Source: a virus
Virus record (IMG/VR): IMGVR_UViG_3300033156_000150
Location: 20,947-84,946 of that record
Strand: one strand, 5' to 3'
DNA: 64,000 nucleotides
The position numbers and the translations under genes were made by a program. Positions 1 through 64,000 of this stretch are shown piece by piece; the stretch's first letter is position 1; each line of letters opens with the position of its first letter. The notes under the pieces are model-generated. The model did no database searches and was not told the origin of the DNA. It worked only from the letters and a program-made list of their open reading frames with translations.

Positions 1-1
1 C

Positions 2-808
2 GACGCCAATAACACAGCAAAGACTTGCCTGTACTATCAGGGTTGGCATTGGCACTTTCGCAACCTAGAGTTTCGTAATGCGACTGACTGCGGTGTGCTT
101 CCAGGCGCAAGCGGTCACGCTTACGCCAACCACTGGTTCAACTGTCGTTTTTGTCACAACGGTGCGGAGGGCTTCTATAACCGGGATACTTCCACAGGAT
201 ATAGGGGATACTACTCAGCCATTTCTCACTGTCGAGGGGATCACAATGGGGCGTCTGGCTTTCGCACTTACGGGCAAGCGTCTATTGTGTGTAGCGTAGC
301 GGACCACAACAGCGACAAGGGGTTTGCTTGGTTTGCGGGGATGGCGTGTTGTTTGGCCTATGCGAACGACTATGGGATCTACGGTTCCGGGGCAGGGGAT
401 TACGCTGTTCGTGCGTTCTGTGTGACAGATGGGAATTCTTTGTATGGAATCATTGGCTACAACATGTTGTTAGTTGGTTGTCGTTCTACTAACAACACTC
501 AGTATGGGTTCGCGAGCTCGGGTGGTGGGGTCTATGTGAGCACGGCTATTGGGTGTTATGCGGCAAACAACGGTTCAGGTGACTACATAGGCGACTTTAT
601 CCGAGTGGTTGGTGGGATAGATACCTGTAGCAGTGGCGGAGGGCATGGTTATCGGGATCGAAGTAACGGGTTGTTTGAATCGTTGGTCCGGTCCGCTGGT
701 TATGGGAGAAAGATTGTTCTGCCGGATGAGTCAACGATTATGCGCCTGGTGTCCGGGTTGCCTAATGTGCCAACTACAGGCCAGGTTTTCGAAGGGGTGT
801 TTAGCTGA
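2..808 (+). CDS. Parallel beta-helix repeat protein, 5'-truncated (probable virion appendage)
   Basis: Frame is open from position 2 (DANNTAKTCLYY...); repeated C-x-x-x-x-N-x-x-x-G-F/Y units are typical of right-handed beta-helices. Confidence 0.6.
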   Translation, partial: DANNTAKTCLYYQGWHWHFRNLEFRNATDCGVLPGASGHAYANHWFNCRFCHNGAEGFYNRDTSTGYRGYYSAISHCRGDHNGASGFRTYGQASIVCSVADHNSDKGFAWFAGMACCLAYANDYGIYGSGAGDYAVRAFCVTDGNSLYGIIGYNMLLVGCRSTNNTQYGFASSGGGVYVSTAIGCYAANNGSGDYIGDFIRVVGGIDTCSSGGGHGYRDRSNGLFESLVRSAGYGRKIVLPDESTIMRLVSGLPNVPTTGQVFEGVFS

Positions 809-2601
809 TGTTTCACAGTCAGACGTTTACGGTCTCCAACGCAGATATCACGTCGGAGTATGGCGTTGATTTGACCCCGAGTAGTTTGGAGAACTTTGCT
901 CCAAGCGGGGCCCACGCACTGTTGCACCACCAGTTGTTGCTTAGTGGCCTGGATAGTAATGGAGGGACAATCACGGCTCGTTGGAAGGTTGTGCGAAACT
1001 CAACTGTGTACTACGGGCCGTCCGAAAGCGTGACGTATCAGCCAGGGGATACCACCCTGGTAGTTGATCTGAAGGAGATTTTGTTCCTCTCTGAGGATTC
1101 GCTTACTTTGCTGTTGTTGAGCGACAACGCGAGTGATACGTCGGTTGACATCTCAGTTGTGCAGGTGAACGCGCAGCAGGTCAACGTAGGGGCGATATCC
1201 GAAAGTACGGAGGCGGCTGACACTGTGGAGTCGAGGATTGGGAATCTCGATGTTGCTGTTTCCAGTAGGGCGAATGGGGCTTACTATACCTACGCGAGGG
1301 CTCAGAGACTGGACAATCTGGATGCCACTGTAAGTTCTCGCAGCACGTTGGAATTAGCCGATCTGGATTCAGTAAGGTCTGAGGTGTTGTCTGCCATCTA
1401 CGACATTGGTGTAGCAGCGGCGAGTGTGGGAGCTGTGGCTACTAGCCGCACGATCTCGGCCGGAACGGAGGGCGATAATACGTCGCTTGACGACACTTAT
1501 GGGCTCGACGAGTCCTACCACATAATTACGGCGTCTGACGGCGAGATTGATGTGTACTATGAGTTCACACTGGACGACGATTATGTGCCGGTGGGCCTGC
1601 ACATTAAGGGTCGGCTTCACGAGGGGAATACACCAAGTGGTCAGGATAGTGTTAACATTCAGGTTTATGATTGGAACTCGAGTGCTTGGGAAACCGTCGT
1701 GCCTCTGCAAGGAGGCTTCGTGGGCGTGGCAAATAGCGACAATGAGGATGATGAGGTGCGGGTAGTTCCGCTATTCGCTCGGCACAAAGATAGTTCAACC
1801 AACGCAGTACGAGTGCGGTTCGTTGGAACGGGACTCAAGACTGGAACAGCTCTCTACGTGGATCAGATTTACCTGACCTACACCGCTGTTTTGTCGTACA
1901 CCGGGATCGCTGGGGCGATCCTAGCGAATACCGACTACAAGTTACAGACCGATTCAGATGGGTACGCCCTGGCGGATGCTGTCAAGATTGGTGGAAGTAA
2001 AACAGCGGCGGACGATGTTAAAGCGAAGATCGGCAACCTCGATGCGGCGGTAAGCACGCGGGCTACACCAGCGCAAGTGAACAGCGAGTGTGACACGGCT
2101 CTGAGTGACGCGGGTGTGACCACGGCACGCATGGCAAAGCTGGACAATGCCTTGTTGGATACCACCTGGACCGATGCCCGCGCGGCCAAGCTGGACAACC
2201 TGGACGCTGCGATAACAACCCGCTTGGCAGCGGCAGATTACACGGCACCGGACAACGCGGGCATCGCTGCGATTCAGGCACAGACGGATCAGCTTGAGTT
2301 CGCGGGTGGAGATGTCAAGGCTACGTTGGATGGAGAGAAGGTGACTGTTTCGAGTAACGAAGACAAGACTGGCTACAGCCTGACGTCGGACTATGACGCG
2401 GCGAAGACGGCGGCGAAACCTGGTGATCAGATGGCACTGACTACCGTAGCGGTTGCTAGTCTGGTAGATACCTTCTTGGACGAACCCGCTTCCGAGCATA
2501 GGACTGCGGATACGGTGGGGGAAAAGATCTACGATGCAGGGGAAGCTGGCGCGAAGACGATCAACATTACGACGGATACCGTAGTGGTAAGAAGCGAGTA
2601 G
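808..2601 (+). CDS. Putative virion structural protein with LDNLDAxVSxR repeats
   Basis: 597 aa, Ala/Thr/Asp-rich; repeats IGNLDVAVSSR, LDNLDATVSSR, IGNLDAAVSTR, LDNLDAAITTR flank a beta-rich domain. Confidence 0.55.
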   Translation: MFHSQTFTVSNADITSEYGVDLTPSSLENFAPSGAHALLHHQLLLSGLDSNGGTITARWKVVRNSTVYYGPSESVTYQPGDTTLVVDLKEILFLSEDSLTLLLLSDNASDTSVDISVVQVNAQQVNVGAISESTEAADTVESRIGNLDVAVSSRANGAYYTYARAQRLDNLDATVSSRSTLELADLDSVRSEVLSAIYDIGVAAASVGAVATSRTISAGTEGDNTSLDDTYGLDESYHIITASDGEIDVYYEFTLDDDYVPVGLHIKGRLHEGNTPSGQDSVNIQVYDWNSSAWETVVPLQGGFVGVANSDNEDDEVRVVPLFARHKDSSTNAVRVRFVGTGLKTGTALYVDQIYLTYTAVLSYTGIAGAILANTDYKLQTDSDGYALADAVKIGGSKTAADDVKAKIGNLDAAVSTRATPAQVNSECDTALSDAGVTTARMAKLDNALLDTTWTDARAAKLDNLDAAITTRLAAADYTAPDNAGIAAIQAQTDQLEFAGGDVKATLDGEKVTVSSNEDKTGYSLTSDYDAAKTAAKPGDQMALTTVAVASLVDTFLDEPASEHRTADTVGEKIYDAGEAGAKTINITTDTVVVRSE

Positions 2602-2605
2602 TGAC

Positions 2606-3670
2606 ATGGGAACGATCACGATCACAAAGAACTGGGAAGTGGACGGAGTGTTGACTGATGTGACGTCGGCCAAACTATCCGACCCGACGGGGACTTATGG
2701 CGTGAAGAGGAACGACACGGGAGAGGTAATTGTCCCCGATGGTACAGACATGACCAAGGTAGGCACGGGCCAGTATAGCTATCAGTTCACTGAGCCGTCG
2801 GATGGTCTAACTTACACAGCCTACGTGGAGATCGTCTATGGTGGCAACACATACTGGTTTGAAGAGGACATCACAGGAACGACTACGGGAATTGTGTCAT
2901 CTGAGGAAGTGCAACAGGAGATGGGTATAAGCTCGGCAACGGCGATGGAGTTGGCAATCATACAAACGGCCATAAAGAGGGCCGAACGGGCGGTCAAGCG
3001 TTACTTGCGTTACGATCCAGTCAAGCGACAGCGGACGGAGTTCTATCCGCGAGGGCCAGTGACTGCGAGCGGATGGGTGAGGTGGGAGGCATCGGAGACG
3101 GAGGCGTATCTGAGGAGATATGGTACGGGTAGGGCAGACGAACTGATCCTGCAACACATTCCTGTTCGCAATATCGACTACTTGTATGTGGACTATGACG
3201 GACGCTTCGGACAGCAGAGCGGGGCGTTTAGTGACAACACACTCAAAGCGGAAGGTACGGACTATTGGTTGAGTTTCGACATGCTTGACGATTCGGGCAA
3301 AGGTATCTGCTTTGATGGCATCCTTCGATGCGCTGGTACGTGGCCTGCCGAGCCGGGCACGGTGAAGGTGGTTTATACGGCGGGATATAGCAGTGACGAG
3401 TTGCGAGGAAACTTGTCAATCATCGACGCTTCGCCGATCTGGGAGAGTGTGTTGGAAGAGGCGGTGCGGCGAGCCAAGAAGGCGTTGACGCAGGCGAAGG
3501 CGTCGGGAATAGGACACTTCCCGGGCATACTTGTCAGCGAGTCTTTGGGAGACTATCACTACAGTGTTGACGTGGCAACGGCAAGGTCATTGTTTGGAGG
3601 TGTATGGGATGTCTCTGGAGCTACAAGGGAGCGTTTGAGTCCGTTCATTCATTGGGGGATGATGTTATGA
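2606..3670 (+). CDS. Head-tail adaptor (gp6/gp15-like) with extra N-terminal beta domain
   Basis: AERAVKRYL helix, LQHIPV, VKVVYTAGYS and SESLGDYHYS motifs are typical of head-tail connectors. Confidence 0.7.
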   Translation: MGTITITKNWEVDGVLTDVTSAKLSDPTGTYGVKRNDTGEVIVPDGTDMTKVGTGQYSYQFTEPSDGLTYTAYVEIVYGGNTYWFEEDITGTTTGIVSSEEVQQEMGISSATAMELAIIQTAIKRAERAVKRYLRYDPVKRQRTEFYPRGPVTASGWVRWEASETEAYLRRYGTGRADELILQHIPVRNIDYLYVDYDGRFGQQSGAFSDNTLKAEGTDYWLSFDMLDDSGKGICFDGILRCAGTWPAEPGTVKVVYTAGYSSDELRGNLSIIDASPIWESVLEEAVRRAKKALTQAKASGIGHFPGILVSESLGDYHYSVDVATARSLFGGVWDVSGATRERLSPFIHWGMML

Positions 3671-3852
3671 CCGAGCAAAGGGATTTGTCGGCGTGGTTGT
3701 CAGAATTGGATCAGGCAGCAGAGCAGGTAGCCGAAACAGTGGCAACCATGTGGTGGGCTATTTTCCGTAGGTTGGTAGAAAAGGGTTTCAGTGAGGAACA
3801 GGCTGTTGAGATAGTAAAGGCAATGGTACATGGCCGAGGTTATTTACCATGA
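3667..3852 (+). CDS. Small hypothetical protein
   Basis: ATGA overlap with the upstream stop; LVEKGFSEEQAVEIV helix. Confidence 0.6.
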   Translation: MTEQRDLSAWLSELDQAAEQVAETVATMWWAIFRRLVEKGFSEEQAVEIVKAMVHGRGYLP

Positions 3853-4714
3853 TCCGCTGCGGGTTGTGCGCCCGGGCAGAGGTGAGGTCGATTTGGAAGG
3901 ACTCTGGGCAGGACAGCCCGGTTTTCTCGTTTGTGGTGGTCCGAGTCTGTCTAAGGTGGACCTGTCGTTACTGCGCAGTAGGGGAGTTGTGTCGGTTGGA
4001 GTCAACAACGCAGCCGCATGGGCGCCGGTGAAGGCTTGGACGTTTGGGGATACACAGAACAAGTTTCATCATGGGCTATTCCTCGACCCTGGTGTTATGA
4101 CGTTTGCTCCCATTCCGAAGTTGAGGAAAACGATACACGTGAAGCGAGACGGAAGGTTCTACGCAACTGATGTAAGGGTAGCCGACTGTCCGAACACGTA
4201 TGGATACGAGCGCCGCACGATGTTTGTGCCACATACTTTCTTCACCGATCCGTGGGCACACTGGGGCAGTGGCAAACATCAGCCTCCTGGTGAGGAAGGG
4301 GTTGGATGTTTATGTACGATGTTGCTTGGTTTGCGGTTGTTGATATATCTTGGTGTGAGGAAGGTATATTTATTGGGTGTTGATTTCTGTGGTACTGAAG
4401 ATGGCAAGTGCTACGGTTTCCCAAATGAGAAGCCGATTCGTCGTAAAATAAAGTGGAGGTATCCAAAGGAGCGTAAGATGTTGGAGTTGTTGATGCCGGA
4501 AATGGAGAAGAGAGGGATCGAGGTTTTCAACGTAGGGCCTTGTACTAAGTTGGATTTGTTTCCAAGGGTATGGTATGAGGATGCGATCGAGGATTGTTGT
4601 AAGGGAGTAGGGAAGGAGCCCTTGGATACAACTGATTGGTATAACAGGAGGGCACATAGGGAGGCTGAGGCGTGTGGTGTGTCGTTGAGGAAGAGTGAGT
4701 TACTTCGGATATAG
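3830..4714 (+). CDS. Maf/DUF115 (MptE-like fold) putative glycosyltransferase, copy 1
   Basis: FLVCGGPS, GVNN and LLGVDF motifs; clear paralog of 27854-28822. Confidence 0.65.
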   Translation: MAEVIYHDPLRVVRPGRGEVDLEGLWAGQPGFLVCGGPSLSKVDLSLLRSRGVVSVGVNNAAAWAPVKAWTFGDTQNKFHHGLFLDPGVMTFAPIPKLRKTIHVKRDGRFYATDVRVADCPNTYGYERRTMFVPHTFFTDPWAHWGSGKHQPPGEEGVGCLCTMLLGLRLLIYLGVRKVYLLGVDFCGTEDGKCYGFPNEKPIRRKIKWRYPKERKMLELLMPEMEKRGIEVFNVGPCTKLDLFPRVWYEDAIEDCCKGVGKEPLDTTDWYNRRAHREAEACGVSLRKSELLRI

Positions 4715-4730
4715 TTGGAGGATATATGCA

Positions 4731-5138
4731 ATGACGAAGCTGTCGGAAAGGAACGGAAGAGGAGAGTCTAGGCGGATTGTAAAAAGGACGGTGAGTGGAA
4801 AACCGCCTGTGAGAAAGGAAGTTAACCACACAGTTCAACCATTGGAGTGTAAGGAATCTGTTGCTATGCAGGTAATGTCTTGGTTTCAGGTGTTTGTTTT
4901 GATTGTCGGATTCGCTTTGGGCATGTTCATCGCGTTGGAGATGTGGTCGGTACGTATGGAGAAGCGGGCAGTAGGTAGATTGCAACAACTTTGGCAAGCG
5001 TTAGAGGAGGAAGTACAGGCAGCAGAAAAGGCGGCGGAGATGGAGATACTTGAGAACAAAGTGTTTGCACCATACCCTGGTGAGTTTTCTGTGTTTGAAG
5101 GAAAGGAAACTATTGAGGAGGGAGGAATGCCTAAGTAG
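4731..5138 (+). CDS. Single-pass membrane protein sharing KVFAPYPGEF with the tape measure protein
   Basis: GGAGG before ATG 4731 (alternative start 4866); hydrophobic FQVFVLIVGFALGMFIAL followed by a coiled coil. Confidence 0.65.
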   Translation: MTKLSERNGRGESRRIVKRTVSGKPPVRKEVNHTVQPLECKESVAMQVMSWFQVFVLIVGFALGMFIALEMWSVRMEKRAVGRLQQLWQALEEEVQAAEKAAEMEILENKVFAPYPGEFSVFEGKETIEEGGMPK

Positions 5139-5152
5139 TTAGAGGAGGTCGT

Positions 5153-5458
5153 GTGATGAGACATCTACTGGGATTTGTTGCGTGGCTGCTTGCGGGGACA
5201 CTAATCGCTTTCGTGTGGCTGCTTGTCGAGGTATTTTGTTGTCTCTTTTTGGGAGTGTTTGTCTCGGCGGAGAAGGCGGAGAGGGTAAGTGATTTGATGT
5301 CAGTTGGCCTTGCGTTCTACGTGTTGTTGTGGCCTATCACTTACTTGGTCTGGGCGGCGTATAGGGTGCTAAGTTGGTGGTCTGCATCCATGGAGCAACA
5401 GTATGGGAGCATGCAGAATGGGAAGGCCCGAACCGAAGCGTTGCGAAATCTGCGGTGA
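5153..5458 (+). CDS. Small membrane protein (about 2 TM segments)
   Basis: GAGGAGG RBS; two long hydrophobic stretches. Confidence 0.6.
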   Translation: MMRHLLGFVAWLLAGTLIAFVWLLVEVFCCLFLGVFVSAEKAERVSDLMSVGLAFYVLLWPITYLVWAAYRVLSWWSASMEQQYGSMQNGKARTEALRNLR

Positions 5459-5633
5459 GTGGATACGTTTCCCCGTCCCGCGCCGGATGCCTGATGGGAG
5501 GGTAATGATTGTATGCTCTGAATGTTCAGAGGATCCGGCGGAGCAGGCGCCGAAGAGGGAGCATGTGAAGGATCGGGCAGCGTTGCATGATATGGAGTAT
5601 CATGGAGGCCGTTTTCACGCTGGTGAATGGTGA
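5403..5633 (+). CDS. Small zinc-ribbon protein
   Basis: CEIC...CSEC. Confidence 0.5.
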   Translation: MGACRMGRPEPKRCEICGEWIRFPVPRRMPDGRVMIVCSECSEDPAEQAPKREHVKDRAALHDMEYHGGRFHAGEW

Positions 5634-5968
5634 GGTTTGCACACATGACGCTAGACGAGTATCAAGAGAGAGCGAGAGGAACTGCCTTCTATCCGTTACA
5701 CATGCTCTACGTGTCCATCGCTCTTGCTGGCGAAGTAGGAGAGTTGGCGAATCAGGTCAAGAAGTTGACACGCGACGACCTGCCGGATTACGATTGGAGG
5801 GACGTCTTGCCAAGGCAACAGATACCGACAGACAGGTATGAGCGGATTGTTGATGAGCTAGGCGACGTGTTGTGGTATGTTGCAGCTATGGCGAGTGAAT
5901 TGGGTGTTTCGTTGGAGGAGGTTGCAAAGCGAAACTTGACCAAGCTAACTGAGAGACATGGGAGATAG
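5627..5968 (+). CDS. mazG: MazG-like NTP pyrophosphohydrolase
   Basis: LAGEVGELANQVKK ... DELGDVLWY ... NLTKL. Confidence 0.9.
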   Translation: MVRFAHMTLDEYQERARGTAFYPLHMLYVSIALAGEVGELANQVKKLTRDDLPDYDWRDVLPRQQIPTDRYERIVDELGDVLWYVAAMASELGVSLEEVAKRNLTKLTERHGR

Positions 5969-5970
5969 CG

Positions 5971-6342
5971 ATGTCGCTGTTGGACCAATTGCCGCACAGA
6001 TGCACGATCCGGAGGCGGGTAAGGACTATCGATGTTCTTGGCGGGGCAAAGGATACACTTGAAACGGTGGCGACCGATGTCCCTTGTTGGGAACAAGCCG
6101 CTGGGTCAGGGGAAATTGAAGAGCACAGGCAAAGAGGGCAGGTTGTGACTCACAAGGTGTATTTCACAACGGACTATGGTTTTGACGAGCGTTATCAGAT
6201 TGAGATAACGTCTCGCAATGGAGAGTCTGTTGATGAGGAGCCGAGCGAGGTGGTGGAGGTGGCTGAGCCAGATGCTTCCATGGCGTTTGGCATTGTGTAT
6301 CGTGTGTTTGTGCGTCGTTATACTGGTGAACTAGGACCGTGA
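5971..6342 (+). CDS. Head-closure protein (SPP1 gp16-like)
   Basis: HRCTIRR..DVLGG..DVPC..THKVYF pattern and size. Confidence 0.65.
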   Translation: MSLLDQLPHRCTIRRRVRTIDVLGGAKDTLETVATDVPCWEQAAGSGEIEEHRQRGQVVTHKVYFTTDYGFDERYQIEITSRNGESVDEEPSEVVEVAEPDASMAFGIVYRVFVRRYTGELGP

Positions 6343-6635
6343 AAGGAGGGACAGAGATGCCTGTGTTGCGGGTAAACTCTAATATGGATCAAGCGTTGGA
6401 CAGGGTATCGGAATCGCTAGCAAAGGCAAAAGAGGCCGGTTCATTTATGGTTGCTGTGTGGCGTGTCGAGGGGAACGAGGTTCATTTAGATCGCCACACG
6501 TGGGAATTTCCAGTAGGGCGATTTAAGGAAGCTGAGGAGATGTTGGGCAAGGCCAACGAGAGAGAAGTTTCTGGGAGCGTTGAACCTGATTTGTTGCCAA
6601 TAGCTGAGTGGTGCAGAGGAGACTACCATGTTTAG
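6339..6635 (+). CDS. Hypothetical protein
   Basis: Fills the gene string; AGGAGG before an internal ATG. Confidence 0.55.
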   Translation: MKGGTEMPVLRVNSNMDQALDRVSESLAKAKEAGSFMVAVWRVEGNEVHLDRHTWEFPVGRFKEAEEMLGKANEREVSGSVEPDLLPIAEWCRGDYHV

Positions 6636-7098
6636 TTGGTTGTTTTCGTGGGTTCCATTGCGATGGATGCGGCCAGCTGAAAAGGAAGCGCAGTTGTGGA
6701 GTCGCAAGGTGGAAAGACTTGTCCGGCGGCTGCAAAAAGCCGAACATCGCTTGCGTGTTGAGCGTAATCGCTTGGCTTCTTTGCAATCGGATATAGAGAT
6801 GTGGGAAGCTGAGTTGTTTAAGCGAGTGAGGGCTAGAGGGGCGGAGGAGCTGGAAAAGACTGAAAGGAGGAAGCGAGAGGTGGAGTCGTTGCTAGACGAA
6901 GCTAAGCAACTGATTGCCGATGAACAGCGGATTGTGAAGGCATTGGAGGAAGAGAACCGAGTTCTCAATGACACAGTTATTCCAGCATTGGTGGCTGGTA
7001 ACCGTTTGATCCAAGAAAGGTGCGGTGCGGAGATCGCAAAGGCAGCAGCGTTACAAGGTATGCTTCAAAGGGGCGAGCGAAACGGCACGGCACAGTAA
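6628..7098 (+). CDS. Coiled-coil hypothetical protein
   Basis: E/R/L-rich heptads; overlaps both neighbours. Confidence 0.6.
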   Translation: MFSWLFSWVPLRWMRPAEKEAQLWSRKVERLVRRLQKAEHRLRVERNRLASLQSDIEMWEAELFKRVRARGAEELEKTERRKREVESLLDEAKQLIADEQRIVKALEEENRVLNDTVIPALVAGNRLIQERCGAEIAKAAALQGMLQRGERNGTAQ

Positions 7099-7406
7099 TG
7101 GACCCGTGGAATTTTGAAGATGTAAAGCGGTTTTTGCGAGAGCGATTTCCTTTAAGGAATTATCGCCTCTACATAAGGCTACAAGAGCCGGCGTGTGGTG
7201 AGGATGGCTACACGTCAGTGTCTAGGAGTGAACGTACAATTACTATTCTTGTGAATCCTAGACAGTCGTTGTCTAACAGGATCCATACTCTTCTGCATGA
7301 GTATGCCCACGCTTTACATCTGGATCGAATTGAGTGGCATGGGCGCCAGTGGTCTAGATTGTATGCTGAGTGCTATACAGCATGGGAAAAGTTGTCTGGG
7401 GAGTGA
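7098..7406 (+). CDS. Small zinc metallopeptidase-like protein (SprT/ImmA-like)
   Basis: TLLHEYAHAL followed by HGRQW. Confidence 0.7.
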   Translation: MDPWNFEDVKRFLRERFPLRNYRLYIRLQEPACGEDGYTSVSRSERTITILVNPRQSLSNRIHTLLHEYAHALHLDRIEWHGRQWSRLYAECYTAWEKLSGE

Positions 7407-7408
7407 GT

Positions 7409-7870
7409 ATGCCAACACCTGAGTTGACTGAGGATGTATTGAAGGAGGCAGTTAGAGCATATAACAAGGCAGGAAGGAACTTGTCGAAAGCTGCGAGGGA
7501 GCTTGGTATTTCAAGGGAGAAGTTGCGTTATAGGCTAGCAAAGGCAAAGGCGAGAGGAATAGGATCGGGAAATGCGAGTTATTCGAGAGAGGAGTTCTTG
7601 GAGGTTGTTGATTGGAGGCGCAAACTGGAAGCGGTGGTGGATGGTGTGTTGAGTAGGCTTAGTGCTGATGAGATTATTGGGGATCAGGAAATGCGAGTCG
7701 TGTATTGTGGAGTTGGCAACAACGGACGGTGGCGGGAGGTTACACGGAAGAGGAAGTATGACCAGTATAGGTTTGTATGTGGGAGGCGAGTATGGTGGGC
7801 TCGGAAGGAAACGGTCAAGTGGGCTCTAGCTAACGTAACGGGAGCGCGTCCATATGGCGGGAAAGAGTAA
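7409..7870 (+). CDS. Fis-type HTH DNA-binding protein
   Basis: NLSKAARELGISREKLRYRL. Confidence 0.75.
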   Translation: MPTPELTEDVLKEAVRAYNKAGRNLSKAARELGISREKLRYRLAKAKARGIGSGNASYSREEFLEVVDWRRKLEAVVDGVLSRLSADEIIGDQEMRVVYCGVGNNGRWREVTRKRKYDQYRFVCGRRVWWARKETVKWALANVTGARPYGGKE

Positions 7871-8951
7871 GTACACTAGGCAGGAGTTTAAGGGGGAATA
7901 TGACCCGGCAGAGGAAGTTAGATTTCTCCGAGCTGAGGTGCGGAGGTTAGAGGGTCAGTTGGAGAAGGTGAAGCAGGAGACAGGGATGGTGCGGATACTG
8001 ATGGAGGATGTGAAGGAGGCGATTAAGGCGCTGCCTCCGGTGAAGAGGCGCAAAGGTAGGCAACGTAAGGTTTCCAAGGTGAGTTCGCCCGTTGTGTATG
8101 TGAGTCACTGGACAGACTGGCACATGGGAGCGATTCAGGATCCGGCGGAGGTTGAGGGATTTGGGGAGTTTAGTCCGGAGATTCTGGAGAGGAGGATAAT
8201 GGATTGTGTTGAGCGGCAGTTGGAGTGGGTGGAGTTACACAGGTCAAACTATCGGATTGAGGAGTCTGTTGATCTGGTGACGGGCGATCTGATAAGTGGG
8301 GGCATACATGATGAACTCTTGTGGACTAATGCCTTTCCGGAGCCAGTGCAAGCGATAAGAGCTGGTGAGCTCCTGGCGCGGGTGGTTGCTAGAAAAGCCG
8401 CGGAGTTCAAGAAGGTGGTAGTTCACTTTGTCACGGTTGATAATCATGGTCGCCTGACAAAGCGCAAGCAACATCAGGAGGCGGGGTACAATTGCTGGGG
8501 GTATGTAATCGGTTTCTACGCCAAGGAGAGGTTGCGGGAGCACAAGAATGTGGAGTTCAATGTGTATCCAGTGACGCAACAGGTGGTGCAGGTGAGCAAC
8601 AGACGCTACCTCCTGACGCATGGCGACAGGGTGAGGGCGTGGATGGGTTTCCCCTACTATGGACAGGAGAGAAAGATCAGTCGTGAGGCGTCCAGGCGTA
8701 TGCGTCGGGCACTGGACGAGTGGCGGAAAGGCGTGTTGCTTGATGACGGTGTGGAGGTCTTGTTTGACCTACTGGTCGGTGGGCACTGGCATGTACCAAT
8801 GACCCACTGTTTGTACTGGCTGGGGGGCAGCGCGTGCGGCACAACGGCATACGATCATAGTCAGGGTAGGTGGGCTGAGCCGAGCCAGCCGTCTTGGCTT
8901 GTGCATCCAAAGCATGGTGAATTTGACAGAACCGATTGGAGGTTGAGATGA
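7854..8951 (+). CDS. Calcineurin-like metallophosphoesterase with N-terminal coiled coil
   Basis: DWHMG, GDLISG, DNHGR, THGD and GHWH motifs. Confidence 0.85.
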   Translation: MAGKSKYTRQEFKGEYDPAEEVRFLRAEVRRLEGQLEKVKQETGMVRILMEDVKEAIKALPPVKRRKGRQRKVSKVSSPVVYVSHWTDWHMGAIQDPAEVEGFGEFSPEILERRIMDCVERQLEWVELHRSNYRIEESVDLVTGDLISGGIHDELLWTNAFPEPVQAIRAGELLARVVARKAAEFKKVVVHFVTVDNHGRLTKRKQHQEAGYNCWGYVIGFYAKERLREHKNVEFNVYPVTQQVVQVSNRRYLLTHGDRVRAWMGFPYYGQERKISREASRRMRRALDEWRKGVLLDDGVEVLFDLLVGGHWHVPMTHCLYWLGGSACGTTAYDHSQGRWAEPSQPSWLVHPKHGEFDRTDWRLR

Positions 8952-9274
8952 CTGCTGAAGAACATTACAAGCGGATCTTGGAAGAGATCAGAACGTTGCA
9001 CGAGGCTAAGGGTGCTGATTATGGATCCGATGAGGATCCGTTTGCTAACCTTCGGGCTAGCGAGCAGTTTGGTTTGCCTGCGTGGGTTGGTGTTGCAATA
9101 CGTATGCAGGACAAGATGACTCGCATACAGTCATTTGTGAGGAAAGGTTTTTTGGAGAACGAGTCCGTAGAGGATTCGTTTCTCGATCTGGCAAATTACG
9201 CCATGTTGGGCTTGGCTTTGATGAGGGAATCGCGCGATGAAGACAGAGATCCCGCCCCGCATGGTGACACATAG
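8948..9274 (+). CDS. Nucleotide-modification-associated all-alpha protein (DUF1599-like)
   Basis: KGADYG..DPFANL..IRMQDKMTR..ESVEDSFLDLANYA. Confidence 0.75.
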   Translation: MTAEEHYKRILEEIRTLHEAKGADYGSDEDPFANLRASEQFGLPAWVGVAIRMQDKMTRIQSFVRKGFLENESVEDSFLDLANYAMLGLALMRESRDEDRDPAPHGDT

Positions 9275-9830
9275 CGGCTTGTGTATCGATCTGGAAAACA
9301 TCACTCCCAGGGATTTGCGGATTAGTGACATAGCTCATTCTCTATCTCTGTTATGTCGGTTTGGTGGGCACTGTTCTAGATTCTGGAGTGTGGCGGCCCA
9401 TTGCCTCATTTGTTGCAGGCAGGCCAACATGGATGGTATGTCGTCAATGGTTCAGTTTGGATGCTTGTTGCACGACGCAGCTGAAGCATATTGGCAGGAC
9501 CTTGGTGCTCCTCATAAACGGTGTCAAGGAATGGAGGGTTATGTCCGCAGGCTTGAATTGACACAGGAGTTGATCTATAATTCGTTTGGAGCTAAGTTGA
9601 ACGAAGAGGAGAGGTGTCAAGTTAAGTACATTGACCTCAGAGTATTGGCTGCGGAGGCGTCCTTGTTGATGAGGGACAAGGGAAAGGAGTGGTTGGTGCT
9701 GGAGAATGTGGAGCCAGCACAGCTAACGTATAGGGATGTCAATTGGTTGTCGAGTCCGAAGATTGTGGAGAACATGTATATTAATGAGTTCAGTAGGCTG
9801 TATGCTGAAGTGAACGAGGAGTGGAATTGA
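9237..9830 (+). CDS. HD-domain 5'-deoxynucleotidase-like protein (YfbR/YfdR family)
   Basis: DIAHSLSLLCRFGGH..SVAAH..LLHDAAEAY..D. Confidence 0.85.
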   Translation: MKTEIPPRMVTHSGLCIDLENITPRDLRISDIAHSLSLLCRFGGHCSRFWSVAAHCLICCRQANMDGMSSMVQFGCLLHDAAEAYWQDLGAPHKRCQGMEGYVRRLELTQELIYNSFGAKLNEEERCQVKYIDLRVLAAEASLLMRDKGKEWLVLENVEPAQLTYRDVNWLSSPKIVENMYINEFSRLYAEVNEEWN

Positions 9831-9860
9831 GCTGATCAGCAAGCTAAGGGGAAAGACGGC

Positions 9861-11483
9861 ATGTCCTCGCTGCAAAAAGCAATTTCAAATATCAATATGC
9901 TGGTCGGTACAGCAAAGGCGACAGCAACACGGAGCCAAAGAGAGGATTCTATTTTGTCCAGTGGAGTTTCTTCCACAGCGGTTCCCGTAGCTTCCTCGCG
10001 CTATAAGGAGCGGTACAATCTATTCAGGGGATGGGTTTATGCGGCCATCAACGCAATCTCTAGTGAAGCTGCATCAATGTCTGTTAATGTTGCTCGTCGG
10101 AAGAAGTCATCCAAGAAACGGCCAGCATATCAAGCCATTAAGTCGTTGAGGGAACAGAAGGAAGTGTATGACTATGAGGAGGTGTTGTCTGATGATAGCA
10201 TCACAACAGTAATTGAGCAACCGAACGAGTTTCAGACTCGTGTGTCATTTGTATATTCGTTTGTTGCTAATCTGTGCCTCACAGGGTGGAGTTTTGTTGT
10301 AGTCGAAGCTAAAAAGGGTGATGGTGATTTGCCTGGCATACGGTTGTATGCGTTGCCGACTACGTGGATCCATCCGAATCACAGGGAGCGTCCGTTCGGT
10401 TCGTTTTTTGTTGGTGGGCCAGCATCCTCAAAGGCGGATTGGGTAGAGCTGCCTAGGGAGAACGTGGTGTTTGCTCACCTTCCGAACCCGGCTAATCCTT
10501 TGGGTGGATATGCGCCGGCGGCGGCTGTCCTCCCGGCGCTGCGCATTGATGATCACATTCAAACGACGCAAGAGAAGTTTTTTGAGCGAGGCATCTTCCC
10601 GTCCGTAGTGATTACGGTTGGAAAGGACCCGCACCCTGAAGCGCCAGGGGGTGGTTGGCGTCCCCGTTTGACTCCCGAGCAAAGGCGACAGATAGCGACG
10701 GCGATTAAGAAGCTCTGGGCTGGGGTGGAAAATTATGGGGAGCCGGCTATTGTTGATGGGCTTATCGAGAGGATCGATCGTTTGTCTGCTACTCAGCACG
10801 AGCTTGGATGGCAAAGATCTGAGGAAACAATCCGCACTAGAATCCTCTCGGCTTTCGGAGTGCATCCGTTCATTCTCGGCGAAAGTGTGCCTGGTAGTTA
10901 TGCTCAGTCGGCCATTATTGAAAGTCGCTTTTACCGGCGGGTCAACTTCTATACGGAGATGTTGAGCAATGTGGTAACCCGTGCAATTTCAAACGTATTA
11001 GGAAACGAGGATTACATCGTATGGTGGGACCGGGCGGAACCTACCGATCCGTCATTACATTACACGAACCTTCGTTATGCTCGGAGCATCGGGGACATCA
11101 GCCAAAAGGAGTTCAGAGCGTTGATGGGGTTGCCAGACGATCCCGATGGTCAGGAATCAGCGATTCTGCCGTCACAACTGGCTCCGTTGACACAGCTATT
11201 GGTTCAGATTGGGGCTGGTGCTATTCCTGGACCGCAAGCGGAAGCGTTGCTAATGGCTGCTGGCTTGCCGAGGAAATTGGCAAGACAAATTGCAAATCCA
11301 CCGAAGGGAGTTGGTGGTACGGAAAGCCGAGCTCCGCAGGGAGGAGGCGAAGAGGGGAGAAGCGAGGGGGAGAGTATTGATGAGCTGGAAAGTGAATTGA
11401 GGGAGCGTTCCCTGCAATTGCTTCAGCAGTTGCCCCAGGTGTCAAAGGACTTGCTTGATGAGTATGACAGGGGAATAGAATGA
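9861..11483 (+). CDS. Portal protein (HK97 family)
   Basis: WVYAAINAIS, IEQPNEFQT, LCLTGWSF, FFERGIFPS, ILSAFGVHP and EFRALMGLP. Confidence 0.9.
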   Translation: MSSLQKAISNINMLVGTAKATATRSQREDSILSSGVSSTAVPVASSRYKERYNLFRGWVYAAINAISSEAASMSVNVARRKKSSKKRPAYQAIKSLREQKEVYDYEEVLSDDSITTVIEQPNEFQTRVSFVYSFVANLCLTGWSFVVVEAKKGDGDLPGIRLYALPTTWIHPNHRERPFGSFFVGGPASSKADWVELPRENVVFAHLPNPANPLGGYAPAAAVLPALRIDDHIQTTQEKFFERGIFPSVVITVGKDPHPEAPGGGWRPRLTPEQRRQIATAIKKLWAGVENYGEPAIVDGLIERIDRLSATQHELGWQRSEETIRTRILSAFGVHPFILGESVPGSYAQSAIIESRFYRRVNFYTEMLSNVVTRAISNVLGNEDYIVWWDRAEPTDPSLHYTNLRYARSIGDISQKEFRALMGLPDDPDGQESAILPSQLAPLTQLLVQIGAGAIPGPQAEALLMAAGLPRKLARQIANPPKGVGGTESRAPQGGGEEGRSEGESIDELESELRERSLQLLQQLPQVSKDLLDEYDRGIE

Positions 11484-11923
11484 GTAAGTTCGTGGAACAA
11501 AAGAAGAAAGAGTTGCGGCGAGTTGTTTCGCGAGCGCTGTCCGTTGTAATGGCTGAGTATGCCACTCGTGTGTATGAGTTGTTGGACAAGTATATGCTTC
11601 ACTTGTCATACAAGCGGGCAAGTTTTAGAGCGGTGAACCGGATGTCTGAGAGGTTGGCTAAAGTCATTGCTAGCGAGCTGAAGGAGTTTTCGAAGAGGTT
11701 GGAGAAGGGGGCAGGTAAGAAGGAAGCAACGTCAGATGCAATAAACTACGTAGAGGAGAACTGGGATGCCAGTGGGTTTAAGAAAAAACTGGTTGACGAA
11801 GCGTTTGTGGAGGTAGCTAGCGAAATGGTGCGGGAAGCGTGGAGGGCATTGCATCAGGAAACTACGAGAATGGAAAGACGTGGCTTGATATCGATTAGCG
11901 GGAAGGGTAAAGGGGGTGAGTAA
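11480..11923 (+). CDS. Helical hypothetical protein between portal and MuF
   Basis: Translationally coupled on both sides; could be a detached MuF N-terminal part. Confidence 0.6.
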   Translation: MSKFVEQKKKELRRVVSRALSVVMAEYATRVYELLDKYMLHLSYKRASFRAVNRMSERLAKVIASELKEFSKRLEKGAGKKEATSDAINYVEENWDASGFKKKLVDEAFVEVASEMVREAWRALHQETTRMERRGLISISGKGKGGE

Positions 11924-13146
11924 TGGCGTCAACTGCTAGCGAATGGTTACAGGGAGAAGGTAGGTGGCAGGAACTAGAGGAGTTGTTGAAAGGAGCGGTA
12001 GCTCCAGACGTGTTGAAGTTGTGGTTTGAACTGCCAGATGACATAAAGCAAACGATTGCCGACCGGTTATATGATACGTTTTCTCAAGGCTACTGGGACG
12101 ACATTGTTGGTACGATTAAGAGCGACGTGGGAAAGTTCTTGGTGATGGGATTGCAGGAAGGATGGTCGATTCCCAGGATAGTGCGAGCCGTTGCAGTGGA
12201 GTTCATGGGGTCGACGTGGGGCTATGCCAAGCGGAGAGCGACGAATATAGCTCGTACTGAGATGACCCACGCAATGAACGGCGCGAGGGTTGCTTCCAAC
12301 AGTTATCTCAAAAGTAGGTATCCAGACTTGCCTATGCGCCAGGTCTGGCTGAGCGTATTGGGTCCTACTACTCGGCCAGAGCACGCTGCGTTGGACAGTG
12401 TGCCTGAGGACGAGAATGGTTTGTGGAACCTGGTTGGATACAAGGTGCCGTGGCCTGGACACTACGGTCTGCCTCCTGAGCAACGCTGCAACTGTCAGTG
12501 TACGGTAGTGATGGAGTATGGGCTCAAGGCTGCCGGGCTCAAATACAACCCTTACCACGACCCTCAAACGGGGAGATTTACTTTCGCACCGGGAGGATTG
12601 CCTGCCGCGTCGAAGGGGACGCTAGCCAAGCTGCGGAAAAGGATTCAAACTGTGAAGGTTGGAGGGGAGCGAGGGAAACCTTCGAAGAGGGTTGCAGATC
12701 GGGTCATTGATTACATGGCTCTTCACCCTGATAGTGTTGTTAAAAGTATTGGTGGGATTTCGATTGTTGACAGGCAGGAGTGGAATAATGAGTATGTCAG
12801 ACAGGGAGGCAGGAGCTACGAAGAGGGTTGGAGTGTTCAAGCATTCATTGTTTTTAGGACCGGGCATATTTTCCTAAAGAAAGGCTTTAAGGAGCTATGT
12901 CTTCATCATGAGGTTGGTCATCTAGTAGCAAGACAGTCCAAGGCATACAAGGAGTGGAGGGCCAGGTATAATATAGATCCGTCGTTTGATCGCCATACGG
13001 AATACTCAAAGACCGGTGGTCCGGAGGAAGCCTTCTGTGATTCCTATGCTGCATACATCGCTGCTAAGGGACAGGCCAAGAGTGATGAATATCGCGCGAC
13101 ATTCAAGATGGTGGAGGAGGTGATTCATGGACTTCGTACACATTAG
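11923..13146 (+). CDS. MuF/SPP1 gp7 head morphogenesis protein with C-terminal zincin domain
   Basis: RATNIARTE, TRPEH and CNCQC MuF motifs; linker KYNPYHDPQTGRFT; HHEVGH ... EEAF. Confidence 0.85.
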   Translation: MASTASEWLQGEGRWQELEELLKGAVAPDVLKLWFELPDDIKQTIADRLYDTFSQGYWDDIVGTIKSDVGKFLVMGLQEGWSIPRIVRAVAVEFMGSTWGYAKRRATNIARTEMTHAMNGARVASNSYLKSRYPDLPMRQVWLSVLGPTTRPEHAALDSVPEDENGLWNLVGYKVPWPGHYGLPPEQRCNCQCTVVMEYGLKAAGLKYNPYHDPQTGRFTFAPGGLPAASKGTLAKLRKRIQTVKVGGERGKPSKRVADRVIDYMALHPDSVVKSIGGISIVDRQEWNNEYVRQGGRSYEEGWSVQAFIVFRTGHIFLKKGFKELCLHHEVGHLVARQSKAYKEWRARYNIDPSFDRHTEYSKTGGPEEAFCDSYAAYIAAKGQAKSDEYRATFKMVEEVIHGLRTH

Positions 13147-13345
13147 AACGGGCCGGCCGTTCAAAGGAACGGTGCCTGACGTCTTCTACCTCCCCGTGGC
13201 GAAGGGATTGGGAACTGGTGTTGTGAAGGCGACGAAGGACGATGAGGAATCGGTTGTGAGGTGGATGTTTCTGCATGGCTACGTTCCTAAGAAGGGAGGG
13301 GCAGTTGGCAGCTCGAGCAGCGGAGGAAAGCAAGATGGGAGGTAA
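13127..13345 (+). CDS. Small hypothetical protein directly after MuF
   Basis: GGAGG RBS; overlaps the MuF stop. Confidence 0.5.
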   Translation: MDFVHIRTGRPFKGTVPDVFYLPVAKGLGTGVVKATKDDEESVVRWMFLHGYVPKKGGAVGSSSSGGKQDGR

Positions 13346-13652
13346 TGGTCACGTAGAGTTCCTGAGGCCCAGTAATCCCGACCTGATTGCCTTAGCGGAT
13401 GCAGTAGCTACCCGCTTTGTGGAATTGTGCGGCGCGTGGGAGCGGGTCCGGGGAGTTCGCCTGCAAGTGCCTGTTAGCCTTTTGAGTGATGTGAACAAGT
13501 GCAGAAGGGTTCGGCAGCGCCACAAGATGGGCGACTTTCGTCACCTTCCGTCTGAGTGGAAGGCTCTTAAGACGGTGGCTCAGTGGCTTGTTGATATGAA
13601 CTGCGAGTTGAGGGGTCAAAAGAAAATCAAGGTTCAGTGGTCTGATGAATGA
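13335..13652 (+). CDS. Hypothetical protein
   Basis: GGAGG upstream; overlaps neighbours. Confidence 0.5.
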   Translation: MGGNGHVEFLRPSNPDLIALADAVATRFVELCGAWERVRGVRLQVPVSLLSDVNKCRRVRQRHKMGDFRHLPSEWKALKTVAQWLVDMNCELRGQKKIKVQWSDE

Positions 13653-13854
13653 CTTGCGTTGCATCAACACGCTCAGGGGGAACCCGTGTCTCAATACCTT
13701 CATCAGGTCGCTTGCTCGGTTTGACAAGTTGTTCTGCGACTGTGTAGCTGAAGGTGTTGACTTTACTCTCAAGCTAGAAGTACGTGGGGACAAGGGAAGG
13801 TTGATTCACTGTCGGGTTTATGCCGACAGGTTTGAAAGGCCTTCGGATTCATGA
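13645..13854 (+). CDS. Small hypothetical protein
   Basis: Coupled to the upstream ORF. Confidence 0.55.
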   Translation: MNDLRCINTLRGNPCLNTFIRSLARFDKLFCDCVAEGVDFTLKLEVRGDKGRLIHCRVYADRFERPSDS

Positions 13855-13864
13855 GGCACCCGTC

Positions 13865-13893
13865 TTGACTTTTGAAAAAGCATGTTGTATGAT
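13865..13893 (+). promoter_or_regulatory. Sigma70-type promoter
   Basis: TTGACT-17 nt-TATGAT in an intergenic gap. Confidence 0.7.
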
Positions 13894-13920
13894 TTATATG
13901 GTGTGAGGTCAAGGCGCGGG

Positions 13921-13965
13921 AGAGACCGGCTGCGACTTTGGTTGGTTGCAGACGGTTTCTTTTTT
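13921..13965 (+). terminator. Intrinsic terminator-like hairpin in the leader
   Basis: AGAGACCG-G-CTGCGACT / GGTTGCAG-A-CGGTTTCT stem followed by a T run. Confidence 0.55.
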
Positions 13966-13978
13966 AGTGGAGGTTTCA

Positions 13979-14503
13979 ATGAGCAAGAAAGTTACGTTCT
14001 ATCTGGGTCCGGCAAGCGGTTTGAGTAAGCGTCAGTTGACGATCACTCGTATGCCGAAGGCAGGCGACGATGATACGCCTTCGGCGACGGTTAATGCGAC
14101 GCTTGGCGCAACGACGACTATCACTACACAAACGCTACCGGATAATCAGATTTGGCAGGCGAAGTTGGTGGATACTAAGACGAGTGGTGAAGTAAGCGAC
14201 CCGGATATCCTTAACTTCCATACTGGCTCGCTTCAGTTTCCTGGGCCGAGATCACCGGATCGCTTGTCGATTCTCAGTATGGAAGACATGAGCTCAAGTA
14301 GTAGTTGCAGTTCGACCAGTAGTGGGAGTTCAAGTAGCTGTAGCAGCACGAGTTGTAGTAGCACAAGCAGTGGGAGTTCAAGTAGTTGTAGTAGCACCTC
14401 GAGCAGTTGCAGTGAATCTGCGGGAAATGAGAGCAGCAGTTGCAGCTCAGTATCCTCTTCGTGTTCGAGTAGTGTGAGCAGCAGTTGCAGCTCTGGTCTG
14501 TGA
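13979..14503 (+). CDS. Beta-rich protein with 70-aa Ser/Cys/Thr C-terminal tail
   Basis: GGAGG RBS; tail at 14291-14500. Confidence 0.75.
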   Translation: MSKKVTFYLGPASGLSKRQLTITRMPKAGDDDTPSATVNATLGATTTITTQTLPDNQIWQAKLVDTKTSGEVSDPDILNFHTGSLQFPGPRSPDRLSILSMEDMSSSSSCSSTSSGSSSSCSSTSCSSTSSGSSSSCSSTSSSCSESAGNESSSCSSVSSSCSSSVSSSCSSGL

Positions 14504-14517
14504 TAAGGGAGTTAGAA

Positions 14518-14799
14518 ATGCGTCAAGTTAACCGAAAGGCCGTCTTGGCTCTGGCGTTACATGGGTCTCAGTCCGAGGCGGAGGCCCTGAAGCAGGTGGT
14601 TGATGGAGCAGTGGAGCGGCTCGGTCTGGGCGGGGAGCCAGCCCCCTCCCCGCTCAGGCCCGGTGGGGGTGCGGTGAGGATGGATACTACTCGACCGTCC
14701 TTGCACGACGTAATTGCGTGGCTAGAGAATCCGCCGAAGGCTGACTACCTGTTTATCCGACGCCTGCAAGAAACGCTAAAGTTGCGCTGTGGGGGATAA
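14518..14799 (+). CDS. Hypothetical protein
   Basis: AAGGGAG RBS; contains a strong internal GC hairpin near 14623-14660. Confidence 0.45.
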   Translation: MRQVNRKAVLALALHGSQSEAEALKQVVDGAVERLGLGGEPAPSPLRPGGGAVRMDTTRPSLHDVIAWLENPPKADYLFIRRLQETLKLRCGG

Positions 14800-14800
14800 C

Positions 14801-15091
14801 ATGCCTTACCTTGGTTATCAACAAATCATAGTCAGCGACAAGGTGATGAGCGCTCCGGATTTCGACTGGCCGGCAGGGGCAACCCACGCGGAGTTGCAAG
14901 CTGAGGATCAACCCATTCGGTACACGATGGACGGAAAGACGAATCCGACGCAAACAACTGGAATGATCTTGCGAACAAGTGCGGATCCCGTGATGTTTAC
15001 TGTGGATGACTTGCGCCGGATGCGGTTCATACGGGGAGCTGCTAATGATGCAAAATTGAATGTCCACTACTTTGCCGGGAGGATCGTCTGA
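14801..15091 (+). CDS. Small beta-rich putative virion protein
   Basis: QAEDQPIRYTMDGKTNPT..G motif; coupled to the protease gene. Confidence 0.6.
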   Translation: MPYLGYQQIIVSDKVMSAPDFDWPAGATHAELQAEDQPIRYTMDGKTNPTQTTGMILRTSADPVMFTVDDLRRMRFIRGAANDAKLNVHYFAGRIV

Positions 15092-17274
15092 TGCCTAGGG
15101 TAGGCCGTGCTGCTAAAGGCAACCACATACAATCGGTCTTGTTTAATAAAGATTTCTGGACCAAGGCCGAGGCTGTGAAGTGGTTGAAAGACAACTCGAC
15201 TGAGTCCCGCAAGTTCTATACGGATGGATTTGACAAGGGCGGCGGGCAGTATATGCGCTTCCGACAGTACGACCCGGACCCCGATACGTTCCGCTATCGC
15301 AACAAAGTTGTGAAGGAGGAAGATGGTCAACCTTCGATTGTTTTTGTGCTAGGCTTCTCAAAAAAGCAAGCATCGGAAGCGACGGAGAAACTGCTCAAAG
15401 CAGTGCGGCGACGTGGGTCAGAAGGAGTGCGGTTCGGTTATGGTATCTTGACAGCCGATAAGTTTGTTGAGTCGATGGCGCAGATGGTTGGCATCGACGT
15501 TTGCTATCAGTACGGCTGTCGTGGTAACACCAGCTTCTACGACGTGATGCAGAAAGCCGCGCGGACCTTGTGTTACAGTGATGAGGGTATGGAAGTCGAA
15601 GCTGCGGAGCATCGCTTCAAGAAGTTGGTGCCTAAGGGAGTAAAGTTGCCGAAGAACACCCTCATGGTGTTTCGTCACAAGTTGACGACCTGTGACCTGG
15701 ACCGCGATGGAGACATCATGCACCCCGAAGGGGCTTTGTTGGATCCAAGGATGTTGCTGTTGTGGCAGCATACTCACACGATGCCGATTGGGAAGTACCT
15801 ATACACGGCAAGGCAGGATGAAAAGGAGCTCGTTGTCGTTAGCTGTATCGTGGATATCAATGATTTGAGCCATGATGCGGCTGTGATGATTGACAACGAC
15901 ATGGGCAGATTTAGTCATGGGTTCCGGGCGTTGGAGTTTACTGAGCGAAAGAACAAGGATGGGAAACCTGGCTTTGAGGTGACTTCATTTGAAATCATGG
16001 AGGAATCGTTGGTTTCCGTGCCGGCGAATCCCGATGCCGATACGGAAGAGATCCTTTTGGGTTTGGTGGACAAAGGCAAACTGACAAGTCCGATGTTGAA
16101 GGAATATAGCCGTGCGATTCGAGAACACAGACCGAAACAAGCGCCGGGCTGGTCTCCAACAGGAGACGGCACATCAGCCGAAGGTAGCAAAGGGACTGGA
16201 GACAGCAGAGGAGAAAAAGACAAAGAAGGAGAAGCGAAAGTTGCCGGTGGTAAAGTGAAGGACGAGATGGCTGCTGTTTCCACACGGCCATCCATCTACG
16301 GTATTGCTGGTAGTTTTGAGCAAGTGCGAGCGGACCTTTCGTCGGCGCTAAGGGATTTCCTGGCGGATGCTGGGGTAATTAACAATCGCAATGATCGGGA
16401 GTGGGCTGCGGTTGCCGCCACGTTCCAGGACTATGTGATAGCGGAGGTTCACAGGGGGGACGGTGAGCAGGAGTTTTATAGGATATCTTGGAGGCAGGGG
16501 GAGCGAGGTGCTGAGCTAACTGGAGATCCCCAAAAGGTTGAAGTGACGGAAACCATTGTGATTCGCGATGCGGAGGGTAAGATGTTGGGGACTATTCCGA
16601 TGAAAGCGAAGAACGTGACCCTGTATTCGGCTGGGTATAGCCAGGCAAAGAGCCTCGTGAACAGAGGCAAGGTGACAAAGGCAACCAAGTGGGAGCCGGC
16701 GTCATCGGAGGCGGAAAACACCTACATTGAGGAACATGGTATGGAGGCGTTTGCTAAGTGGCACTTGGGCAAGCGTTCTGGGGTGGATGAGGACAACAAA
16801 GGCGCGTGGGCATATCCGTATAGCAATGATTTCAAGACAGTCAACTCGAAGGCTTTGGTGGCCATTAGGGTGCGTGCGGCGCAGCAGGGTGAGAGGGATG
16901 TTTTTGAGGCGGCCGGGAAGCTACTGGAAGCTATCAAGAAACGCGATGAAGGGAAGGACGTTGACGATTTGTTGGACGTCAAGGTTGGTCGTGTGTTGAA
17001 CAGACAAAACGAAAGCCGTTTGCGTGACGCCATTAGCAACATTGACGAGGCGTCAAAGATTGAGGGACTGTCGAGACGCGATCGTGCGTTGTTGCGAGAA
17101 ACGATGCGACTCTTGCAAGATGTTTTGTCTGAACTCGATAGTGATGGGAAGCAGGTAGATGATGAAGAAGTTTCCGTTGAGGAAGCGATTGCGGTTGTGT
17201 TGAACAAGACGACACCGATCCAGCGCGAGCGATTGATGAAGGCGTTGGAGGTGCTGGCGAAAACTCGAAAGTAA
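15091..17274 (+). CDS. Prohead protease (HK97 type) with large extra domains
   Basis: DRDGDIM, LLWQH...PIGK, FSHGF and EESLVSVPANPDA; lies just upstream of the capsid gene. Confidence 0.9.
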   Translation: MPRVGRAAKGNHIQSVLFNKDFWTKAEAVKWLKDNSTESRKFYTDGFDKGGGQYMRFRQYDPDPDTFRYRNKVVKEEDGQPSIVFVLGFSKKQASEATEKLLKAVRRRGSEGVRFGYGILTADKFVESMAQMVGIDVCYQYGCRGNTSFYDVMQKAARTLCYSDEGMEVEAAEHRFKKLVPKGVKLPKNTLMVFRHKLTTCDLDRDGDIMHPEGALLDPRMLLLWQHTHTMPIGKYLYTARQDEKELVVVSCIVDINDLSHDAAVMIDNDMGRFSHGFRALEFTERKNKDGKPGFEVTSFEIMEESLVSVPANPDADTEEILLGLVDKGKLTSPMLKEYSRAIREHRPKQAPGWSPTGDGTSAEGSKGTGDSRGEKDKEGEAKVAGGKVKDEMAAVSTRPSIYGIAGSFEQVRADLSSALRDFLADAGVINNRNDREWAAVAATFQDYVIAEVHRGDGEQEFYRISWRQGERGAELTGDPQKVEVTETIVIRDAEGKMLGTIPMKAKNVTLYSAGYSQAKSLVNRGKVTKATKWEPASSEAENTYIEEHGMEAFAKWHLGKRSGVDEDNKGAWAYPYSNDFKTVNSKALVAIRVRAAQQGERDVFEAAGKLLEAIKKRDEGKDVDDLLDVKVGRVLNRQNESRLRDAISNIDEASKIEGLSRRDRALLRETMRLLQDVLSELDSDGKQVDDEEVSVEEAIAVVLNKTTPIQRERLMKALEVLAKTRK

Positions 17275-17286
17275 AGGGAGGTAACT

Positions 17287-18921
17287 ATGTTGACTGAAGC
17301 ACTCAAACAGTGGTTGATCGAGAACTACAATCTTCTCGACACGGCGACAGATGAGGAAGCTGCGGAGGCTCTTGGTAGGGCTATCGCTGACGGCAGTTTG
17401 TCGGCGCGAAAGCTCGAGGAGCTTTCCAAATCAACTGATCCTGTTTTGGAGCAGTTTGATCAGCTGGTAACTCGCCTGGAGAAGCTCACGGAGGCTTTGA
17501 CTGGCGATACGTCGAAGGACGACGACGGAAAGAAGGCTAAGGAGAGCGGTGCCGATGGAAACGACAAGGAAGGAACCAAGAACGTGGAACCGGAAGGTCA
17601 GAAGGATAAAGGCAAAGCAAAGGATCTTGGTGATACCATTTCAAAGGTCGTTACCCAGTCGGCTAGCAGTGGTGACGACAACAGTGATGGGCAAACGAAC
17701 GCGAGAGTGAAGGCTGCGGTTGAAATGTACGATTCCAACCGCAAGAGCCTGACGTTCCCGACTCACACTAAGGATGGGCGACCTCATCCGAGGGCTGGTC
17801 AGCGTGCGGTTGTGTTTGGTCGTCCGTTGGATGAAGCCAGTGAACGGGATAAGGCAATCGCTGGGGCATGGGCAAAGTTCCTGTGCGCCACTGCTATGCG
17901 TGGTGGAAGTCGTACCTTTGGCTTCCAAGCCCTTCCAGAGCATGACCGCGATTTGATTATGTGGGCTCTGGAGAACGAGAAATGGGCTGGCGATAGCATG
18001 GGACGTGACGATGTTGCTGACATTGTCGATCGCAAGCTAACACCGCGCGAGCAGAAAGCGTTGATCGACGACGCTACCAGCGGGGGCATCGAGGCGGCTC
18101 CGATTGTGTTTGACGATCAGGTGATTCAGGCGCCGTTGCTTCACGGAGAACTCTACCCGTTGGTGAACGAGGTGCCGCTGGATCGCGGTCGGCGGGTCGA
18201 AGGCGTGAGTGTCAGCACTGTGACTGGCTCGTGGGGAGGTGTTGACGATTCCGCGATTTCGTTGTTCAACACGGCGAGCTTTGTCAGTGCGTTCGACACT
18301 ACGATCTTCCGTTGGGAAGGAGCTATCAAGATCGGTTTGGATTTCTTGTCTGATACGCCGATCGACTTTGCGAACCTGGTCACTCAGCAGTATGGAGAGC
18401 GTTTGCTGGAAGATCTGGACGATGTGATTGCAGCCGGCAACGGTACGACCCAACCGGAAGGGGTTATTAACAAGTCGGGTGCTACCTCGGTATCCTTTGG
18501 GAACTCAGTGAGTATCGGTAGCTACGAATCGCTGCGGTTTGGTGTGTCGAAGGCAGAGCATACGGGAGCTGTTGCTCGCACCGCTGTATTCTGCGGCACC
18601 GAGACCAGTTACCAGCGAGCCCGCGCGTTGCCGGTCGGAACAAGTGATGCACGGCGCTTGTTCGGTATGGACTACGACAGTTACTCCCTGATGGGTCGGC
18701 CGTACAAGATCAACGAGGCACTGACCGATGCCCAGATCTTTTACGCGATTCTCGGCCGCTACCGGATGTATCGGCGTCGTGGTCTGACTATCCGAACAAG
18801 CACCGAAGGTGACACGTTGATCCGCAACAATGAGATGCTTGTTGTTGCGATGGCGCGGTATGGTGGTCAGTTGGAGCGCGGTGCTTGTGCCGCCGTTACG
18901 ACCGACGCTGGTTCGGCGTGA
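17287..18921 (+). CDS. Major capsid protein (HK97 fold) with N-terminal scaffold region
   Basis: SGGIEAAP, FLSDTPID, AAGNGTTQPEGV, LMGRPY and ARYGG. Confidence 0.9.
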   Translation: MLTEALKQWLIENYNLLDTATDEEAAEALGRAIADGSLSARKLEELSKSTDPVLEQFDQLVTRLEKLTEALTGDTSKDDDGKKAKESGADGNDKEGTKNVEPEGQKDKGKAKDLGDTISKVVTQSASSGDDNSDGQTNARVKAAVEMYDSNRKSLTFPTHTKDGRPHPRAGQRAVVFGRPLDEASERDKAIAGAWAKFLCATAMRGGSRTFGFQALPEHDRDLIMWALENEKWAGDSMGRDDVADIVDRKLTPREQKALIDDATSGGIEAAPIVFDDQVIQAPLLHGELYPLVNEVPLDRGRRVEGVSVSTVTGSWGGVDDSAISLFNTASFVSAFDTTIFRWEGAIKIGLDFLSDTPIDFANLVTQQYGERLLEDLDDVIAAGNGTTQPEGVINKSGATSVSFGNSVSIGSYESLRFGVSKAEHTGAVARTAVFCGTETSYQRARALPVGTSDARRLFGMDYDSYSLMGRPYKINEALTDAQIFYAILGRYRMYRRRGLTIRTSTEGDTLIRNNEMLVVAMARYGGQLERGACAAVTTDAGSA

Positions 18922-18934
18922 TGTGTTGTTATGC

Positions 18935-19013
18935 GACGGGGAGCTGGCGGGGCAATTCGGCCTGGTCCTTCCCCCCGCCAGCGTCCCTGTCTCCAATGTG
19001 AAGGACCAGGAGG
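18935..19013 (+). promoter_or_regulatory. Predicted H-type pseudoknot overlapping the next RBS
   Basis: Stem 18935-18952/18973-18991; loop CCTGGTCCTTC is exactly complementary to GAAGGACCAGG (19000-19010). Confidence 0.6.
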
Positions 19014-19019
19014 ATTTCA

Positions 19020-19607
19020 ATGAGTGCTACAGCAGAGGTGACAAAAGTTCGGCCGTTTACTATTGAAGCGGATCACCCGCGCAATTGCGACTTGCTAATT
19101 CAAAGCATTCCGGGTTGCAAGCTGCGTGGAGCGGTTAGTGCTTCAAAGCCTGCCTACACAAGGGAAGGCCAGCCGCCTATGATTCCGAGGGATCAAGCAC
19201 GGCATCTTGGCGCGCTCCCTCCAATTCCTGGCATGCGACTGACGGTCAATCCGGAGGCTTGTACGTACATGATCACCGACCCGCTACACGACGACGAAGC
19301 GTTGTGTCGGCAAATCGAAGCCGGACTGAAACGGGAAGGGAGAGTCGTTGGCAAGGTTGAAGGAGTTCCGCCAAAGTCAGGGAAGTTGGACGTCCATCGA
19401 ATGAAGACGTTGTGCCGTGAGCTTGCTCACTTGGTAAACATTGGCCACGCTCGTGTGGTGAAGGGTCAGTTGCCGACCAAGGAGCAGATTGATGGGATGC
19501 CTGGGAACTATTTGTTGAACCCGGGAAGTAGAGTTCCCAACACTCAACCGCGATTTGAAAAGGACTTTGACGAGTGGGTGGCGAGACTGAATCAGCAAGG
19601 AGGTTAG
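19020..19607 (+). CDS. Hypothetical protein after the capsid gene
   Basis: AGGAGG RBS; 195 aa. Confidence 0.75.
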   Translation: MSATAEVTKVRPFTIEADHPRNCDLLIQSIPGCKLRGAVSASKPAYTREGQPPMIPRDQARHLGALPPIPGMRLTVNPEACTYMITDPLHDDEALCRQIEAGLKREGRVVGKVEGVPPKSGKLDVHRMKTLCRELAHLVNIGHARVVKGQLPTKEQIDGMPGNYLLNPGSRVPNTQPRFEKDFDEWVARLNQQGG

Positions 19608-19613
19608 TAACAA

Positions 19614-20096
19614 ATGCCGAAAGCAGGAGAGCCAGGTCCGATTGAGGGTCCCTCGTTTCCAGCCGCTAGGGCTCGGAGAGCCGAGGTGTTGCAGACTAGG
19701 AACTTCCGTTTGGAGTGGTTTGCAGATCAAGTCGTGGAGAAACTTTCCAACGACTTGGCAGGACGTGTAGAGATAGCGACTAACGTCTTGAAGGATGCGG
19801 TAGTTCGCAACATCAGCGTTCCAGTAACAAAGGTCGTCTCGCCAAAGACTGGACGAGTGCGTGTGATGGAGAGGAGCAAGCCCGGCGAGTTTCCGAGGGC
19901 CGATACGACAAGGTTAATGAAAAGCATCTTTGCGAAAACGGCAAGGGATGAACGAGGACCAGTAGGATATGTGGGAACCCCGTTGGACTATGGCTTGTAC
20001 TTGGAGCTTAGGTTGGAGCGTCAGTTCTTGACTCGCACACTCAAGGAGCTAGCGCCGTTGTTGAAAAGGATGATTGCAGGGAGGAAGATCACATGA
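19614..20096 (+). CDS. Tail completion/neck protein (HK97 gp10-like)
   Basis: SKPGEFPRADTTRLMKSI..VGTPLDYGLYLE..RQFL. Confidence 0.8.
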   Translation: MPKAGEPGPIEGPSFPAARARRAEVLQTRNFRLEWFADQVVEKLSNDLAGRVEIATNVLKDAVVRNISVPVTKVVSPKTGRVRVMERSKPGEFPRADTTRLMKSIFAKTARDERGPVGYVGTPLDYGLYLELRLERQFLTRTLKELAPLLKRMIAGRKIT

Positions 20097-20584
20097 GTGT
20101 TAATGCAGCGGCTGTGTATAAAGGGATTGTCAATACATGGTCGGCTGCTGGTTTGGATTCAGTGTTCAATCAATACTGGGACGAATCGTTCCGTTCGAGC
20201 TTCCCTGTTTTGCACGATCAGAGTGCTGGCCCTAGGCAACCATGGCCTTATTGTGTTATGGATGCGTTCGGAGTAAGCTCAATTGGAGTCATGTCTGGAG
20301 GCCCGGATTCGGTGAACCAGGAGTACAGTGTGTCGCTGACGTTTCACATATTTGCAAAGAGGACCAATGGGAAGAGTGCCAAGGAGCTAGCAGCGGAACT
20401 TGCGGAGGAGGTGCAAAAGGTGTTTGGTGGACATCCATCGGTTTCTCCTAGAAATATCGTGCTTGACAATGGGGAGGTGTTTCTGTGTCGGTTCGAGCGT
20501 GATTATGGAGAAGCCATTGGGGATGATGAATATACATGGATTGTGGAGTATGATTGTCGGATTGACATGCCTGTTAAGGTGTAG
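20093..20584 (+). CDS. Tail terminator-like protein
   Basis: Position; WPYCV and LTFHIFA pattern. Confidence 0.65.
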   Translation: MSVNAAAVYKGIVNTWSAAGLDSVFNQYWDESFRSSFPVLHDQSAGPRQPWPYCVMDAFGVSSIGVMSGGPDSVNQEYSVSLTFHIFAKRTNGKSAKELAAELAEEVQKVFGGHPSVSPRNIVLDNGEVFLCRFERDYGEAIGDDEYTWIVEYDCRIDMPVKV

Positions 20585-20586
20585 TT

Positions 20587-21405
20587 ATGAGCACACGGTC
20601 ACTTGCTAATATCAAGGTACAGGTCAAGTTGACGGGCACCTTGGTCAACACGTTGAACGATGGCAGCCAAACCTCGGTTGACCATCCTGACTTGAACTAC
20701 TCGCCGAGTCTAGAGAACGGTGTTGGAGCACTACAAGCCGACCGTGGTTGGATGGTGGAGAACCGCACCCTCTCCTCTGGTTCATCTGAGACGATTGACC
20801 TCTACACCCTCGATGGTATCGACATTGGTTTGGGTGCCGGTAAGGATGCCGTGGGCCAAGAGGTGGAGCCGTACAAGGAGATTGTTAGCATCGCCATCGT
20901 GAACGAGAATTCGCTGGGCAGTGCCGGGCAACTGGAGATTGAGCCTGGTGACACCGATGGATGGGAACCTATTGGGAAACATACGGTGGATTGGGGCGGG
21001 GCACTCAAGGGACAAGGAATCCTGTTCAAGTTGCAAACAGCAGCCAATGGCTTCGCTGTAACGCCAACATCGCGGAACGTAAAGTTGACGGCCAACGGAG
21101 GGGATGTTACCTACTCGCTCTACTTGCTCGCCCGGAGTGATGAGGAGGAGTCGAGCAGTAGCAGCAGTCTCAGTAGCTCGAGCAGCAGTTCGTGTAGCTC
21201 GACTAGCTCAAGTGAATCGGCTGCATACTCTAGCAGTTGCAGCTCCACTAGTAGCCAGAGCACGTCATGTAGTAGTAGCCTAGGCGAGAGCAGCTCGAGT
21301 ACAAGTCTCTCAAGCAGTTGCGAGTCGTCTAGTAACACAAGCAGTTGTTCGAGCACATCGTTCTCGAGTGTGAGTAGTACAAGTAGCAGTCAGTCGTGGA
21401 GTTAA
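20587..21405 (+). CDS. Putative virion protein with 84-aa Ser/Cys/Thr tail (paralog A)
   Basis: Lies between tail terminator and tube genes; tail at 21151-21402. Confidence 0.75.
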   Translation: MSTRSLANIKVQVKLTGTLVNTLNDGSQTSVDHPDLNYSPSLENGVGALQADRGWMVENRTLSSGSSETIDLYTLDGIDIGLGAGKDAVGQEVEPYKEIVSIAIVNENSLGSAGQLEIEPGDTDGWEPIGKHTVDWGGALKGQGILFKLQTAANGFAVTPTSRNVKLTANGGDVTYSLYLLARSDEEESSSSSSLSSSSSSSCSSTSSSESAAYSSSCSSTSSQSTSCSSSLGESSSSTSLSSSCESSSNTSSCSSTSFSSVSSTSSSQSWS

Positions 21406-21408
21406 ACA

Positions 21409-22119
21409 ATGGCGCGGTCGATGTCGAGTGCTAGAGCGATTATCAGGATGAGTGCGTCACTGCGCAATCTGCTTGGTGATGGCAAATATGCGACTGCATC
21501 TCATCCGAACCTAAATTATAGTTACTCGTTCGAAGATGGAGTTGAGGGTGGGCAGTGTAGTCGAGCGTGGCAGTACACGGGCAGGACGCTGACTAAGCAG
21601 CCGATCGACATAGAAGGCATCACTTATGATGTGCTGGACTTGTACTCACTCAAACAAGATATTGGGGCTGGTGCTGGTAAAGACGGCGTTGGGGCTGACA
21701 CTGAACCATACTGGGAGATCGTTGCTATTGCAATTGTGTGTGACTCGGTAACTGGCAATGGTGTTTTGGAGATCATGCCTGATGGGACAAATGGTTGGTC
21801 GCCCATTGGGTTACACACTTCGGCCCGCGGTGGCGCTTTGCGTGAAGGTGGTTGTCTGTTCAAGTGTCAGCCAGATGCAGATGCCTTTGGAATCACAGCG
21901 GACCGGCGGCGAATTAAGTTGAGAATTGAGGGCGATACTGGCAATACGGTTACATACTCGGTGTATCTGCTTGCTCGACATGATGTTGAAGCGTCGAGCA
22001 GTTGCAGCTCGACAAGCACGAGTTCTAGTAGCAGTACCAGCCTCAGTTGTTCGAGCACGAGCAGTAGCACGAGTCTCAGTTGTTCAAGCACTAGTACCAG
22101 CTCGAGCCAAAGTGCCTGA
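21409..22119 (+). CDS. Putative virion protein with 41-aa Ser/Cys/Thr tail (paralog B)
   Basis: Shares HPxLNYS, GAGKDxVG, GWxPIGxHT, GGAL and VTYSxYLLAR with paralog A; tail at 21994-22116. Confidence 0.75.
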   Translation: MARSMSSARAIIRMSASLRNLLGDGKYATASHPNLNYSYSFEDGVEGGQCSRAWQYTGRTLTKQPIDIEGITYDVLDLYSLKQDIGAGAGKDGVGADTEPYWEIVAIAIVCDSVTGNGVLEIMPDGTNGWSPIGLHTSARGGALREGGCLFKCQPDADAFGITADRRRIKLRIEGDTGNTVTYSVYLLARHDVEASSSCSSTSTSSSSSTSLSCSSTSSSTSLSCSSTSTSSSQSA

Positions 22120-22136
22120 CATGAAGGAGGTGACTT

Positions 22137-22568
22137 ATGACAGCAGCAAATACACTCGCAGGAACCAATGGCAAGTTGGTTGTTGACAACCAGCTTGTTG
22201 CTCGCGTAACACAGTGGCAGGTGAGCCCCCGACTGGCACAAACCAGTGAGTGGGGAGACAGTGATTCAGCCGGTTATACGAATAGACTGGCTGGGCGGAA
22301 GGATGCAACTTTCACGTGCGAGGGAAAGTTCGATAGCAGTGATGAGCAGTATGATCTGTTTCAGCCAGGAGATCAAGTTTCGGCGGTTTTGTGGATGGAC
22401 GATTCATCGTTGTATTGGGACTTTCCTAGAGCCGTGTGTACTGAATTCAATTTGACCGTGAACATCGACACTGGAGAGGTAATTGGGTGGACTGCGACGT
22501 TTGGTGCAGATGGCCCATTCTATTATCCTGGCCAGGCTGGTGCAGGTAACAGATCGCTACCCTCATAA
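22137..22568 (+). CDS. Tail tube (major tail) protein
   Basis: 143 aa; GxxGKL start, LAGRKDATFTCEG, WTATFGADG; precedes the chaperone and tape measure genes. Confidence 0.8.
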   Translation: MTAANTLAGTNGKLVVDNQLVARVTQWQVSPRLAQTSEWGDSDSAGYTNRLAGRKDATFTCEGKFDSSDEQYDLFQPGDQVSAVLWMDDSSLYWDFPRAVCTEFNLTVNIDTGEVIGWTATFGADGPFYYPGQAGAGNRSLPS

Positions 22569-22600
22569 GACCTGTGTATTTCAAGAAAGGAAGGACCGCT

Positions 22601-23224
22601 ATGGGTAAACGCGAGCAAAGAGCTATGGCGGCGGCCGAAACAATTGAGGTCAACGGTCGCACGTACAAGCTACGTCCTGTCGTTGTTCAGCACCTGTGTG
22701 ACTTGGAGAGGGAAGCGCTAGCTGACTTCAAGCGATCGTACCTAGAGACTTTCAGTCGCAACGCCGATTTGTTGGGCAAAAACGCGGCTGAGGTATTGGA
22801 ACGCCAGATGGAAAAAGTCGCTTCATGGGAGCTTGACGATCTCCCCAAACGCACGGTGTATGACGTCTCGAGTATTCCTGTGACAGATGGCCTCAAGGAG
22901 CTACTGAGGAAGGCCGTTGGTGACGTACCTGACACAGACGCTGCCGTGCGAGCTGTGCTAGTGACGTTGTTGGACAATGATACGATCAAACCGGAGGAAG
23001 TGAAGGAAGCCACGGGAAAGTACCCGCGCAAGGGTTTGGTACGTTACGATCAGTGGTGGGTAACAGCAAGCCTCAAGGGAATGTTGTCGTTCATCTACTC
23101 ATCCATCCGACATGAGCACCCTGAAGTCAAGTTGGAAGACATTGCAGGATGGTCTTTTGCAAAGGTAGCAGAAGCAGCTCGCAAAGTGGAGAAGATCACG
23201 TCGCCTGATGTGGGAAATGGGTAA
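22601..23224 (+). CDS. Tail assembly chaperone (gpG-like)
   Basis: Between tube and tape measure genes; ends just after a slippery heptamer. Confidence 0.75.
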   Translation: MGKREQRAMAAAETIEVNGRTYKLRPVVVQHLCDLEREALADFKRSYLETFSRNADLLGKNAAEVLERQMEKVASWELDDLPKRTVYDVSSIPVTDGLKELLRKAVGDVPDTDAAVRAVLVTLLDNDTIKPEEVKEATGKYPRKGLVRYDQWWVTASLKGMLSFIYSSIRHEHPEVKLEDIAGWSFAKVAEAARKVEKITSPDVGNG

Positions 23225-23532
23225 CGGCCGCCTTCTCTCGCAGTGATGCAGAGGAAGGCGGCCCAATCGATTGTGGCGGCTTGCTGAAAGGCATATCAGC
23301 ATATCACCTCCGCGTGTTGTGTGAAAATCCATGGAACGGTGGGATGGGTTACACGCCAGAGCAAGTTGGTCGCATGACGTTGGATCAAGTGTTGTTTTGC
23401 CTCTGTGACAGGGATGTGTTGAAGGGCGTCAAGACGATACACCCACTCGAAGCTGCTTCTACTGGGAAGATTTTCGGTGAGTCAAAAGCCGAGAGGCTTG
23501 CCAAGCGTACTAGATGTAAGGAGAGGAAGTAG
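23212..23532 (+). other. Programmed -1 frameshift and gpGT-like extension
   Basis: G GGA AAT at 23212-23218; the -1 frame is open to 23532; hairpin GGCCGCCTTC/GAAGGCGGCC starts 7 nt downstream. Confidence 0.8.
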
Positions 23533-25793
23533 TGGGTCTAGAGCTTGCGCGTGCGTTCGTCTCCGTTAGAGCAGACACATCGCGACTGTCGAGTGACATT
23601 AAACGCGCCAAGGATCCGTTGAAGAAAGCGTTAGACCATCTCACTAATACGGTCCGTGGGTTTCTTGCTACTTTGGGAATCGGAGTAAGCATAGCCAAAG
23701 CGTTCAGCATAGCACGAGAATCTCTTGTGTTGTGGACACGAGAGTTAGAGGCACAAGCCAGGGTCGCCGCGTTGGTTCGCACTACAGGGATGGCAGCAGG
23801 ATTCACGGCCAAGGAGTTGCGTGACATGGCTGATGAGTTCCAAGCGGCTACGACAACGGGGAACGAAGCCATTTTGGAGTTGATGGCTCGCATGTTGACG
23901 TTTAAGTCGGTGTCCAAAGAAGTATTTAGAGACGCTATTGAAGTTGCTTTGGACACAGCAGCAGTGATGGGAACAGACGTTCGTAGTGCGGCCATTCAGT
24001 TAGGCATGGCGTTGGAAGATCCTTCGATTGGGTTGACTCGGCTGCGACGATCTGGTATCAGCTTTTCCGAGGCAGAAAAAGAAAGGATCAAGCAACTACA
24101 AAGGGCGGGGAAGTTGCATGAGGCGCAAGCAGAGACACTGCGCATTGTACGTAATCAGTTGGGAGGCGTCGCTAAGGAGCTGGCTAAGTTGCCGGTTGGT
24201 CGAGTGAAGCAATTAGACAACCTGATAGGAGATGTGAAGGAGCAGATTGGGAAGTATTTGGTCCCAATGCAGCTAAAATGGAGGCAAGCCGTTTTATCGA
24301 CCTATGAAGCGATCGAGAAAGTTGTGGCGACGGCTCACCAGTTCCCCTCGCTGACCACGGCGGTGTTAACTTTTGCGGGAGCAGTGGGTACGTTGGGGAC
24401 ATCGGTCGCCGCCTATCGTGCGGCAGTGCGTGGTCTGCCGACTGTTCTTAAGGTGCTAGGCCAAGCTCCCCCGTTGTTGGCTGTTGCGGGTGTAATTGCT
24501 GCCGGAGCAGCTATGTTGCGATTGGCGGAAGGATTTGAGGTGGATTTCTCTAGGTTCATGCAGCGCATTGAACAGTTGCAGGATGAACAAAAGAAGAGAG
24601 TAGCTGAGATAGACAAGCTCGCGAGAAAGGTGTTTGCACCATATCCTGGTGAGTTTCCAGCATTGGAGGCTGAGGAGGAAGGAGCGATGTCTCCTGAAGA
24701 GAAGCGATTGAAGGCACTACAGGATCAGTTAGCACAAGCGCGTGAGTTGGAAGCGAAGCGTCTTGAGGAAATAAACACTATGCGCGCTCAAGAAGAAGAG
24801 CTGCGCAAACAGGCTCGTGCATTGCGAGAACAGGTCGATTGGTACACGGAGCTTATGGGAACTTCCATTAGCTACTACCAGGAGGCACGTCGCTTGGAGC
24901 AGGAAGCAGAGTCTATTGCGTCGCGTAGGGCGCAGACTGAGTCGCTATCCTTAAATAGGGTCAGAGCGCGAATCGAAGAGCTAAAGAAGGCGGTTGAGCT
25001 GGCTGCCAAGGAGTTGGAGGAAACAAAGAAGAAGCAGGAAATCGAGGCACATATGGAGTTTATCAAGTCGCTGCGGAAGTCGGCCGGCGTGCTCGTTGCT
25101 GAGGAAGAGGAGCAATGGCTTGAGAAGGTACGCGAGTCGCTAGACTACCTGGAGCAGCAACATAGACTAACGGCGGACCAAGTCCACAAAATATGGATGG
25201 AGGCGTTCAAACGAACGCAGAAAGGGTTGCCACTCAAATTGTTTTCGGAGCAACTAGATGAGTTGCAGAGACGGAATGCAGAGCTTCGAGCTCAGCTTGA
25301 GCGAGGGTTGTCACCAGCTCTTGCTGCGTTGTGGGCAGCTACAAAGGGGAAATTGGGACCGGAAAAGATGGAAGAATTGGAGAGCTTGGAGAGGCGAAAC
25401 GAGATATTGGAGAAAGCCATTGAACTTGAGCAAAGGTTGAGGGAGTTCGCATCTCCATTGCAGTCTGAGTTTAAGGACATCATGGATGTCTGGAAGGAAG
25501 TGTGGAGCGAGCAAGGCACTAAAGGTGTGGACTTGACGATAAAGGCGTTGATGAATCTGCGGGAACGTGTAAGTGAAATGATACAGGAGGCGCCAGCGAT
25601 TGTCACGGCTGGAACTACAGGAGTTCAGCAATGGGGAAGGGCCGTTCAAGCCGGCGTGTTGGGACGCGAGCAGTGGGAGAGACGTGCGTCAAAACAAAGG
25701 GATGATATGATTGACTTGTTAAGACAAATTGATCAGAAGCTCGGTGAGTTGGAAGGCATGGGATCTAACCTTGGCGAACCTGGAGGTGTGTGA
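23532..25793 (+). CDS. Tape measure protein
   Basis: ELARAFVSVRAD start, ALEDPSIGLTRLRRSGISFS, central hydrophobic helices, long coiled coil. Confidence 0.9.
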   Translation: MGLELARAFVSVRADTSRLSSDIKRAKDPLKKALDHLTNTVRGFLATLGIGVSIAKAFSIARESLVLWTRELEAQARVAALVRTTGMAAGFTAKELRDMADEFQAATTTGNEAILELMARMLTFKSVSKEVFRDAIEVALDTAAVMGTDVRSAAIQLGMALEDPSIGLTRLRRSGISFSEAEKERIKQLQRAGKLHEAQAETLRIVRNQLGGVAKELAKLPVGRVKQLDNLIGDVKEQIGKYLVPMQLKWRQAVLSTYEAIEKVVATAHQFPSLTTAVLTFAGAVGTLGTSVAAYRAAVRGLPTVLKVLGQAPPLLAVAGVIAAGAAMLRLAEGFEVDFSRFMQRIEQLQDEQKKRVAEIDKLARKVFAPYPGEFPALEAEEEGAMSPEEKRLKALQDQLAQARELEAKRLEEINTMRAQEEELRKQARALREQVDWYTELMGTSISYYQEARRLEQEAESIASRRAQTESLSLNRVRARIEELKKAVELAAKELEETKKKQEIEAHMEFIKSLRKSAGVLVAEEEEQWLEKVRESLDYLEQQHRLTADQVHKIWMEAFKRTQKGLPLKLFSEQLDELQRRNAELRAQLERGLSPALAALWAATKGKLGPEKMEELESLERRNEILEKAIELEQRLREFASPLQSEFKDIMDVWKEVWSEQGTKGVDLTIKALMNLRERVSEMIQEAPAIVTAGTTGVQQWGRAVQAGVLGREQWERRASKQRDDMIDLLRQIDQKLGELEGMGSNLGEPGGV

Positions 25794-26692
25794 TGGAGTC
25801 AGAGAGCAGATGGGCGTTGAGAACGCCAGGTGGCATACCTTACAAATTGCTGCGTCGTAGTGGAACAGCTTCGATGACGGGAGCTGAAGGTACGGAGTTT
25901 GTGGAGGAGATAGTAATTCGTGCAGATCGGCTGTCTGAGTTTTTGGAGGAAGCGACGTGGCGAATGGTCATGCGCCAAGGTTACATAGAGCCTCACACAG
26001 GAATGAGGATGTCTGGACTTGTGTCAATGGAGGTGTCCAAGATCACGTGGGAGTCGTTCGATCCGTCAAAACCAGTCGATCCCTTTGGATGCGATCCAAC
26101 AGCACCGCCTGGTACGTATTCGGACTATCTGCGTCTGAGGTTGCATTATACGCCGTCGAAGAGTCCGGAAGATGAAGAGCCAGACAAACAACATGACGTG
26201 TGGCAAGTTGTCGATGTTAGTGCAAACGCATCGGCTAACGTAATTCATGGTGAAGTCAGAAATGCTACGTGGGCTGAAGATAACGAGCAAGTTGAGCCGG
26301 ACATTTCCAACCAAGTGTTGGAGCCAACGGTGACATGGACAGTGAGGTGGCAAAGCATACCTCGGAAATACTTTCGTGACACGTTAATAGAGCGGCTGCG
26401 TGATTACATTGGCAAAGTTAACAGTGTCAAGTTTGAGGCTTTGAACGATGCTCCACCAGAGACTGTGTTGTTTACTGGATGGGGGTTTCAAACACAAACT
26501 ACGTGGTCGTCGGAAAGTACCGATTACAAACCGATCGAGCTCAACTTGACTTTCGTAGAGAAGAACTTTACGCACAAGGGGAAACAGATAACTCATCAAC
26601 ATGTATGGAGGCCAGGAAAGGGTTGGCAGGAGATCCGAGTTGGAGGCAGCAAACTCTACGAGACGGCTGATCTCAACAACATATTCCTCTGA
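25790..26692 (+). CDS. Minor tail protein (distal/hub candidate)
   Basis: Directly follows the tape measure gene; beta-rich. Confidence 0.6.
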   Translation: MMESESRWALRTPGGIPYKLLRRSGTASMTGAEGTEFVEEIVIRADRLSEFLEEATWRMVMRQGYIEPHTGMRMSGLVSMEVSKITWESFDPSKPVDPFGCDPTAPPGTYSDYLRLRLHYTPSKSPEDEEPDKQHDVWQVVDVSANASANVIHGEVRNATWAEDNEQVEPDISNQVLEPTVTWTVRWQSIPRKYFRDTLIERLRDYIGKVNSVKFEALNDAPPETVLFTGWGFQTQTTWSSESTDYKPIELNLTFVEKNFTHKGKQITHQHVWRPGKGWQEIRVGGSKLYETADLNNIFL

Positions 26693-26696
26693 TGCT

Positions 26697-27875
26697 ATGC
26701 GAGAGAAGTTTCCATACAAGCGACCTGGTCAGGTTTTAAGCGCTCGGCACGTCAACCGACTTAGCAAAGTAGCCGAGAGATTTGCTGAGTTTCGGGGAGG
26801 TTCGCATCTTGACGTATCGCACAACGAAGATGGAGTGTCCATCAATGCGCCTCCGCCGTGGAAACAACGGCTGCTCAAAATTACTCAGATGCCGCAGGGA
26901 AGTGAAGGTTTCTACAGGGCACAGGAAGGTTACTACGACTACCAGGAGCAAACATGGAAGGTAAGGACTGATACTACATGGAAAGTGGACTCCGTTATCA
27001 TGGGGAACCAGTTGCAAGTAGGAGATGTAGTTGTTGCCTATTGGGACCGGCAGCGTGGGGCATGGATACCAATACCCACGACTCCCATCCGGCGGTTCGA
27101 GTTGCAAGAATCGCTGAATCCGGAGGACTCAGCGGAGGCTAAGATGCTGTTGTGGCAGGATGGCGAATTGGTAACTGCTGAGGACATAGTAGTTGTGCAT
27201 GAGGTGGTGGGAACGTATTGGGGATTGGAAGGAGACATTGTCGGGTGTCAATGGTTCAACGATAGCAACCGATGGGAAGTCGTTATTGGGCGCCGTGGAC
27301 TGAAGTGGTTTGAATGCACAACAAACTGCATACCTCCTCGTGACTATACTGTTATGGCAGAGGACGCTGCTGGTATTGAGACTAGGCTATACTTGAAGAG
27401 TAGTGATCCGGGGGACGCAAACCGCCCGCTTGGTGTGTTGCGTGGAGGCGTTGCTGGGCACCAAGGCAGTCAGGTTTATGCTGCTTGGAGCAGAGAGTAT
27501 CATCGTTGGGAAGTCATTACTGGACAGTTCGAAACCACGTTGTTTGGGAATGTCAACGACCCAGGGGGAATACCGGGTGGAGGATCTGGGCACGTGAGTC
27601 TTGTGTGGCCCGTGGTACAAGAGGGAAATGTATCCTTGATGCCTGCCGGTGAAATGGTGAAGGTAGCAAACTGGGCTTTCCCAGACATACCAGATGGCAC
27701 GCGCGTTGCGATTGCCTTTGACCCTGTCTATCAGCTATGGCTAATCATCGGTGTTGGACCGTATGTTAATGATCAGTTGTCGGTATCCCAGGAGGTTGTT
27801 ACCTCAGTTAACTTTGGCGACCAAACCACACAGACAAAGACACTTGAACTGGCATGGTGGAACGAAGTGAGTTGA
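26697..27875 (+). CDS. Minor tail/tip protein with repeated small beta domains
   Basis: Repeated W/F-x-x-x-x-x-x-W units (AYWDRQRGAW, QWFNDSNRW, AWSREYHRW, AFDPVYQLW). Confidence 0.55.
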   Translation: MREKFPYKRPGQVLSARHVNRLSKVAERFAEFRGGSHLDVSHNEDGVSINAPPPWKQRLLKITQMPQGSEGFYRAQEGYYDYQEQTWKVRTDTTWKVDSVIMGNQLQVGDVVVAYWDRQRGAWIPIPTTPIRRFELQESLNPEDSAEAKMLLWQDGELVTAEDIVVVHEVVGTYWGLEGDIVGCQWFNDSNRWEVVIGRRGLKWFECTTNCIPPRDYTVMAEDAAGIETRLYLKSSDPGDANRPLGVLRGGVAGHQGSQVYAAWSREYHRWEVITGQFETTLFGNVNDPGGIPGGGSGHVSLVWPVVQEGNVSLMPAGEMVKVANWAFPDIPDGTRVAIAFDPVYQLWLIIGVGPYVNDQLSVSQEVVTSVNFGDQTTQTKTLELAWWNEVS

Positions 27876-28822
27876 GCTGTGTTTACTGGCAGGAAGGCCA
27901 GTGTCTCTTGGACCGTCCTTCGTGCAAGCGTTGCAGGGCACGCTTGACGTTGGACGATCCTGCTTTTGTCTCAAGGTGGAAGGACCCGTTGTTGGTCACA
28001 GACAGGCACAAGCAGCCGACGGAGAGCTTGAGAGGTCTTTTGGCTGGTTGCAATGTATTCCTGGTCTGTGGGGGACCTAGTGGCAAGCAGCTAGATCTCA
28101 GCCTGCTGAATCAGAGAGGCGTTTGGACAATGGCCGTCAACAACATGGCGGCACACAAGTCGTTTCGGCCCAATGCGTTCGTCTGCGCCGATCCTCCGAG
28201 GAAGTTCCACCACGCCATATGGCTGGATCCAGCCATAATGAAGTTCGTGCCGACAGTGAAGTTGCGGTCCAGGCGGGGTTATTTGAGACGTAAGATGCCC
28301 GATGGTTCCTTCTGTGACTTGGGACGTACAGTGTCTGATTGCCCGAACGTATGGGGATTCAAACGGGAGAGCTGGTTATGGCCCGATGAGCGTTTCTTTC
28401 TTAGCAAAGCAGCTCTATGGGGGAACCATGACGTCGGAGTGAAAAAGACAGGGGAACCAAAGGGAGTTAGCACAATGTTGCTGGCTCTCCGGCTGTTGGC
28501 ATACCTCGGAGCAAAGCGTATCTTCCTGGTTGGTGTTGATTTTCGCATGACTAAGCAGGAGGCTTACAGTTTTGAGCAGGAGAGGTCCGATGGGGAGGTA
28601 GCTCATAACAACCGGTTGTTCTCCGTGGTCAACGACTGGCTGTGCCGGATGGAAAGCGATGGGGTCTTCAGGAAGTTTGGCGTTGAAATCTACAATTGCT
28701 ACCAGCGCAGTGGACTAAGGGCGTTCCCGTATGTGCCCTATCCCGTGGCGTTGAGGGAGTGCTGGAACGACATTGAGCATACAATCGACTTGAGTCGCTG
28801 GTATGATGATGAAGAGAAGTGA
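27854..28822 (+). CDS. Maf/DUF115-like putative glycosyltransferase, copy 2
   Basis: FLVCGGPS, AVNN, KFHH, DCPN, TMLLALRLLAYLG and LVGVDF shared with 3830-4714. Confidence 0.65.
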   Translation: MVERSELSCVYWQEGQCLLDRPSCKRCRARLTLDDPAFVSRWKDPLLVTDRHKQPTESLRGLLAGCNVFLVCGGPSGKQLDLSLLNQRGVWTMAVNNMAAHKSFRPNAFVCADPPRKFHHAIWLDPAIMKFVPTVKLRSRRGYLRRKMPDGSFCDLGRTVSDCPNVWGFKRESWLWPDERFFLSKAALWGNHDVGVKKTGEPKGVSTMLLALRLLAYLGAKRIFLVGVDFRMTKQEAYSFEQERSDGEVAHNNRLFSVVNDWLCRMESDGVFRKFGVEIYNCYQRSGLRAFPYVPYPVALRECWNDIEHTIDLSRWYDDEEK

Positions 28823-28878
28823 CCCATATACTAATTTTGCACAAATTAGTATGAAATCTGTATTTGGAGAACCGCTGT

Positions 28879-29259
28879 ATGATTGAGGTGCCCACGTTCG
28901 ACGTACCTCCCATAGGGCCAAGGCAAGGGAAAGTGTGGGGGGACACTCAGTTACTGTTTGCTCACCATGGCGTTGAGGTACACAGGATCAGGTTTCGCGC
29001 CGGTGCTTACTGTTCGAAGCACAAGCACAAGCACAAGTGGAATCGCTTTATCGTGCTTCGCGGAACTTTGAAAATCAACGTATGGTGGGATGGGGTAGGT
29101 GAGGACGTAACCATAGTGGGGCCAGGGGAGGTGACAGACGTGCCTCCAGGTCAGTTGCATCGCTTTGAAGCCCTAGAGGATGGCGAGGCTTTGGAAATCT
29201 ATTGGGTTAAGCTCAGTGCCAACGACATTGTGCGGGTGGATCAGGGAGGCAGAAGCTAA
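28879..29259 (+). CDS. Cupin-domain protein
   Basis: SKHKH..F.VLRG and VPPGQLHRFEA cupin motifs. Confidence 0.85.
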   Translation: MIEVPTFDVPPIGPRQGKVWGDTQLLFAHHGVEVHRIRFRAGAYCSKHKHKHKWNRFIVLRGTLKINVWWDGVGEDVTIVGPGEVTDVPPGQLHRFEALEDGEALEIYWVKLSANDIVRVDQGGRS

Positions 29260-29822
29260 TGCCTGGGTTGCGCAGAAGGCAACGGGGGAAACTCAAGCAA
29301 CTGCTCTTGGGGGTTGGCAGAAAGGACCTCTTTGGAGTTGAAGTGGGAACGTACAAGGGTGAGTTGGCTAGCTGGATCCTCCGACGTTGCCCGGTAACGC
29401 GACTCTGGGTGGTGGATCTGTGGGATAGTGAAGTGGCTGCCAAGACGATGCTGTTAAAGGAGAACATGACTACAGTAGAGCGGGAAGCAAGACGTCGGCT
29501 AAAGCCGTTTGGGGAACGAGTGGTCATTGTAAAAGCTGACTCAGCTGAGGCAGCTAACTACTTCCTAGATGATCAACTCGACTTTGTTTACATAGATGCT
29601 TGCCACCTGTACGAACACGTGAAGAGGGATGTAGTAGCTTGGTGGCCGAAGGTAAGGAAGGGCGGAGTCCTTTGTGGACACGATTATGGTGGGATGGGTG
29701 ATGTGTGTTGGGGTTGGGGTGTCAGGCGTGCCGTTGAAGAGTTTGCTTGCGAACGCTTGCTTGAGGTGGAAACTGATATTGAATCAAGGACATGGTGGAT
29801 ATGGAATACACAACAGTCGTAG
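29259..29822 (+). CDS. Class I SAM-dependent methyltransferase (Methyltransf_24-like)
   Basis: VEVGTYKG, VDLW, DFVYIDACHLYE, KGGVLCGHDY. Confidence 0.9.
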   Translation: MPGLRRRQRGKLKQLLLGVGRKDLFGVEVGTYKGELASWILRRCPVTRLWVVDLWDSEVAAKTMLLKENMTTVEREARRRLKPFGERVVIVKADSAEAANYFLDDQLDFVYIDACHLYEHVKRDVVAWWPKVRKGGVLCGHDYGGMGDVCWGWGVRRAVEEFACERLLEVETDIESRTWWIWNTQQS

Positions 29823-30598
29823 GTGTCGACTCCAAGACGATTCGGCAATTGTCCTACACGTTTGTTACGTGGAAAGTCAAAAAGCCTTCGCTGTGGAGAC
29901 ACCCATTGTGGGTTTTCTACGATCGCAGTCAACTGAGGGAAAGCGACGTCTTATCATGCGTACAACATCCTATAGTGAAGCCCATTCCTTGGCCGCACCG
30001 CTGGATTGATCGGGAGGTGTGGCCAGGGGCGGGAGAGTGTAAGTGGGACGATCCGCAGCGTCACAAAATGCTCGCCGGCTTCGTGTATGTGGGGGAACTT
30101 GTGCAAACACCCTACTGGCTGAAGCTAGACACGGACGTTCTAGCTACGGGCATGGACAACTGGATTGACGAGAGGTGGTTTGAGGGCGAACCGGCGATAG
30201 TTGCCCAACCATGGGGTTACACGATCCCACCTGATCAGATGCAGAGGCTGGACCAGTGGGTCGATCACTACCGGCTGCCCCAATTCCAGGACACCGAGCC
30301 ACTACGATTGATACCGGCACCAGGAGCTGAGCGATTGAGGCACAAGCGGATTTGTAGTTGGTGTGCCTTCTTCAACACAAGGTTTACTCAGCTTTGTGCT
30401 GACTTGGCTCGAGCATCGGTAGGTAATGGAATCCTACCCGTGCCTAGTCAGGACGGATACATGTGGTATGTGGCTAAGCGCTTGGGTAAGGAGATCCGGC
30501 GAGTGCAAATGAAGAATCGTGGATGGACCCTGCGCAGTCGCATGTCGTCAATACGTCAAACGACTGCCGACATTCTTGGTGGGAGATACAAGGAATGA
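29792..30598 (+). CDS. GT-A fold glycosyltransferase-like protein
   Basis: YWLKLDTDV DxD motif and PSQD; cluster context. Confidence 0.6.
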   Translation: MVDMEYTTVVGVDSKTIRQLSYTFVTWKVKKPSLWRHPLWVFYDRSQLRESDVLSCVQHPIVKPIPWPHRWIDREVWPGAGECKWDDPQRHKMLAGFVYVGELVQTPYWLKLDTDVLATGMDNWIDERWFEGEPAIVAQPWGYTIPPDQMQRLDQWVDHYRLPQFQDTEPLRLIPAPGAERLRHKRICSWCAFFNTRFTQLCADLARASVGNGILPVPSQDGYMWYVAKRLGKEIRRVQMKNRGWTLRSRMSSIRQTTADILGGRYKE

Positions 30599-31491
30599 AA
30601 GGAAGGGCCGTTTGCTACCTGATTTCTGGGCCAGCTCATTTGCCTTACCTTGTCGTGTCGTTATACACGCTCCGGAAGCACTGGTCTGGCGAGGTTAGGG
30701 TTTATGTATGGCCGGAGTCGCAATCGATTGTTGAAAGAATTGCTCAAGACAGTCGGTTGGACATTCAGGTCATACCGAGAGAACCACGATACAGGGGAAA
30801 GAACGCACAGGGCTTGGACAGGATCCGCCTTGCGCAGGAGGTCAAAGACGTCACGTTCCTCTACCTTGATGCCGACAGTACAGTGCATCACGAGGACCTG
30901 GCCGATCTCTTCAGAGTAGCAGAGCAGTGTGGTTACACAGCCACCCAGTTTTGTGATTGGGTGTCGTGCGGAGCGAAGATATCCAGGCGGGTGGACCGCC
31001 TCAGGAGCGTCATTGAGGGAGAGAGGCATGGCTGGATCGATGCGGTGCTGGATCCCTCTGCAAGATGGCCCTCGGTCAACTGTGGTGTGTTTGCCTCGCG
31101 GTGCGACTCCCCCGTGCTGCCTGTGTGGGAGAAGTGGACGTGGGAGGCAAGAAGCCTCTTCATCGCCGACGAGGTAGCTCAGCATCCTATGCTGCCCATG
31201 TTTGCTCCTCGCGGCCAGTTGAAGGTGGCCACTGGATACGGACGCTGGAACAACTCACCGCTATACCAGTCATTGAAACTGAGGGATGATGAAATAGTGG
31301 TGATGCACTACCACGGTGATTCCAATGTGCGGCCCGTGGACAAGTCGCCTAGGGGATTTGCATGGTGGTGGCCCATTTACCAGGAATGTCTGTCGTATAA
31401 TATAGGTGGTATATCAGAGTGGAGGTTGGGCGTTAGGAACAAGCACTTGGACAAGATTGAGAAAGGGGTCTGCAATGGATCTGAAGGTTGA
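30595..31491 (+). CDS. GT8-like glycosyltransferase
   Basis: VSLYTLRKH, FLYLDAD, VNCGVF, ADE and MHYHG. Confidence 0.75.
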   Translation: MKGRAVCYLISGPAHLPYLVVSLYTLRKHWSGEVRVYVWPESQSIVERIAQDSRLDIQVIPREPRYRGKNAQGLDRIRLAQEVKDVTFLYLDADSTVHHEDLADLFRVAEQCGYTATQFCDWVSCGAKISRRVDRLRSVIEGERHGWIDAVLDPSARWPSVNCGVFASRCDSPVLPVWEKWTWEARSLFIADEVAQHPMLPMFAPRGQLKVATGYGRWNNSPLYQSLKLRDDEIVVMHYHGDSNVRPVDKSPRGFAWWWPIYQECLSYNIGGISEWRLGVRNKHLDKIEKGVCNGSEG

Positions 31492-31972
31492 AACACCGAA
31501 GGGATGTATCTCGTTCTGTCCTATTGGTCTGCCCGACCCGTTTTGGCTGGCAACGTATCTGTGGTGGAACGGGTTGGAGCCGTCGTCTTCCGAGCCAATG
31601 CTGAGGGTGGCGATTGTGCGTCACCCGGTCATGTGGCAGTTTGAAAGGTGGATGCAAAGGTCATGGTTCAATGGAGCTACTCTCTCATTGGGGGACTTCA
31701 TTGAGCAACGACTGCGCACCTATGCCACAGAACATTGGCAGTTAGTTCAGCATGGGAGCTTCGACTCCCTCATCCGGGTAGAGGATATCCCATATTGCTT
31801 GGATGATACTCTGAAGCCATTGGATGTCGAACTGGAAATGTATGGTGGAGATCGCATCACAACTCCGTTCCTACCGTTTCTGTTTCCGCTTAGCAAGTGG
31901 AGGAAAGAACCGTGGTTTCAAAAGGTGATGGAGGCCGATGCAAGGATTGCAGAAACATGCGACTACTTCTGA
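31475..31972 (+). CDS. Sulfotransferase-like protein (short, divergent)
   Basis: IVRHPV.W and IRVEDI resemble 3'-PB and C-terminal motifs; no clear 5'-PSB motif. Confidence 0.4.
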   Translation: MDLKVETPKGCISFCPIGLPDPFWLATYLWWNGLEPSSSEPMLRVAIVRHPVMWQFERWMQRSWFNGATLSLGDFIEQRLRTYATEHWQLVQHGSFDSLIRVEDIPYCLDDTLKPLDVELEMYGGDRITTPFLPFLFPLSKWRKEPWFQKVMEADARIAETCDYF

Positions 31973-32059
31973 GCAAACAGAATGTCTTGTGTAAGGCAGA
32001 GGATGAGGAGTACGTCGGAACCTATGTCTTTTTTGTTGATAGCTTTAAGGAGAGCAGCC

Positions 32060-32827
32060 ATGCAAGAAAAGCCGAGAGTGTTTGTAGTCATTCCTGCTCG
32101 TTTGTCGAGCAGCCGTTTGCCAAACAAACCACTCCGCACTGTTTGCGGGTCCAAGACTTTGCTCGAGTACACGGCGGAGCAAGCTGCAAAAGCTGTTAGG
32201 TTGACCGAACCCCATGTTGAGTTTGGTGGCTTGTGGGTAGTGACTGAGGACGACGAGATTGTTGACTTGTGCAAGAGAAGAAACATTGACTGCATGCAAG
32301 TAAAAGGCGCTTGGTGTGGCATGGCTCGTGTTAGTTGCTTTGTTGATCGGTATCTGAAACGAAACGGAAACGTCCGTCCAAGCGATGTCATTATCGACTG
32401 GCAGGTGGATGAGCCGCACTTCACTAATGTTGAGGCTTTGGTGAAGTGTGCTCATTTGTGGCCGCGTGCGATAACAACAGCATATACGCCATGCGCAGGA
32501 CTGAGCTTAAACAACCCTAACGTCGTTAAGGTTGTGGTCGATCCTAGCTATGGTCATTGTTGCTGGTTCTCTAGGGTGCCTCCCGTTGGAATGTGGGTCT
32601 CTTCTGTGTGCCGACATCTTGGGATCTATGCAAGCACGATTATCGGCGCATGGGATGGAAGTAACTTCCTTCCTCATAGGATGTCACAGACCGAAAAACT
32701 TGAGCAACTCACGTGGCTGCTCAGGGGGTACAAGTTCTATGGTGTGTGGGAGGCCTGGAGGAAGGACTTGATTTCGGTGGACACTGAGGACGACCTGGAG
32801 GAATTGAAGAGGAACCTCCGAAACTGA
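32060..32827 (+). CDS. kdsB: CMP-Kdo synthetase-like cytidylyltransferase
   Basis: VIPARLSSSRLPNKPL, QVDEP, NPNVVKVV, FSR, RHLGIY, EKLEQL and SVDTEDDL. Confidence 0.85.
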   Translation: MQEKPRVFVVIPARLSSSRLPNKPLRTVCGSKTLLEYTAEQAAKAVRLTEPHVEFGGLWVVTEDDEIVDLCKRRNIDCMQVKGAWCGMARVSCFVDRYLKRNGNVRPSDVIIDWQVDEPHFTNVEALVKCAHLWPRAITTAYTPCAGLSLNNPNVVKVVVDPSYGHCCWFSRVPPVGMWVSSVCRHLGIYASTIIGAWDGSNFLPHRMSQTEKLEQLTWLLRGYKFYGVWEAWRKDLISVDTEDDLEELKRNLRN

Positions 32828-32842
32828 GTTGGGAGTCAGGCA

Positions 32843-33583
32843 ATGAAACCAATTAGGATCGTGTCCCATTGCTACGCTGACAAGTATGTTCACTTTGCTT
32901 GGGCATTGAAGTTGCAAGCGATGTCGCTACTTCAATTCCCATGCGAGTGCGAAGTGCGATGGACTGTTTGTTGGACGGAGTCCGACGAAAACACGAGCTG
33001 GGTAATGGATTGGGCTGCGGAACGGTTCAGGAAGCTGGACCGTCCTTTGTTTATCGATCACATACCTTTGCCGAAGGAATGGTTGTGGCGTCGTGCTATC
33101 GGTCGTCACCGAGCCACGCTGTTCGGTCGAGATGGGTTGTTGTGGTTTACTGACTGTGACTACCTTTTCGGCGAGGATTGTCTCAGTACCCTGGCACGCA
33201 TGGAGTGGCCGGAAGGCGCGTCCGTTGCTTTTCCGAGCAAGGTGCTTATAAGCGAAACGCATGAGCAAGGGGATCAGTTGCTTTGCCAGGCATGGCATGT
33301 TGATAAATTGCCATTAGACGAATTTACTTTTGTGCCTCACTACTACAGCAAGGCGATAGGCGGTGTGCAGATTGTCCGGGCTGAGGATGCATGGCACAGA
33401 GGTTATGTGGAGCAGGGCAAAGGAAAGTGGCACCGACCGGTCAAGCAACCGTTTCCCAACTTCCGCGACGACATAGTGTTCCGGCAGGAGTGGTCGAGGT
33501 ACGGGAGGATTGTGCCCATTACCTTGCCGAATCTGTATAGGGTGAGGCACACCAAAACGAGCTATCAGGAGGACAAGACATGA
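32843..33583 (+). CDS. GT-A fold glycosyltransferase-like protein
   Basis: RAIGRH, LWFTDCDYLF, IGGVQ and DDIVF resemble GT2/GT7 motifs. Confidence 0.65.
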   Translation: MKPIRIVSHCYADKYVHFAWALKLQAMSLLQFPCECEVRWTVCWTESDENTSWVMDWAAERFRKLDRPLFIDHIPLPKEWLWRRAIGRHRATLFGRDGLLWFTDCDYLFGEDCLSTLARMEWPEGASVAFPSKVLISETHEQGDQLLCQAWHVDKLPLDEFTFVPHYYSKAIGGVQIVRAEDAWHRGYVEQGKGKWHRPVKQPFPNFRDDIVFRQEWSRYGRIVPITLPNLYRVRHTKTSYQEDKT

Positions 33584-33846
33584 GAGACGTAGTGCAGATG
33601 TGTAACGAGGCACGCAGGGAGGTTGAGGACGCATACAAAGGCTTGAAAAGGACGGAACTCTTTACCCTGTTCGGGCATACGAAGCCTGTCACGGAAGGCA
33701 GAACAAAGGAATACTACGAGGCGCTGGAGGCGCACCATACTCTACGAGGAGTTGGTTATGGCGTGCTGTCTGACATCATGAAGGGTATTGTGAGCCTCAT
33801 AGCAATAGTCGGCTGTGTAATGTTAGTGTGGAAGGCTCTCTTTTGA
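33580..33846 (+). CDS. Small protein with C-terminal TM helix
   Basis: AGGAGG RBS; IVSLIAIVGCVMLVW. Confidence 0.6.
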   Translation: MRDVVQMCNEARREVEDAYKGLKRTELFTLFGHTKPVTEGRTKEYYEALEAHHTLRGVGYGVLSDIMKGIVSLIAIVGCVMLVWKALF

Positions 33847-33854
33847 GGTATGCG

Positions 33855-34121
33855 ATGAACGAAGTGAAATGTGTTGGCGAACACATCAAGGAATGGTTGA
33901 TAGAGCTCGGCGCTGATGGTTTGTGTAACGGAATCGAGTCGTGTTCTTGCAGTCTCGACGATCTGTTCCTTCAGTATGGTTGTGCTCCAACCATTTGTTT
34001 TCCAGCTAGGAGAGTAAGATGTTCCTGTGGACGTGAGTTCTTCGTAACGATAGACTTGAGTGAGGGAACTTGTCCGAAATGTGGTAACAGGTGTGTCGTC
34101 AATAGCAGGAGCAAAGCGTGA
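33855..34121 (+). CDS. Cys-rich zinc-binding protein
   Basis: GADGLCN..CSC..CSCG..CPKCG. Confidence 0.6.
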   Translation: MNEVKCVGEHIKEWLIELGADGLCNGIESCSCSLDDLFLQYGCAPTICFPARRVRCSCGREFFVTIDLSEGTCPKCGNRCVVNSRSKA

Positions 34122-34130
34122 AGAGATTAA

Positions 34131-34270
34131 GCACCGGCGGCGTGGTGGGAACACGCAACCTTGCGCGTCCGCAAAGTAGCTTGGTGAGGCAGGCGAACTG
34201 CGGAAGAAGGTGACTGGTGGCTGCTTGGCGCTTAAGGCCAGTCAACCGGGTTCGAATCCCGGCCGGGGCT
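34131..34270 (+). ncRNA. tRNA-like structured RNA 1 (non-canonical)
   Basis: Acceptor GCACCGG/CCGGGGC, D arm GCGT-GGTGGGAAC-ACGC, T arm CCGGG-TTCGAAT-CCCGG; extended anticodon and variable arms; no CCA. Confidence 0.65.
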
Positions 34271-34310
34271 TTGTGGTGTTCAATAAGCTCTTGCGTATGG
34301 GAGGAAAAAC

Positions 34311-34610
34311 ATGAATTCAAGCGAAGAAACGGAAGCAAGCAAAACTGGTGTACCAGCACGCGAAATCTGTAAGGCGTGCTACGAGGTCATCCGGGTGGGA
34401 TTCACGGTCCCAGATGATCTGTGGTCCGCAGCAGTACCCGAACATCTCCGTCAGTCAACCTTGTGCCTGAACTGCTTCACCCGTCTGGCCGATGAACACA
34501 TGTTGGCCTGGGACAAATCAATTGAGTTTTGGCCGGTGTCACTTCGGACTCATCTGCGCCAGGAGATGCCTTCCTGTACGGCAGGGCGGGCAGGAATAGA
34601 GAGTGGATAA
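34311..34610 (+). CDS. Small zinc-binding hypothetical protein
   Basis: GGAGG RBS; CKAC...LCLNC. Confidence 0.6.
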   Translation: MNSSEETEASKTGVPAREICKACYEVIRVGFTVPDDLWSAAVPEHLRQSTLCLNCFTRLADEHMLAWDKSIEFWPVSLRTHLRQEMPSCTAGRAGIESG

Positions 34611-34627
34611 CAGAGGGAGGTTAACCC

Positions 34628-35350
34628 ATGGCTCGCTTTTTGAAGGACAAGGGTCTGTTGATCCAGCATATCCCACGTTGCGGTGGGACATGGGTGCAGA
34701 AGGCTTTGGAGATATTGTCTATGTATGGGGTCCGAACCAGCAAGTGGATCAGCAAGCAGCCAACACACATTCCAAAGAAGCATGCTTTGTTGTCCCACTA
34801 CTATCGTAACAGTATGCCTAACGTCAAAGCGATCGCTGTGTTCGTTCGCCATCCTATTGGCTTCTACGAGTCAAATTGGCGGTGGATTCAACGATGCACA
34901 CTGAGACACCAAAAGATGTTGGCGTTACAAGGAGGCCGTCCATGGACATGGCATCCACAGGCACCAGCGGCAAGACGATTGCTTGAGCTGCCAAAAGACG
35001 CTACGTTCAATGATTGGGTGTTCCTGATGTTAGAGAAGGAGCCGATGTGGTACACTCGCTTGGTGGATCTTTACGTTGGTCCTCGGGGTGGGGAGTTTTG
35101 TCAATACATTGGGCATACCGAATCGTTGTTGAATGACTTTATATCCCTAATGCGAAGTGTCGGGTACGGTGACATTATAGAACAAGCAATCGATCAGCTA
35201 AAACGTCTCGGCCGGGTTAATGCCGCTCCCGTTGGCGGTGTCAGTTGGGACGATGACCTATTACGTCGGGTGTGCGAATCAGAAAAAGACGTGATTGACA
35301 GATTCTATGCGCAAGTGCAACATGCCCGGAAAGAGGAGGTGGCGCGATGA
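34628..35350 (+). CDS. Sulfotransferase family protein
   Basis: HIPRCGGTW (5'-PSB), FVRHP..FYES (3'-PB), IGHTESL. Confidence 0.8.
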   Translation: MARFLKDKGLLIQHIPRCGGTWVQKALEILSMYGVRTSKWISKQPTHIPKKHALLSHYYRNSMPNVKAIAVFVRHPIGFYESNWRWIQRCTLRHQKMLALQGGRPWTWHPQAPAARRLLELPKDATFNDWVFLMLEKEPMWYTRLVDLYVGPRGGEFCQYIGHTESLLNDFISLMRSVGYGDIIEQAIDQLKRLGRVNAAPVGGVSWDDDLLRRVCESEKDVIDRFYAQVQHARKEEVAR

Positions 35351-35553
35351 TGATAGTTGGCGAGCGGATAAAGCAGCTCAGGCAAGAGCGGGGATTGACC
35401 CAATTGGACCTGGCTGAAAGACTAGGTGTTGCCCAGCCAGTTGTCTGCCGGTTTGAGCGCGGACATGACATGCGACTTAGCACGTTACAACGGATAGCGG
35501 AGGCCCTGGGAGTTTCCATGGTGGACCTCCTGGACGAACGTAAGTCTAAGTAA
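35347..35553 (+). CDS. XRE-family HTH regulator
   Basis: IKQLRQERGLTQLDLAERLGV..FERG..LQRIAEALGV. Confidence 0.92.
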   Translation: MMIVGERIKQLRQERGLTQLDLAERLGVAQPVVCRFERGHDMRLSTLQRIAEALGVSMVDLLDERKSK

Positions 35554-35624
35554 CGTAAGGACTTACGTAAAATCCTGGAAATTCCAGGATTTCGGGTTGA
35601 CGGGTATAGCGTGCATGCTATAAT
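35538..35624 (+). promoter_or_regulatory. Early promoter 1 with two upstream inverted repeats
   Basis: TTGACG-16-TATAAT with TG extension; ACGTAAGTC-N13-GACTTACGT; AAATCCTGGAA-A-TTCCAGGATTT. Confidence 0.8.
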
Positions 35625-35671
35625 AGCTAATGGAGGGAGGAGAAAAAGCCTAGGAGTAAAGGAGAGACGCC

Positions 35672-35791
35672 ATGTTTTGGACGCTGGAAAGTGCAAAGCG
35701 ATATGCAGCCCAGCTACGGTTGCAAGGAGAGCCGGTCCGGATCTATGAAGTGCCGGGCCGCATCTGGGGAGTCTGGTACGTTGTGGAGTAA
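35672..35791 (+). CDS. 39-aa early protein (not in ORF track)
   Basis: AAAGGAG RBS; MFWTLESAKRYAAQLRLQGEPVRIYEVPGRIWGVWYVVE. Confidence 0.55.
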   Translation: MFWTLESAKRYAAQLRLQGEPVRIYEVPGRIWGVWYVVE

Positions 35792-35801
35792 GGAGATTGC
35801 A

Positions 35802-36005
35802 ATGGTACGCTACAGACCTTTCAAGGTGTACCCCGTTCCTCCCGACGCATACATGGTGGCCGAGCGAAACGGGGACGAGCTTCGTCTGCTCGGCTGGTCC
35901 TGGGAACTGGACGGGGCAATTGAGATTGCAAGACGACATGGCTTCGGTGCTCGAATCTTCCAACAAGTCGGCGGAGACTTGCGGGAGGTGTCCTGGACCT
36001 TTTAG
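35802..36005 (+). CDS. Small early protein
   Basis: TAAGGAG RBS. Confidence 0.6.
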   Translation: MVRYRPFKVYPVPPDAYMVAERNGDELRLLGWSWELDGAIEIARRHGFGARIFQQVGGDLREVSWTF

Positions 36006-36021
36006 CAGGAGGATGAATCAC

Positions 36022-36252
36022 ATGCCGAACGTCAAAGCGATCCTGGGGCGTGCCCTGTCCTTACGGCCGCGCGTGCCGGCCGACGAGCTGCGCAGGGCAA
36101 TCCAGCGGGCCGTTGAGCGCGGCCAGCCCCTGTACTTGGAAACGGGATTCTGTGGAGGAGCTGGGCGTTGCGTGTCCCCCATCGATGAGGAGGACCAGGC
36201 AGAAATGGAGCGGCTTACAGCCAGCTCCACCCGCTGGTATCGACTGTTGTAA
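36022..36252 (+). CDS. Small early protein
   Basis: AGGAGG RBS. Confidence 0.55.
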   Translation: MPNVKAILGRALSLRPRVPADELRRAIQRAVERGQPLYLETGFCGGAGRCVSPIDEEDQAEMERLTASSTRWYRLL

Positions 36253-36329
36253 CACACCAACCCGCCCGGGAGGGAACTTGCCCCCTGGCTGGTGCCCGGG
36301 AACCAGCCCAGTCAAAGAGGAGGAAGGAA

Positions 36330-36779
36330 ATGACCAAGTCCAAGTACATTGTCCAGGAGCACGTCGGGGGACGGATTGGGGAGAGAAAAAGTCCCCGGAC
36401 AAGGAAGTACAACACGGAGGAGGAAGCACTGCTGGCAATGGCGAAAGCCAAAGCCGCAGGAAACGTCGTAACGTGCACTGTGCAACATTGCACGGTGCGA
36501 GCAAAGGCAGAGTTCGCTGGTGTGCCGCTGTGCGGGCGGCACTACAAGCGAGCCGAACTGGTGGAAAGTGATGTGACTGTGGTTCATGGAACCACGGGGC
36601 AGGAGCTGGAAGTGTGGCGCGGCCCAGTAGTAACGCTGCGGCCGACGGTCAGCCAGTGGCGGAACGCTCCGGCAAGCGTCCGACACAAGCAAGGGGCTTT
36701 GCACCCAGTGACCAACGAGCTCACCCGTCACGCCGTTACGGTGGACGGTTTTTGGGTTCGATGGTGGGAGAAGCTGTGA
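36330..36779 (+). CDS. Hypothetical early protein
   Basis: GAGGAGG RBS; C..C...LCGRH zinc-finger-like motif. Confidence 0.65.
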   Translation: MTKSKYIVQEHVGGRIGERKSPRTRKYNTEEEALLAMAKAKAAGNVVTCTVQHCTVRAKAEFAGVPLCGRHYKRAELVESDVTVVHGTTGQELEVWRGPVVTLRPTVSQWRNAPASVRHKQGALHPVTNELTRHAVTVDGFWVRWWEKL

Positions 36780-36825
36780 ATCCAAACGTGGAAGAGAAGT
36801 GACACTGTTACGAAAGGAGAAGTCC

Positions 36826-37830
36826 ATGGGACACGAAATTACTGTCAGAGAGGACGGCCGAGCGGAGGCCGCGTTTGCGCTGCGGCCTGCGTGGCACGGC
36901 TTGGGAGTGGTCTTGGACCACCCCATGACGAGCGCTGAAGCACTGGAGGCAGCCGGGTTGAACTGGCGAGTCGAGCAAGTGCCAGTGGCAGCGAAGTATG
37001 CTTCGCACTACGAGGACATCCGCGGTGTGTACGCCAACGTGCGATCCGACACGCATGCCGTGCTGGGCATTGTGTCGGGCCGCTACAAGGTGGTTCAGAA
37101 CGACGAGGCGTTTGCGTTCCTGGACCGCCTGATTGAGGATCATCAAATGGAGTACGAGAGCGCGTTCTCGCTCCGAGGCGGCAAGCAAGTCGTGCTGCTG
37201 GCGCGGCTTCCCAAATCCGACCAGATTGTGAGCGGCGACGAAGTGCTGCGATACGTGCTGTTGTCGCTGGCACATGATGGTGAGGGATCTATCCGTTTTG
37301 GACCAACGTCGGTGCGGGTTGTGTGCGCAAACACGTTCGCGCTGGCGTCGAAGAGCAAGGAGGTCAAGTCGCTCTCAATCCGGCACAGTGGCGACATTGA
37401 TGCCAAGCTGCAACAGGCCCGCGACATCCTCCGACAGGTGAATGATCAGTTCGACAAGTATGCCGAAGTCGGCAGGGAGCTGGCAAAGGTGCGTCTCTCA
37501 GCGGGTGACTGGTTCCGCTTGTTGGACGTGCTGTGCCCGCTGCTCGACGAAGCTGACCCGGATTACACGGAGCGTCGGCAAAATCAGTTGATCAAAACCC
37601 GGCGAGGCATCACGCAGGCTTTCCACAATTGGACCCAAGCGTCCGCTCCCCGGTCGGCATGGGCCGCCTTCAACGCGGTAACTGAGTTTATTGACCACCT
37701 GCCGCGCCGTGGAGCTACGTACCGCCAAAAGGCCGAAGCCCGATTCAACGTGTGCTTGTTCGGCCCAGGGCGGGATATGAAGCAGCGAGCGTTCGAGGCA
37801 GTGTGCAGAATCGCCGGAGTTGCGGTGTGA
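36826..37830 (+). CDS. DUF932 phage/plasmid protein
   Basis: PAWHGLG, AGLNWRV, YKVVQNDEAF, HDGEGS, VRVVCANT, WAAFNAVTE. Confidence 0.9.
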   Translation: MGHEITVREDGRAEAAFALRPAWHGLGVVLDHPMTSAEALEAAGLNWRVEQVPVAAKYASHYEDIRGVYANVRSDTHAVLGIVSGRYKVVQNDEAFAFLDRLIEDHQMEYESAFSLRGGKQVVLLARLPKSDQIVSGDEVLRYVLLSLAHDGEGSIRFGPTSVRVVCANTFALASKSKEVKSLSIRHSGDIDAKLQQARDILRQVNDQFDKYAEVGRELAKVRLSAGDWFRLLDVLCPLLDEADPDYTERRQNQLIKTRRGITQAFHNWTQASAPRSAWAAFNAVTEFIDHLPRRGATYRQKAEARFNVCLFGPGRDMKQRAFEAVCRIAGVAV

Positions 37831-37895
37831 GGCATGGGTGGGCTGCGCCGGGTACTGGCTCGGCGCAGCCACACTTCAAGCAAAGGAGACAAGAC

Positions 37896-38363
37896 ATGTC
37901 TGTTATGTCATACGAGCAAGTTGAACCTCTGCTCAACAAGAAGGCATGGGAGTTTAGTCTTGCCCATGCGATTGACTGGGAGGAGTGCAAGTCAGCGGCC
38001 AATGAGGGATACGTTGTTGCAGTAAGGACCTATGACGAAACTCGTGCTTCCTTCACCACACACCTCTACTGGAAGGTGCGGGGAGCGCTCACCAGGTTGC
38101 TTGAGCGTGCTAGGCACGATAAGCGAGTTGTCCTGTGCGATCTGTCGCACGTTGCGGAAGCCCCTCCACTACGGCTCTTATCCGAGGACGCTTCCGCGAT
38201 TGTACGGATGGTTGCAGAGTCCCCGGCGGAGCTCAAGCGAGCTCTACGAAGGGGAGGACGCGAAGGGGCAAAGCGCTGGCTAGCAAAGCGTGCAAAGAAG
38301 AAAGGTATGAGCTTGGCACAAGTGATTTCTGCGTTTGACGAGTTCACCGATTTGTTCAATTGA
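37896..38363 (+). CDS. Sigma-factor region-2-like protein
   Basis: WEECKSAANEGYVVAVRTYDETRASFTTHLYWKVRG. Confidence 0.6.
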   Translation: MSVMSYEQVEPLLNKKAWEFSLAHAIDWEECKSAANEGYVVAVRTYDETRASFTTHLYWKVRGALTRLLERARHDKRVVLCDLSHVAEAPPLRLLSEDASAIVRMVAESPAELKRALRRGGREGAKRWLAKRAKKKGMSLAQVISAFDEFTDLFN

Positions 38364-38374
38364 GGAGCGTAGTC

Positions 38375-38554
38375 ATGCGGATTGCGCTGAAGGTGAAAAA
38401 GATTGGCAAAAAGTGGTGGATCGTCGGGGATGAGGACTATGGGGCCTATGGCCCTTATGATACAAAGCATGAGGCGGAGAGCGACAGGAGGGGAGTCCTG
38501 CGCTGCTTACGGGAAATGGAAGAAGATGAACGGAAGGAAAAACACACTCATTGA
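38375..38554 (+). CDS. Small hypothetical protein
   Basis: GAGGAG RBS; GPYDTKHEAE motif. Confidence 0.6.
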   Translation: MRIALKVKKIGKKWWIVGDEDYGAYGPYDTKHEAESDRRGVLRCLREMEEDERKEKHTH

Positions 38555-39914
38555 TTTCCGGTCGTGCCGTCCGTACCGGTTCCAGAGGCAAGACTTGTGC
38601 AGAATAACAAGTCTTGGCGGCCGTGTGCTTCTGGCCTACGAAATGGGACTGGGAAAGACGCTGATGAGCCTATGGTGGATAGGAGCACGACGGGATAGGC
38701 TTCCGGCTGTGGTAGTGTGCCCAGCCGTGGTAAAATACCAATGGGAGGTTGAGTGTAAGAGAGCTTTGCACGCTACCCCAGTCGTGCTTTCGGGGAGAAA
38801 GGCCCGCCCCTTAGGCTACTGCGATCTGGCGATCATCAACTACGACGTGCTTGACTGTTGGATTGAGGAGCTGAGGCGCATGCGCCCTCGGACAGTAGTG
38901 CTTGACGAGTGTCACTATGTGAAGAATCCCAAGGCAAAGCGTACAAAGGCCGCTCGACGCTTGTGCTACAAGGTGCCGAACATACTAGCGTTGAGCGGCA
39001 CTCCTCTGCTCAACAAACCTATTGAACTATGGCCCATCCTCAACATCCTATATCCGGCAATCTGGCGGTCCAGGTGGCACTTCGCACATCGCTATTGCGG
39101 GCCACAGCTGACGCCATGGGGATGGAAGTTCGACGGAGCAACTAGGGTAAAGGAGTTGCACAAGAAGCTGACGGATACGTGCATGGTACGCCGGCGCAAG
39201 GCTGAAGTCATTGAGGACCTACCCCACAAAACAAGGTGTGTTGTGCCGATTGAACTTGATGATGCGGCAAGGCGGGAATACGAGCGCGCCCGGTTAGACT
39301 TCATAGCCTGGCTGCGTGAGCGCGACCCGCAAGCAGCGTTACGAGCAAAGAGGGCGGAGTCCATAACCAAGCTGTCCTACTTGCTTCAGCTCATAGCAAA
39401 GCACAAGGCAAACTTCGTAGCCAGTTGGATAAACGATTGGCTACAGGAGAGCGATGGAAAGTTAGCCGTGTTCGTGCGTCACCACGAAATGACTGATACG
39501 CTGGTGGCTGCTTGCAAGGAAGCAGTGGTGATCGACGGCAGGGAAACGCAAGCGAAACGGCAAGCCGCGCTGCGAGCATTCAAGGAGGGACCGAACAGGG
39601 TACTGATTGGGAGCATCGACGTCGCTGGTGTAGGACTCAATTTGCAGGACGTGTGCAACACGGTTGCATTTGTGGAGCTATCGTTTCGACCAGCAGACCA
39701 TTTGCAAGCGGAAGACCGCGTGCATCGCATTGGTTCCACTGCTCCTGTGTGGGTGTACTACTTGATTGCAAGGGACACGTTGGAGGAGAAGCTGTGCCGC
39801 ATTATCCAAAGCAAGCAAAGCACCATATCAAGTGTGCTTGACGGAGACGAGGACGTGAGTGGACTTGATGTTTTTGACCAATTGTTAAAGGAGGTGTACG
39901 ATGACAACTCGTAA
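38526..39914 (+). CDS. SNF2-family (HARP-like) helicase
   Basis: EMGLGKT, LDECH, LSGTP, GVGLNL and QAEDRVHRIG. Confidence 0.92.
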   Translation: MNGRKNTLIDFRSCRPYRFQRQDLCRITSLGGRVLLAYEMGLGKTLMSLWWIGARRDRLPAVVVCPAVVKYQWEVECKRALHATPVVLSGRKARPLGYCDLAIINYDVLDCWIEELRRMRPRTVVLDECHYVKNPKAKRTKAARRLCYKVPNILALSGTPLLNKPIELWPILNILYPAIWRSRWHFAHRYCGPQLTPWGWKFDGATRVKELHKKLTDTCMVRRRKAEVIEDLPHKTRCVVPIELDDAARREYERARLDFIAWLRERDPQAALRAKRAESITKLSYLLQLIAKHKANFVASWINDWLQESDGKLAVFVRHHEMTDTLVAACKEAVVIDGRETQAKRQAALRAFKEGPNRVLIGSIDVAGVGLNLQDVCNTVAFVELSFRPADHLQAEDRVHRIGSTAPVWVYYLIARDTLEEKLCRIIQSKQSTISSVLDGDEDVSGLDVFDQLLKEVYDDNS

Positions 39915-40518
39915 CATGTCTCCGCGACAAGTGCTTGACCTGAACATTCCGCACAAGGAAGCTGCTGCTCTGTTGGGAGTATCAGCCCGATGTGTTGCAA
40001 AGGCACGTCAAGCACTGCGAGGATTGGGCGGCAAGAGCGCCCTGGGCAAAGTTACTGCTCTTGATCCTGTTGACGTTGACGTCGACAAAGTGACTGCGCA
40101 AGAGCAAGCATACACTCAATTCCTTGAAGCCATGGAAGCCCACAAACAGGCAGGGAAAGCATACCGACGTTGGAAGTCCTTGGTAGATGAACAAGCAATT
40201 CAGGACTACCACGAGCTGGTATCATGTACGGAGGCAGAACGGGAAGCATGGGACGAGAGGACCCGGGAGTTGTTTGCCAGTGCAAAGCAGCGCGTCACGG
40301 AGATGCGACAGGCAGCCACGGAGTTCCTGCGATGGACGGCGGCTTGCGAGCAGCTCGGGCGCCCTTATCCCACTGGCGATCGGTGGGAGGATTACAAAAA
40401 AGCCATGGAGGGGTCGCGGAAAAAAGTGAAGCCGAAGAAGGCAAAGAAAGAAACCCTTGACTTGCTGGCTTCAAAAAAGCCCAGCAAACGACAACTGATG
40501 GAGGCAGCCGGGAAATGA
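39901..40518 (+). CDS. Hypothetical protein with N-terminal HTH
   Basis: HKEAAALLGVSARCVAKAR. Confidence 0.6.
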   Translation: MTTRNMSPRQVLDLNIPHKEAAALLGVSARCVAKARQALRGLGGKSALGKVTALDPVDVDVDKVTAQEQAYTQFLEAMEAHKQAGKAYRRWKSLVDEQAIQDYHELVSCTEAEREAWDERTRELFASAKQRVTEMRQAATEFLRWTAACEQLGRPYPTGDRWEDYKKAMEGSRKKVKPKKAKKETLDLLASKKPSKRQLMEAAGK

Positions 40519-41399
40519 TAGAAGACATCCTGAGGAATGCGGGTGTCAGCTACAAGAGGGGAGGAGAACACAGGCACGTGCGGCCGGGTTGGGTTGGAGT
40601 TGACTGCCCAAGGTGCGGCCCGAACTCCGGGAAGTATCACTTGGGAATCAACACCCGGCTCGGCCGCGCTGTCTGTTGGAAGTGCGGCCGATGGGACTTG
40701 GCTGAAGCCCTGTCCGCCGTAGCTCACCTGCAAATGTCCGAGGCAATCCGGATTGCCAAAGCGATACGCCATGGGAGGGCTGCGTCGGAGGACAAGCCGA
40801 TACGCCGAGCTCGCGTCAAAGTGCCAAAGGATGTCGGCCCGCTGCGAGAACCCCACAAGCGATATCTGCGCAAGCGGAGATTTGACCCGGATAAACTTGT
40901 TGACACATGGCGCATACAGGGAGCAGGGCCATGGTCAGACAGGATTCCGTGGCGCATCTTCATCCCAATCTACCTGGACGAGCGAATGGTGAGCTGGACA
41001 TCACGGAGCATTGTTGATGGTGTGCCAAGCAAATACGTTTCAGCAAAGTCTGATGAGGAGGAGGTGAAGCACAAGCACATCCTCTACGGCGAGGACTACA
41101 CGTGGCACTCCGTCATAGTTGTGGAGGGGCCGCTGGATGCATGGCGAATTGGCCCTGGCGCCGTCGCTTTGTTCGGCATCCCGTTCACGTCAGCTCAGAT
41201 AGCAAGACTAGCAAGGTATGCCCGACGCGCCATTGTGTTGGACCGGGAGAAGGAGGCGCAGCGGCACGCCAAGCGATTGGCAAATGCGTTGTCCCCGTTT
41301 CCTGGTGAAACAGTTGTGGTGCAACTAGAAACGGGGGACGATCCTGCTGAAGCTGACGAGGAAGAGTTGGAGGAGCTAAGGCGGTTGTTCATTGGTTAG
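40515..41399 (+). CDS. DNA primase (Zn finger + TOPRIM)
   Basis: CPRC..CWKC; VVEGPLDA; LDRE; DPAE. Confidence 0.85.
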   Translation: MIEDILRNAGVSYKRGGEHRHVRPGWVGVDCPRCGPNSGKYHLGINTRLGRAVCWKCGRWDLAEALSAVAHLQMSEAIRIAKAIRHGRAASEDKPIRRARVKVPKDVGPLREPHKRYLRKRRFDPDKLVDTWRIQGAGPWSDRIPWRIFIPIYLDERMVSWTSRSIVDGVPSKYVSAKSDEEEVKHKHILYGEDYTWHSVIVVEGPLDAWRIGPGAVALFGIPFTSAQIARLARYARRAIVLDREKEAQRHAKRLANALSPFPGETVVVQLETGDDPAEADEEELEELRRLFIG

Positions 41400-41421
41400 G
41401 CTAAGCAAGGAGGAAGTACAA

Positions 41422-42357
41422 GTGACAGACATGCCGCAACGACAGTTTAGGGGATGGTGGATCCCTGTTGAAATAGTTGACTTGTTTCAAGAAGGAACAA
41501 TCAACGCGAAGGAAACACTGTTGCTGGCGACGATCGATAGCTTTGTCGTAAGCGGGTCAGGGTGCTTTGCAACGAATACGTACCTTGGTCAGTGCATCCA
41601 TGCAAGCCCAGTGTCAGTGTCCCACATGATAACGAAGCTCCGGAGGTTGGGGCTGTTGGAGCATGAGGTGGTTTTTGATGAACAAACGGGGAGGAGCGTA
41701 AGGCTGCTGAGAACGTGCTACTCAAGCATCAACCACCTAGTCAAAAACAACTATCCCACTAATGGGGCATTGTTAAAAACGACTAGGGCCCCTAGTCGTT
41801 TTTTACTATCCCCCAAAAGTACGAAAGACCCCAAAACTCCCAGCAAAACGAGCGATAATCGTGCTAAAAAGAGGTCCTATTATACAAGTGTATTAAACAA
41901 TACTCCATCTACTGACGTAGATGGAGCATCGGGTGGGGCAAGCCACCCGATGGATCACCCGTCCTTTGGAATCAATGATACATGCATGGAGTTAGCTGAA
42001 AAGTTATTGGCACGGCTGCGCTCTGTGGACCACGACCTGGTTCATTACCGCCGCACAAAGAAAGGCCACGTCCGACGTCCCGTAGTTTCCCGTACAATCG
42101 CAGCAGAGCTGGCTAGGCTGCTAAGAGACGAGCGTTGCACAGAATCCGAGCTACGGGAAATCATCGCATGGTACGCTGCAAATTACGGAAGGCCGTATGT
42201 GCCCGTCCTGCGTTCCGTAAAGGACCTCTACAATAGATGGCACTCGATCGTGATGGCGAAGCAGCGCGCGGAGGAGAACGGGGAGGTTGCCGTTGAACCA
42301 TGGGATGATGATGAAGCTGAGGATACAAGCGCTGACGATTGGAAGGACAAGGTCTGA
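41422..42357 (+). CDS. Replication initiator-like protein (winged HTH)
   Basis: GCFATNTYLG..VSHMITKLRRLGLL; low-complexity linker holding repeats; precedes the helicase. Confidence 0.7.
   Translation: MTDMPQRQFRGWWIPVEIVDLFQEGTINAKETLLLATIDSFVVSGSGCFATNTYLGQCIHASPVSVSHMITKLRRLGLLEHEVVFDEQTGRSVRLLRTCYSSINHLVKNNYPTNGALLKTTRAPSRFLLSPKSTKDPKTPSKTSDNRAKKRSYYTSVLNNTPSTDVDGASGGASHPMDHPSFGINDTCMELAEKLLARLRSVDHDLVHYRRTKKGHVRRPVVSRTIAAELARLLRDERCTESELREIIAWYAANYGRPYVPVLRSVKDLYNRWHSIVMAKQRAEENGEVAVEPWDDDEAEDTSADDWKDKV
41738..41808. repeat. Iteron-like repeats, candidate replication origin
   Basis: TAGTCAAAAACAACTA, TTGTTAAAAACGACTA and inverted TAGTAAAAAACGACTA; 14-bp perfect inverted repeat at 41775-41803. 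Confidence 0.6.
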
Positions 42358-43727
42358 TGCGTGCAACCGTCATGGATACCAATCTCAGGCGTGTTGTCAT
42401 TGGAGCAATCACAAGCTCTAGCGTGTGTGCGTTGTTGTCCCAGCAATGGTCGCAATTTGGACTGTTCGATACGGCTTGGGCCAACGTCATTGTTGGGTGG
42501 TGTGTTGAGTTCTGGCGTCGCTACGGACAAGCGCCTGGTGGAAACTTGGAGGGATTGTTTCAGGATTGGTTGGAATCGGCCAACCCAGACGAGGGACTAC
42601 GTATTGCCGTTGATACGTTTCTTTCCGGGTTGGATGATCAGGAGCTTACAAGGTGGGACGAGAGCTACTTACTGGACCTCACCAAGCAACACATCGCAAG
42701 GACAAAGATCCAAAAAGCAATAGCGGATGCTGAAGCAGCGCTCGACAGGAACGACATTGATCAAGCACGCCGGCATCTGGCTGCCGCTGATGAAATTGGA
42801 TTGAGCGATGGGAGCTTAGTAAAGCCAGGGGAGTCGTTCAAATGCTGGCGCGAAGCATTTGACGTGTCCATGGACCGGCAGTTGGTTCGTTACCCAGGTC
42901 CATTGGACAAGTTCCTGGGAGACGCCATGGTGAAGGGAGCGTTCGTGTCCTTCATGGGGCCGGACAAGATAGGCAAGTCGTATGTGCTGTTGGATTTGGC
43001 ATACAGGGCTGTCCGCAATGGGTGCCGCGTCGCGTTCTTTGACACTGGAGACATGACCCGCTCGGATGTGTTGAAGCGATTGGGATGTAGGGCAGCGGGC
43101 AAGCCGCTCAAGCCAGGGAAGGTCCGCTATCCAGTCCGGGTTGCTGATGGTGAGGTGATTTACAAGACGTTGGAGTTCAAGGAGGGACTGACGGACATTG
43201 AGGCGTTCCGTGCCTTCCAGAAGGCTACGCGAAACGGGGACCGGTTGCGCATTTGCAATCATCCCAACGGCACCATCAGCATTGCGGGGATTGCCAATGC
43301 CGTGCAATGTTGGATCCGTGAGGAGGGGTGGAAGCCAGACGTGCTGGTTGTCGACTATGCGGATATTCTTGCCCCAGTCACAAAAACAAGGGACGTGCTG
43401 GAGAGCATTGACGAGACGTGGCGTTACATGCGCAGGGTGTCGCAGGAGTACGAGATGCTTGTGGTGACAGCGACCCAGAGTAGTGCTCTGGCCTACAAGA
43501 CCGGACAGCAGGTCCTTGGAAAACGACACTTCAGTGGTCGTAAAACTAAACTCGCTCACGTCACCGGGATGGTTGGCTTGAATTCGTTTCAGGGCGATTC
43601 CACAAGGGGCATAATTCGTTTCAATTGGATCGTGCGGAGGGACAGATTATTCAGCGAAGGTCGTATAATATCTGCGGCCGGGTGTCTTGCACTGTCCCGC
43701 CCAGTCGTACTAAGTTGGAAAGGTTAG
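42357..43727 (+). CDS. DnaB-like replicative helicase
   Basis: GPDKIGKS, LVVDYADIL, VVTATQ. Confidence 0.85.
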   Translation: MRATVMDTNLRRVVIGAITSSSVCALLSQQWSQFGLFDTAWANVIVGWCVEFWRRYGQAPGGNLEGLFQDWLESANPDEGLRIAVDTFLSGLDDQELTRWDESYLLDLTKQHIARTKIQKAIADAEAALDRNDIDQARRHLAAADEIGLSDGSLVKPGESFKCWREAFDVSMDRQLVRYPGPLDKFLGDAMVKGAFVSFMGPDKIGKSYVLLDLAYRAVRNGCRVAFFDTGDMTRSDVLKRLGCRAAGKPLKPGKVRYPVRVADGEVIYKTLEFKEGLTDIEAFRAFQKATRNGDRLRICNHPNGTISIAGIANAVQCWIREEGWKPDVLVVDYADILAPVTKTRDVLESIDETWRYMRRVSQEYEMLVVTATQSSALAYKTGQQVLGKRHFSGRKTKLAHVTGMVGLNSFQGDSTRGIIRFNWIVRRDRLFSEGRIISAAGCLALSRPVVLSWKG

Positions 43728-43761
43728 TTTGAGTTTTGGACTCTAGAAGAAGGAGTGGACC

Positions 43762-44412
43762 ATGCGGATCACGAAAGATGACGCCGTTAGGTTGTGTGTG
43801 GCTCTAGGTTGGTCGAATGCCACGAAGTGGACTGACGAACGGCTCAAGCGTCGGTTGTCAGAAATGGCTGAGATTCTGGAGGGAGCGGACAGCTACATTG
43901 AGGAGGGAGACGTTCCTGACGATGAGGAGCGTAACTACCTCAATGGACTGATTGCTCAACTGGTAGCTGACAGTGGAGAAGTGGAGTTTGTTGAGAGCTA
44001 TGACGAGGCGCCAGCTGAGCAAGAGGAAGTTGAGGAAGTTTCTGCTCAGGCTGAAGTTGGAACTGAAGTTGAAGACGAAGTGGAGGAGCAGGAAGTCGAA
44101 GAGCAGCAGGAACAAGAAGCCGAGGAGCAAGAAGCTGAGGAGCCAGAGGAGGAGGTGGCTGAAGAGAAGCCCAAGGCTAAAGCCAAAGCCAAGAACAAGG
44201 CGAAGCGTGGCCGGAGAGCAAAGTCTGACAAGCAGCCAACGTGTCACTCCGTTTCCATGGATCTGCTGTGCAAGAATCCGGACATGGAATGGAAGGAGCT
44301 CAAAGAGACCCTGCAAAAGATGGGGCTGTTCCGGGACACGTCAGCTCGAACGGCATTCAACTTCGTCCGAGCCATTGTCCGGCGGCTGCGTCAGAATGGG
44401 CTAATGAAGTGA
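43762..44412 (+). CDS. Hypothetical protein with acidic then basic linker
   Basis: AAGGAG RBS; Glu-rich tract followed by KAKAKAK. Confidence 0.7.
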   Translation: MRITKDDAVRLCVALGWSNATKWTDERLKRRLSEMAEILEGADSYIEEGDVPDDEERNYLNGLIAQLVADSGEVEFVESYDEAPAEQEEVEEVSAQAEVGTEVEDEVEEQEVEEQQEQEAEEQEAEEPEEEVAEEKPKAKAKAKNKAKRGRRAKSDKQPTCHSVSMDLLCKNPDMEWKELKETLQKMGLFRDTSARTAFNFVRAIVRRLRQNGLMK

Positions 44413-44498
44413 GCCGGGTTGTCACGGCAGCGTCACGCCAGTCATAGGTATGGTAGCGAAGCTGGCGTGGCGCTGCTAATCATTAAGGAGGGTCAGCG

Positions 44499-44933
44499 AT
44501 GAAATATCAAGTGACTTATCAACATCAGTTTGATGCAGCTCATCGGTTGAAGGATTATGACGGTCCATGTGGGAACGTGCATGGCCATCGCTATGTTGTG
44601 GAGGTTACGGTAAGCGGACCGCTGAACGGGCAAGGAATGGTTATTGACTTCAACGAGCTCAAGTCCATCGTTGGTGGATACATCGACGCTAATTGGGACC
44701 ACGCACTCATCTTGTCAATCGGTGATCCAGACCGCTACAAGCTACCTGATTGGAAGCGTGTTTCGTATCTGCCGCAAGCTACTGCTGAGTGCATGGCTGC
44801 CCATTTGTTCCAAGTGGTAAAGAAACGACTGTCCCAACACCAAGCTAAGGTGGATTCTGCGCATCAAGTCAAGGTGGAGTCTGTGAAGGTGTGGGAGACG
44901 CCTGGATGTTACGTGGAGGTGACTGATGAGTAA
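44499..44933 (+). CDS. queD: 6-carboxytetrahydropterin synthase
   Basis: FDAAHRL, CGNVHGH, GMVIDF, WDH, TAE and WET. Confidence 0.95.
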   Translation: MKYQVTYQHQFDAAHRLKDYDGPCGNVHGHRYVVEVTVSGPLNGQGMVIDFNELKSIVGGYIDANWDHALILSIGDPDRYKLPDWKRVSYLPQATAECMAAHLFQVVKKRLSQHQAKVDSAHQVKVESVKVWETPGCYVEVTDE

Positions 44934-45555
44934 GCATGGAAACCGATACTTGATAAAGGAGATTTTCTACTCCATCCAGGGAGAGGGAGTCCAAGCAGGA
45001 AGAGCCGCCGTTTTCGTTAGGTTCTCTGGGTGCAACCTCAAGTGTAGAAAGGAGCAGCAAGGATTTGATTGCGACACGGATTTCAGCGATGGCGAAGAGC
45101 TTACGCTTGACGAGGTAGAGCAGAGGATATGGGAGGAGCTGAAGGAACATGGACACGAGGAGTGGCCTAATGAGCTGTTTATTGTGTTTACTGGTGGCGA
45201 ACCTGCGTTGCAGTTGGACGAGCACATGATCCGGCAGCTCTCAAGGCCGGGCGTGTTTCTTGCTATTGAAACCAATGGGACGCTACCGCTCCCTTCTGGT
45301 CTTGATTGGATTTGTGTCAGTCCTAAGAGGGGGACAAAGATTGTTGTTACCGAAGCTGACGAAGTCAAGTATGTGCTAAGCGACGGTCAGTTGCCGTTTG
45401 AGGTACCCACGAAGGCAAAGCATTGGATTGTGAGCCCGGCTGCTGAGGGTAACAAGTTGGTCCGTGACAACATTGCGTGGTGCCTCGGTATTGTGGCTGT
45501 GTGTCCCCGCTATAGGCTGAGCTTGCAGTTGCACAAGGTCCTTGGGCTTAGGTAG
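44926..45555 (+). CDS. queE: 7-carboxy-7-deazaguanine synthase (radical SAM)
   Basis: EIFYSIQGEG, FVRFSGCNLKC..CDTDF, TGGEP, IETNG, SPK and LSLQLHK. Confidence 0.95.
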   Translation: MSKHGNRYLIKEIFYSIQGEGVQAGRAAVFVRFSGCNLKCRKEQQGFDCDTDFSDGEELTLDEVEQRIWEELKEHGHEEWPNELFIVFTGGEPALQLDEHMIRQLSRPGVFLAIETNGTLPLPSGLDWICVSPKRGTKIVVTEADEVKYVLSDGQLPFEVPTKAKHWIVSPAAEGNKLVRDNIAWCLGIVAVCPRYRLSLQLHKVLGLR

Positions 45556-45564
45556 GAGGAAATC

Positions 45565-46373
45565 ATGGAACTATCATGGAACGACGTGGATTTGCGTGCT
45601 AGAAAATTGGCTGCTAAGCTACGCGACAAGGTTGACAGTGTCCGGGCCTATGGAGTGCCTAGAGGTGGGATTTATGCAGCGATGGCGTTGCGTTGGGCTG
45701 CTCAGGCACTTGGTTTTGATTGCACGCTAGTAAACAAGCCCGAGAGTGCTAACGTCATTGTTGATGACTTGATTGACAGTGGAGCAACAAAGCTGAAGTT
45801 CCAGCGCTATGGCGTTCCGTTTGTGGCGCTGGTGGACAAGAAGGCAGAAGGTATTAATGAATGGGTAATCTTTCCGTGGGAGACTATGCAAGGGGAAACT
45901 GGGCCGGAGGACTGTGTGCGGAGGCTGATTGAGTTTGTTGGGGATGACCCAAACAGAGAGGGATTGAGGGAAACACCTAGCCGAGTAATTCGTGCCTACA
46001 GGGAATTGTTCGCCGGTTACAAGCAGAAGCCCGAGGACGTCGTTAAGCTGTTTGTCGACGGCTTGCACATATAGCGTACATTCCAAATGGGAAAGTCATT
46101 GGTGTTTCGAAGCTGGCACGCATACTGGATATCTACACTCGGAGGTTGCAGATTCAGGAGCGGATTTGTCAGCAAGTAACGTCTGCAATTGAGAGGTTAG
46201 TGGAGCCGAAGGGCGCTGCTTGTATTTTGATTGCTAAGCACATGTGCATATCGTGTAGGGGAGTTCGGAAACAAAACACTGAAATGGTTACGTCCAGCTT
46301 GACGGGTGTCTTCAGGAATCCACAGCATTTGGCTCGGCAAGAGTTGTTGGCATTGGTGGAGATGCGGTCGTGA
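45565..46373 (+). pseudogene. folE: Phosphoribosyltransferase-GTP cyclohydrolase I fusion, frameshifted with internal deletion
   Basis: PRT motifs GVPRGG and IVDDLIDSGAT; FolE REGLRETPSRV; resumes in -1 frame at 46065 (AHIAYIPNGKVIGVSKLAR..LQIQE..HMC..RGV); the CEHH segment is missing. Confidence 0.8.
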
Positions 46374-47413
46374 TTATCTTTCACTCTGGATTTACTAACG
46401 TCGGGCGTGATGAGGTACCTGAGCAGCTTGACGCAAGGGCAAGCGTGCTGCTCACAATGTTTTACCACCAAAAGAAGCCGGATAAAACATGGCGCATTGA
46501 GTGGATGATCAACAAGCGTCGTACCGGCGAGTGGAAAGGGCAGTTGTTTTTAGACTCAGGCGCATTCTCACAAATGGTTGCAGCCAAGAAGATAGCAGCG
46601 GCTGGTGGGTCCAGATGGAGTTACTTCAACACGGATGAGTTTTGGGACTACTTGCGACGTTACGCCGAGTTCGTGAAACGCTATGAGCACGTGGTTGATT
46701 ACTATGCCAACCTCGATGTCATACAGAACCCGGAGCTGACGTATCGCAATCAAAAGGTTTTGGAAAACGAGTATGGATTGAAACCCATGCCCGTAGTTCA
46801 CTATCCGGCTCCGATTGAGTGGATAGAGCGGTACGTTAATGAGGGTTACAATTTGATTGGCCTTGGCATGGGAGGGATGGAAAGGAATATCTCCAGGGAG
46901 CAGTGGATACAACGCTGCTTTGATTGTGTAAGCAACTCATCTGGAGTGCCTACTGTAAAGTTTCATGGCTTTGGAATTGGCGGTCATAGGTTTATGTTTT
47001 CCTTCCCGTGGTGGTCCATAGATTCGACGTCATGGTTAATGGCGGGAATGAATGGAAGCATTCTAATGCCTAGGAAGGTGGGAGGGACATATGACTTTTG
47101 CAAGCCGCCGTGCCGAATAGCAACGTCTGTGTCCTCATCAACGAAGAGCGAAAGGAACAGACATTACTTCAACCTGAGTGAGCCGTCCAAGCGAAAGGTG
47201 AGGGAATGGCTGGATTACATTGGAGTTCCATTGGGTGAAGTGGAGGATGGCAAGGTTGTCAAGGAAGGTGTTGTAGGACATTTCCTTTACCGACTTAAGG
47301 CAAACCTCCGTTACTCGCTGCTTGTGGAGAGGTCTTTGCCCGAATGGCCCAATACGTGTGCTAGTAGGAAACGGGTTCCGGAGTTCAGTTTGCTAGAGAA
47401 AGGAGGTGCGTGA
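46370..47413 (+). CDS. TGT-fold transglycosylase-like protein (DpdA-like, probable DNA 7-deazaguanine insertion)
   Basis: [22 protein letters not shown] and [10 protein letters not shown]; adjacent to queD/queE/folE. Confidence 0.75.
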
Positions 47414-47613
47414 TGTTGGTGCTTTCGCGCAAGCAAGGACAAGAGATTGTGATTGGTGACAACATCCGAATTGTGGTGTTGACGTGCGAGGGGACAGTAC
47501 GGTTGGGGATTGAAGCCCCGAAGGAAGTAGAGATTCACCGGCTCGAGGTAAAGCGAGCACAGGAGCGCATGAGAAAGAGTAGTGAGGACGCTTCCGAGTC
47601 CACTAACAAGTGA
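47413..47613 (+). CDS. csrA: Carbon storage regulator RNA-binding protein
   Basis: [32 protein letters not shown]. Confidence 0.93.
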
Positions 47614-47669
47614 GACGTCCCTGATGGGTCGTTGGGAGGTATTGTTCTCTAACTTCAGGGAGAGTGCAT

Positions 47670-48698
47670 ATGAAACGGGATGAACTTTTGAAGGGCTTGC
47701 AAGCAGTGAGTGTTGGTATGGTTTCCGGATCCCTGTTGGAGCATTCGGATTGCTTCCACTTCAGGGATGGATTCGTTTACATGTTCAGCGATGAGGTTGT
47801 GTGCCGGGCGCCCTTGCCGCAGAATGCTGATATTGTTGGAGCTGTTCCTGCGTCTCCGTTACTTAAATCCCTGTCCAGTTTGCCTGATGAGGAGATAGAC
47901 ATCGGCGTGAAGGATGGGGAGCTGAGGGTAGTAGCAAAAAGCTCGTACATCAAAAGGAAATCGAAGCTGGTGCCCTCAAGGCAGTTTGGCTTGGCATGCC
48001 ATTCGGATGCTGAGTTTCCTTTCCCGTCCGTAATGGGCGATGTTGAATGGATGCCACTTGAATCCGGAACGATGGAGAAGTTGGAGGTAGTGGGGAGCTG
48101 TGCTAGTAGGGATGAGGCACGTTTCCTGCTTACGTGCGTCCATCTGACTCCGGACTATGCCGAGGCGTCTGACGACACCCAAATATGCCGCGCCATGTTG
48201 CCAATGAAGGTGGATGCTGTTGTTCGGTGGGAGTCATTGAGTAGGGTATGCCGCTTCGGTGCGGTTGCCGTTGGTGATTCGGACGAGTGGTTGCACTTCG
48301 CAGCTGACAACGACAGAGGCATGCGGATTGCTATACGGAAGCACAACCAAGAATATCCCAGTTTGGACAAGTTCCTTAACCGCGATGGAAAGAAGGTTGC
48401 GTTGCCTGAGGGACTGGGTAATGCTGTTGATCGAGCTGATGTGTTTTTGTCAGCCGCGTCCGGAGACCCTGTTGTGTCTGTTCAGTTTAGGGGGAACATG
48501 GTGGTTCTGAGTGCCAGCTCCGACATTGGGTGGTACAAGGAAGCGCACCAAATCAAATGGGGAGGGGAGCCCTGTTCGTTTCTTATATCCTCCAAGGTTC
48601 TGCGGAACATTGTCAACCGTAGCAAAGAGTGTGAGCTGGGAAGTGGTTGGATCAAGGTGAAGTGGGACGAGTTTACTTTCCTTGGTGCTACGGGTTGA
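47670..48698 (+). CDS. DNA sliding clamp (beta-clamp-like)
   Basis: SLPDEEI, ASRDEARFLLTCVHL, EYP..AVDRA; size and context. Confidence 0.7.
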   Translation: MKRDELLKGLQAVSVGMVSGSLLEHSDCFHFRDGFVYMFSDEVVCRAPLPQNADIVGAVPASPLLKSLSSLPDEEIDIGVKDGELRVVAKSSYIKRKSKLVPSRQFGLACHSDAEFPFPSVMGDVEWMPLESGTMEKLEVVGSCASRDEARFLLTCVHLTPDYAEASDDTQICRAMLPMKVDAVVRWESLSRVCRFGAVAVGDSDEWLHFAADNDRGMRIAIRKHNQEYPSLDKFLNRDGKKVALPEGLGNAVDRADVFLSAASGDPVVSVQFRGNMVVLSASSDIGWYKEAHQIKWGGEPCSFLISSKVLRNIVNRSKECELGSGWIKVKWDEFTFLGATG

Positions 48699-48701
48699 GA
48701 C

Positions 48702-49886
48702 ATGCGATTTGGTTTGGACGTAGTGTCAGTTGGCAGCGTGTCCAGGTGTGGGAAGTGTGGTCTGTGCAAGGAATGCAACACTCCTGGAATGAAGCCAACG
48801 GGCAAAGGACGCAAGGGAATAATGGTCATTGCCGAAGCTCCAGGCCGGCAGGAGGATGAGCAAGGAGTGCAATTGGTTGGCCGGGCGGGACGTTTCTTCA
48901 GGAGCGTGCTAAACGAGTTCGGCGTTGATTTGGACCGTGATTGCTGGAAGACAAACGCCGTGTGTTGTAGGCCTCCTCGGAACCGCAAGCCAACCAATAT
49001 GGAGATTCAAGCGTGCCGGCCAAACGTGTTTGCAGCGATTCGCCAATACCAGCCCAAGGTTATCCTGTTGTTGGGGCAGGCGGCTGTGGAGTCTGTCATA
49101 GGACAGGATTGGGGAGAGTCCGTTGGACCGATTGGTCGGTGGGTTGGTTTCTGTATCCCATCAATTGCACACAACGCTTGGATTTGTCCAACGTGGCATC
49201 CTTCATATTTACTGAGGGATGATAGCGAACCGCTCCATTTGTGGTTCAGGAAGCATATTGAGCGGGCGTTGTCGTTTAAGCGACGTCCCTGGCGCAAGCC
49301 TCCTGACTATACTTCGCTTGTGGATCGGGTTATCGAGCCGACAGAGGCAGCTAAGCGATTGGCGAAGTTAAGAAGTCAAGGCCAGTCAGTTTCGTTTGAT
49401 TACGAAACGGACAGGCTCAAGCCGGATCATGGGGAGTCTCGTATTGTGACTTGTGCTGTCAGCAATGGGAAAAGGGCTATGGCTTTCCCATGGTTGGAAC
49501 CGGCTGTGAGTGAAATGAGCAAGTTGCTCAGGAGCGATGTTCCAAAGATTGGGTGGAACATTAAGTACGAGGAACGCTGGACAAGGAAGGTGTTGGGGCA
49601 TGGGGTTAGGCGTTGGGCATGGGATGGGATGTTGGCGACACACGTGCTGGACAATCGGCCTGGAATAACGTCGCTCAAGTTTCAATCCTACATATGGTTT
49701 GGGCAGCCGTTGTATGACAAGGAAGTTGCACCATACCTAGACGCTACACGGGGAAACGAGCAAAACAGGATCCGCAAGATTCCCTTGTTGTCCCTCTTGC
49801 TTTACAACGGGTTGGATGCTCTGTTCACTCACATGATTGCGTACAAGCAGAGGCAACAAATGATGCAGGACGTGAGCAATGATTAG
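48702..49886 (+). CDS. Family-4 UDG-like domain fused to 3'-5' exonuclease (PolA N-terminal part)
   Basis: C..C.LC, AEAPG..ED, CRPP.NR.P and HPSY; then FDYET, WNIKYE and YNGLDA. Confidence 0.88.
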   Translation: MRFGLDVVSVGSVSRCGKCGLCKECNTPGMKPTGKGRKGIMVIAEAPGRQEDEQGVQLVGRAGRFFRSVLNEFGVDLDRDCWKTNAVCCRPPRNRKPTNMEIQACRPNVFAAIRQYQPKVILLLGQAAVESVIGQDWGESVGPIGRWVGFCIPSIAHNAWICPTWHPSYLLRDDSEPLHLWFRKHIERALSFKRRPWRKPPDYTSLVDRVIEPTEAAKRLAKLRSQGQSVSFDYETDRLKPDHGESRIVTCAVSNGKRAMAFPWLEPAVSEMSKLLRSDVPKIGWNIKYEERWTRKVLGHGVRRWAWDGMLATHVLDNRPGITSLKFQSYIWFGQPLYDKEVAPYLDATRGNEQNRIRKIPLLSLLLYNGLDALFTHMIAYKQRQQMMQDVSND

Positions 49887-51222
49887 ACTGGTGTCGAAGG
49901 ACGCATATCAACTGGTTCACCAGGGAACTCTTGCATTGGCTGAAGTGGAGCGTCATGGTCTTAGAATTGACACCCAATGGCTGGATGCTTCAATTAAAAG
50001 GGTGAGCGAACAGCAGCGTAAGTTGGAAGCTCAGCTCAAGACCAGCGATGTTTGGAAGGAATGGAAGAAAAGGTTTGGCGCAAGGGCTTCGCTGTCGAGC
50101 CGGGCCCAGTTAGGAACCATTTTGTTTGACGTGTTGGGTATAGAATGCCCGGAGTACACCAAGACAGGCAGGCCGAAAACGAGCGAGGACGTGCTTGAGT
50201 CAGTGGAGCTGCCGTTTGTGAAGGATTACTTGAAGCTCGAAAAGCTGCGCAAGCTCTATTCAACCTACCTAATGGGGTTAAAGCATGAAGTGCAAGATGG
50301 GTATCTACATCCGTCTTACAACTTGCATTTGGCCCGCAGCTTTCGCTCATCGTGTGACAAGCCAAACTTCCAGAACATCCCCATCCGTGATAAGGAAATT
50401 GGGAAACTGGTGCGGAGGTGCTTTGTGCCACGTCCTGGTCGTGTCTTGGTAGAAGTGGATTATTCGGGGCACGAGTTTCGGATTGCTGCGTGCCATTGGC
50501 GTGACAAGCGCATGGTGAGCTATGCAAGCGACTCATCGCTTGACATTCATCGGGATATGGCGGCCGTGTGTTTTGAGCTGCCGGTGGAACGTGTTTCAAA
50601 GGAGGCGCGCTTCTACGCAAAGAACCAATTTGTGTTTCCAATGCTTTATGGCTCATGGTGGAAGTCGTGTGCCCGCAATTTGTGGACGATGGTCGAAACG
50701 GCTGGGATAAAGACGGCGGACGGCGTCCCAATCAGGGAGCATTTGGAGTCCGTGGGAATTCATACATTCGAGGATTTTGAAAGACATATTGAGTATGCTG
50801 AGGGAAAGTTCAAGGAGCATTTTCCGCAGTGGACTGAGCGCAGCGAGATATGGTGGAACGCCTATGTCAAGCGTGGTGGGTTTCGCGTGGCAACAGGGTT
50901 TTGGTTGTCAGGTGTGTATTCACGCAATCAGGTAATGAACATGCCAATACAGGGGCCAGCGTTTCACTGTCTGCTATGGTCGCTGATCCAACTTGTGCGT
51001 GAGTTGAGGAAGCGACGCATGCGAACTGTTGTCGTTGGGCAAATACATGACAGCATTCTTGCTGACGTGTGTAAGGAGGAGCTGGACGACTACTTGGCGA
51101 TGGTGAAACGTATAATGGAAGGGGACGTAAGGCGTCACTGGCCGTGGATTGTTGTTCCGCTCAAAATTGAAGCAATGGTGGCGGAAAACAACTGGTTTGA
51201 AAAGCATGAGGTGGAGATATGA
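49879..51222 (+). CDS. polA: Family A DNA polymerase, polymerase domain
   Basis: RSSCDKPNFQNIP, DYSGHEFR, R..AK...YG, NMPIQG and QIHDS. Confidence 0.92.
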   Translation: MIRLVSKDAYQLVHQGTLALAEVERHGLRIDTQWLDASIKRVSEQQRKLEAQLKTSDVWKEWKKRFGARASLSSRAQLGTILFDVLGIECPEYTKTGRPKTSEDVLESVELPFVKDYLKLEKLRKLYSTYLMGLKHEVQDGYLHPSYNLHLARSFRSSCDKPNFQNIPIRDKEIGKLVRRCFVPRPGRVLVEVDYSGHEFRIAACHWRDKRMVSYASDSSLDIHRDMAAVCFELPVERVSKEARFYAKNQFVFPMLYGSWWKSCARNLWTMVETAGIKTADGVPIREHLESVGIHTFEDFERHIEYAEGKFKEHFPQWTERSEIWWNAYVKRGGFRVATGFWLSGVYSRNQVMNMPIQGPAFHCLLWSLIQLVRELRKRRMRTVVVGQIHDSILADVCKEELDDYLAMVKRIMEGDVRRHWPWIVVPLKIEAMVAENNWFEKHEVEI

Positions 51223-52160
51223 CTGTTGATGCTGTTGAATTGTATCGCAAGTATCGGCCAACAAAGTTCTCGCAAGTGTTGGGGCAGCGAGAAGCCATAG
51301 CGACGCTAGCCAACATGGGAAAACGCCGGGCCGTTCCACACTGCTTGTTGTTCACCGGACCGTCCGGAGTAGGAAAGACAACGCTCATTAGGATCTTGCG
51401 GGAAAAGCTGGGATGCAAGGAACATGATTACGTCGAAATCAATGCAGCGGAGGCGCGAGGAATTGACACGATACGGGACATTCAGCGTCGGTTAACGCTT
51501 AGTCCACTTTCTGGCCGATGCCGTGTTTGGGCTATTGATGAGTGTCACAGGTTGACCACGGATGCGCAGTCGGCGTTGCTGAAGATCCTTGAGGATACGC
51601 CACCGACTGCTTACTTCATGCTTGCAACCACGGAGCCAAACAAGCTATTGACAACCATCCGAACGCGATGCACGGAGATTGCACTGAAGCCGCTGTCGCT
51701 GGACGACCTGGAGTCACTAGTAGGAGAAATTGCAAGGAGGGAGGGTGTTGAACTCGCTGAGGAAGTGTGTGAGAAAGTTGCGCAGTTGGCGGATGGGTCT
51801 GCTCGCAAGGCTTTGGTGTTGTTACATGGCATTGTGGGAATGAAAAGCGACGAGGAGCAGCTTGAAGCTCTTGGCAAGATGGTAAGTGAGTCGCAGGCCA
51901 TTGAGCTTGCTCGCTTATTGCTTAAACCAACCGCTCGATGGGCGGAAGTAGCAAGGTTGTTGGCGTCGCTGCCTGAGCTTGAGAAGGAAACTGAGTCCGT
52001 GCGGCGATTGGTGCTGGCTTACATGTCAAAGGTAGCCGTTAAGAATCCGAGGTTTGCTGGGCGTGCCGTTGTCATAATTGATTCGTTCAGGGATCCTTTT
52101 TACGACTCTGGCGCCGCTGGGTTGATATTGGCTTGTTACGAAGTCGTTTCACAAGGTTAG
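51219..52160 (+). CDS. Clamp loader AAA+ subunit (DnaX/RFC-like)
   Basis: LYRKYRP, GPSGVGKTT, IDECH, LLKILE and TIRTRC. Confidence 0.9.
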   Translation: MTVDAVELYRKYRPTKFSQVLGQREAIATLANMGKRRAVPHCLLFTGPSGVGKTTLIRILREKLGCKEHDYVEINAAEARGIDTIRDIQRRLTLSPLSGRCRVWAIDECHRLTTDAQSALLKILEDTPPTAYFMLATTEPNKLLTTIRTRCTEIALKPLSLDDLESLVGEIARREGVELAEEVCEKVAQLADGSARKALVLLHGIVGMKSDEEQLEALGKMVSESQAIELARLLLKPTARWAEVARLLASLPELEKETESVRRLVLAYMSKVAVKNPRFAGRAVVIIDSFRDPFYDSGAAGLILACYEVVSQG

Positions 52161-52195
52161 GTGTTTTGGTGTCCGTATAATAAAGGAGAGGAGAG

Positions 52196-52390
52196 ATGAA
52201 AGTTCGCTACGATTTGTCCAGGACGGTCAACTTGGGAAACTATGAGTCCGCCAAGATTGGCATTGGAATTGAAACGGATGTACCTGACGGATCTACGCTA
52301 GATGAGACGTTTGCGTGGATTCGTGCATGGGTAAACGACAAGGTAGCTGAAGAGGAAGACCTTTGGACAGGTGAAGGGAGCGAGAAATGA
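52196..52390 (+). CDS. Small hypothetical protein
   Basis: Strong RBS; RTVNLGNYESAKI motif. Confidence 0.7.
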   Translation: MKVRYDLSRTVNLGNYESAKIGIGIETDVPDGSTLDETFAWIRAWVNDKVAEEEDLWTGEGSEK

Positions 52391-52875
52391 TTTTGAATGA
52401 CTTGGATCCACGTGAAAACGAGTCCTTGTTCCAACCAAATGAGTTTGAGCTGGACAAGGAGTGGGTGGCGCAGCCATCGCTTTACTTGAAGTTCGCTACG
52501 GCGTTGGCTGATGCCAGGGCACGTTACGACCAGGCCAAGGCGCAGTTGGACGTAATCAAAGCCAACGTGAATTTGGAGGTTCGAAAAGAGCCGCAGGAGT
52601 TCGGGATTTCCAAGGTTACGGAGTCCGTTGTTTCCTCGGCTGTCGCAACGGATGTGCGAGTAGTTAAAGCGCAGGAAGCAGTAACGAAGGCTAGGCATGA
52701 AGTGGATATCCTAACAGCCGCGGTGACTGCTTTGGAGCATAAGAAGGCAGCATTGGAGAAGCTGGTGCAATTGCACTTGGCTTCTTACTACGCCAAGCCA
52801 GTGGTGGAAGGCAGCGATGAGGAAGCGAAAGAGGTGGTAAAAAAAGCCGTGAGACAGAGAGGACGGCAACGGTGA
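52387..52875 (+). CDS. UvsY-like recombination mediator
   Basis: LDKEWVAQPSLY, KVTE and ALEHKKAALE helical pattern; upstream of SSB and RecA. Confidence 0.6.
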   Translation: MILNDLDPRENESLFQPNEFELDKEWVAQPSLYLKFATALADARARYDQAKAQLDVIKANVNLEVRKEPQEFGISKVTESVVSSAVATDVRVVKAQEAVTKARHEVDILTAAVTALEHKKAALEKLVQLHLASYYAKPVVEGSDEEAKEVVKKAVRQRGRQR

Positions 52876-53009
52876 AAGTCATAGCGATAGTTGTACTGCT
52901 GATGGTGTGTTTTCCATTGGTTGTGTTCTACTCGGTCAAGTTCGGGACCTATGCCTTCTTTGCTGGAAGGCGGGCGTTTCTGAAAGGAGAGTGTGATGAG
53001 AAGTCGTAA
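52872..53009 (+). CDS. 45-aa membrane peptide (not in ORF track)
   Basis: GTGA overlap; KVIAIVVLLMVCFPLVVFYSVKFG fills the gap exactly. Confidence 0.45.
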   Translation: MKVIAIVVLLMVCFPLVVFYSVKFGTYAFFAGRRAFLKGECDEKS

Positions 53010-54054
53010 AAAGCGACGTCGTGCAGGTTCGTCGAAACGGGATGCGTTGCACCGCACGGGTCGTGGCTGGACGACTATTGAAATCCCAGAGGGAATTGAA
53101 ATGTTCCAGCCTAAGCCTGGGAAGTATCGTCTGGACATTATTCCTTACGAAGTTGGTGAGGGGAATCCGTATGCTGACCCTGGAACGTGGTACTATGAGC
53201 GCACGTTCTTTGTGCATACTCGGATTGGTCCGAACCAACAGTCCTTTGTCTGCCCGTCCAAGACATTGGGGAAGCCGTGCCCAATCTGCAAACATGCGGA
53301 TGAGTTGGCCGACGAAGCTGACGTAGATCCCGAGGTGGTGAAAGCATTGCAGCCGAAGGAGCGGCAGTTGTTCCTTGTGTACGACCACGGGCAGCCGGAC
53401 AAAGGTGTCCAATTGTGGGAAGTGTCCTATTACTTGTTTGGCTCATTGTTGGACGACTTGCGGCACGATGCTGACGAGAACGAAACCTGGATTACCGATT
53501 TTGACGATCCGGATGCTGGTTCGACGCTAAAGGTTAGCTTCCGGGAGGAGCGTCTCAGTCGGTTTTCCTTTGTGAAGGCTTACCACATTGACTTCCGTCC
53601 CAGAAAGAACGGCTTGTCCGAAGAGTTGTTGAACCACGGCATTGTGCTGGACGACTTGTTGAAGGTCTTGGACTATAAGTCCCTCAAGTCGATTCTGTTG
53701 CAAGAGCAAGCAGAAGATGAGGACGAGGAGGACGAGGACGAAGAGCCAGTTCCCGCTGGCAGGCGGTCGCGGCGGAAATCAGCGCCCCCCACGCCTAAGA
53801 AAGTCGAAGAGGAAAGTGACGTTGAGGACGAGGGGGACGCGGAAGACGACGAAGACGAAGCTCCCATTCCTCCCAAGCTCCGTTCGAAGTCTAGCAACAC
53901 ACGTAGCCGTGCCGCCAAAGCAGAGGAGGACGTTGACGAGGATTTTGACGACGATGCTGATGCTGATGCTGACGCCGATGCTGATGTGGATGCCGGTGAG
54001 CAGGAAGCTGACAGCGCCGAAGGAGAGGAGGACGAGGACTGGATTCCGTGGTAA
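52993..54054 (+). CDS. Single-stranded DNA-binding protein (gp32-like) with acidic tail
   Basis: H..CP..CPIC zinc site; long Asp/Glu-rich C-terminus ending DWIPW. Confidence 0.75.
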   Translation: MMRSRKKRRRAGSSKRDALHRTGRGWTTIEIPEGIEMFQPKPGKYRLDIIPYEVGEGNPYADPGTWYYERTFFVHTRIGPNQQSFVCPSKTLGKPCPICKHADELADEADVDPEVVKALQPKERQLFLVYDHGQPDKGVQLWEVSYYLFGSLLDDLRHDADENETWITDFDDPDAGSTLKVSFREERLSRFSFVKAYHIDFRPRKNGLSEELLNHGIVLDDLLKVLDYKSLKSILLQEQAEDEDEEDEDEEPVPAGRRSRRKSAPPTPKKVEEESDVEDEGDAEDDEDEAPIPPKLRSKSSNTRSRAAKAEEDVDEDFDDDADADADADADVDAGEQEADSAEGEEDEDWIPW

Positions 54055-54111
54055 TTGGTGGTGGCTGGTTGACTGGCATGGATGCCAGTCAGTCTATTTG
54101 TGTTTGGGTCC

Positions 54112-55185
54112 ATGGCATACACGCTCGACGACATAAAGCGATCCCTCATGGCTAACATTCAGCATACTAGTATTGGTTTGTCGACGGGAAGCACGTTGTT
54201 GAACTTGGCTTGTACGGACGACCCGTACAAGGGCTTTCTAACTGGACACTATTACTTTGTTGTTGGCGACAGCGCTAGCGGCAAGACTTTTCTGTCCCTG
54301 ACGTGCTTTGCGGAAGCTACCATCAACCCCAACTTCGACAAGTATCGTCTAATCTACGATGGGGTTGAGGGAGGAGCAATGATGGACATTGAGCGGTTCT
54401 TTGGCAAGCGTGTTGCTGAGCGCCTGGAGCCGCCGGCCGTCGATGACGGAGCACCCGTGTTCTCCCATACAGTGGAGGAGTTTTACTGCCACGTTGATGA
54501 TGCAATTGAGCGAGGAGACCCGTTCATTTACGTGCTCGATTCGCAGGACGCACTAACTAGCCAGGCGGAGCTGAGTAAGTTTGGGGAATCGAAGGAAGCG
54601 CTGCGCAAGGGACGGGAGACACCCGGCAGCTATGGGGATGCTAAGGCGAAAGTACATAGTGCAAACCTGCGTCGGCTTATGAGGCCGTTGCAAGACATGC
54701 AATCGCTGTTGATTGTGTTGAACCAAACAAGGGACAGCTTCAACCCGTTTGAGTCCAAGACATACAGTGGCGGACATGCGTTGATGTTCTATGCGACGCT
54801 GGTGTTGTGGGCAAGCGTCGGCGAACGCATTACTAGGACAGTAAGGGGCAAGAAGCGTGTTATTGGAGTGCGTTCCAAGATACGTGTGAAGAAGAACCGC
54901 GTGACTGGGAAGGACCGCACCATTTACGTTCCTATTTACTACAGCCACGGCATTGATGATGTGGGAGGGTGTATTGACTGGTTGATTGATGAGGGAGTGT
55001 GGACAAAGAAGCGAGGGGTAATTACAGCGACAGGCATTGGGCCGGAAATGAAGGGGGACAGGGAATCGCTTGTCCAGAAAATTGAGGAGCGGGAACTGGT
55101 GGACGACCTGAGGGAGTTGGTGGGGGAACACTGGAACGAAATTGAGGCTGCGTGCAGAGTGAAGCGGAAGAAGCGTTATGACTAA
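54112..55185 (+). CDS. RecA/UvsX-like recombinase
   Basis: STGSTLLN, GDSASGKT, LDS, LNQTR, GGHALMFYA and KKNR. Confidence 0.9.
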   Translation: MAYTLDDIKRSLMANIQHTSIGLSTGSTLLNLACTDDPYKGFLTGHYYFVVGDSASGKTFLSLTCFAEATINPNFDKYRLIYDGVEGGAMMDIERFFGKRVAERLEPPAVDDGAPVFSHTVEEFYCHVDDAIERGDPFIYVLDSQDALTSQAELSKFGESKEALRKGRETPGSYGDAKAKVHSANLRRLMRPLQDMQSLLIVLNQTRDSFNPFESKTYSGGHALMFYATLVLWASVGERITRTVRGKKRVIGVRSKIRVKKNRVTGKDRTIYVPIYYSHGIDDVGGCIDWLIDEGVWTKKRGVITATGIGPEMKGDRESLVQKIEERELVDDLRELVGEHWNEIEAACRVKRKKRYD

Positions 55186-55543
55186 GCGCATAAACTCGCG
55201 TCGCAAAGGGAAGGTCGGGGAGCTGGAAGCTGCAAAGCTGTTGCAGCGGTTGTTTGGAATCGACTTCCGCAGGGGCAGGCAGTACAAAGGAACTGAGGAC
55301 TCGCCTGATCTAGTGTCCTCGCTGCATGGGATATGGTGGGAAGTAAAGCGACGGCAGCGGATCAACTTGCACGAGGTTCTGAGAGAAGCGAAGCAGCAAT
55401 GCGGGGACAACGTGCCCGTTGTGTTGCACAGGCGGGACAGGGAGCGCTGGCTAATCACTGTGGACGCCGAGGACATGCCCACTGTTGTTGTGTTGCTGTA
55501 CCTTGCTATGGCTTCAAACGGAGCGTGTGAGGATGACGACTGA
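55178..55543 (+). CDS. Holliday junction resolvase (PD-(D/E)xK)
   Basis: SRRKGKVGELE, PDL, EVKR. Confidence 0.85.
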   Translation: MTKRINSRRKGKVGELEAAKLLQRLFGIDFRRGRQYKGTEDSPDLVSSLHGIWWEVKRRQRINLHEVLREAKQQCGDNVPVVLHRRDRERWLITVDAEDMPTVVVLLYLAMASNGACEDDD

Positions 55544-56489
55544 TACACAGAAACAAAGCTGCGACAAGCTAAAACGGCTTGAGCTACGAAACTTCCAGTG
55601 TCATCGTGTCCTTAAAGTGGAGCTGGATCCCACGGTAACGGCGGTTGTTGGACCTAGCGACACGGGCAAGTCTGCAATATTGCGGGCGTTGCGTTGGGTA
55701 GTGACGAACCGCCCGACGGGAACAATGTTCGTGCGGCGCGGGGCAAAGGATTGTGGGGTGCGTGTTGTCTTGGGCGATGGCGAGGTTGTGCGGTTTCGCA
55801 GTGGAGCCGTCAACGGTTACAAGGTCGACGGCAAGAAGTTGAAAGCCATAGGAACGTCCGTTCCAAGCGACGTCAGCAGTAAGCTCAATATCAGCGAGTT
55901 GAGCTTTGCCAGCCAGCACGACGCTCCGTTCTGGTTTTCGCTGTCGCCTGGGGCTGTAGCACAGGAAATTGACAAGCTAGTTGACTTGGAAATCATTGCA
56001 CGTACCCAGAAGAACGTAGCGAAGGTGTTGCGGGAAGCACGTTCGCGGTTGTCGTATGTGCAAGAGCAAAAGGAGGAAGCGGAGAAAAGAGTCAACGAAC
56101 TGAAGCCGTGGAAAAGGACCGACGTGCTGTTGCGCGACATTGAGGATCTAGCTAATCGTTTGACGGCTGTCCATTCCAAGGCTAGAGACTTACAACAATT
56201 GTGCGAGGAGCTGGGGCAGTTGGACGAAGACGTGGAGAAGAAGGGGAAACATGCTCGCGCATTAGCTAAAGCCGTTGCGTTGATGGAACGCATCTTCGAG
56301 AAGGTAAGAGAAACTTCAAGGGAAGCAGATGAGCTGGAACGTGTGCTTGAGGAGGCACGTAAAACCGATCGGCTTGTTGAGGGTGCAAGGGAACAAGTCG
56401 AAGAGCTGAGATCCACGATTGCAAGGGAGTTCGGCGAGCGCTGTCCGTTGTGCGGCGCCCCAGTCAAGGCCGACAGTCTGCTGGAATAA
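55533..56489 (+). CDS. SbcC/Rad50-like ATPase, N-terminal half
   Basis: LRNFQCH, GPSDTGKS, Q-loop SQHD, coiled coil, terminal CPLCG hook. Confidence 0.85.
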   Translation: MTTDTQKQSCDKLKRLELRNFQCHRVLKVELDPTVTAVVGPSDTGKSAILRALRWVVTNRPTGTMFVRRGAKDCGVRVVLGDGEVVRFRSGAVNGYKVDGKKLKAIGTSVPSDVSSKLNISELSFASQHDAPFWFSLSPGAVAQEIDKLVDLEIIARTQKNVAKVLREARSRLSYVQEQKEEAEKRVNELKPWKRTDVLLRDIEDLANRLTAVHSKARDLQQLCEELGQLDEDVEKKGKHARALAKAVALMERIFEKVRETSREADELERVLEEARKTDRLVEGAREQVEELRSTIAREFGERCPLCGAPVKADSLLE

Positions 56490-56500
56490 GGAGACCAGTT

Positions 56501-57388
56501 ATGTTGGTATTCAGCTCAGACTGGCACATCACACAAGCAGTGCCAGCAGCGCGTGCTGAGGAGAGCTGGCAGGAAGTAATGAAAAGAGCATTGCTTGAGT
56601 TAGCGCGCAAGTCGTATGGTGGCTCAATCATTGTTGCGGGAGACGTGTTTGACAAGTGGAATGTGCCGCCGTCGCTTATCAATTGGGTGATTTCAATACT
56701 GCGAGGTCATTTCGGCTTTGTTTGGGCAATACCAGGGCAACACGACTTGCCATACCATCGTATGGACATGTTAGGACGCTCAGCGTTTTGGACGCTTGTA
56801 GAGGCTGGCGTCGTTAGGTTCATTGACAGGGTGGAGCATATTGGAGGCTACAAAGTAGGGGTGCTGTACTGGGGGGAGCCATGGTCGAAAGCTCCTGAGT
56901 GTGATGTGCTTGTGGCGCATCGCTATGTGTGGACGGAGGACGTTGGGGCGTACCCTGGCGCGCCAGCTGAAAACTGCATGAGTCCTAGGCTTATAGACGT
57001 GTTGTATAAAGAAACCGGTGCTCGGCTTATGGTGTTTGGCGATAACCATGTTCCGTTCATGGCTAAAGGTGCTCATGCAACTGCTGTTAATTGCGGATGC
57101 CTGGTGCGACGCCGGCGCACGGAGCGTGACATATCGGCCGGAGTGTGGTTTTACAAGGAAAGGAAATGCAAGTGGGTTGGCATATCGTGCGAAGCAAACG
57201 ACTGTGGTCAATGGCGCGAGTTGGACGAGAATGTTGTCGAAATAGACGACGTTGGAGGGCTTGCGTCGCTGGCGGAGCTTACTCCAGATCGACTTGATTT
57301 CAAAGCGTTGATGCGGCAGCGCTTAGACCAGGACGATGTCAGCGAAGGTGTGCGGCACATTGTTGAAGGAGCTATGAGCGATGGGTGA
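56501..57388 (+). CDS. SbcD/Mre11-like nuclease
   Basis: SDWH, AGDVFD, PGQHD, GDNH. Confidence 0.85.
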   Translation: MLVFSSDWHITQAVPAARAEESWQEVMKRALLELARKSYGGSIIVAGDVFDKWNVPPSLINWVISILRGHFGFVWAIPGQHDLPYHRMDMLGRSAFWTLVEAGVVRFIDRVEHIGGYKVGVLYWGEPWSKAPECDVLVAHRYVWTEDVGAYPGAPAENCMSPRLIDVLYKETGARLMVFGDNHVPFMAKGAHATAVNCGCLVRRRRTERDISAGVWFYKERKCKWVGISCEANDCGQWRELDENVVEIDDVGGLASLAELTPDRLDFKALMRQRLDQDDVSEGVRHIVEGAMSDG

Positions 57389-57644
57389 TAGAGACACGGT
57401 TTCCAGATTCCTGCAATTGAAGAAGAAAGCGGACCGGGCACGTTCCGAGTACCAGTCATTGCTGGGGAGGAAAGAGAGGGTAATGGAGGATTTGAGGGAG
57501 CGGTTTGGATGTGCAACGCTTGAGGAGGCTGAGCAAAAGCTAGCGGAACTGCGCAAAACGATTAGTGAGCTTGAGGAGGATCTTGATGAGCAACTTGCAC
57601 GGTTTGAAAAGAGAATCGCACGACTACAGGGAAATGGTGACTGA
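57381..57644 (+). CDS. Short coiled-coil protein in the SbcCD cluster
   Basis: Heptad pattern; overlaps both neighbours. Confidence 0.7.
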   Translation: MGDRDTVSRFLQLKKKADRARSEYQSLLGRKERVMEDLRERFGCATLEEAEQKLAELRKTISELEEDLDEQLARFEKRIARLQGNGD

Positions 57645-58230
57645 AGTTCGCCGGTACAGAGAGCTTGTCAATCAGAAGCTCGCTGAACTCAAAGTCGCTA
57701 AAAAGGACTTGGCTAGGTGGCAGAGCGACGTTGACAAAACGTCAGCACTGTGCCAGGACGCGGAAACCGCACAGGTCTTGGTCCAGAGCGTAGCACAAGA
57801 AGTTCAACAGCGAGTTCATGGGGTGCTTGCAGGGGTCGTGGCGGACTGCCTCAGGGGAGTGTTTGGCGATCGTTACGGCTTCCAAATTGTGTGGGAACGT
57901 AAGCGAGGGAAGACGGAAGCAAAGTTAGTTATTATGAAGGATGGACAGAAGTACGATGAGCCGCTGCATCAAGTTGGTGGAGGGATCATTGATGTTGCCA
58001 GCCTGGCGTTGCGGGCAGCGGCGATCGTATTGCGCAGGCCGGGTGTCAGACGCTTGTTGGTTCTTGATGAACCCCTAAAGAACGTGCGAGGGAGGGAGTA
58101 CAGGGAGAGGACACGAAAGTTGCTCATTGGATTGTGCGAGCGATTGGGGTTCCAAATCCTGCTGTCAGTTGATGCCGACAGTTATCCAGAGTTTGTGTTG
58201 GGGAAAGTGATTGACATGGATGATGAATAG
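57634..58230 (+). CDS. SbcC/Rad50-like ATPase, C-terminal half
   Basis: Signature-like VGGG..DVASLALR; Walker B LLVLDEP. Confidence 0.8.
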   Translation: MVTEVRRYRELVNQKLAELKVAKKDLARWQSDVDKTSALCQDAETAQVLVQSVAQEVQQRVHGVLAGVVADCLRGVFGDRYGFQIVWERKRGKTEAKLVIMKDGQKYDEPLHQVGGGIIDVASLALRAAAIVLRRPGVRRLLVLDEPLKNVRGREYRERTRKLLIGLCERLGFQILLSVDADSYPEFVLGKVIDMDDE

Positions 58231-58259
58231 CAGAACAAAAGCAAGAATGGGGACGCTCG

Positions 58260-58631
58260 GTGGAAGGTCCCAGCTCTCCCAAAGGTGCAATTGGTCGTTT
58301 CCATCGTAGTATAATGGAGGGGGATCCCAGGTTGCCGACGGATGTGCTGCCTGGGACGGTGGCAAAGGTCATTGTCATGGCGGAAAGGGCCGCAGCCGGG
58401 TTGCCCGTGTTCCATTCACAAGACCGTCGAATAGGCGAAAGTTTAAGCGAGTTCTACAATCGCATATTGGGGCTTGATTATGGGACGAACTGGGAGGCGG
58501 AAGAGCGGCAGGGAAAGGAGGGCAAAGCGAAAAGCCCGAGAGTGGATCAACAGGTGGTTGGTGGAAACGGCTGGAAGCCATTGGGACGCCAAAGAAAGAA
58601 AAGACGAAGTAAAAGACAACGCACTGGTTAG
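58260..58631 (+). CDS. Hypothetical protein
   Basis: PTDVLPGT..KV.VM.ER...GLPVFH..D motif; start uncertain. Confidence 0.5.
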   Translation: MEGPSSPKGAIGRFHRSIMEGDPRLPTDVLPGTVAKVIVMAERAAAGLPVFHSQDRRIGESLSEFYNRILGLDYGTNWEAEERQGKEGKAKSPRVDQQVVGGNGWKPLGRQRKKRRSKRQRTG

Positions 58632-58766
58632 GAAAGTGTTGGATTCGGGCGGAAGTGAGGACCTACCAGCAAGCGAAATTGCTAGGCTTGTCATAATTAG
58701 ATCGATGCTCAGTGGGGACCGCCGGTTGGCACTTGAAAGTCAAAAAAGGAAAAGGGAGGACCAGGC

Positions 58767-59273
58767 ATGATTTATAGAAGCCCTGCTTCGCTGCCCCCGT
58801 GTGCAGACACTTACGCTGAGCTAGCTACCGATGCGATTTGTGAGGCGGCAATCCGCAAGGAGCTGGTGCGGGGAAGCGAATTTGACCGATTGCTAGCGCT
58901 TGACGTGCTTACTATCGTCGGCGTTTCGGAGCTGGTTAAGCGAGTGCTAAAGACAGCGGAAGAAATGTCGGTGGTAGTGAAACAAGCTGGCATTGAACAT
59001 GTGCCTTTTGGTGCTGGCGAAAGATATGCTGAAGGCGGTGGAGGCCGTGTGTGCGCAGTGCTTGAGCCCTGGAGGCGATCACTGTGGACTGTGGTTGGAG
59101 ATGGTATGCCGCGCGGTCCAGCGTTTCGAGATTGGAGGGCTATGTGGGATTTGGCACATCCCGAGTGGGCTAAGTTGTTTGCTCAGCTTATCGTAACCTA
59201 TCCATCAGTCAGCGAAGTGAAGTCGGCATGGGATGCAGCGTTGAGTAAGGATGCTATAGTCAAACCTTGTTAG
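58767..59273 (+). CDS. Hypothetical protein
   Basis: GGAGG RBS; 168 aa. Confidence 0.6.
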   Translation: MIYRSPASLPPCADTYAELATDAICEAAIRKELVRGSEFDRLLALDVLTIVGVSELVKRVLKTAEEMSVVVKQAGIEHVPFGAGERYAEGGGGRVCAVLEPWRRSLWTVVGDGMPRGPAFRDWRAMWDLAHPEWAKLFAQLIVTYPSVSEVKSAWDAALSKDAIVKPC

Positions 59274-59289
59274 TACAGGAGGAGCCAAA

Positions 59290-59664
59290 ATGACAAGGGA
59301 AGCTCGTAAGCTGCGGGTTTACGTTGCCGGCAAGTTGTCCGGAGCAACGACTGACTACATTTCCAACATGCACGAGATGCTGAAGGCGTCAGCCCTTTTG
59401 CGACGGGACTTTGCACTGTTCATTCCTTGCATCGACATATTGCTTGGCATCTTTGACGGGTGGTTGGAAGCTGCTGATGCGGTGTATGTGAGCAAGGGAG
59501 GTTGGGTTGACGGCAGATACGATCCGGAAGCGTACAAGACAAGCAAGGGAGTCATGGAGGAAATTGCACATGCTGAGGAGTTGGGAATCCCTGTTTTCTA
59601 TGACATTGTTAGCCTAAAGGAGTGGCAGAGGGAAAAGGAACACGAAATGGGGATTAACACTTGA
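59290..59664 (+). CDS. Nucleoside deoxyribosyltransferase-like (DUF4406/DUF1937-type) protein
   Basis: VYVAG, ADAV, SKGV..EI..A..LGIPVFY. Confidence 0.7.
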   Translation: MTREARKLRVYVAGKLSGATTDYISNMHEMLKASALLRRDFALFIPCIDILLGIFDGWLEAADAVYVSKGGWVDGRYDPEAYKTSKGVMEEIAHAEELGIPVFYDIVSLKEWQREKEHEMGINT

Positions 59665-59694
59665 AGCTAGAGACAAGCAAGTGGAGGGAATGGG

Positions 59695-59877
59695 ATGGTT
59701 GTTGTGGAACAGCTAAGTCGGGTGGTAATCGAAGCTGAGCTATACAGGTTGCAACATCACAATTGCAACGGTTGGGCTATAGTGCGAGCCGACGGCACAG
59801 TGGAGGGAGAGCCGTGCAAAGCGTGTGAGCGCATAGCTGAGCTGCAAAGCATGTTGCGCGGGGACAGTGAATCGTGA
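59695..59877 (+). CDS. Small hypothetical protein
   Basis: GGAGG RBS; HNC...CKAC. Confidence 0.45.
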   Translation: MVVVEQLSRVVIEAELYRLQHHNCNGWAIVRADGTVEGEPCKACERIAELQSMLRGDSES

Positions 59878-60659
59878 AGAGGGTACGGTCGCTAACAGAA
59901 CAAAAGATATTTGAGCTGCTGAAGCGACGTTGGCCGTGGCCCGCCTACGTGATGTTGCCCCAGGTGGGAAACAGCACTGGATTTGCTTGCCGGCGTTATG
60001 CAGATGCCGTGGTTGTCAGCACCTACCCGTCGCGGGGCATCTACGCGATTGGAGTTGAAATCAAAACCTCGCGTTCGGATTGGAGGAAGGAGCTAGCCGA
60101 GCCGGAAAAAGCTGAAGCTGTGCTGAAATATTGTCTCTATTGGTACGTTGTGGCTCCCAAGGGGCTGCTCAATCCAGCCGAAATACCGGAACAATGGGGA
60201 TTGATTGAATGCGACAGCCGTAGTACGCGAATCATCAAGCGTGCTCCGAAGCTGAAACCAGTAGCGCCGACATGGGAGTTCATGGCGGCTGTAACACGGC
60301 GGTTAGCGGAGCACGTTATCACCATGGAGGAGCATGAACGCTTGTTGCAGGAGGAAAGGGAAAGAAGTGCTGAAGACGCGAAAAAAGCAATGGAGCTAAG
60401 GATAGTTCAGCACGAGCTGAACGAGTTGAAGGAAGCTGTAGCGCGGTTCGAGCGGGCGTCTGGGATCAACATTTCGGACCGATGGAGGCTTGGGCAAATT
60501 GGCGAAGCAGTGAATTTGATAGTGCGAGCAAGGAGGGAGGGAGGCTACGACAGGGAAATTGACCGCGTGATCGGTACGTTGCACAGTGCTATTCAGTCGC
60601 TTGAATCCACGAGGGACGTGTTGAAACAGCTTGATGCTGAGTGCAAGGGAGACTTGTGA
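59874..60659 (+). CDS. MmcB-like PD-(D/E)xK nuclease-fold protein with coiled coil
   Basis: ADAV, EIKTSRSDWRKEL..PEK, WYVVAP, EIPEQWGL. Confidence 0.75.
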   Translation: MKRVRSLTEQKIFELLKRRWPWPAYVMLPQVGNSTGFACRRYADAVVVSTYPSRGIYAIGVEIKTSRSDWRKELAEPEKAEAVLKYCLYWYVVAPKGLLNPAEIPEQWGLIECDSRSTRIIKRAPKLKPVAPTWEFMAAVTRRLAEHVITMEEHERLLQEERERSAEDAKKAMELRIVQHELNELKEAVARFERASGINISDRWRLGQIGEAVNLIVRARREGGYDREIDRVIGTLHSAIQSLESTRDVLKQLDAECKGDL

Positions 60660-61093
60660 TGATTGAGTACGAGTGGGTTACCCGTGCTGGGCTAAGGGCT
60701 ATTTGTGCTGTGGGAATTTGGGACGTTTCGTGTCATCGACGCGGGTATGTGGAAGTTCCATGCAATCATCCCTTGTACGAGGTCAAGCACGACCAACCAA
60801 TTCCAACCGACAAGGAGCGGCGGACGCCAAGTGCTTTGTTCGACTGCCATGGAGGGTTGTCTTTTTCCGGGCATGGTCGCAAGGGATGTCCAGTGAAGTC
60901 GGAGGGATGGTGGTTTGGATTTAAGTGCAACCATCCAGGGGATGGTTCATTGGATGGAACTTTCGAGGGAGAAGTACGTAGCATGAAGTACGTTATTGCT
61001 GAATGTGAGCGTCTTGCTGAGCAGCTAGTTGATTTTGCAAGACGCTTGGAAAAGGAGGGGAGCAAAGATGGACAAAGCAGCGGAACCTCTTAG
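60659..61093 (+). CDS. Conserved phage hypothetical protein
   Basis: RGYV..HPLY..CHGGLSF..WWFGF.CNH.GD. Confidence 0.7.
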   Translation: MIEYEWVTRAGLRAICAVGIWDVSCHRRGYVEVPCNHPLYEVKHDQPIPTDKERRTPSALFDCHGGLSFSGHGRKGCPVKSEGWWFGFKCNHPGDGSLDGTFEGEVRSMKYVIAECERLAEQLVDFARRLEKEGSKDGQSSGTS

Positions 61094-61361
61094 CGTTGAT
61101 GAGTTCCTTGCGATTCACAACAACGAAAACATTTTGGTACAGTGCGAAGCGTTGTCTCTGGCGTTGAACGAGCTGCTTCAACTAGCTTGTGAAGTAAGCA
61201 ACCGCCTTGAACCAGTGTTAGCTACAAAGCCAACGCGCGAGCAACTTGATTCACCACCCGACCCCAGTGTTTCAGTGCCGGCGTCGTTGAAGTACAACCA
61301 CGAGCAAATTGCTGAGATTTCCAGGATCTTGTATAATATCAACGAGGAGTGTCAGTTGTAG
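61068..61361 (+). CDS. Hypothetical protein
   Basis: AAGGAGG RBS. Confidence 0.55.
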   Translation: MDKAAEPLSVDEFLAIHNNENILVQCEALSLALNELLQLACEVSNRLEPVLATKPTREQLDSPPDPSVSVPASLKYNHEQIAEISRILYNINEECQL

Positions 61362-61452
61362 GAGGGAAGTGAAGGGCGAATCCACGCTGGAATTGACGGG
61401 TAAAGGGTACGGTTCCAGCGTGGTTACCTAATCGGGTGCCTTGCCCATTGGA

Positions 61453-61560
61453 ACTCCGGCGGCGTGGTGGGAACACGCGGGCAAGATGAGGACCCGTGGC
61501 TTGTCCTGGCGGAGTACCACGGGGGACCCGCCGAACCGGGTTCGAATCCCGGCCGGGGAA
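61453..61560 (+). ncRNA. tRNA-like structured RNA 2 (non-canonical)
   Basis: Same 23-nt 5' block and 25-nt 3' block as 34131-34270; different central two hairpins. Confidence 0.65.
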
Positions 61561-61607
61561 CTTGAAACATTCTTTCCGACTTGCACATAGAGAGGTTGCA
61601 CGTTAAA

Positions 61608-61964
61608 ATGGTTGAGCGTTGGAAGACAGAAACAACACGGAGGGAGCTAGAGCTTGCCGTGCTTGTTACCATTGACACTTTCCACAAGGGAACAACACGC
61701 GACAAGCTAATTGCCATTCGCAACTTGATTGAAATGGAGAAACAGAACCAAATTGATGAAGCAATGGAGCGCAGGGAAGCACCACGCCTAGTTGACCAAC
61801 GGCAGTTGCATCTACATGTGACTGCTGATGAAGTAGTTGAGGCACGGAAAAGAATGATTGCAAGCGACCGACGACGCAAGGGGCAGCTACCAAAGCCTGA
61901 GCAGAAACAGGGGTTGCGGGAAGGCCGATACGAAGAAGAGGAGAACGAGGACGCCAGCGATTAA
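61608..61964 (+). CDS. Hypothetical protein, last gene before the non-coding gap
   Basis: GAGG upstream; followed by a terminator. Confidence 0.6.
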   Translation: MVERWKTETTRRELELAVLVTIDTFHKGTTRDKLIAIRNLIEMEKQNQIDEAMERREAPRLVDQRQLHLHVTADEVVEARKRMIASDRRRKGQLPKPEQKQGLREGRYEEEENEDASD

Positions 61965-62001
61965 ACAATACCAGCGTCTTCTTACGCTGTTACTCCTATA
62001 A

Positions 62002-62042
62002 GGCACGCCAGTATTACTGCTTCAACTGGCGTGCCCTTTTTC
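62002..62042 (+). terminator. Intrinsic terminator
   Basis: GGCACGCCAGT/ACTGGCGTGCC 11-bp stem followed by CTTTTTT. Confidence 0.8.
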
Positions 62043-62218
62043 TATTTCATCTCATCCCCTCCGCAACACGTACAACAGCGTAGAGGAAAGCGTTAGGTTC
62101 ACTAGCTACAACGTGCTTCCCGCAAGTGTTACGTATAGGTGCTTTCCCCGAATTTGTTGAAGTATAGTAGCTTAACCCCGTTGGAACGCTACCTCAGGCT
62201 CCTTGCGGTGTTGTACTA

Positions 62219-62413
62219 GTTCATTGTAGTGCTGCTTTGGGTTCATTACGGTGCTGCTTTAGGTTCGTTACAGTGTTGTCTTGGGTTCATTACGGTGCTG
62301 CTCTAGTTCATTGTAGTGTTTCCTTAGGTTCGTTGCAGTGTTGCTTTAGTTCATTGTAGTGTTTCCTTAGGTTCGTTGCAGTGTTGCTTTAGTTCATTGT
62401 AGTGTTTCCTTAG
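62219..62413. repeat. Tandem array of nine 21-22 bp degenerate repeats
   Basis: Units such as GTTCATTGTAGTGTTTCCTTAG and GTTCGTTGCAGTGTTGCTTTA, without spacers. Confidence 0.9.
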
Positions 62414-62647
62414 GTTCGGTTCGTTGGGATAGTGGGGCAGCTATGGGAGGCTCCCCCGCTCCCTCACCTCCGCCCCCTCCCCCTCCCCCTCCCTGTCGCC
62501 TCTCCCTCCCAGCCCCAGGACTGCTGAGCAAGTGTCCCACGCTCAGGACCGCTCGGCATACGTGCCCCGTGTAGGTTTTCCTGCCGCGCTCCCTCCCCCT
62601 AACATCCCCAAGCCGTGCGTGCCCCGTTTCTCTTTTTGTGTTGAACG

Positions 62648-62740
62648 ACGTAAATCCAATGGACATAAGCACTTACGCCTCAGGAAAATTCCAGGATTTT
62701 CCAGATTTGGGGTTGACTTCGATAGCGGGCATGCTATAAT
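62648..62740 (+). promoter_or_regulatory. Early promoter 2, same architecture as promoter 1
   Basis: TTGACT-16-TATAAT with TG; CGTAAAT...ACTTACG; GGAAAAT-N6-ATTTTCC. Confidence 0.8.
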
Positions 62741-62791
62741 ACAAGTGTAAGGAAAAGGAAAGCACAGGACACAAGTAAAAGGAGACGTACA

Positions 62792-63055
62792 ATGGAAAAG
62801 AAGATTGAGGCGGGAAGGAAGGCCCTGCAACACGCGCGTGATGTGTTGCAAAAAGCAGTGAATCGGCTGGACTGGGGCCTGCGGCGGTATGACAAGGCAG
62901 TCGAGGAGGGCGGATACATCCTGCCCGAGGACGTGCTGCGCTGGGCAGTCACGGACATCACTTCGGCTACCGTGTTTTGTCGCACGACGGACTTGATTGA
63001 AGCGTCGCGGGCAATTGCTAATGCACGTGCAAGGAAGGAGAGGAACAGTGACTAG
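62792..63055 (+). CDS. Small early protein
   Basis: AAGGAG RBS after promoter 2. Confidence 0.7.
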   Translation: MEKKIEAGRKALQHARDVLQKAVNRLDWGLRRYDKAVEEGGYILPEDVLRWAVTDITSATVFCRTTDLIEASRAIANARARKERNSD

Positions 63056-63263
63056 GCAGGAACTCAAGCAAAGCAAGGAAGCACTGAAGGAGCTTGCAAG
63101 GGCGTTGCACAAGCTCTACAGGGACGCTAAGGAGCTCTACGAGTCGTTCGAGGACGTGGTGGAGCCGATGGAAGCCCTGGACGCCTTCCGTGAGGAGGTG
63201 GGAGAGACGCTCTGCATTGCATTGGAGGGGTTGGGGGATAGTATTGAGGAGATGAGGAGGTGA
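63048..63263 (+). CDS. Small early helical protein
   Basis: GGAGAGG RBS, GTG start. Confidence 0.6.
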   Translation: MTRQELKQSKEALKELARALHKLYRDAKELYESFEDVVEPMEALDAFREEVGETLCIALEGLGDSIEEMRR

Positions 63264-63266
63264 AAC

Positions 63267-63458
63267 ATGCGACGTGCTACAGTGCAATGGATCCGCCGTG
63301 GGAGCTACCCGGTGCTTTACAGCCAGGTTCGGCTGTACGAGGGCAAGCGCCTGGTGGAGAAACGGGTTACCCGGGAAGTTACGGAAGCCTTGAGTATCGT
63401 GCGCGCATGGATGGAGGGGAAGCTGGATATTGAAGCCGCTGAGCGTTGTGGGGGGTAG
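63267..63458 (+). CDS. Small early protein
   Basis: AGGAGGT RBS. Confidence 0.65.
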   Translation: MRRATVQWIRRGSYPVLYSQVRLYEGKRLVEKRVTREVTEALSIVRAWMEGKLDIEAAERCGG

Positions 63459-63462
63459 AGAG

Positions 63463-63732
63463 ATGAACACGTTTCTACTGAAGCGGGCAAAGGAAGCACT
63501 AGCTGAACTGGAGAAGCTCGGGGCCAAGTGGCAGCGGAAGACCAACGTCCTGGACTTCCGCTCCATCCGTGTAAGGAACAACGATCAGGCACTGCGTTTG
63601 GTGCGGGCGTTGCGCCTGGTGATGTCGTTGGAGCGTCGTGGGGTGCTCCACGCCGACATCGACCGTATGGGAACAGTCGTGGGCTGCCACTACACGCAGG
63701 CAGCTAGAGAGGAGATGGTAAGGAGAGGATGA
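63463..63732 (+). CDS. Small early protein
   Basis: Fills the gene string. Confidence 0.6.
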   Translation: MNTFLLKRAKEALAELEKLGAKWQRKTNVLDFRSIRVRNNDQALRLVRALRLVMSLERRGVLHADIDRMGTVVGCHYTQAAREEMVRRG

Positions 63733-64000
63733 TGAAAGTTTACAACCACACCGATTTGCCGAACCGACTACTTGTTCAGCTTGTTGAATGGGGAGTGCGC
63801 TTGACGCAGGCGCCGAAGGACGAGTTGGTGGTCGTGTTCAACTCGTCCAAGTACACATGGGGCTCATACGATCCTGGTGCATATAGTGTGTGGACGCGCA
63901 AGGATGGGCACGTCCGCACACCGCACGGTTCAGTCGTTGTTCGGGTGCCGAAGTTGTACAGGCGCAAGCAGAAGGATCCTCTGAAGCTAGCTGAAATGGT
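63732..64000 (+). CDS. Early protein, 3'-truncated
   Basis: AAGGAG RBS; MKVYNHTDLPNR... is open to the window end. Confidence 0.6.
   Translation, partial: MKVYNHTDLPNRLLVQLVEWGVRLTQAPKDELVVVFNSSKYTWGSYDPGAYSVWTRKDGHVRTPHGSVVVRVPKLYRRKQKDPLKLAEM

Follow-up and report, generated by a model that had tools for sequence, protein, structure and literature searches.

The C-terminal ~50 residues of a 135-residue membrane protein of an uncultured phage are, as judged by protein alignment and codon comparison, an old paralogous copy of the stretch that follows the last hydrophobic helix in the tape measure protein (TMP) of the same phage. Within this copy, the ten-residue peptide KVFAPYPGEF is identical in the two proteins. 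Based on the position of this peptide, we consider a role of the small protein as a membrane-anchored counterpart of part of the TMP; the case is a lead from one genome, lacking relatives, and not a demonstrated mechanism.

Results

Homology between the small membrane protein and the tape measure protein

The window, that is, the whole 64,000-nucleotide stretch of DNA that was analyzed, corresponds to bases 20947-84946 of an 84,946-base virus record, which carries terminal repeats and is rated complete. All long ORFs are located on the + strand. The two genes and their relevant parts are:

4731..5138, +, small gene, 135 aa (P0002); an ORF encoding a basic N-terminus, a hydrophobic helix, a helix extension, the motif and an acidic tail
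4869..4946, +, predicted membrane helix of the small protein, residues ~47-72 (hydropathy; pLDDT >90 at residues 50-70)
4977..5129, +, TMP-homologous segment of the small protein, residues 83-133 (51-aa local alignment, score 91)
5058..5087, +, motif copy 1, KVFAPYPGEF, residues 110-119 (in the model, the helix ends at V111)
23532..25793, +, TMP gene, 753 aa (P0001; PF06791, phrog_27166)
24468..24530, +, last hydrophobic stretch of the TMP, residues 313-333 (hydropathy)
24552..24689, +, TMP segment homologous to the small protein, residues 341-386 (BLASTP, Smith-Waterman)
24627..24656, +, motif copy 2, KVFAPYPGEF, TMP residues 366-375 (opens the non-helical linker 369-387)

By both family profile and tail-block synteny, the predicted product of 23532-25793 is the tail TMP: it matches phrog_27166 at 5.7e-37 and PF06791 at 1.5e-8 (35 bits; cut-off 30.2), and the gene order 22574-23224, 23281-23532, TMP, 25790-26692 matches that at 37764-41851 in the related genome G002. 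A tail chaperone candidate is located at 22574-23224, together with the frame downstream of it. The N-terminal 250 residues are 49-50% identical to the TMPs of relatives, and the database TMP relatives (P0003-P0023, n=21) are conserved mainly over the first 250-300 residues.

KVFAPYPGEF is encoded in frame on the + strand in both ORFs, as AAAGTGTTTGCACCATACCCTGGTGAGTTT at 5058-5087 in the small-protein ORF and as AAGGTGTTTGCACCATATCCTGGTGAGTTT at 24627-24656 in the TMP ORF. The copies match at 28/30 bases, and the two differences, AAA/AAG (Lys) and TAC/TAT (Tyr), are both synonymous; re-reading of the sequence agrees on these points with the preliminary description, in which the repeated peptide had been noticed. 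PYPG and relaxed forms of the motif have no third site in a six-frame translation of the window. The same description had the peptide lie at a similar distance after a hydrophobic helix in both proteins and precede an EEG-x-M sequence, and this also holds: the spacing to the helix is 33-38 residues in both proteins, and the motif is followed by EEGGM at residues 129-133 in the small protein (motif at 110-119) and by EEGAM at residues 382-386 in the TMP (motif at 366-375).

The similarity extends on both sides of the peptide. A BLASTP comparison of the small protein with the TMP gave 18/34 identical residues (E=6e-8), an all-against-all comparison of the 293 + strand ORFs of the genome returned the pair with 43% identity over 51 aa (E=3.4e-6), and the Smith-Waterman score of 91 was reached by 0/2000 shuffles (36.6±5.2). 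As judged by these alignments, the homology is real and ~50 residues long. The motif core is identical at 10/10 positions, as compared with ~30% identity in the flanks, which resemble each other as amino acid sequence (AE..L precedes the core, and EEG.M follows) and not as DNA.

Local mis-assembly, which had been named earlier as a way in which the repeat might have arisen, is ruled out, because the longest exact DNA runs common to both copies (14 and 12 bases) are shorter than any assembler word. Contigs from three DNA sequencing runs contain pieces that are 90-100% alike, none of which spans either motif copy; in two of these runs (X1 and X3), related strains are seen at 90-97% identity.

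We also evaluated a "mini-TMP", in which the N-terminus of the small protein would be TMP-like as well, and rejected this candidate: hhalign gave E=0.095, the shuffle test against the whole TMP gave P=0.12, and the TMP ranks merely fifth among the ORFs of the genome for the small-protein N-terminus.

Properties of the small membrane protein

The small protein is predicted to contain one strong hydrophobic helix (Kyte-Doolittle maximum 2.34), flanked by 11 K/R in the N-terminal 46 residues and by 4 K/R in the 15 residues that follow the helix. This charge distribution, taken alone, suggests an N-in, C-out orientation. Neither a signal peptide nor a lipobox is present: the helix is preceded by the 46-residue basic N-terminus, and the sole Cys (residue 40, in PLECKES) does not follow a hydrophobic stretch. 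The ATG is preceded, at a distance of 7-8 nt, by the Shine-Dalgarno sequence GGAGGA. With a whole ORF, a strong Shine-Dalgarno sequence, a spacing of 14-16 nt to its neighbors and a strong predicted membrane helix, the small gene looks intact and functional.

The protein belongs to no described family. There were no Pfam families at E<=0.01, and hence no YebO family match, and the one PHROG match was marginal (phrog_14224, E=0.0079), to a family of unknown function. In the ESM Atlas, the best feature score was 0.77, which is below the level that shuffled proteins often reach, and the structure matches reflect one long helix only.

Structural setting of the shared peptide

We modeled the small protein and TMP residues 276-435 using single-sequence AF2, and models of this type are merely indicative. 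Long helices are usually predicted well. The small protein is modeled as a single helix, residues 38-111, which includes the hydrophobic stretch 47-72 (pLDDT >90 at 50-100) and ends at V111, the second motif residue; the last 24 residues are non-helical with pLDDT <50. In the TMP model, the last hydrophobic stretch is part of helix 314-368, which terminates at F368 (motif residue 3) and is followed by a 19-residue non-helical acidic linker (369-387) and by a long C-terminal helix from residue 388. In the models of both proteins, the peptide thus caps a long membrane-proximal helix and opens a flexible acidic linker. Since it sits where the helix stops and the flexible linker starts in both proteins, the peptide is probably an exposed linear peptide. 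Docking and cleavage peptides are usually found in such places, at the end of a helix and ahead of a flexible acidic stretch. As for a short linear motif, the peptide, past its first residues, falls outside the helical parts in the single-sequence models and is more conserved than its flanks.

Genomic context of the small gene

The small gene is located between a head-tail adaptor gene and a conserved gene, in a block with the following features:

2606-3670, +, head-tail adaptor gene (phrog_442, 2.7e-11), upstream of the block
3667..5968, +, lineage-specific accessory block, between the adaptor gene and the conserved 123-aa gene
within 3667..5968, +, 61-aa ORF of the accessory block
3830..4714, +, GT-like gene 1 (phrog_4603 at 1.5e-5), directly upstream of the small gene
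5153-5458, +, multi-helix membrane ORF, directly downstream of the small gene
5403-5633, +, Cys-rich 76-aa ORF of the accessory block
5627-5968, +, MazG (PF03819), accessory block
5971-6342, +, conserved 123-aa gene, the downstream boundary of the block
27854..28822, +, GT-like gene 2 (phrog_4603 at 2.7e-7), 2 kb downstream of the TMP gene

Three relatives, G001, G002 and G003, were found via the adaptor protein (44-51% identity). G002 is complete (82.6 kb) and has ~50 genes in common with the present phage at 30-60% identity; the two others are fragments, with a completeness of 43% (G001) and 37% (G003). In G002, the adaptor gene and the homologue of 5971-6342 are just 80 nt apart with no insert, and in G001 and G003 the adaptor gene is followed by an NAD-dependent epimerase gene. 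As the block is missing at this site from 3/3 relatives, and a different insert is found in 2/3, the 2.3-kb region 3667-5968 is, by this comparison, an accessory block at an insertion hot spot. Exclusion genes often sit as accessory genes at such hot spots.

The two GT-like genes are themselves paralogous (36% identity, E=5e-35); gene 2 also resembles MptE at 17.5 bits, below the cut-off of 34.6. The one GT-like gene of G002 is 57% identical to 27854-28822 and 34% identical to 3830-4714, and GT-like gene 1 is therefore an old or foreign extra copy.

Genes in the block are spaced by 14-16 nt or overlap throughout. Promoter-like sites number 2 vs 4.0±2.5 in shuffles, none of them upstream of the small gene, using a sigma-70-like pattern that may not be that of the host, and a search for a terminator of the small gene itself gave no convincing signal. 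The tight or overlapping spacing and the lack of promoter- or terminator-like signals of its own suggest that the block is co-transcribed with the virion genes, which places the small gene probably in a tightly packed, late operon. No integrase or resolvase (PF00589 and PF00239, the tyrosine and serine recombinase families) was found in the complete genome, and for this reason the phage is probably virulent and the small gene is unlikely to be a prophage-expressed moron. The phage also encodes an exonuclease of recombination type (phrog_284) and a head maturation protease domain (phrog_80).

Search for relatives of the small protein and of the motif

The small protein returned its self-match only among 5.8 billion proteins of 74-237 aa, by phmmer in 1.84 billion representatives and in viral contigs, and it was found in 0/3 of the relatives G001-G003, of which only one is complete. 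Two further contigs carry the identical protein. For the neighboring membrane ORF, no relatives were found either. For the central region of the TMP (residues 335-480), a search of proteins 414-1318 aa in length likewise gave the self-match only (E<=0.01). Among 23 related TMPs (21 from the database and those of G002 and G003), 0 contain the motif, whether exact or relaxed, and in a MAFFT alignment VFAPYPG aligns to a gap in the 3 nearest TMPs. When G002 was compared with itself, no small ORF was paralogous to its TMP. The small gene and the TMP motif thus appear to be absent together from the relatives that were available.

An exact 9-aa motif pattern had 0 matches in other viral contigs. An 8-aa pattern had 21 matches in metagenome contigs, all in closed frames or unrelated contexts and about the number expected by chance. 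Profile searches of genome contigs returned nothing with the adaptor alignment and two distant matches only with the TMP alignment, in a Rhodopirellula MAG and a Desulfofustis MAG, which are too weak to name a host.

Codon pattern and age of the copy

For residues that are identical between paralogues, we determined the fraction that is also encoded by the identical codon:

two GT-like paralogues, same codon 33/97, 0.34
second old paralogue pair (20587 / 21409), same codon 38/109, 0.35
motif flanks, same codon 4/11, 0.36
ten-residue core, same codon 8/10, 0.80

For the codon excess in the core, P=0.004 if the fraction of 0.34 is taken as baseline, and P=0.01 if only codon usage is considered. 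Core conservation rests on one pair of sequences from a single genome. As judged by these fractions, the flanks look saturated at synonymous sites and as old as the other duplications in the genome, and the core would be either younger or constrained in its DNA. The excess in the core could reflect a short gene-conversion patch, instead of selection on the small protein. We favor selection on the core at the protein level, possibly helped by conversion, because RNA folding of the core is no better than that of shuffles and the two copies fold differently.

Discussion

Proposed role of the small protein

Both proteins would meet one and the same partner at the cell membrane, and the peptide may be where this partner docks (or cuts); the small protein would in that case be a membrane-anchored stand-in or competitor for the TMP. 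We put forward tentatively, as a reading that is plausible and short of probable, that an exposed docking or cleavage peptide in common with the TMP makes the small protein such a stand-in. Two settings can be envisaged: (i) the small protein would bar entry to phages of its own kind that arrive later, or (ii) it would shield freshly synthesized TMP from the partner within the producing cell. Phage-encoded envelope proteins that act on TMPs, such as T4 Imm, NBJ gp45 and HK97 gp15 (see below), give the first setting a precedent. The second setting is proposed because the small gene seems to be co-transcribed with virion genes.

The suggestion in the preliminary description of a docking or protease motif stands insofar as the peptide is real, occupies equivalent positions in the two proteins, and has a fitting setting at the end of a helix and the start of an acidic linker; the accompanying picture of an exclusion gene, if taken to be of the prophage type, does not agree with a genome in which neither integrase nor resolvase was found. 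A more specific form of the first setting, superinfection exclusion by self-mimicry, in which a TMP-derived decoy would occupy a factor needed by the TMP or poison the incoming TMP bundle, we regard as unlikely. According to this scheme, a virulent phage would have turned a piece of its own TMP into a separate membrane-anchored protein, and the displayed juxtamembrane peptide would occupy a host or phage factor, so that DNA entry by siblings is shut. The late co-expression with virion genes, itself probable, counts against an early exclusion gene.

Alternative explanations

The small protein may instead be a leftover: a piece of the TMP was captured when the block formed and became fused to an unrelated membrane anchor, and the product has no TMP-related function, or no function at all. 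In this case the core would be kept alike only by repeated short-patch gene conversion from the TMP gene. We judge this to be possible, if on the unlikely side. A core with 8/10 identical codons between saturated flanks is the pattern of a short conversion tract, the recombination-type exonuclease (phrog_284) could be relevant to such a process, and no relatives of the small protein were found in any search; furthermore, the adjacent GT-like gene 1 likewise has its paralogue, GT-like gene 2, close to the TMP gene, so that the block shows a history of duplication or capture. However, the small gene has an uninterrupted ORF, a good ribosome-binding site and the spacing of an operon member, the flanks are similar at the protein level and both DNA differences in the core are synonymous, and conversion would need repeated recombination on just 14 and 12 exact bases.

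A role as direct partner of the TMP is rather unlikely. Here the small protein would pair with the homologous helix-linker of the TMP, either as a helper in assembly or ejection or as a "poison subunit", which would join the incoming TMP in the membrane and block channel formation. TMPs form oligomeric helical bundles, the homologous part takes in the long helix before the motif, and co-expression with the virion genes is probable from the gene spacing, all of which would suit a pairing of this type. A TMP trimer is cited in bioRxiv 10.64898/2025.12.12.693979, and direct binding to the TMP is reported for T4 Imm (bioRxiv 10.64898/2026.03.06.709160). The helices outside the core are, however, only ~30% identical, and the pairing is putative.

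Tail maturation involves cleavage of the TMP in several phages, and the peptide could be a maturation site at which one phage or host protease cuts both proteins, with no role in competition or mimicry. In both models the peptide is exposed, contains proline and lies at a helix end that is followed by a flexible acidic linker, and a head maturation protease domain (phrog_80) is among the predicted products of the phage. Against this, no third protein encoded in the genome carries the motif, and a protease site for two proteins only, one of which is an add-on, would be unusual. We therefore regard a shared maturation site as improbable.

That the 30-nt core is a nucleotide element, either an RNA hairpin or a palindromic binding site for a protein (CACCA-N5-TGGTG), which lies in two genes by chance, is highly improbable. 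Apart from the two motif copies, the genome contains no such palindrome (expectation for the window, 0.10), its stem accommodates all four of the rare synonymous codons (GCA, CCA, CCT and GGT), and codon identity is in excess; but RNA folding does not exceed that of shuffles (z = -0.86 and -0.95) and differs between the copies, the stem is just 5 bp, the flanks are alike as protein and not as DNA, and two sites make no regulon.

A lysis protein, such as an inner-membrane spanin or a holin-type component with an incidental TMP likeness, would have the observed membrane anchor, long helix and adjacent multi-helix membrane ORF (5153-5458), but this is the least probable reading, given that there is no embedded + strand ORF of at least 40 aa and no adjacent lipoprotein gene, that the next ORF reads LLAG-T, without Cys and without lipobox, that no PHROG or Pfam lysis family matches the small protein or its neighbors and no lysin gene lies nearby, and that the helix begins only after the basic N-terminal 46 residues.

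Significance

Several recent studies, on T4 Imm, NBJ gp45, HK97 gp15 and SNIPE, show that blocks to phage DNA entry target the TMP. If the role as a TMP stand-in is true, a protein that copies an exposed TMP peptide would mark directly where the TMP makes contact with its membrane partner. Such a protein would furthermore provide a simple signature of entry-blocking genes that can be read from sequence in uncultured phages, namely a small membrane ORF that carries a TMP peptide.

Comparison with known systems

Among the papers listed by full-text search, none shows a TMP-derived decoy, going by title or abstract, and exclusion by self-mimicry is not a mechanism described for HK97 gp15, Ltp, Imm or gp45. 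In reference phage P1, a comparison of SimA, SimB and SimC with Sit gave no significant likeness (best E=1.1). With respect to Rz-type spanins, the helix of the small protein (38-111 in the single-sequence model) starts past a basic N-terminus, and there is no lipoprotein partner gene.

During lambda entry, the TMP sits with host inner-membrane proteins (PMC13190303, which is also the source for the bacterial SNIPE nuclease). TP-J34 Ltp and mycobacteriophage NBJ gp45 are phage envelope proteins that target the TMP; for gp45, an interaction with part of the TMP, a fragment, was seen by two-hybrid assay (bioRxiv 10.64898/2025.12.12.693979). Ltp is a lipoprotein of a temperate phage, whereas the small protein has neither signal peptide nor lipobox; gp45, which also comes from a temperate phage, differs in its secretion-dependent action. 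For neither Ltp nor gp45 is similarity to the TMP described, in contrast to the TMP-like segment of the small protein.

In HK97, an add-on gene of the tail operon encodes gp15, a small protein of the inner membrane, and the exclusion that gp15 exerts depends on the tail/TMP region of the incoming phage (PMC3594210). The small protein resembles gp15 as a small membrane protein from an add-on gene inside a virion operon that is absent from relatives. The two differ in origin, with gp15 being YebO-like and derived from a host gene, whereas the small protein has no YebO match and carries a TMP-derived segment, and in expression, with gp15 being prophage-expressed from its own promoter and with its own terminator, whereas neither such signals nor an integrase were found here.

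The TMP domain to which T4 Imm binds lies immediately C-terminal to the TMP membrane helix (bioRxiv 10.64898/2026.03.06.709160). Like the small protein, Imm is a membrane protein encoded by a virulent phage (probably virulent in the present case), and in both instances the juxtamembrane region of the TMP is concerned. Imm is a four-helix protein that binds the TMP and is not reported to resemble it, whereas the small protein has one predicted membrane helix, no family match, and a sequence in common with the TMP.

Gene content on either side of the small gene

The small membrane-protein gene is adjoined on its 3′ side by a second membrane-protein ORF:

Window 5153–5458, + strand: 101-aa ORF with several hydrophobic helices

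This ORF is without a family match in Pfam or PHROG and without a relative in viral contigs; its product may be a working partner of the small protein.

The GT-like gene lying directly 5′ of the small gene (window 3830–4714) and that located 2 kb 3′ of the tape measure gene (27854–28822) are paralogous, at 36% identity. Both have weak matches to phrog_4603, supplemented by one MptE-like match below threshold, and the complete related phage G002 contains an orthologue of the gene at 27854–28822 only, not of that at 3830–4714. In the fragmentary relatives G001 and G003, a gene resembling NAD-dependent epimerases/dehydratases is positioned directly 3′ of the adaptor gene (8795–9589 in stretch L005 of G001 and 1329–2201 in stretch L007 of G003), and occupies the same site as the accessory block of the window. 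The site following the adaptor gene appears to be a hot spot where sugar-related genes tend to gather.

Shared peptides and repeated elements

A 17-residue patch, 76–88% identical, is common to three otherwise different proteins and is a further case of a short shared peptide in this genome. It is encoded at:

Window 11923–13146
Genome 16233–17330, before the window
Genome 17365–17964, before the window

The latter two proteins are almost identical to each other over their N-terminal 51 residues, and the G002 counterparts of the patch-carrying proteins align to an 837-aa protein. Repeated low-complexity stretches coding for Ser, Cys and Thr end three ORFs of the virion region:

Window 14297–14500
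Window 21152–21400
Window 21994–22116

Two of these ORFs, at 20587–21405 and 21409–22119, are paralogous (45% identical, E=5e-49).

Several DNA elements are also repeated:

Window 35569–35625 and 62685–62741: promoter-like element, two copies 75% alike
Window 34244–34268 and 61534–61558: exact 25-nt repeat
Window 62181–62435: direct-repeat array, unit of about 43 nt, close to the end of the record

In the promoter-like element, a AAAATCCTGGAAATTCCAGGATTT-type palindrome is followed by TTGAC and a spacer with GCATGCTATAATA at its end. Both copies are possibly early promoters regulated through an operator. The 25-nt repeat, with the core GGTTCGAATCC, resembles the T-arm and acceptor end of a tRNA, although ARAGORN calls no tRNA or tmRNA within the window. 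The array was detected as four overlapping 82-nt copies with identities of 67–76%.

Occurrence in vent metagenomes

Short pieces 90–100% identical to the window occur in contigs from three DNA sequencing runs that carry the label hydrothermal vent metagenome:

Window 14525–14697
Window 22248–22410
Others within window 5397–19195

Two pieces from one of these runs, X2, are identical to the window. The same or closely related phages are therefore present in those data sets.
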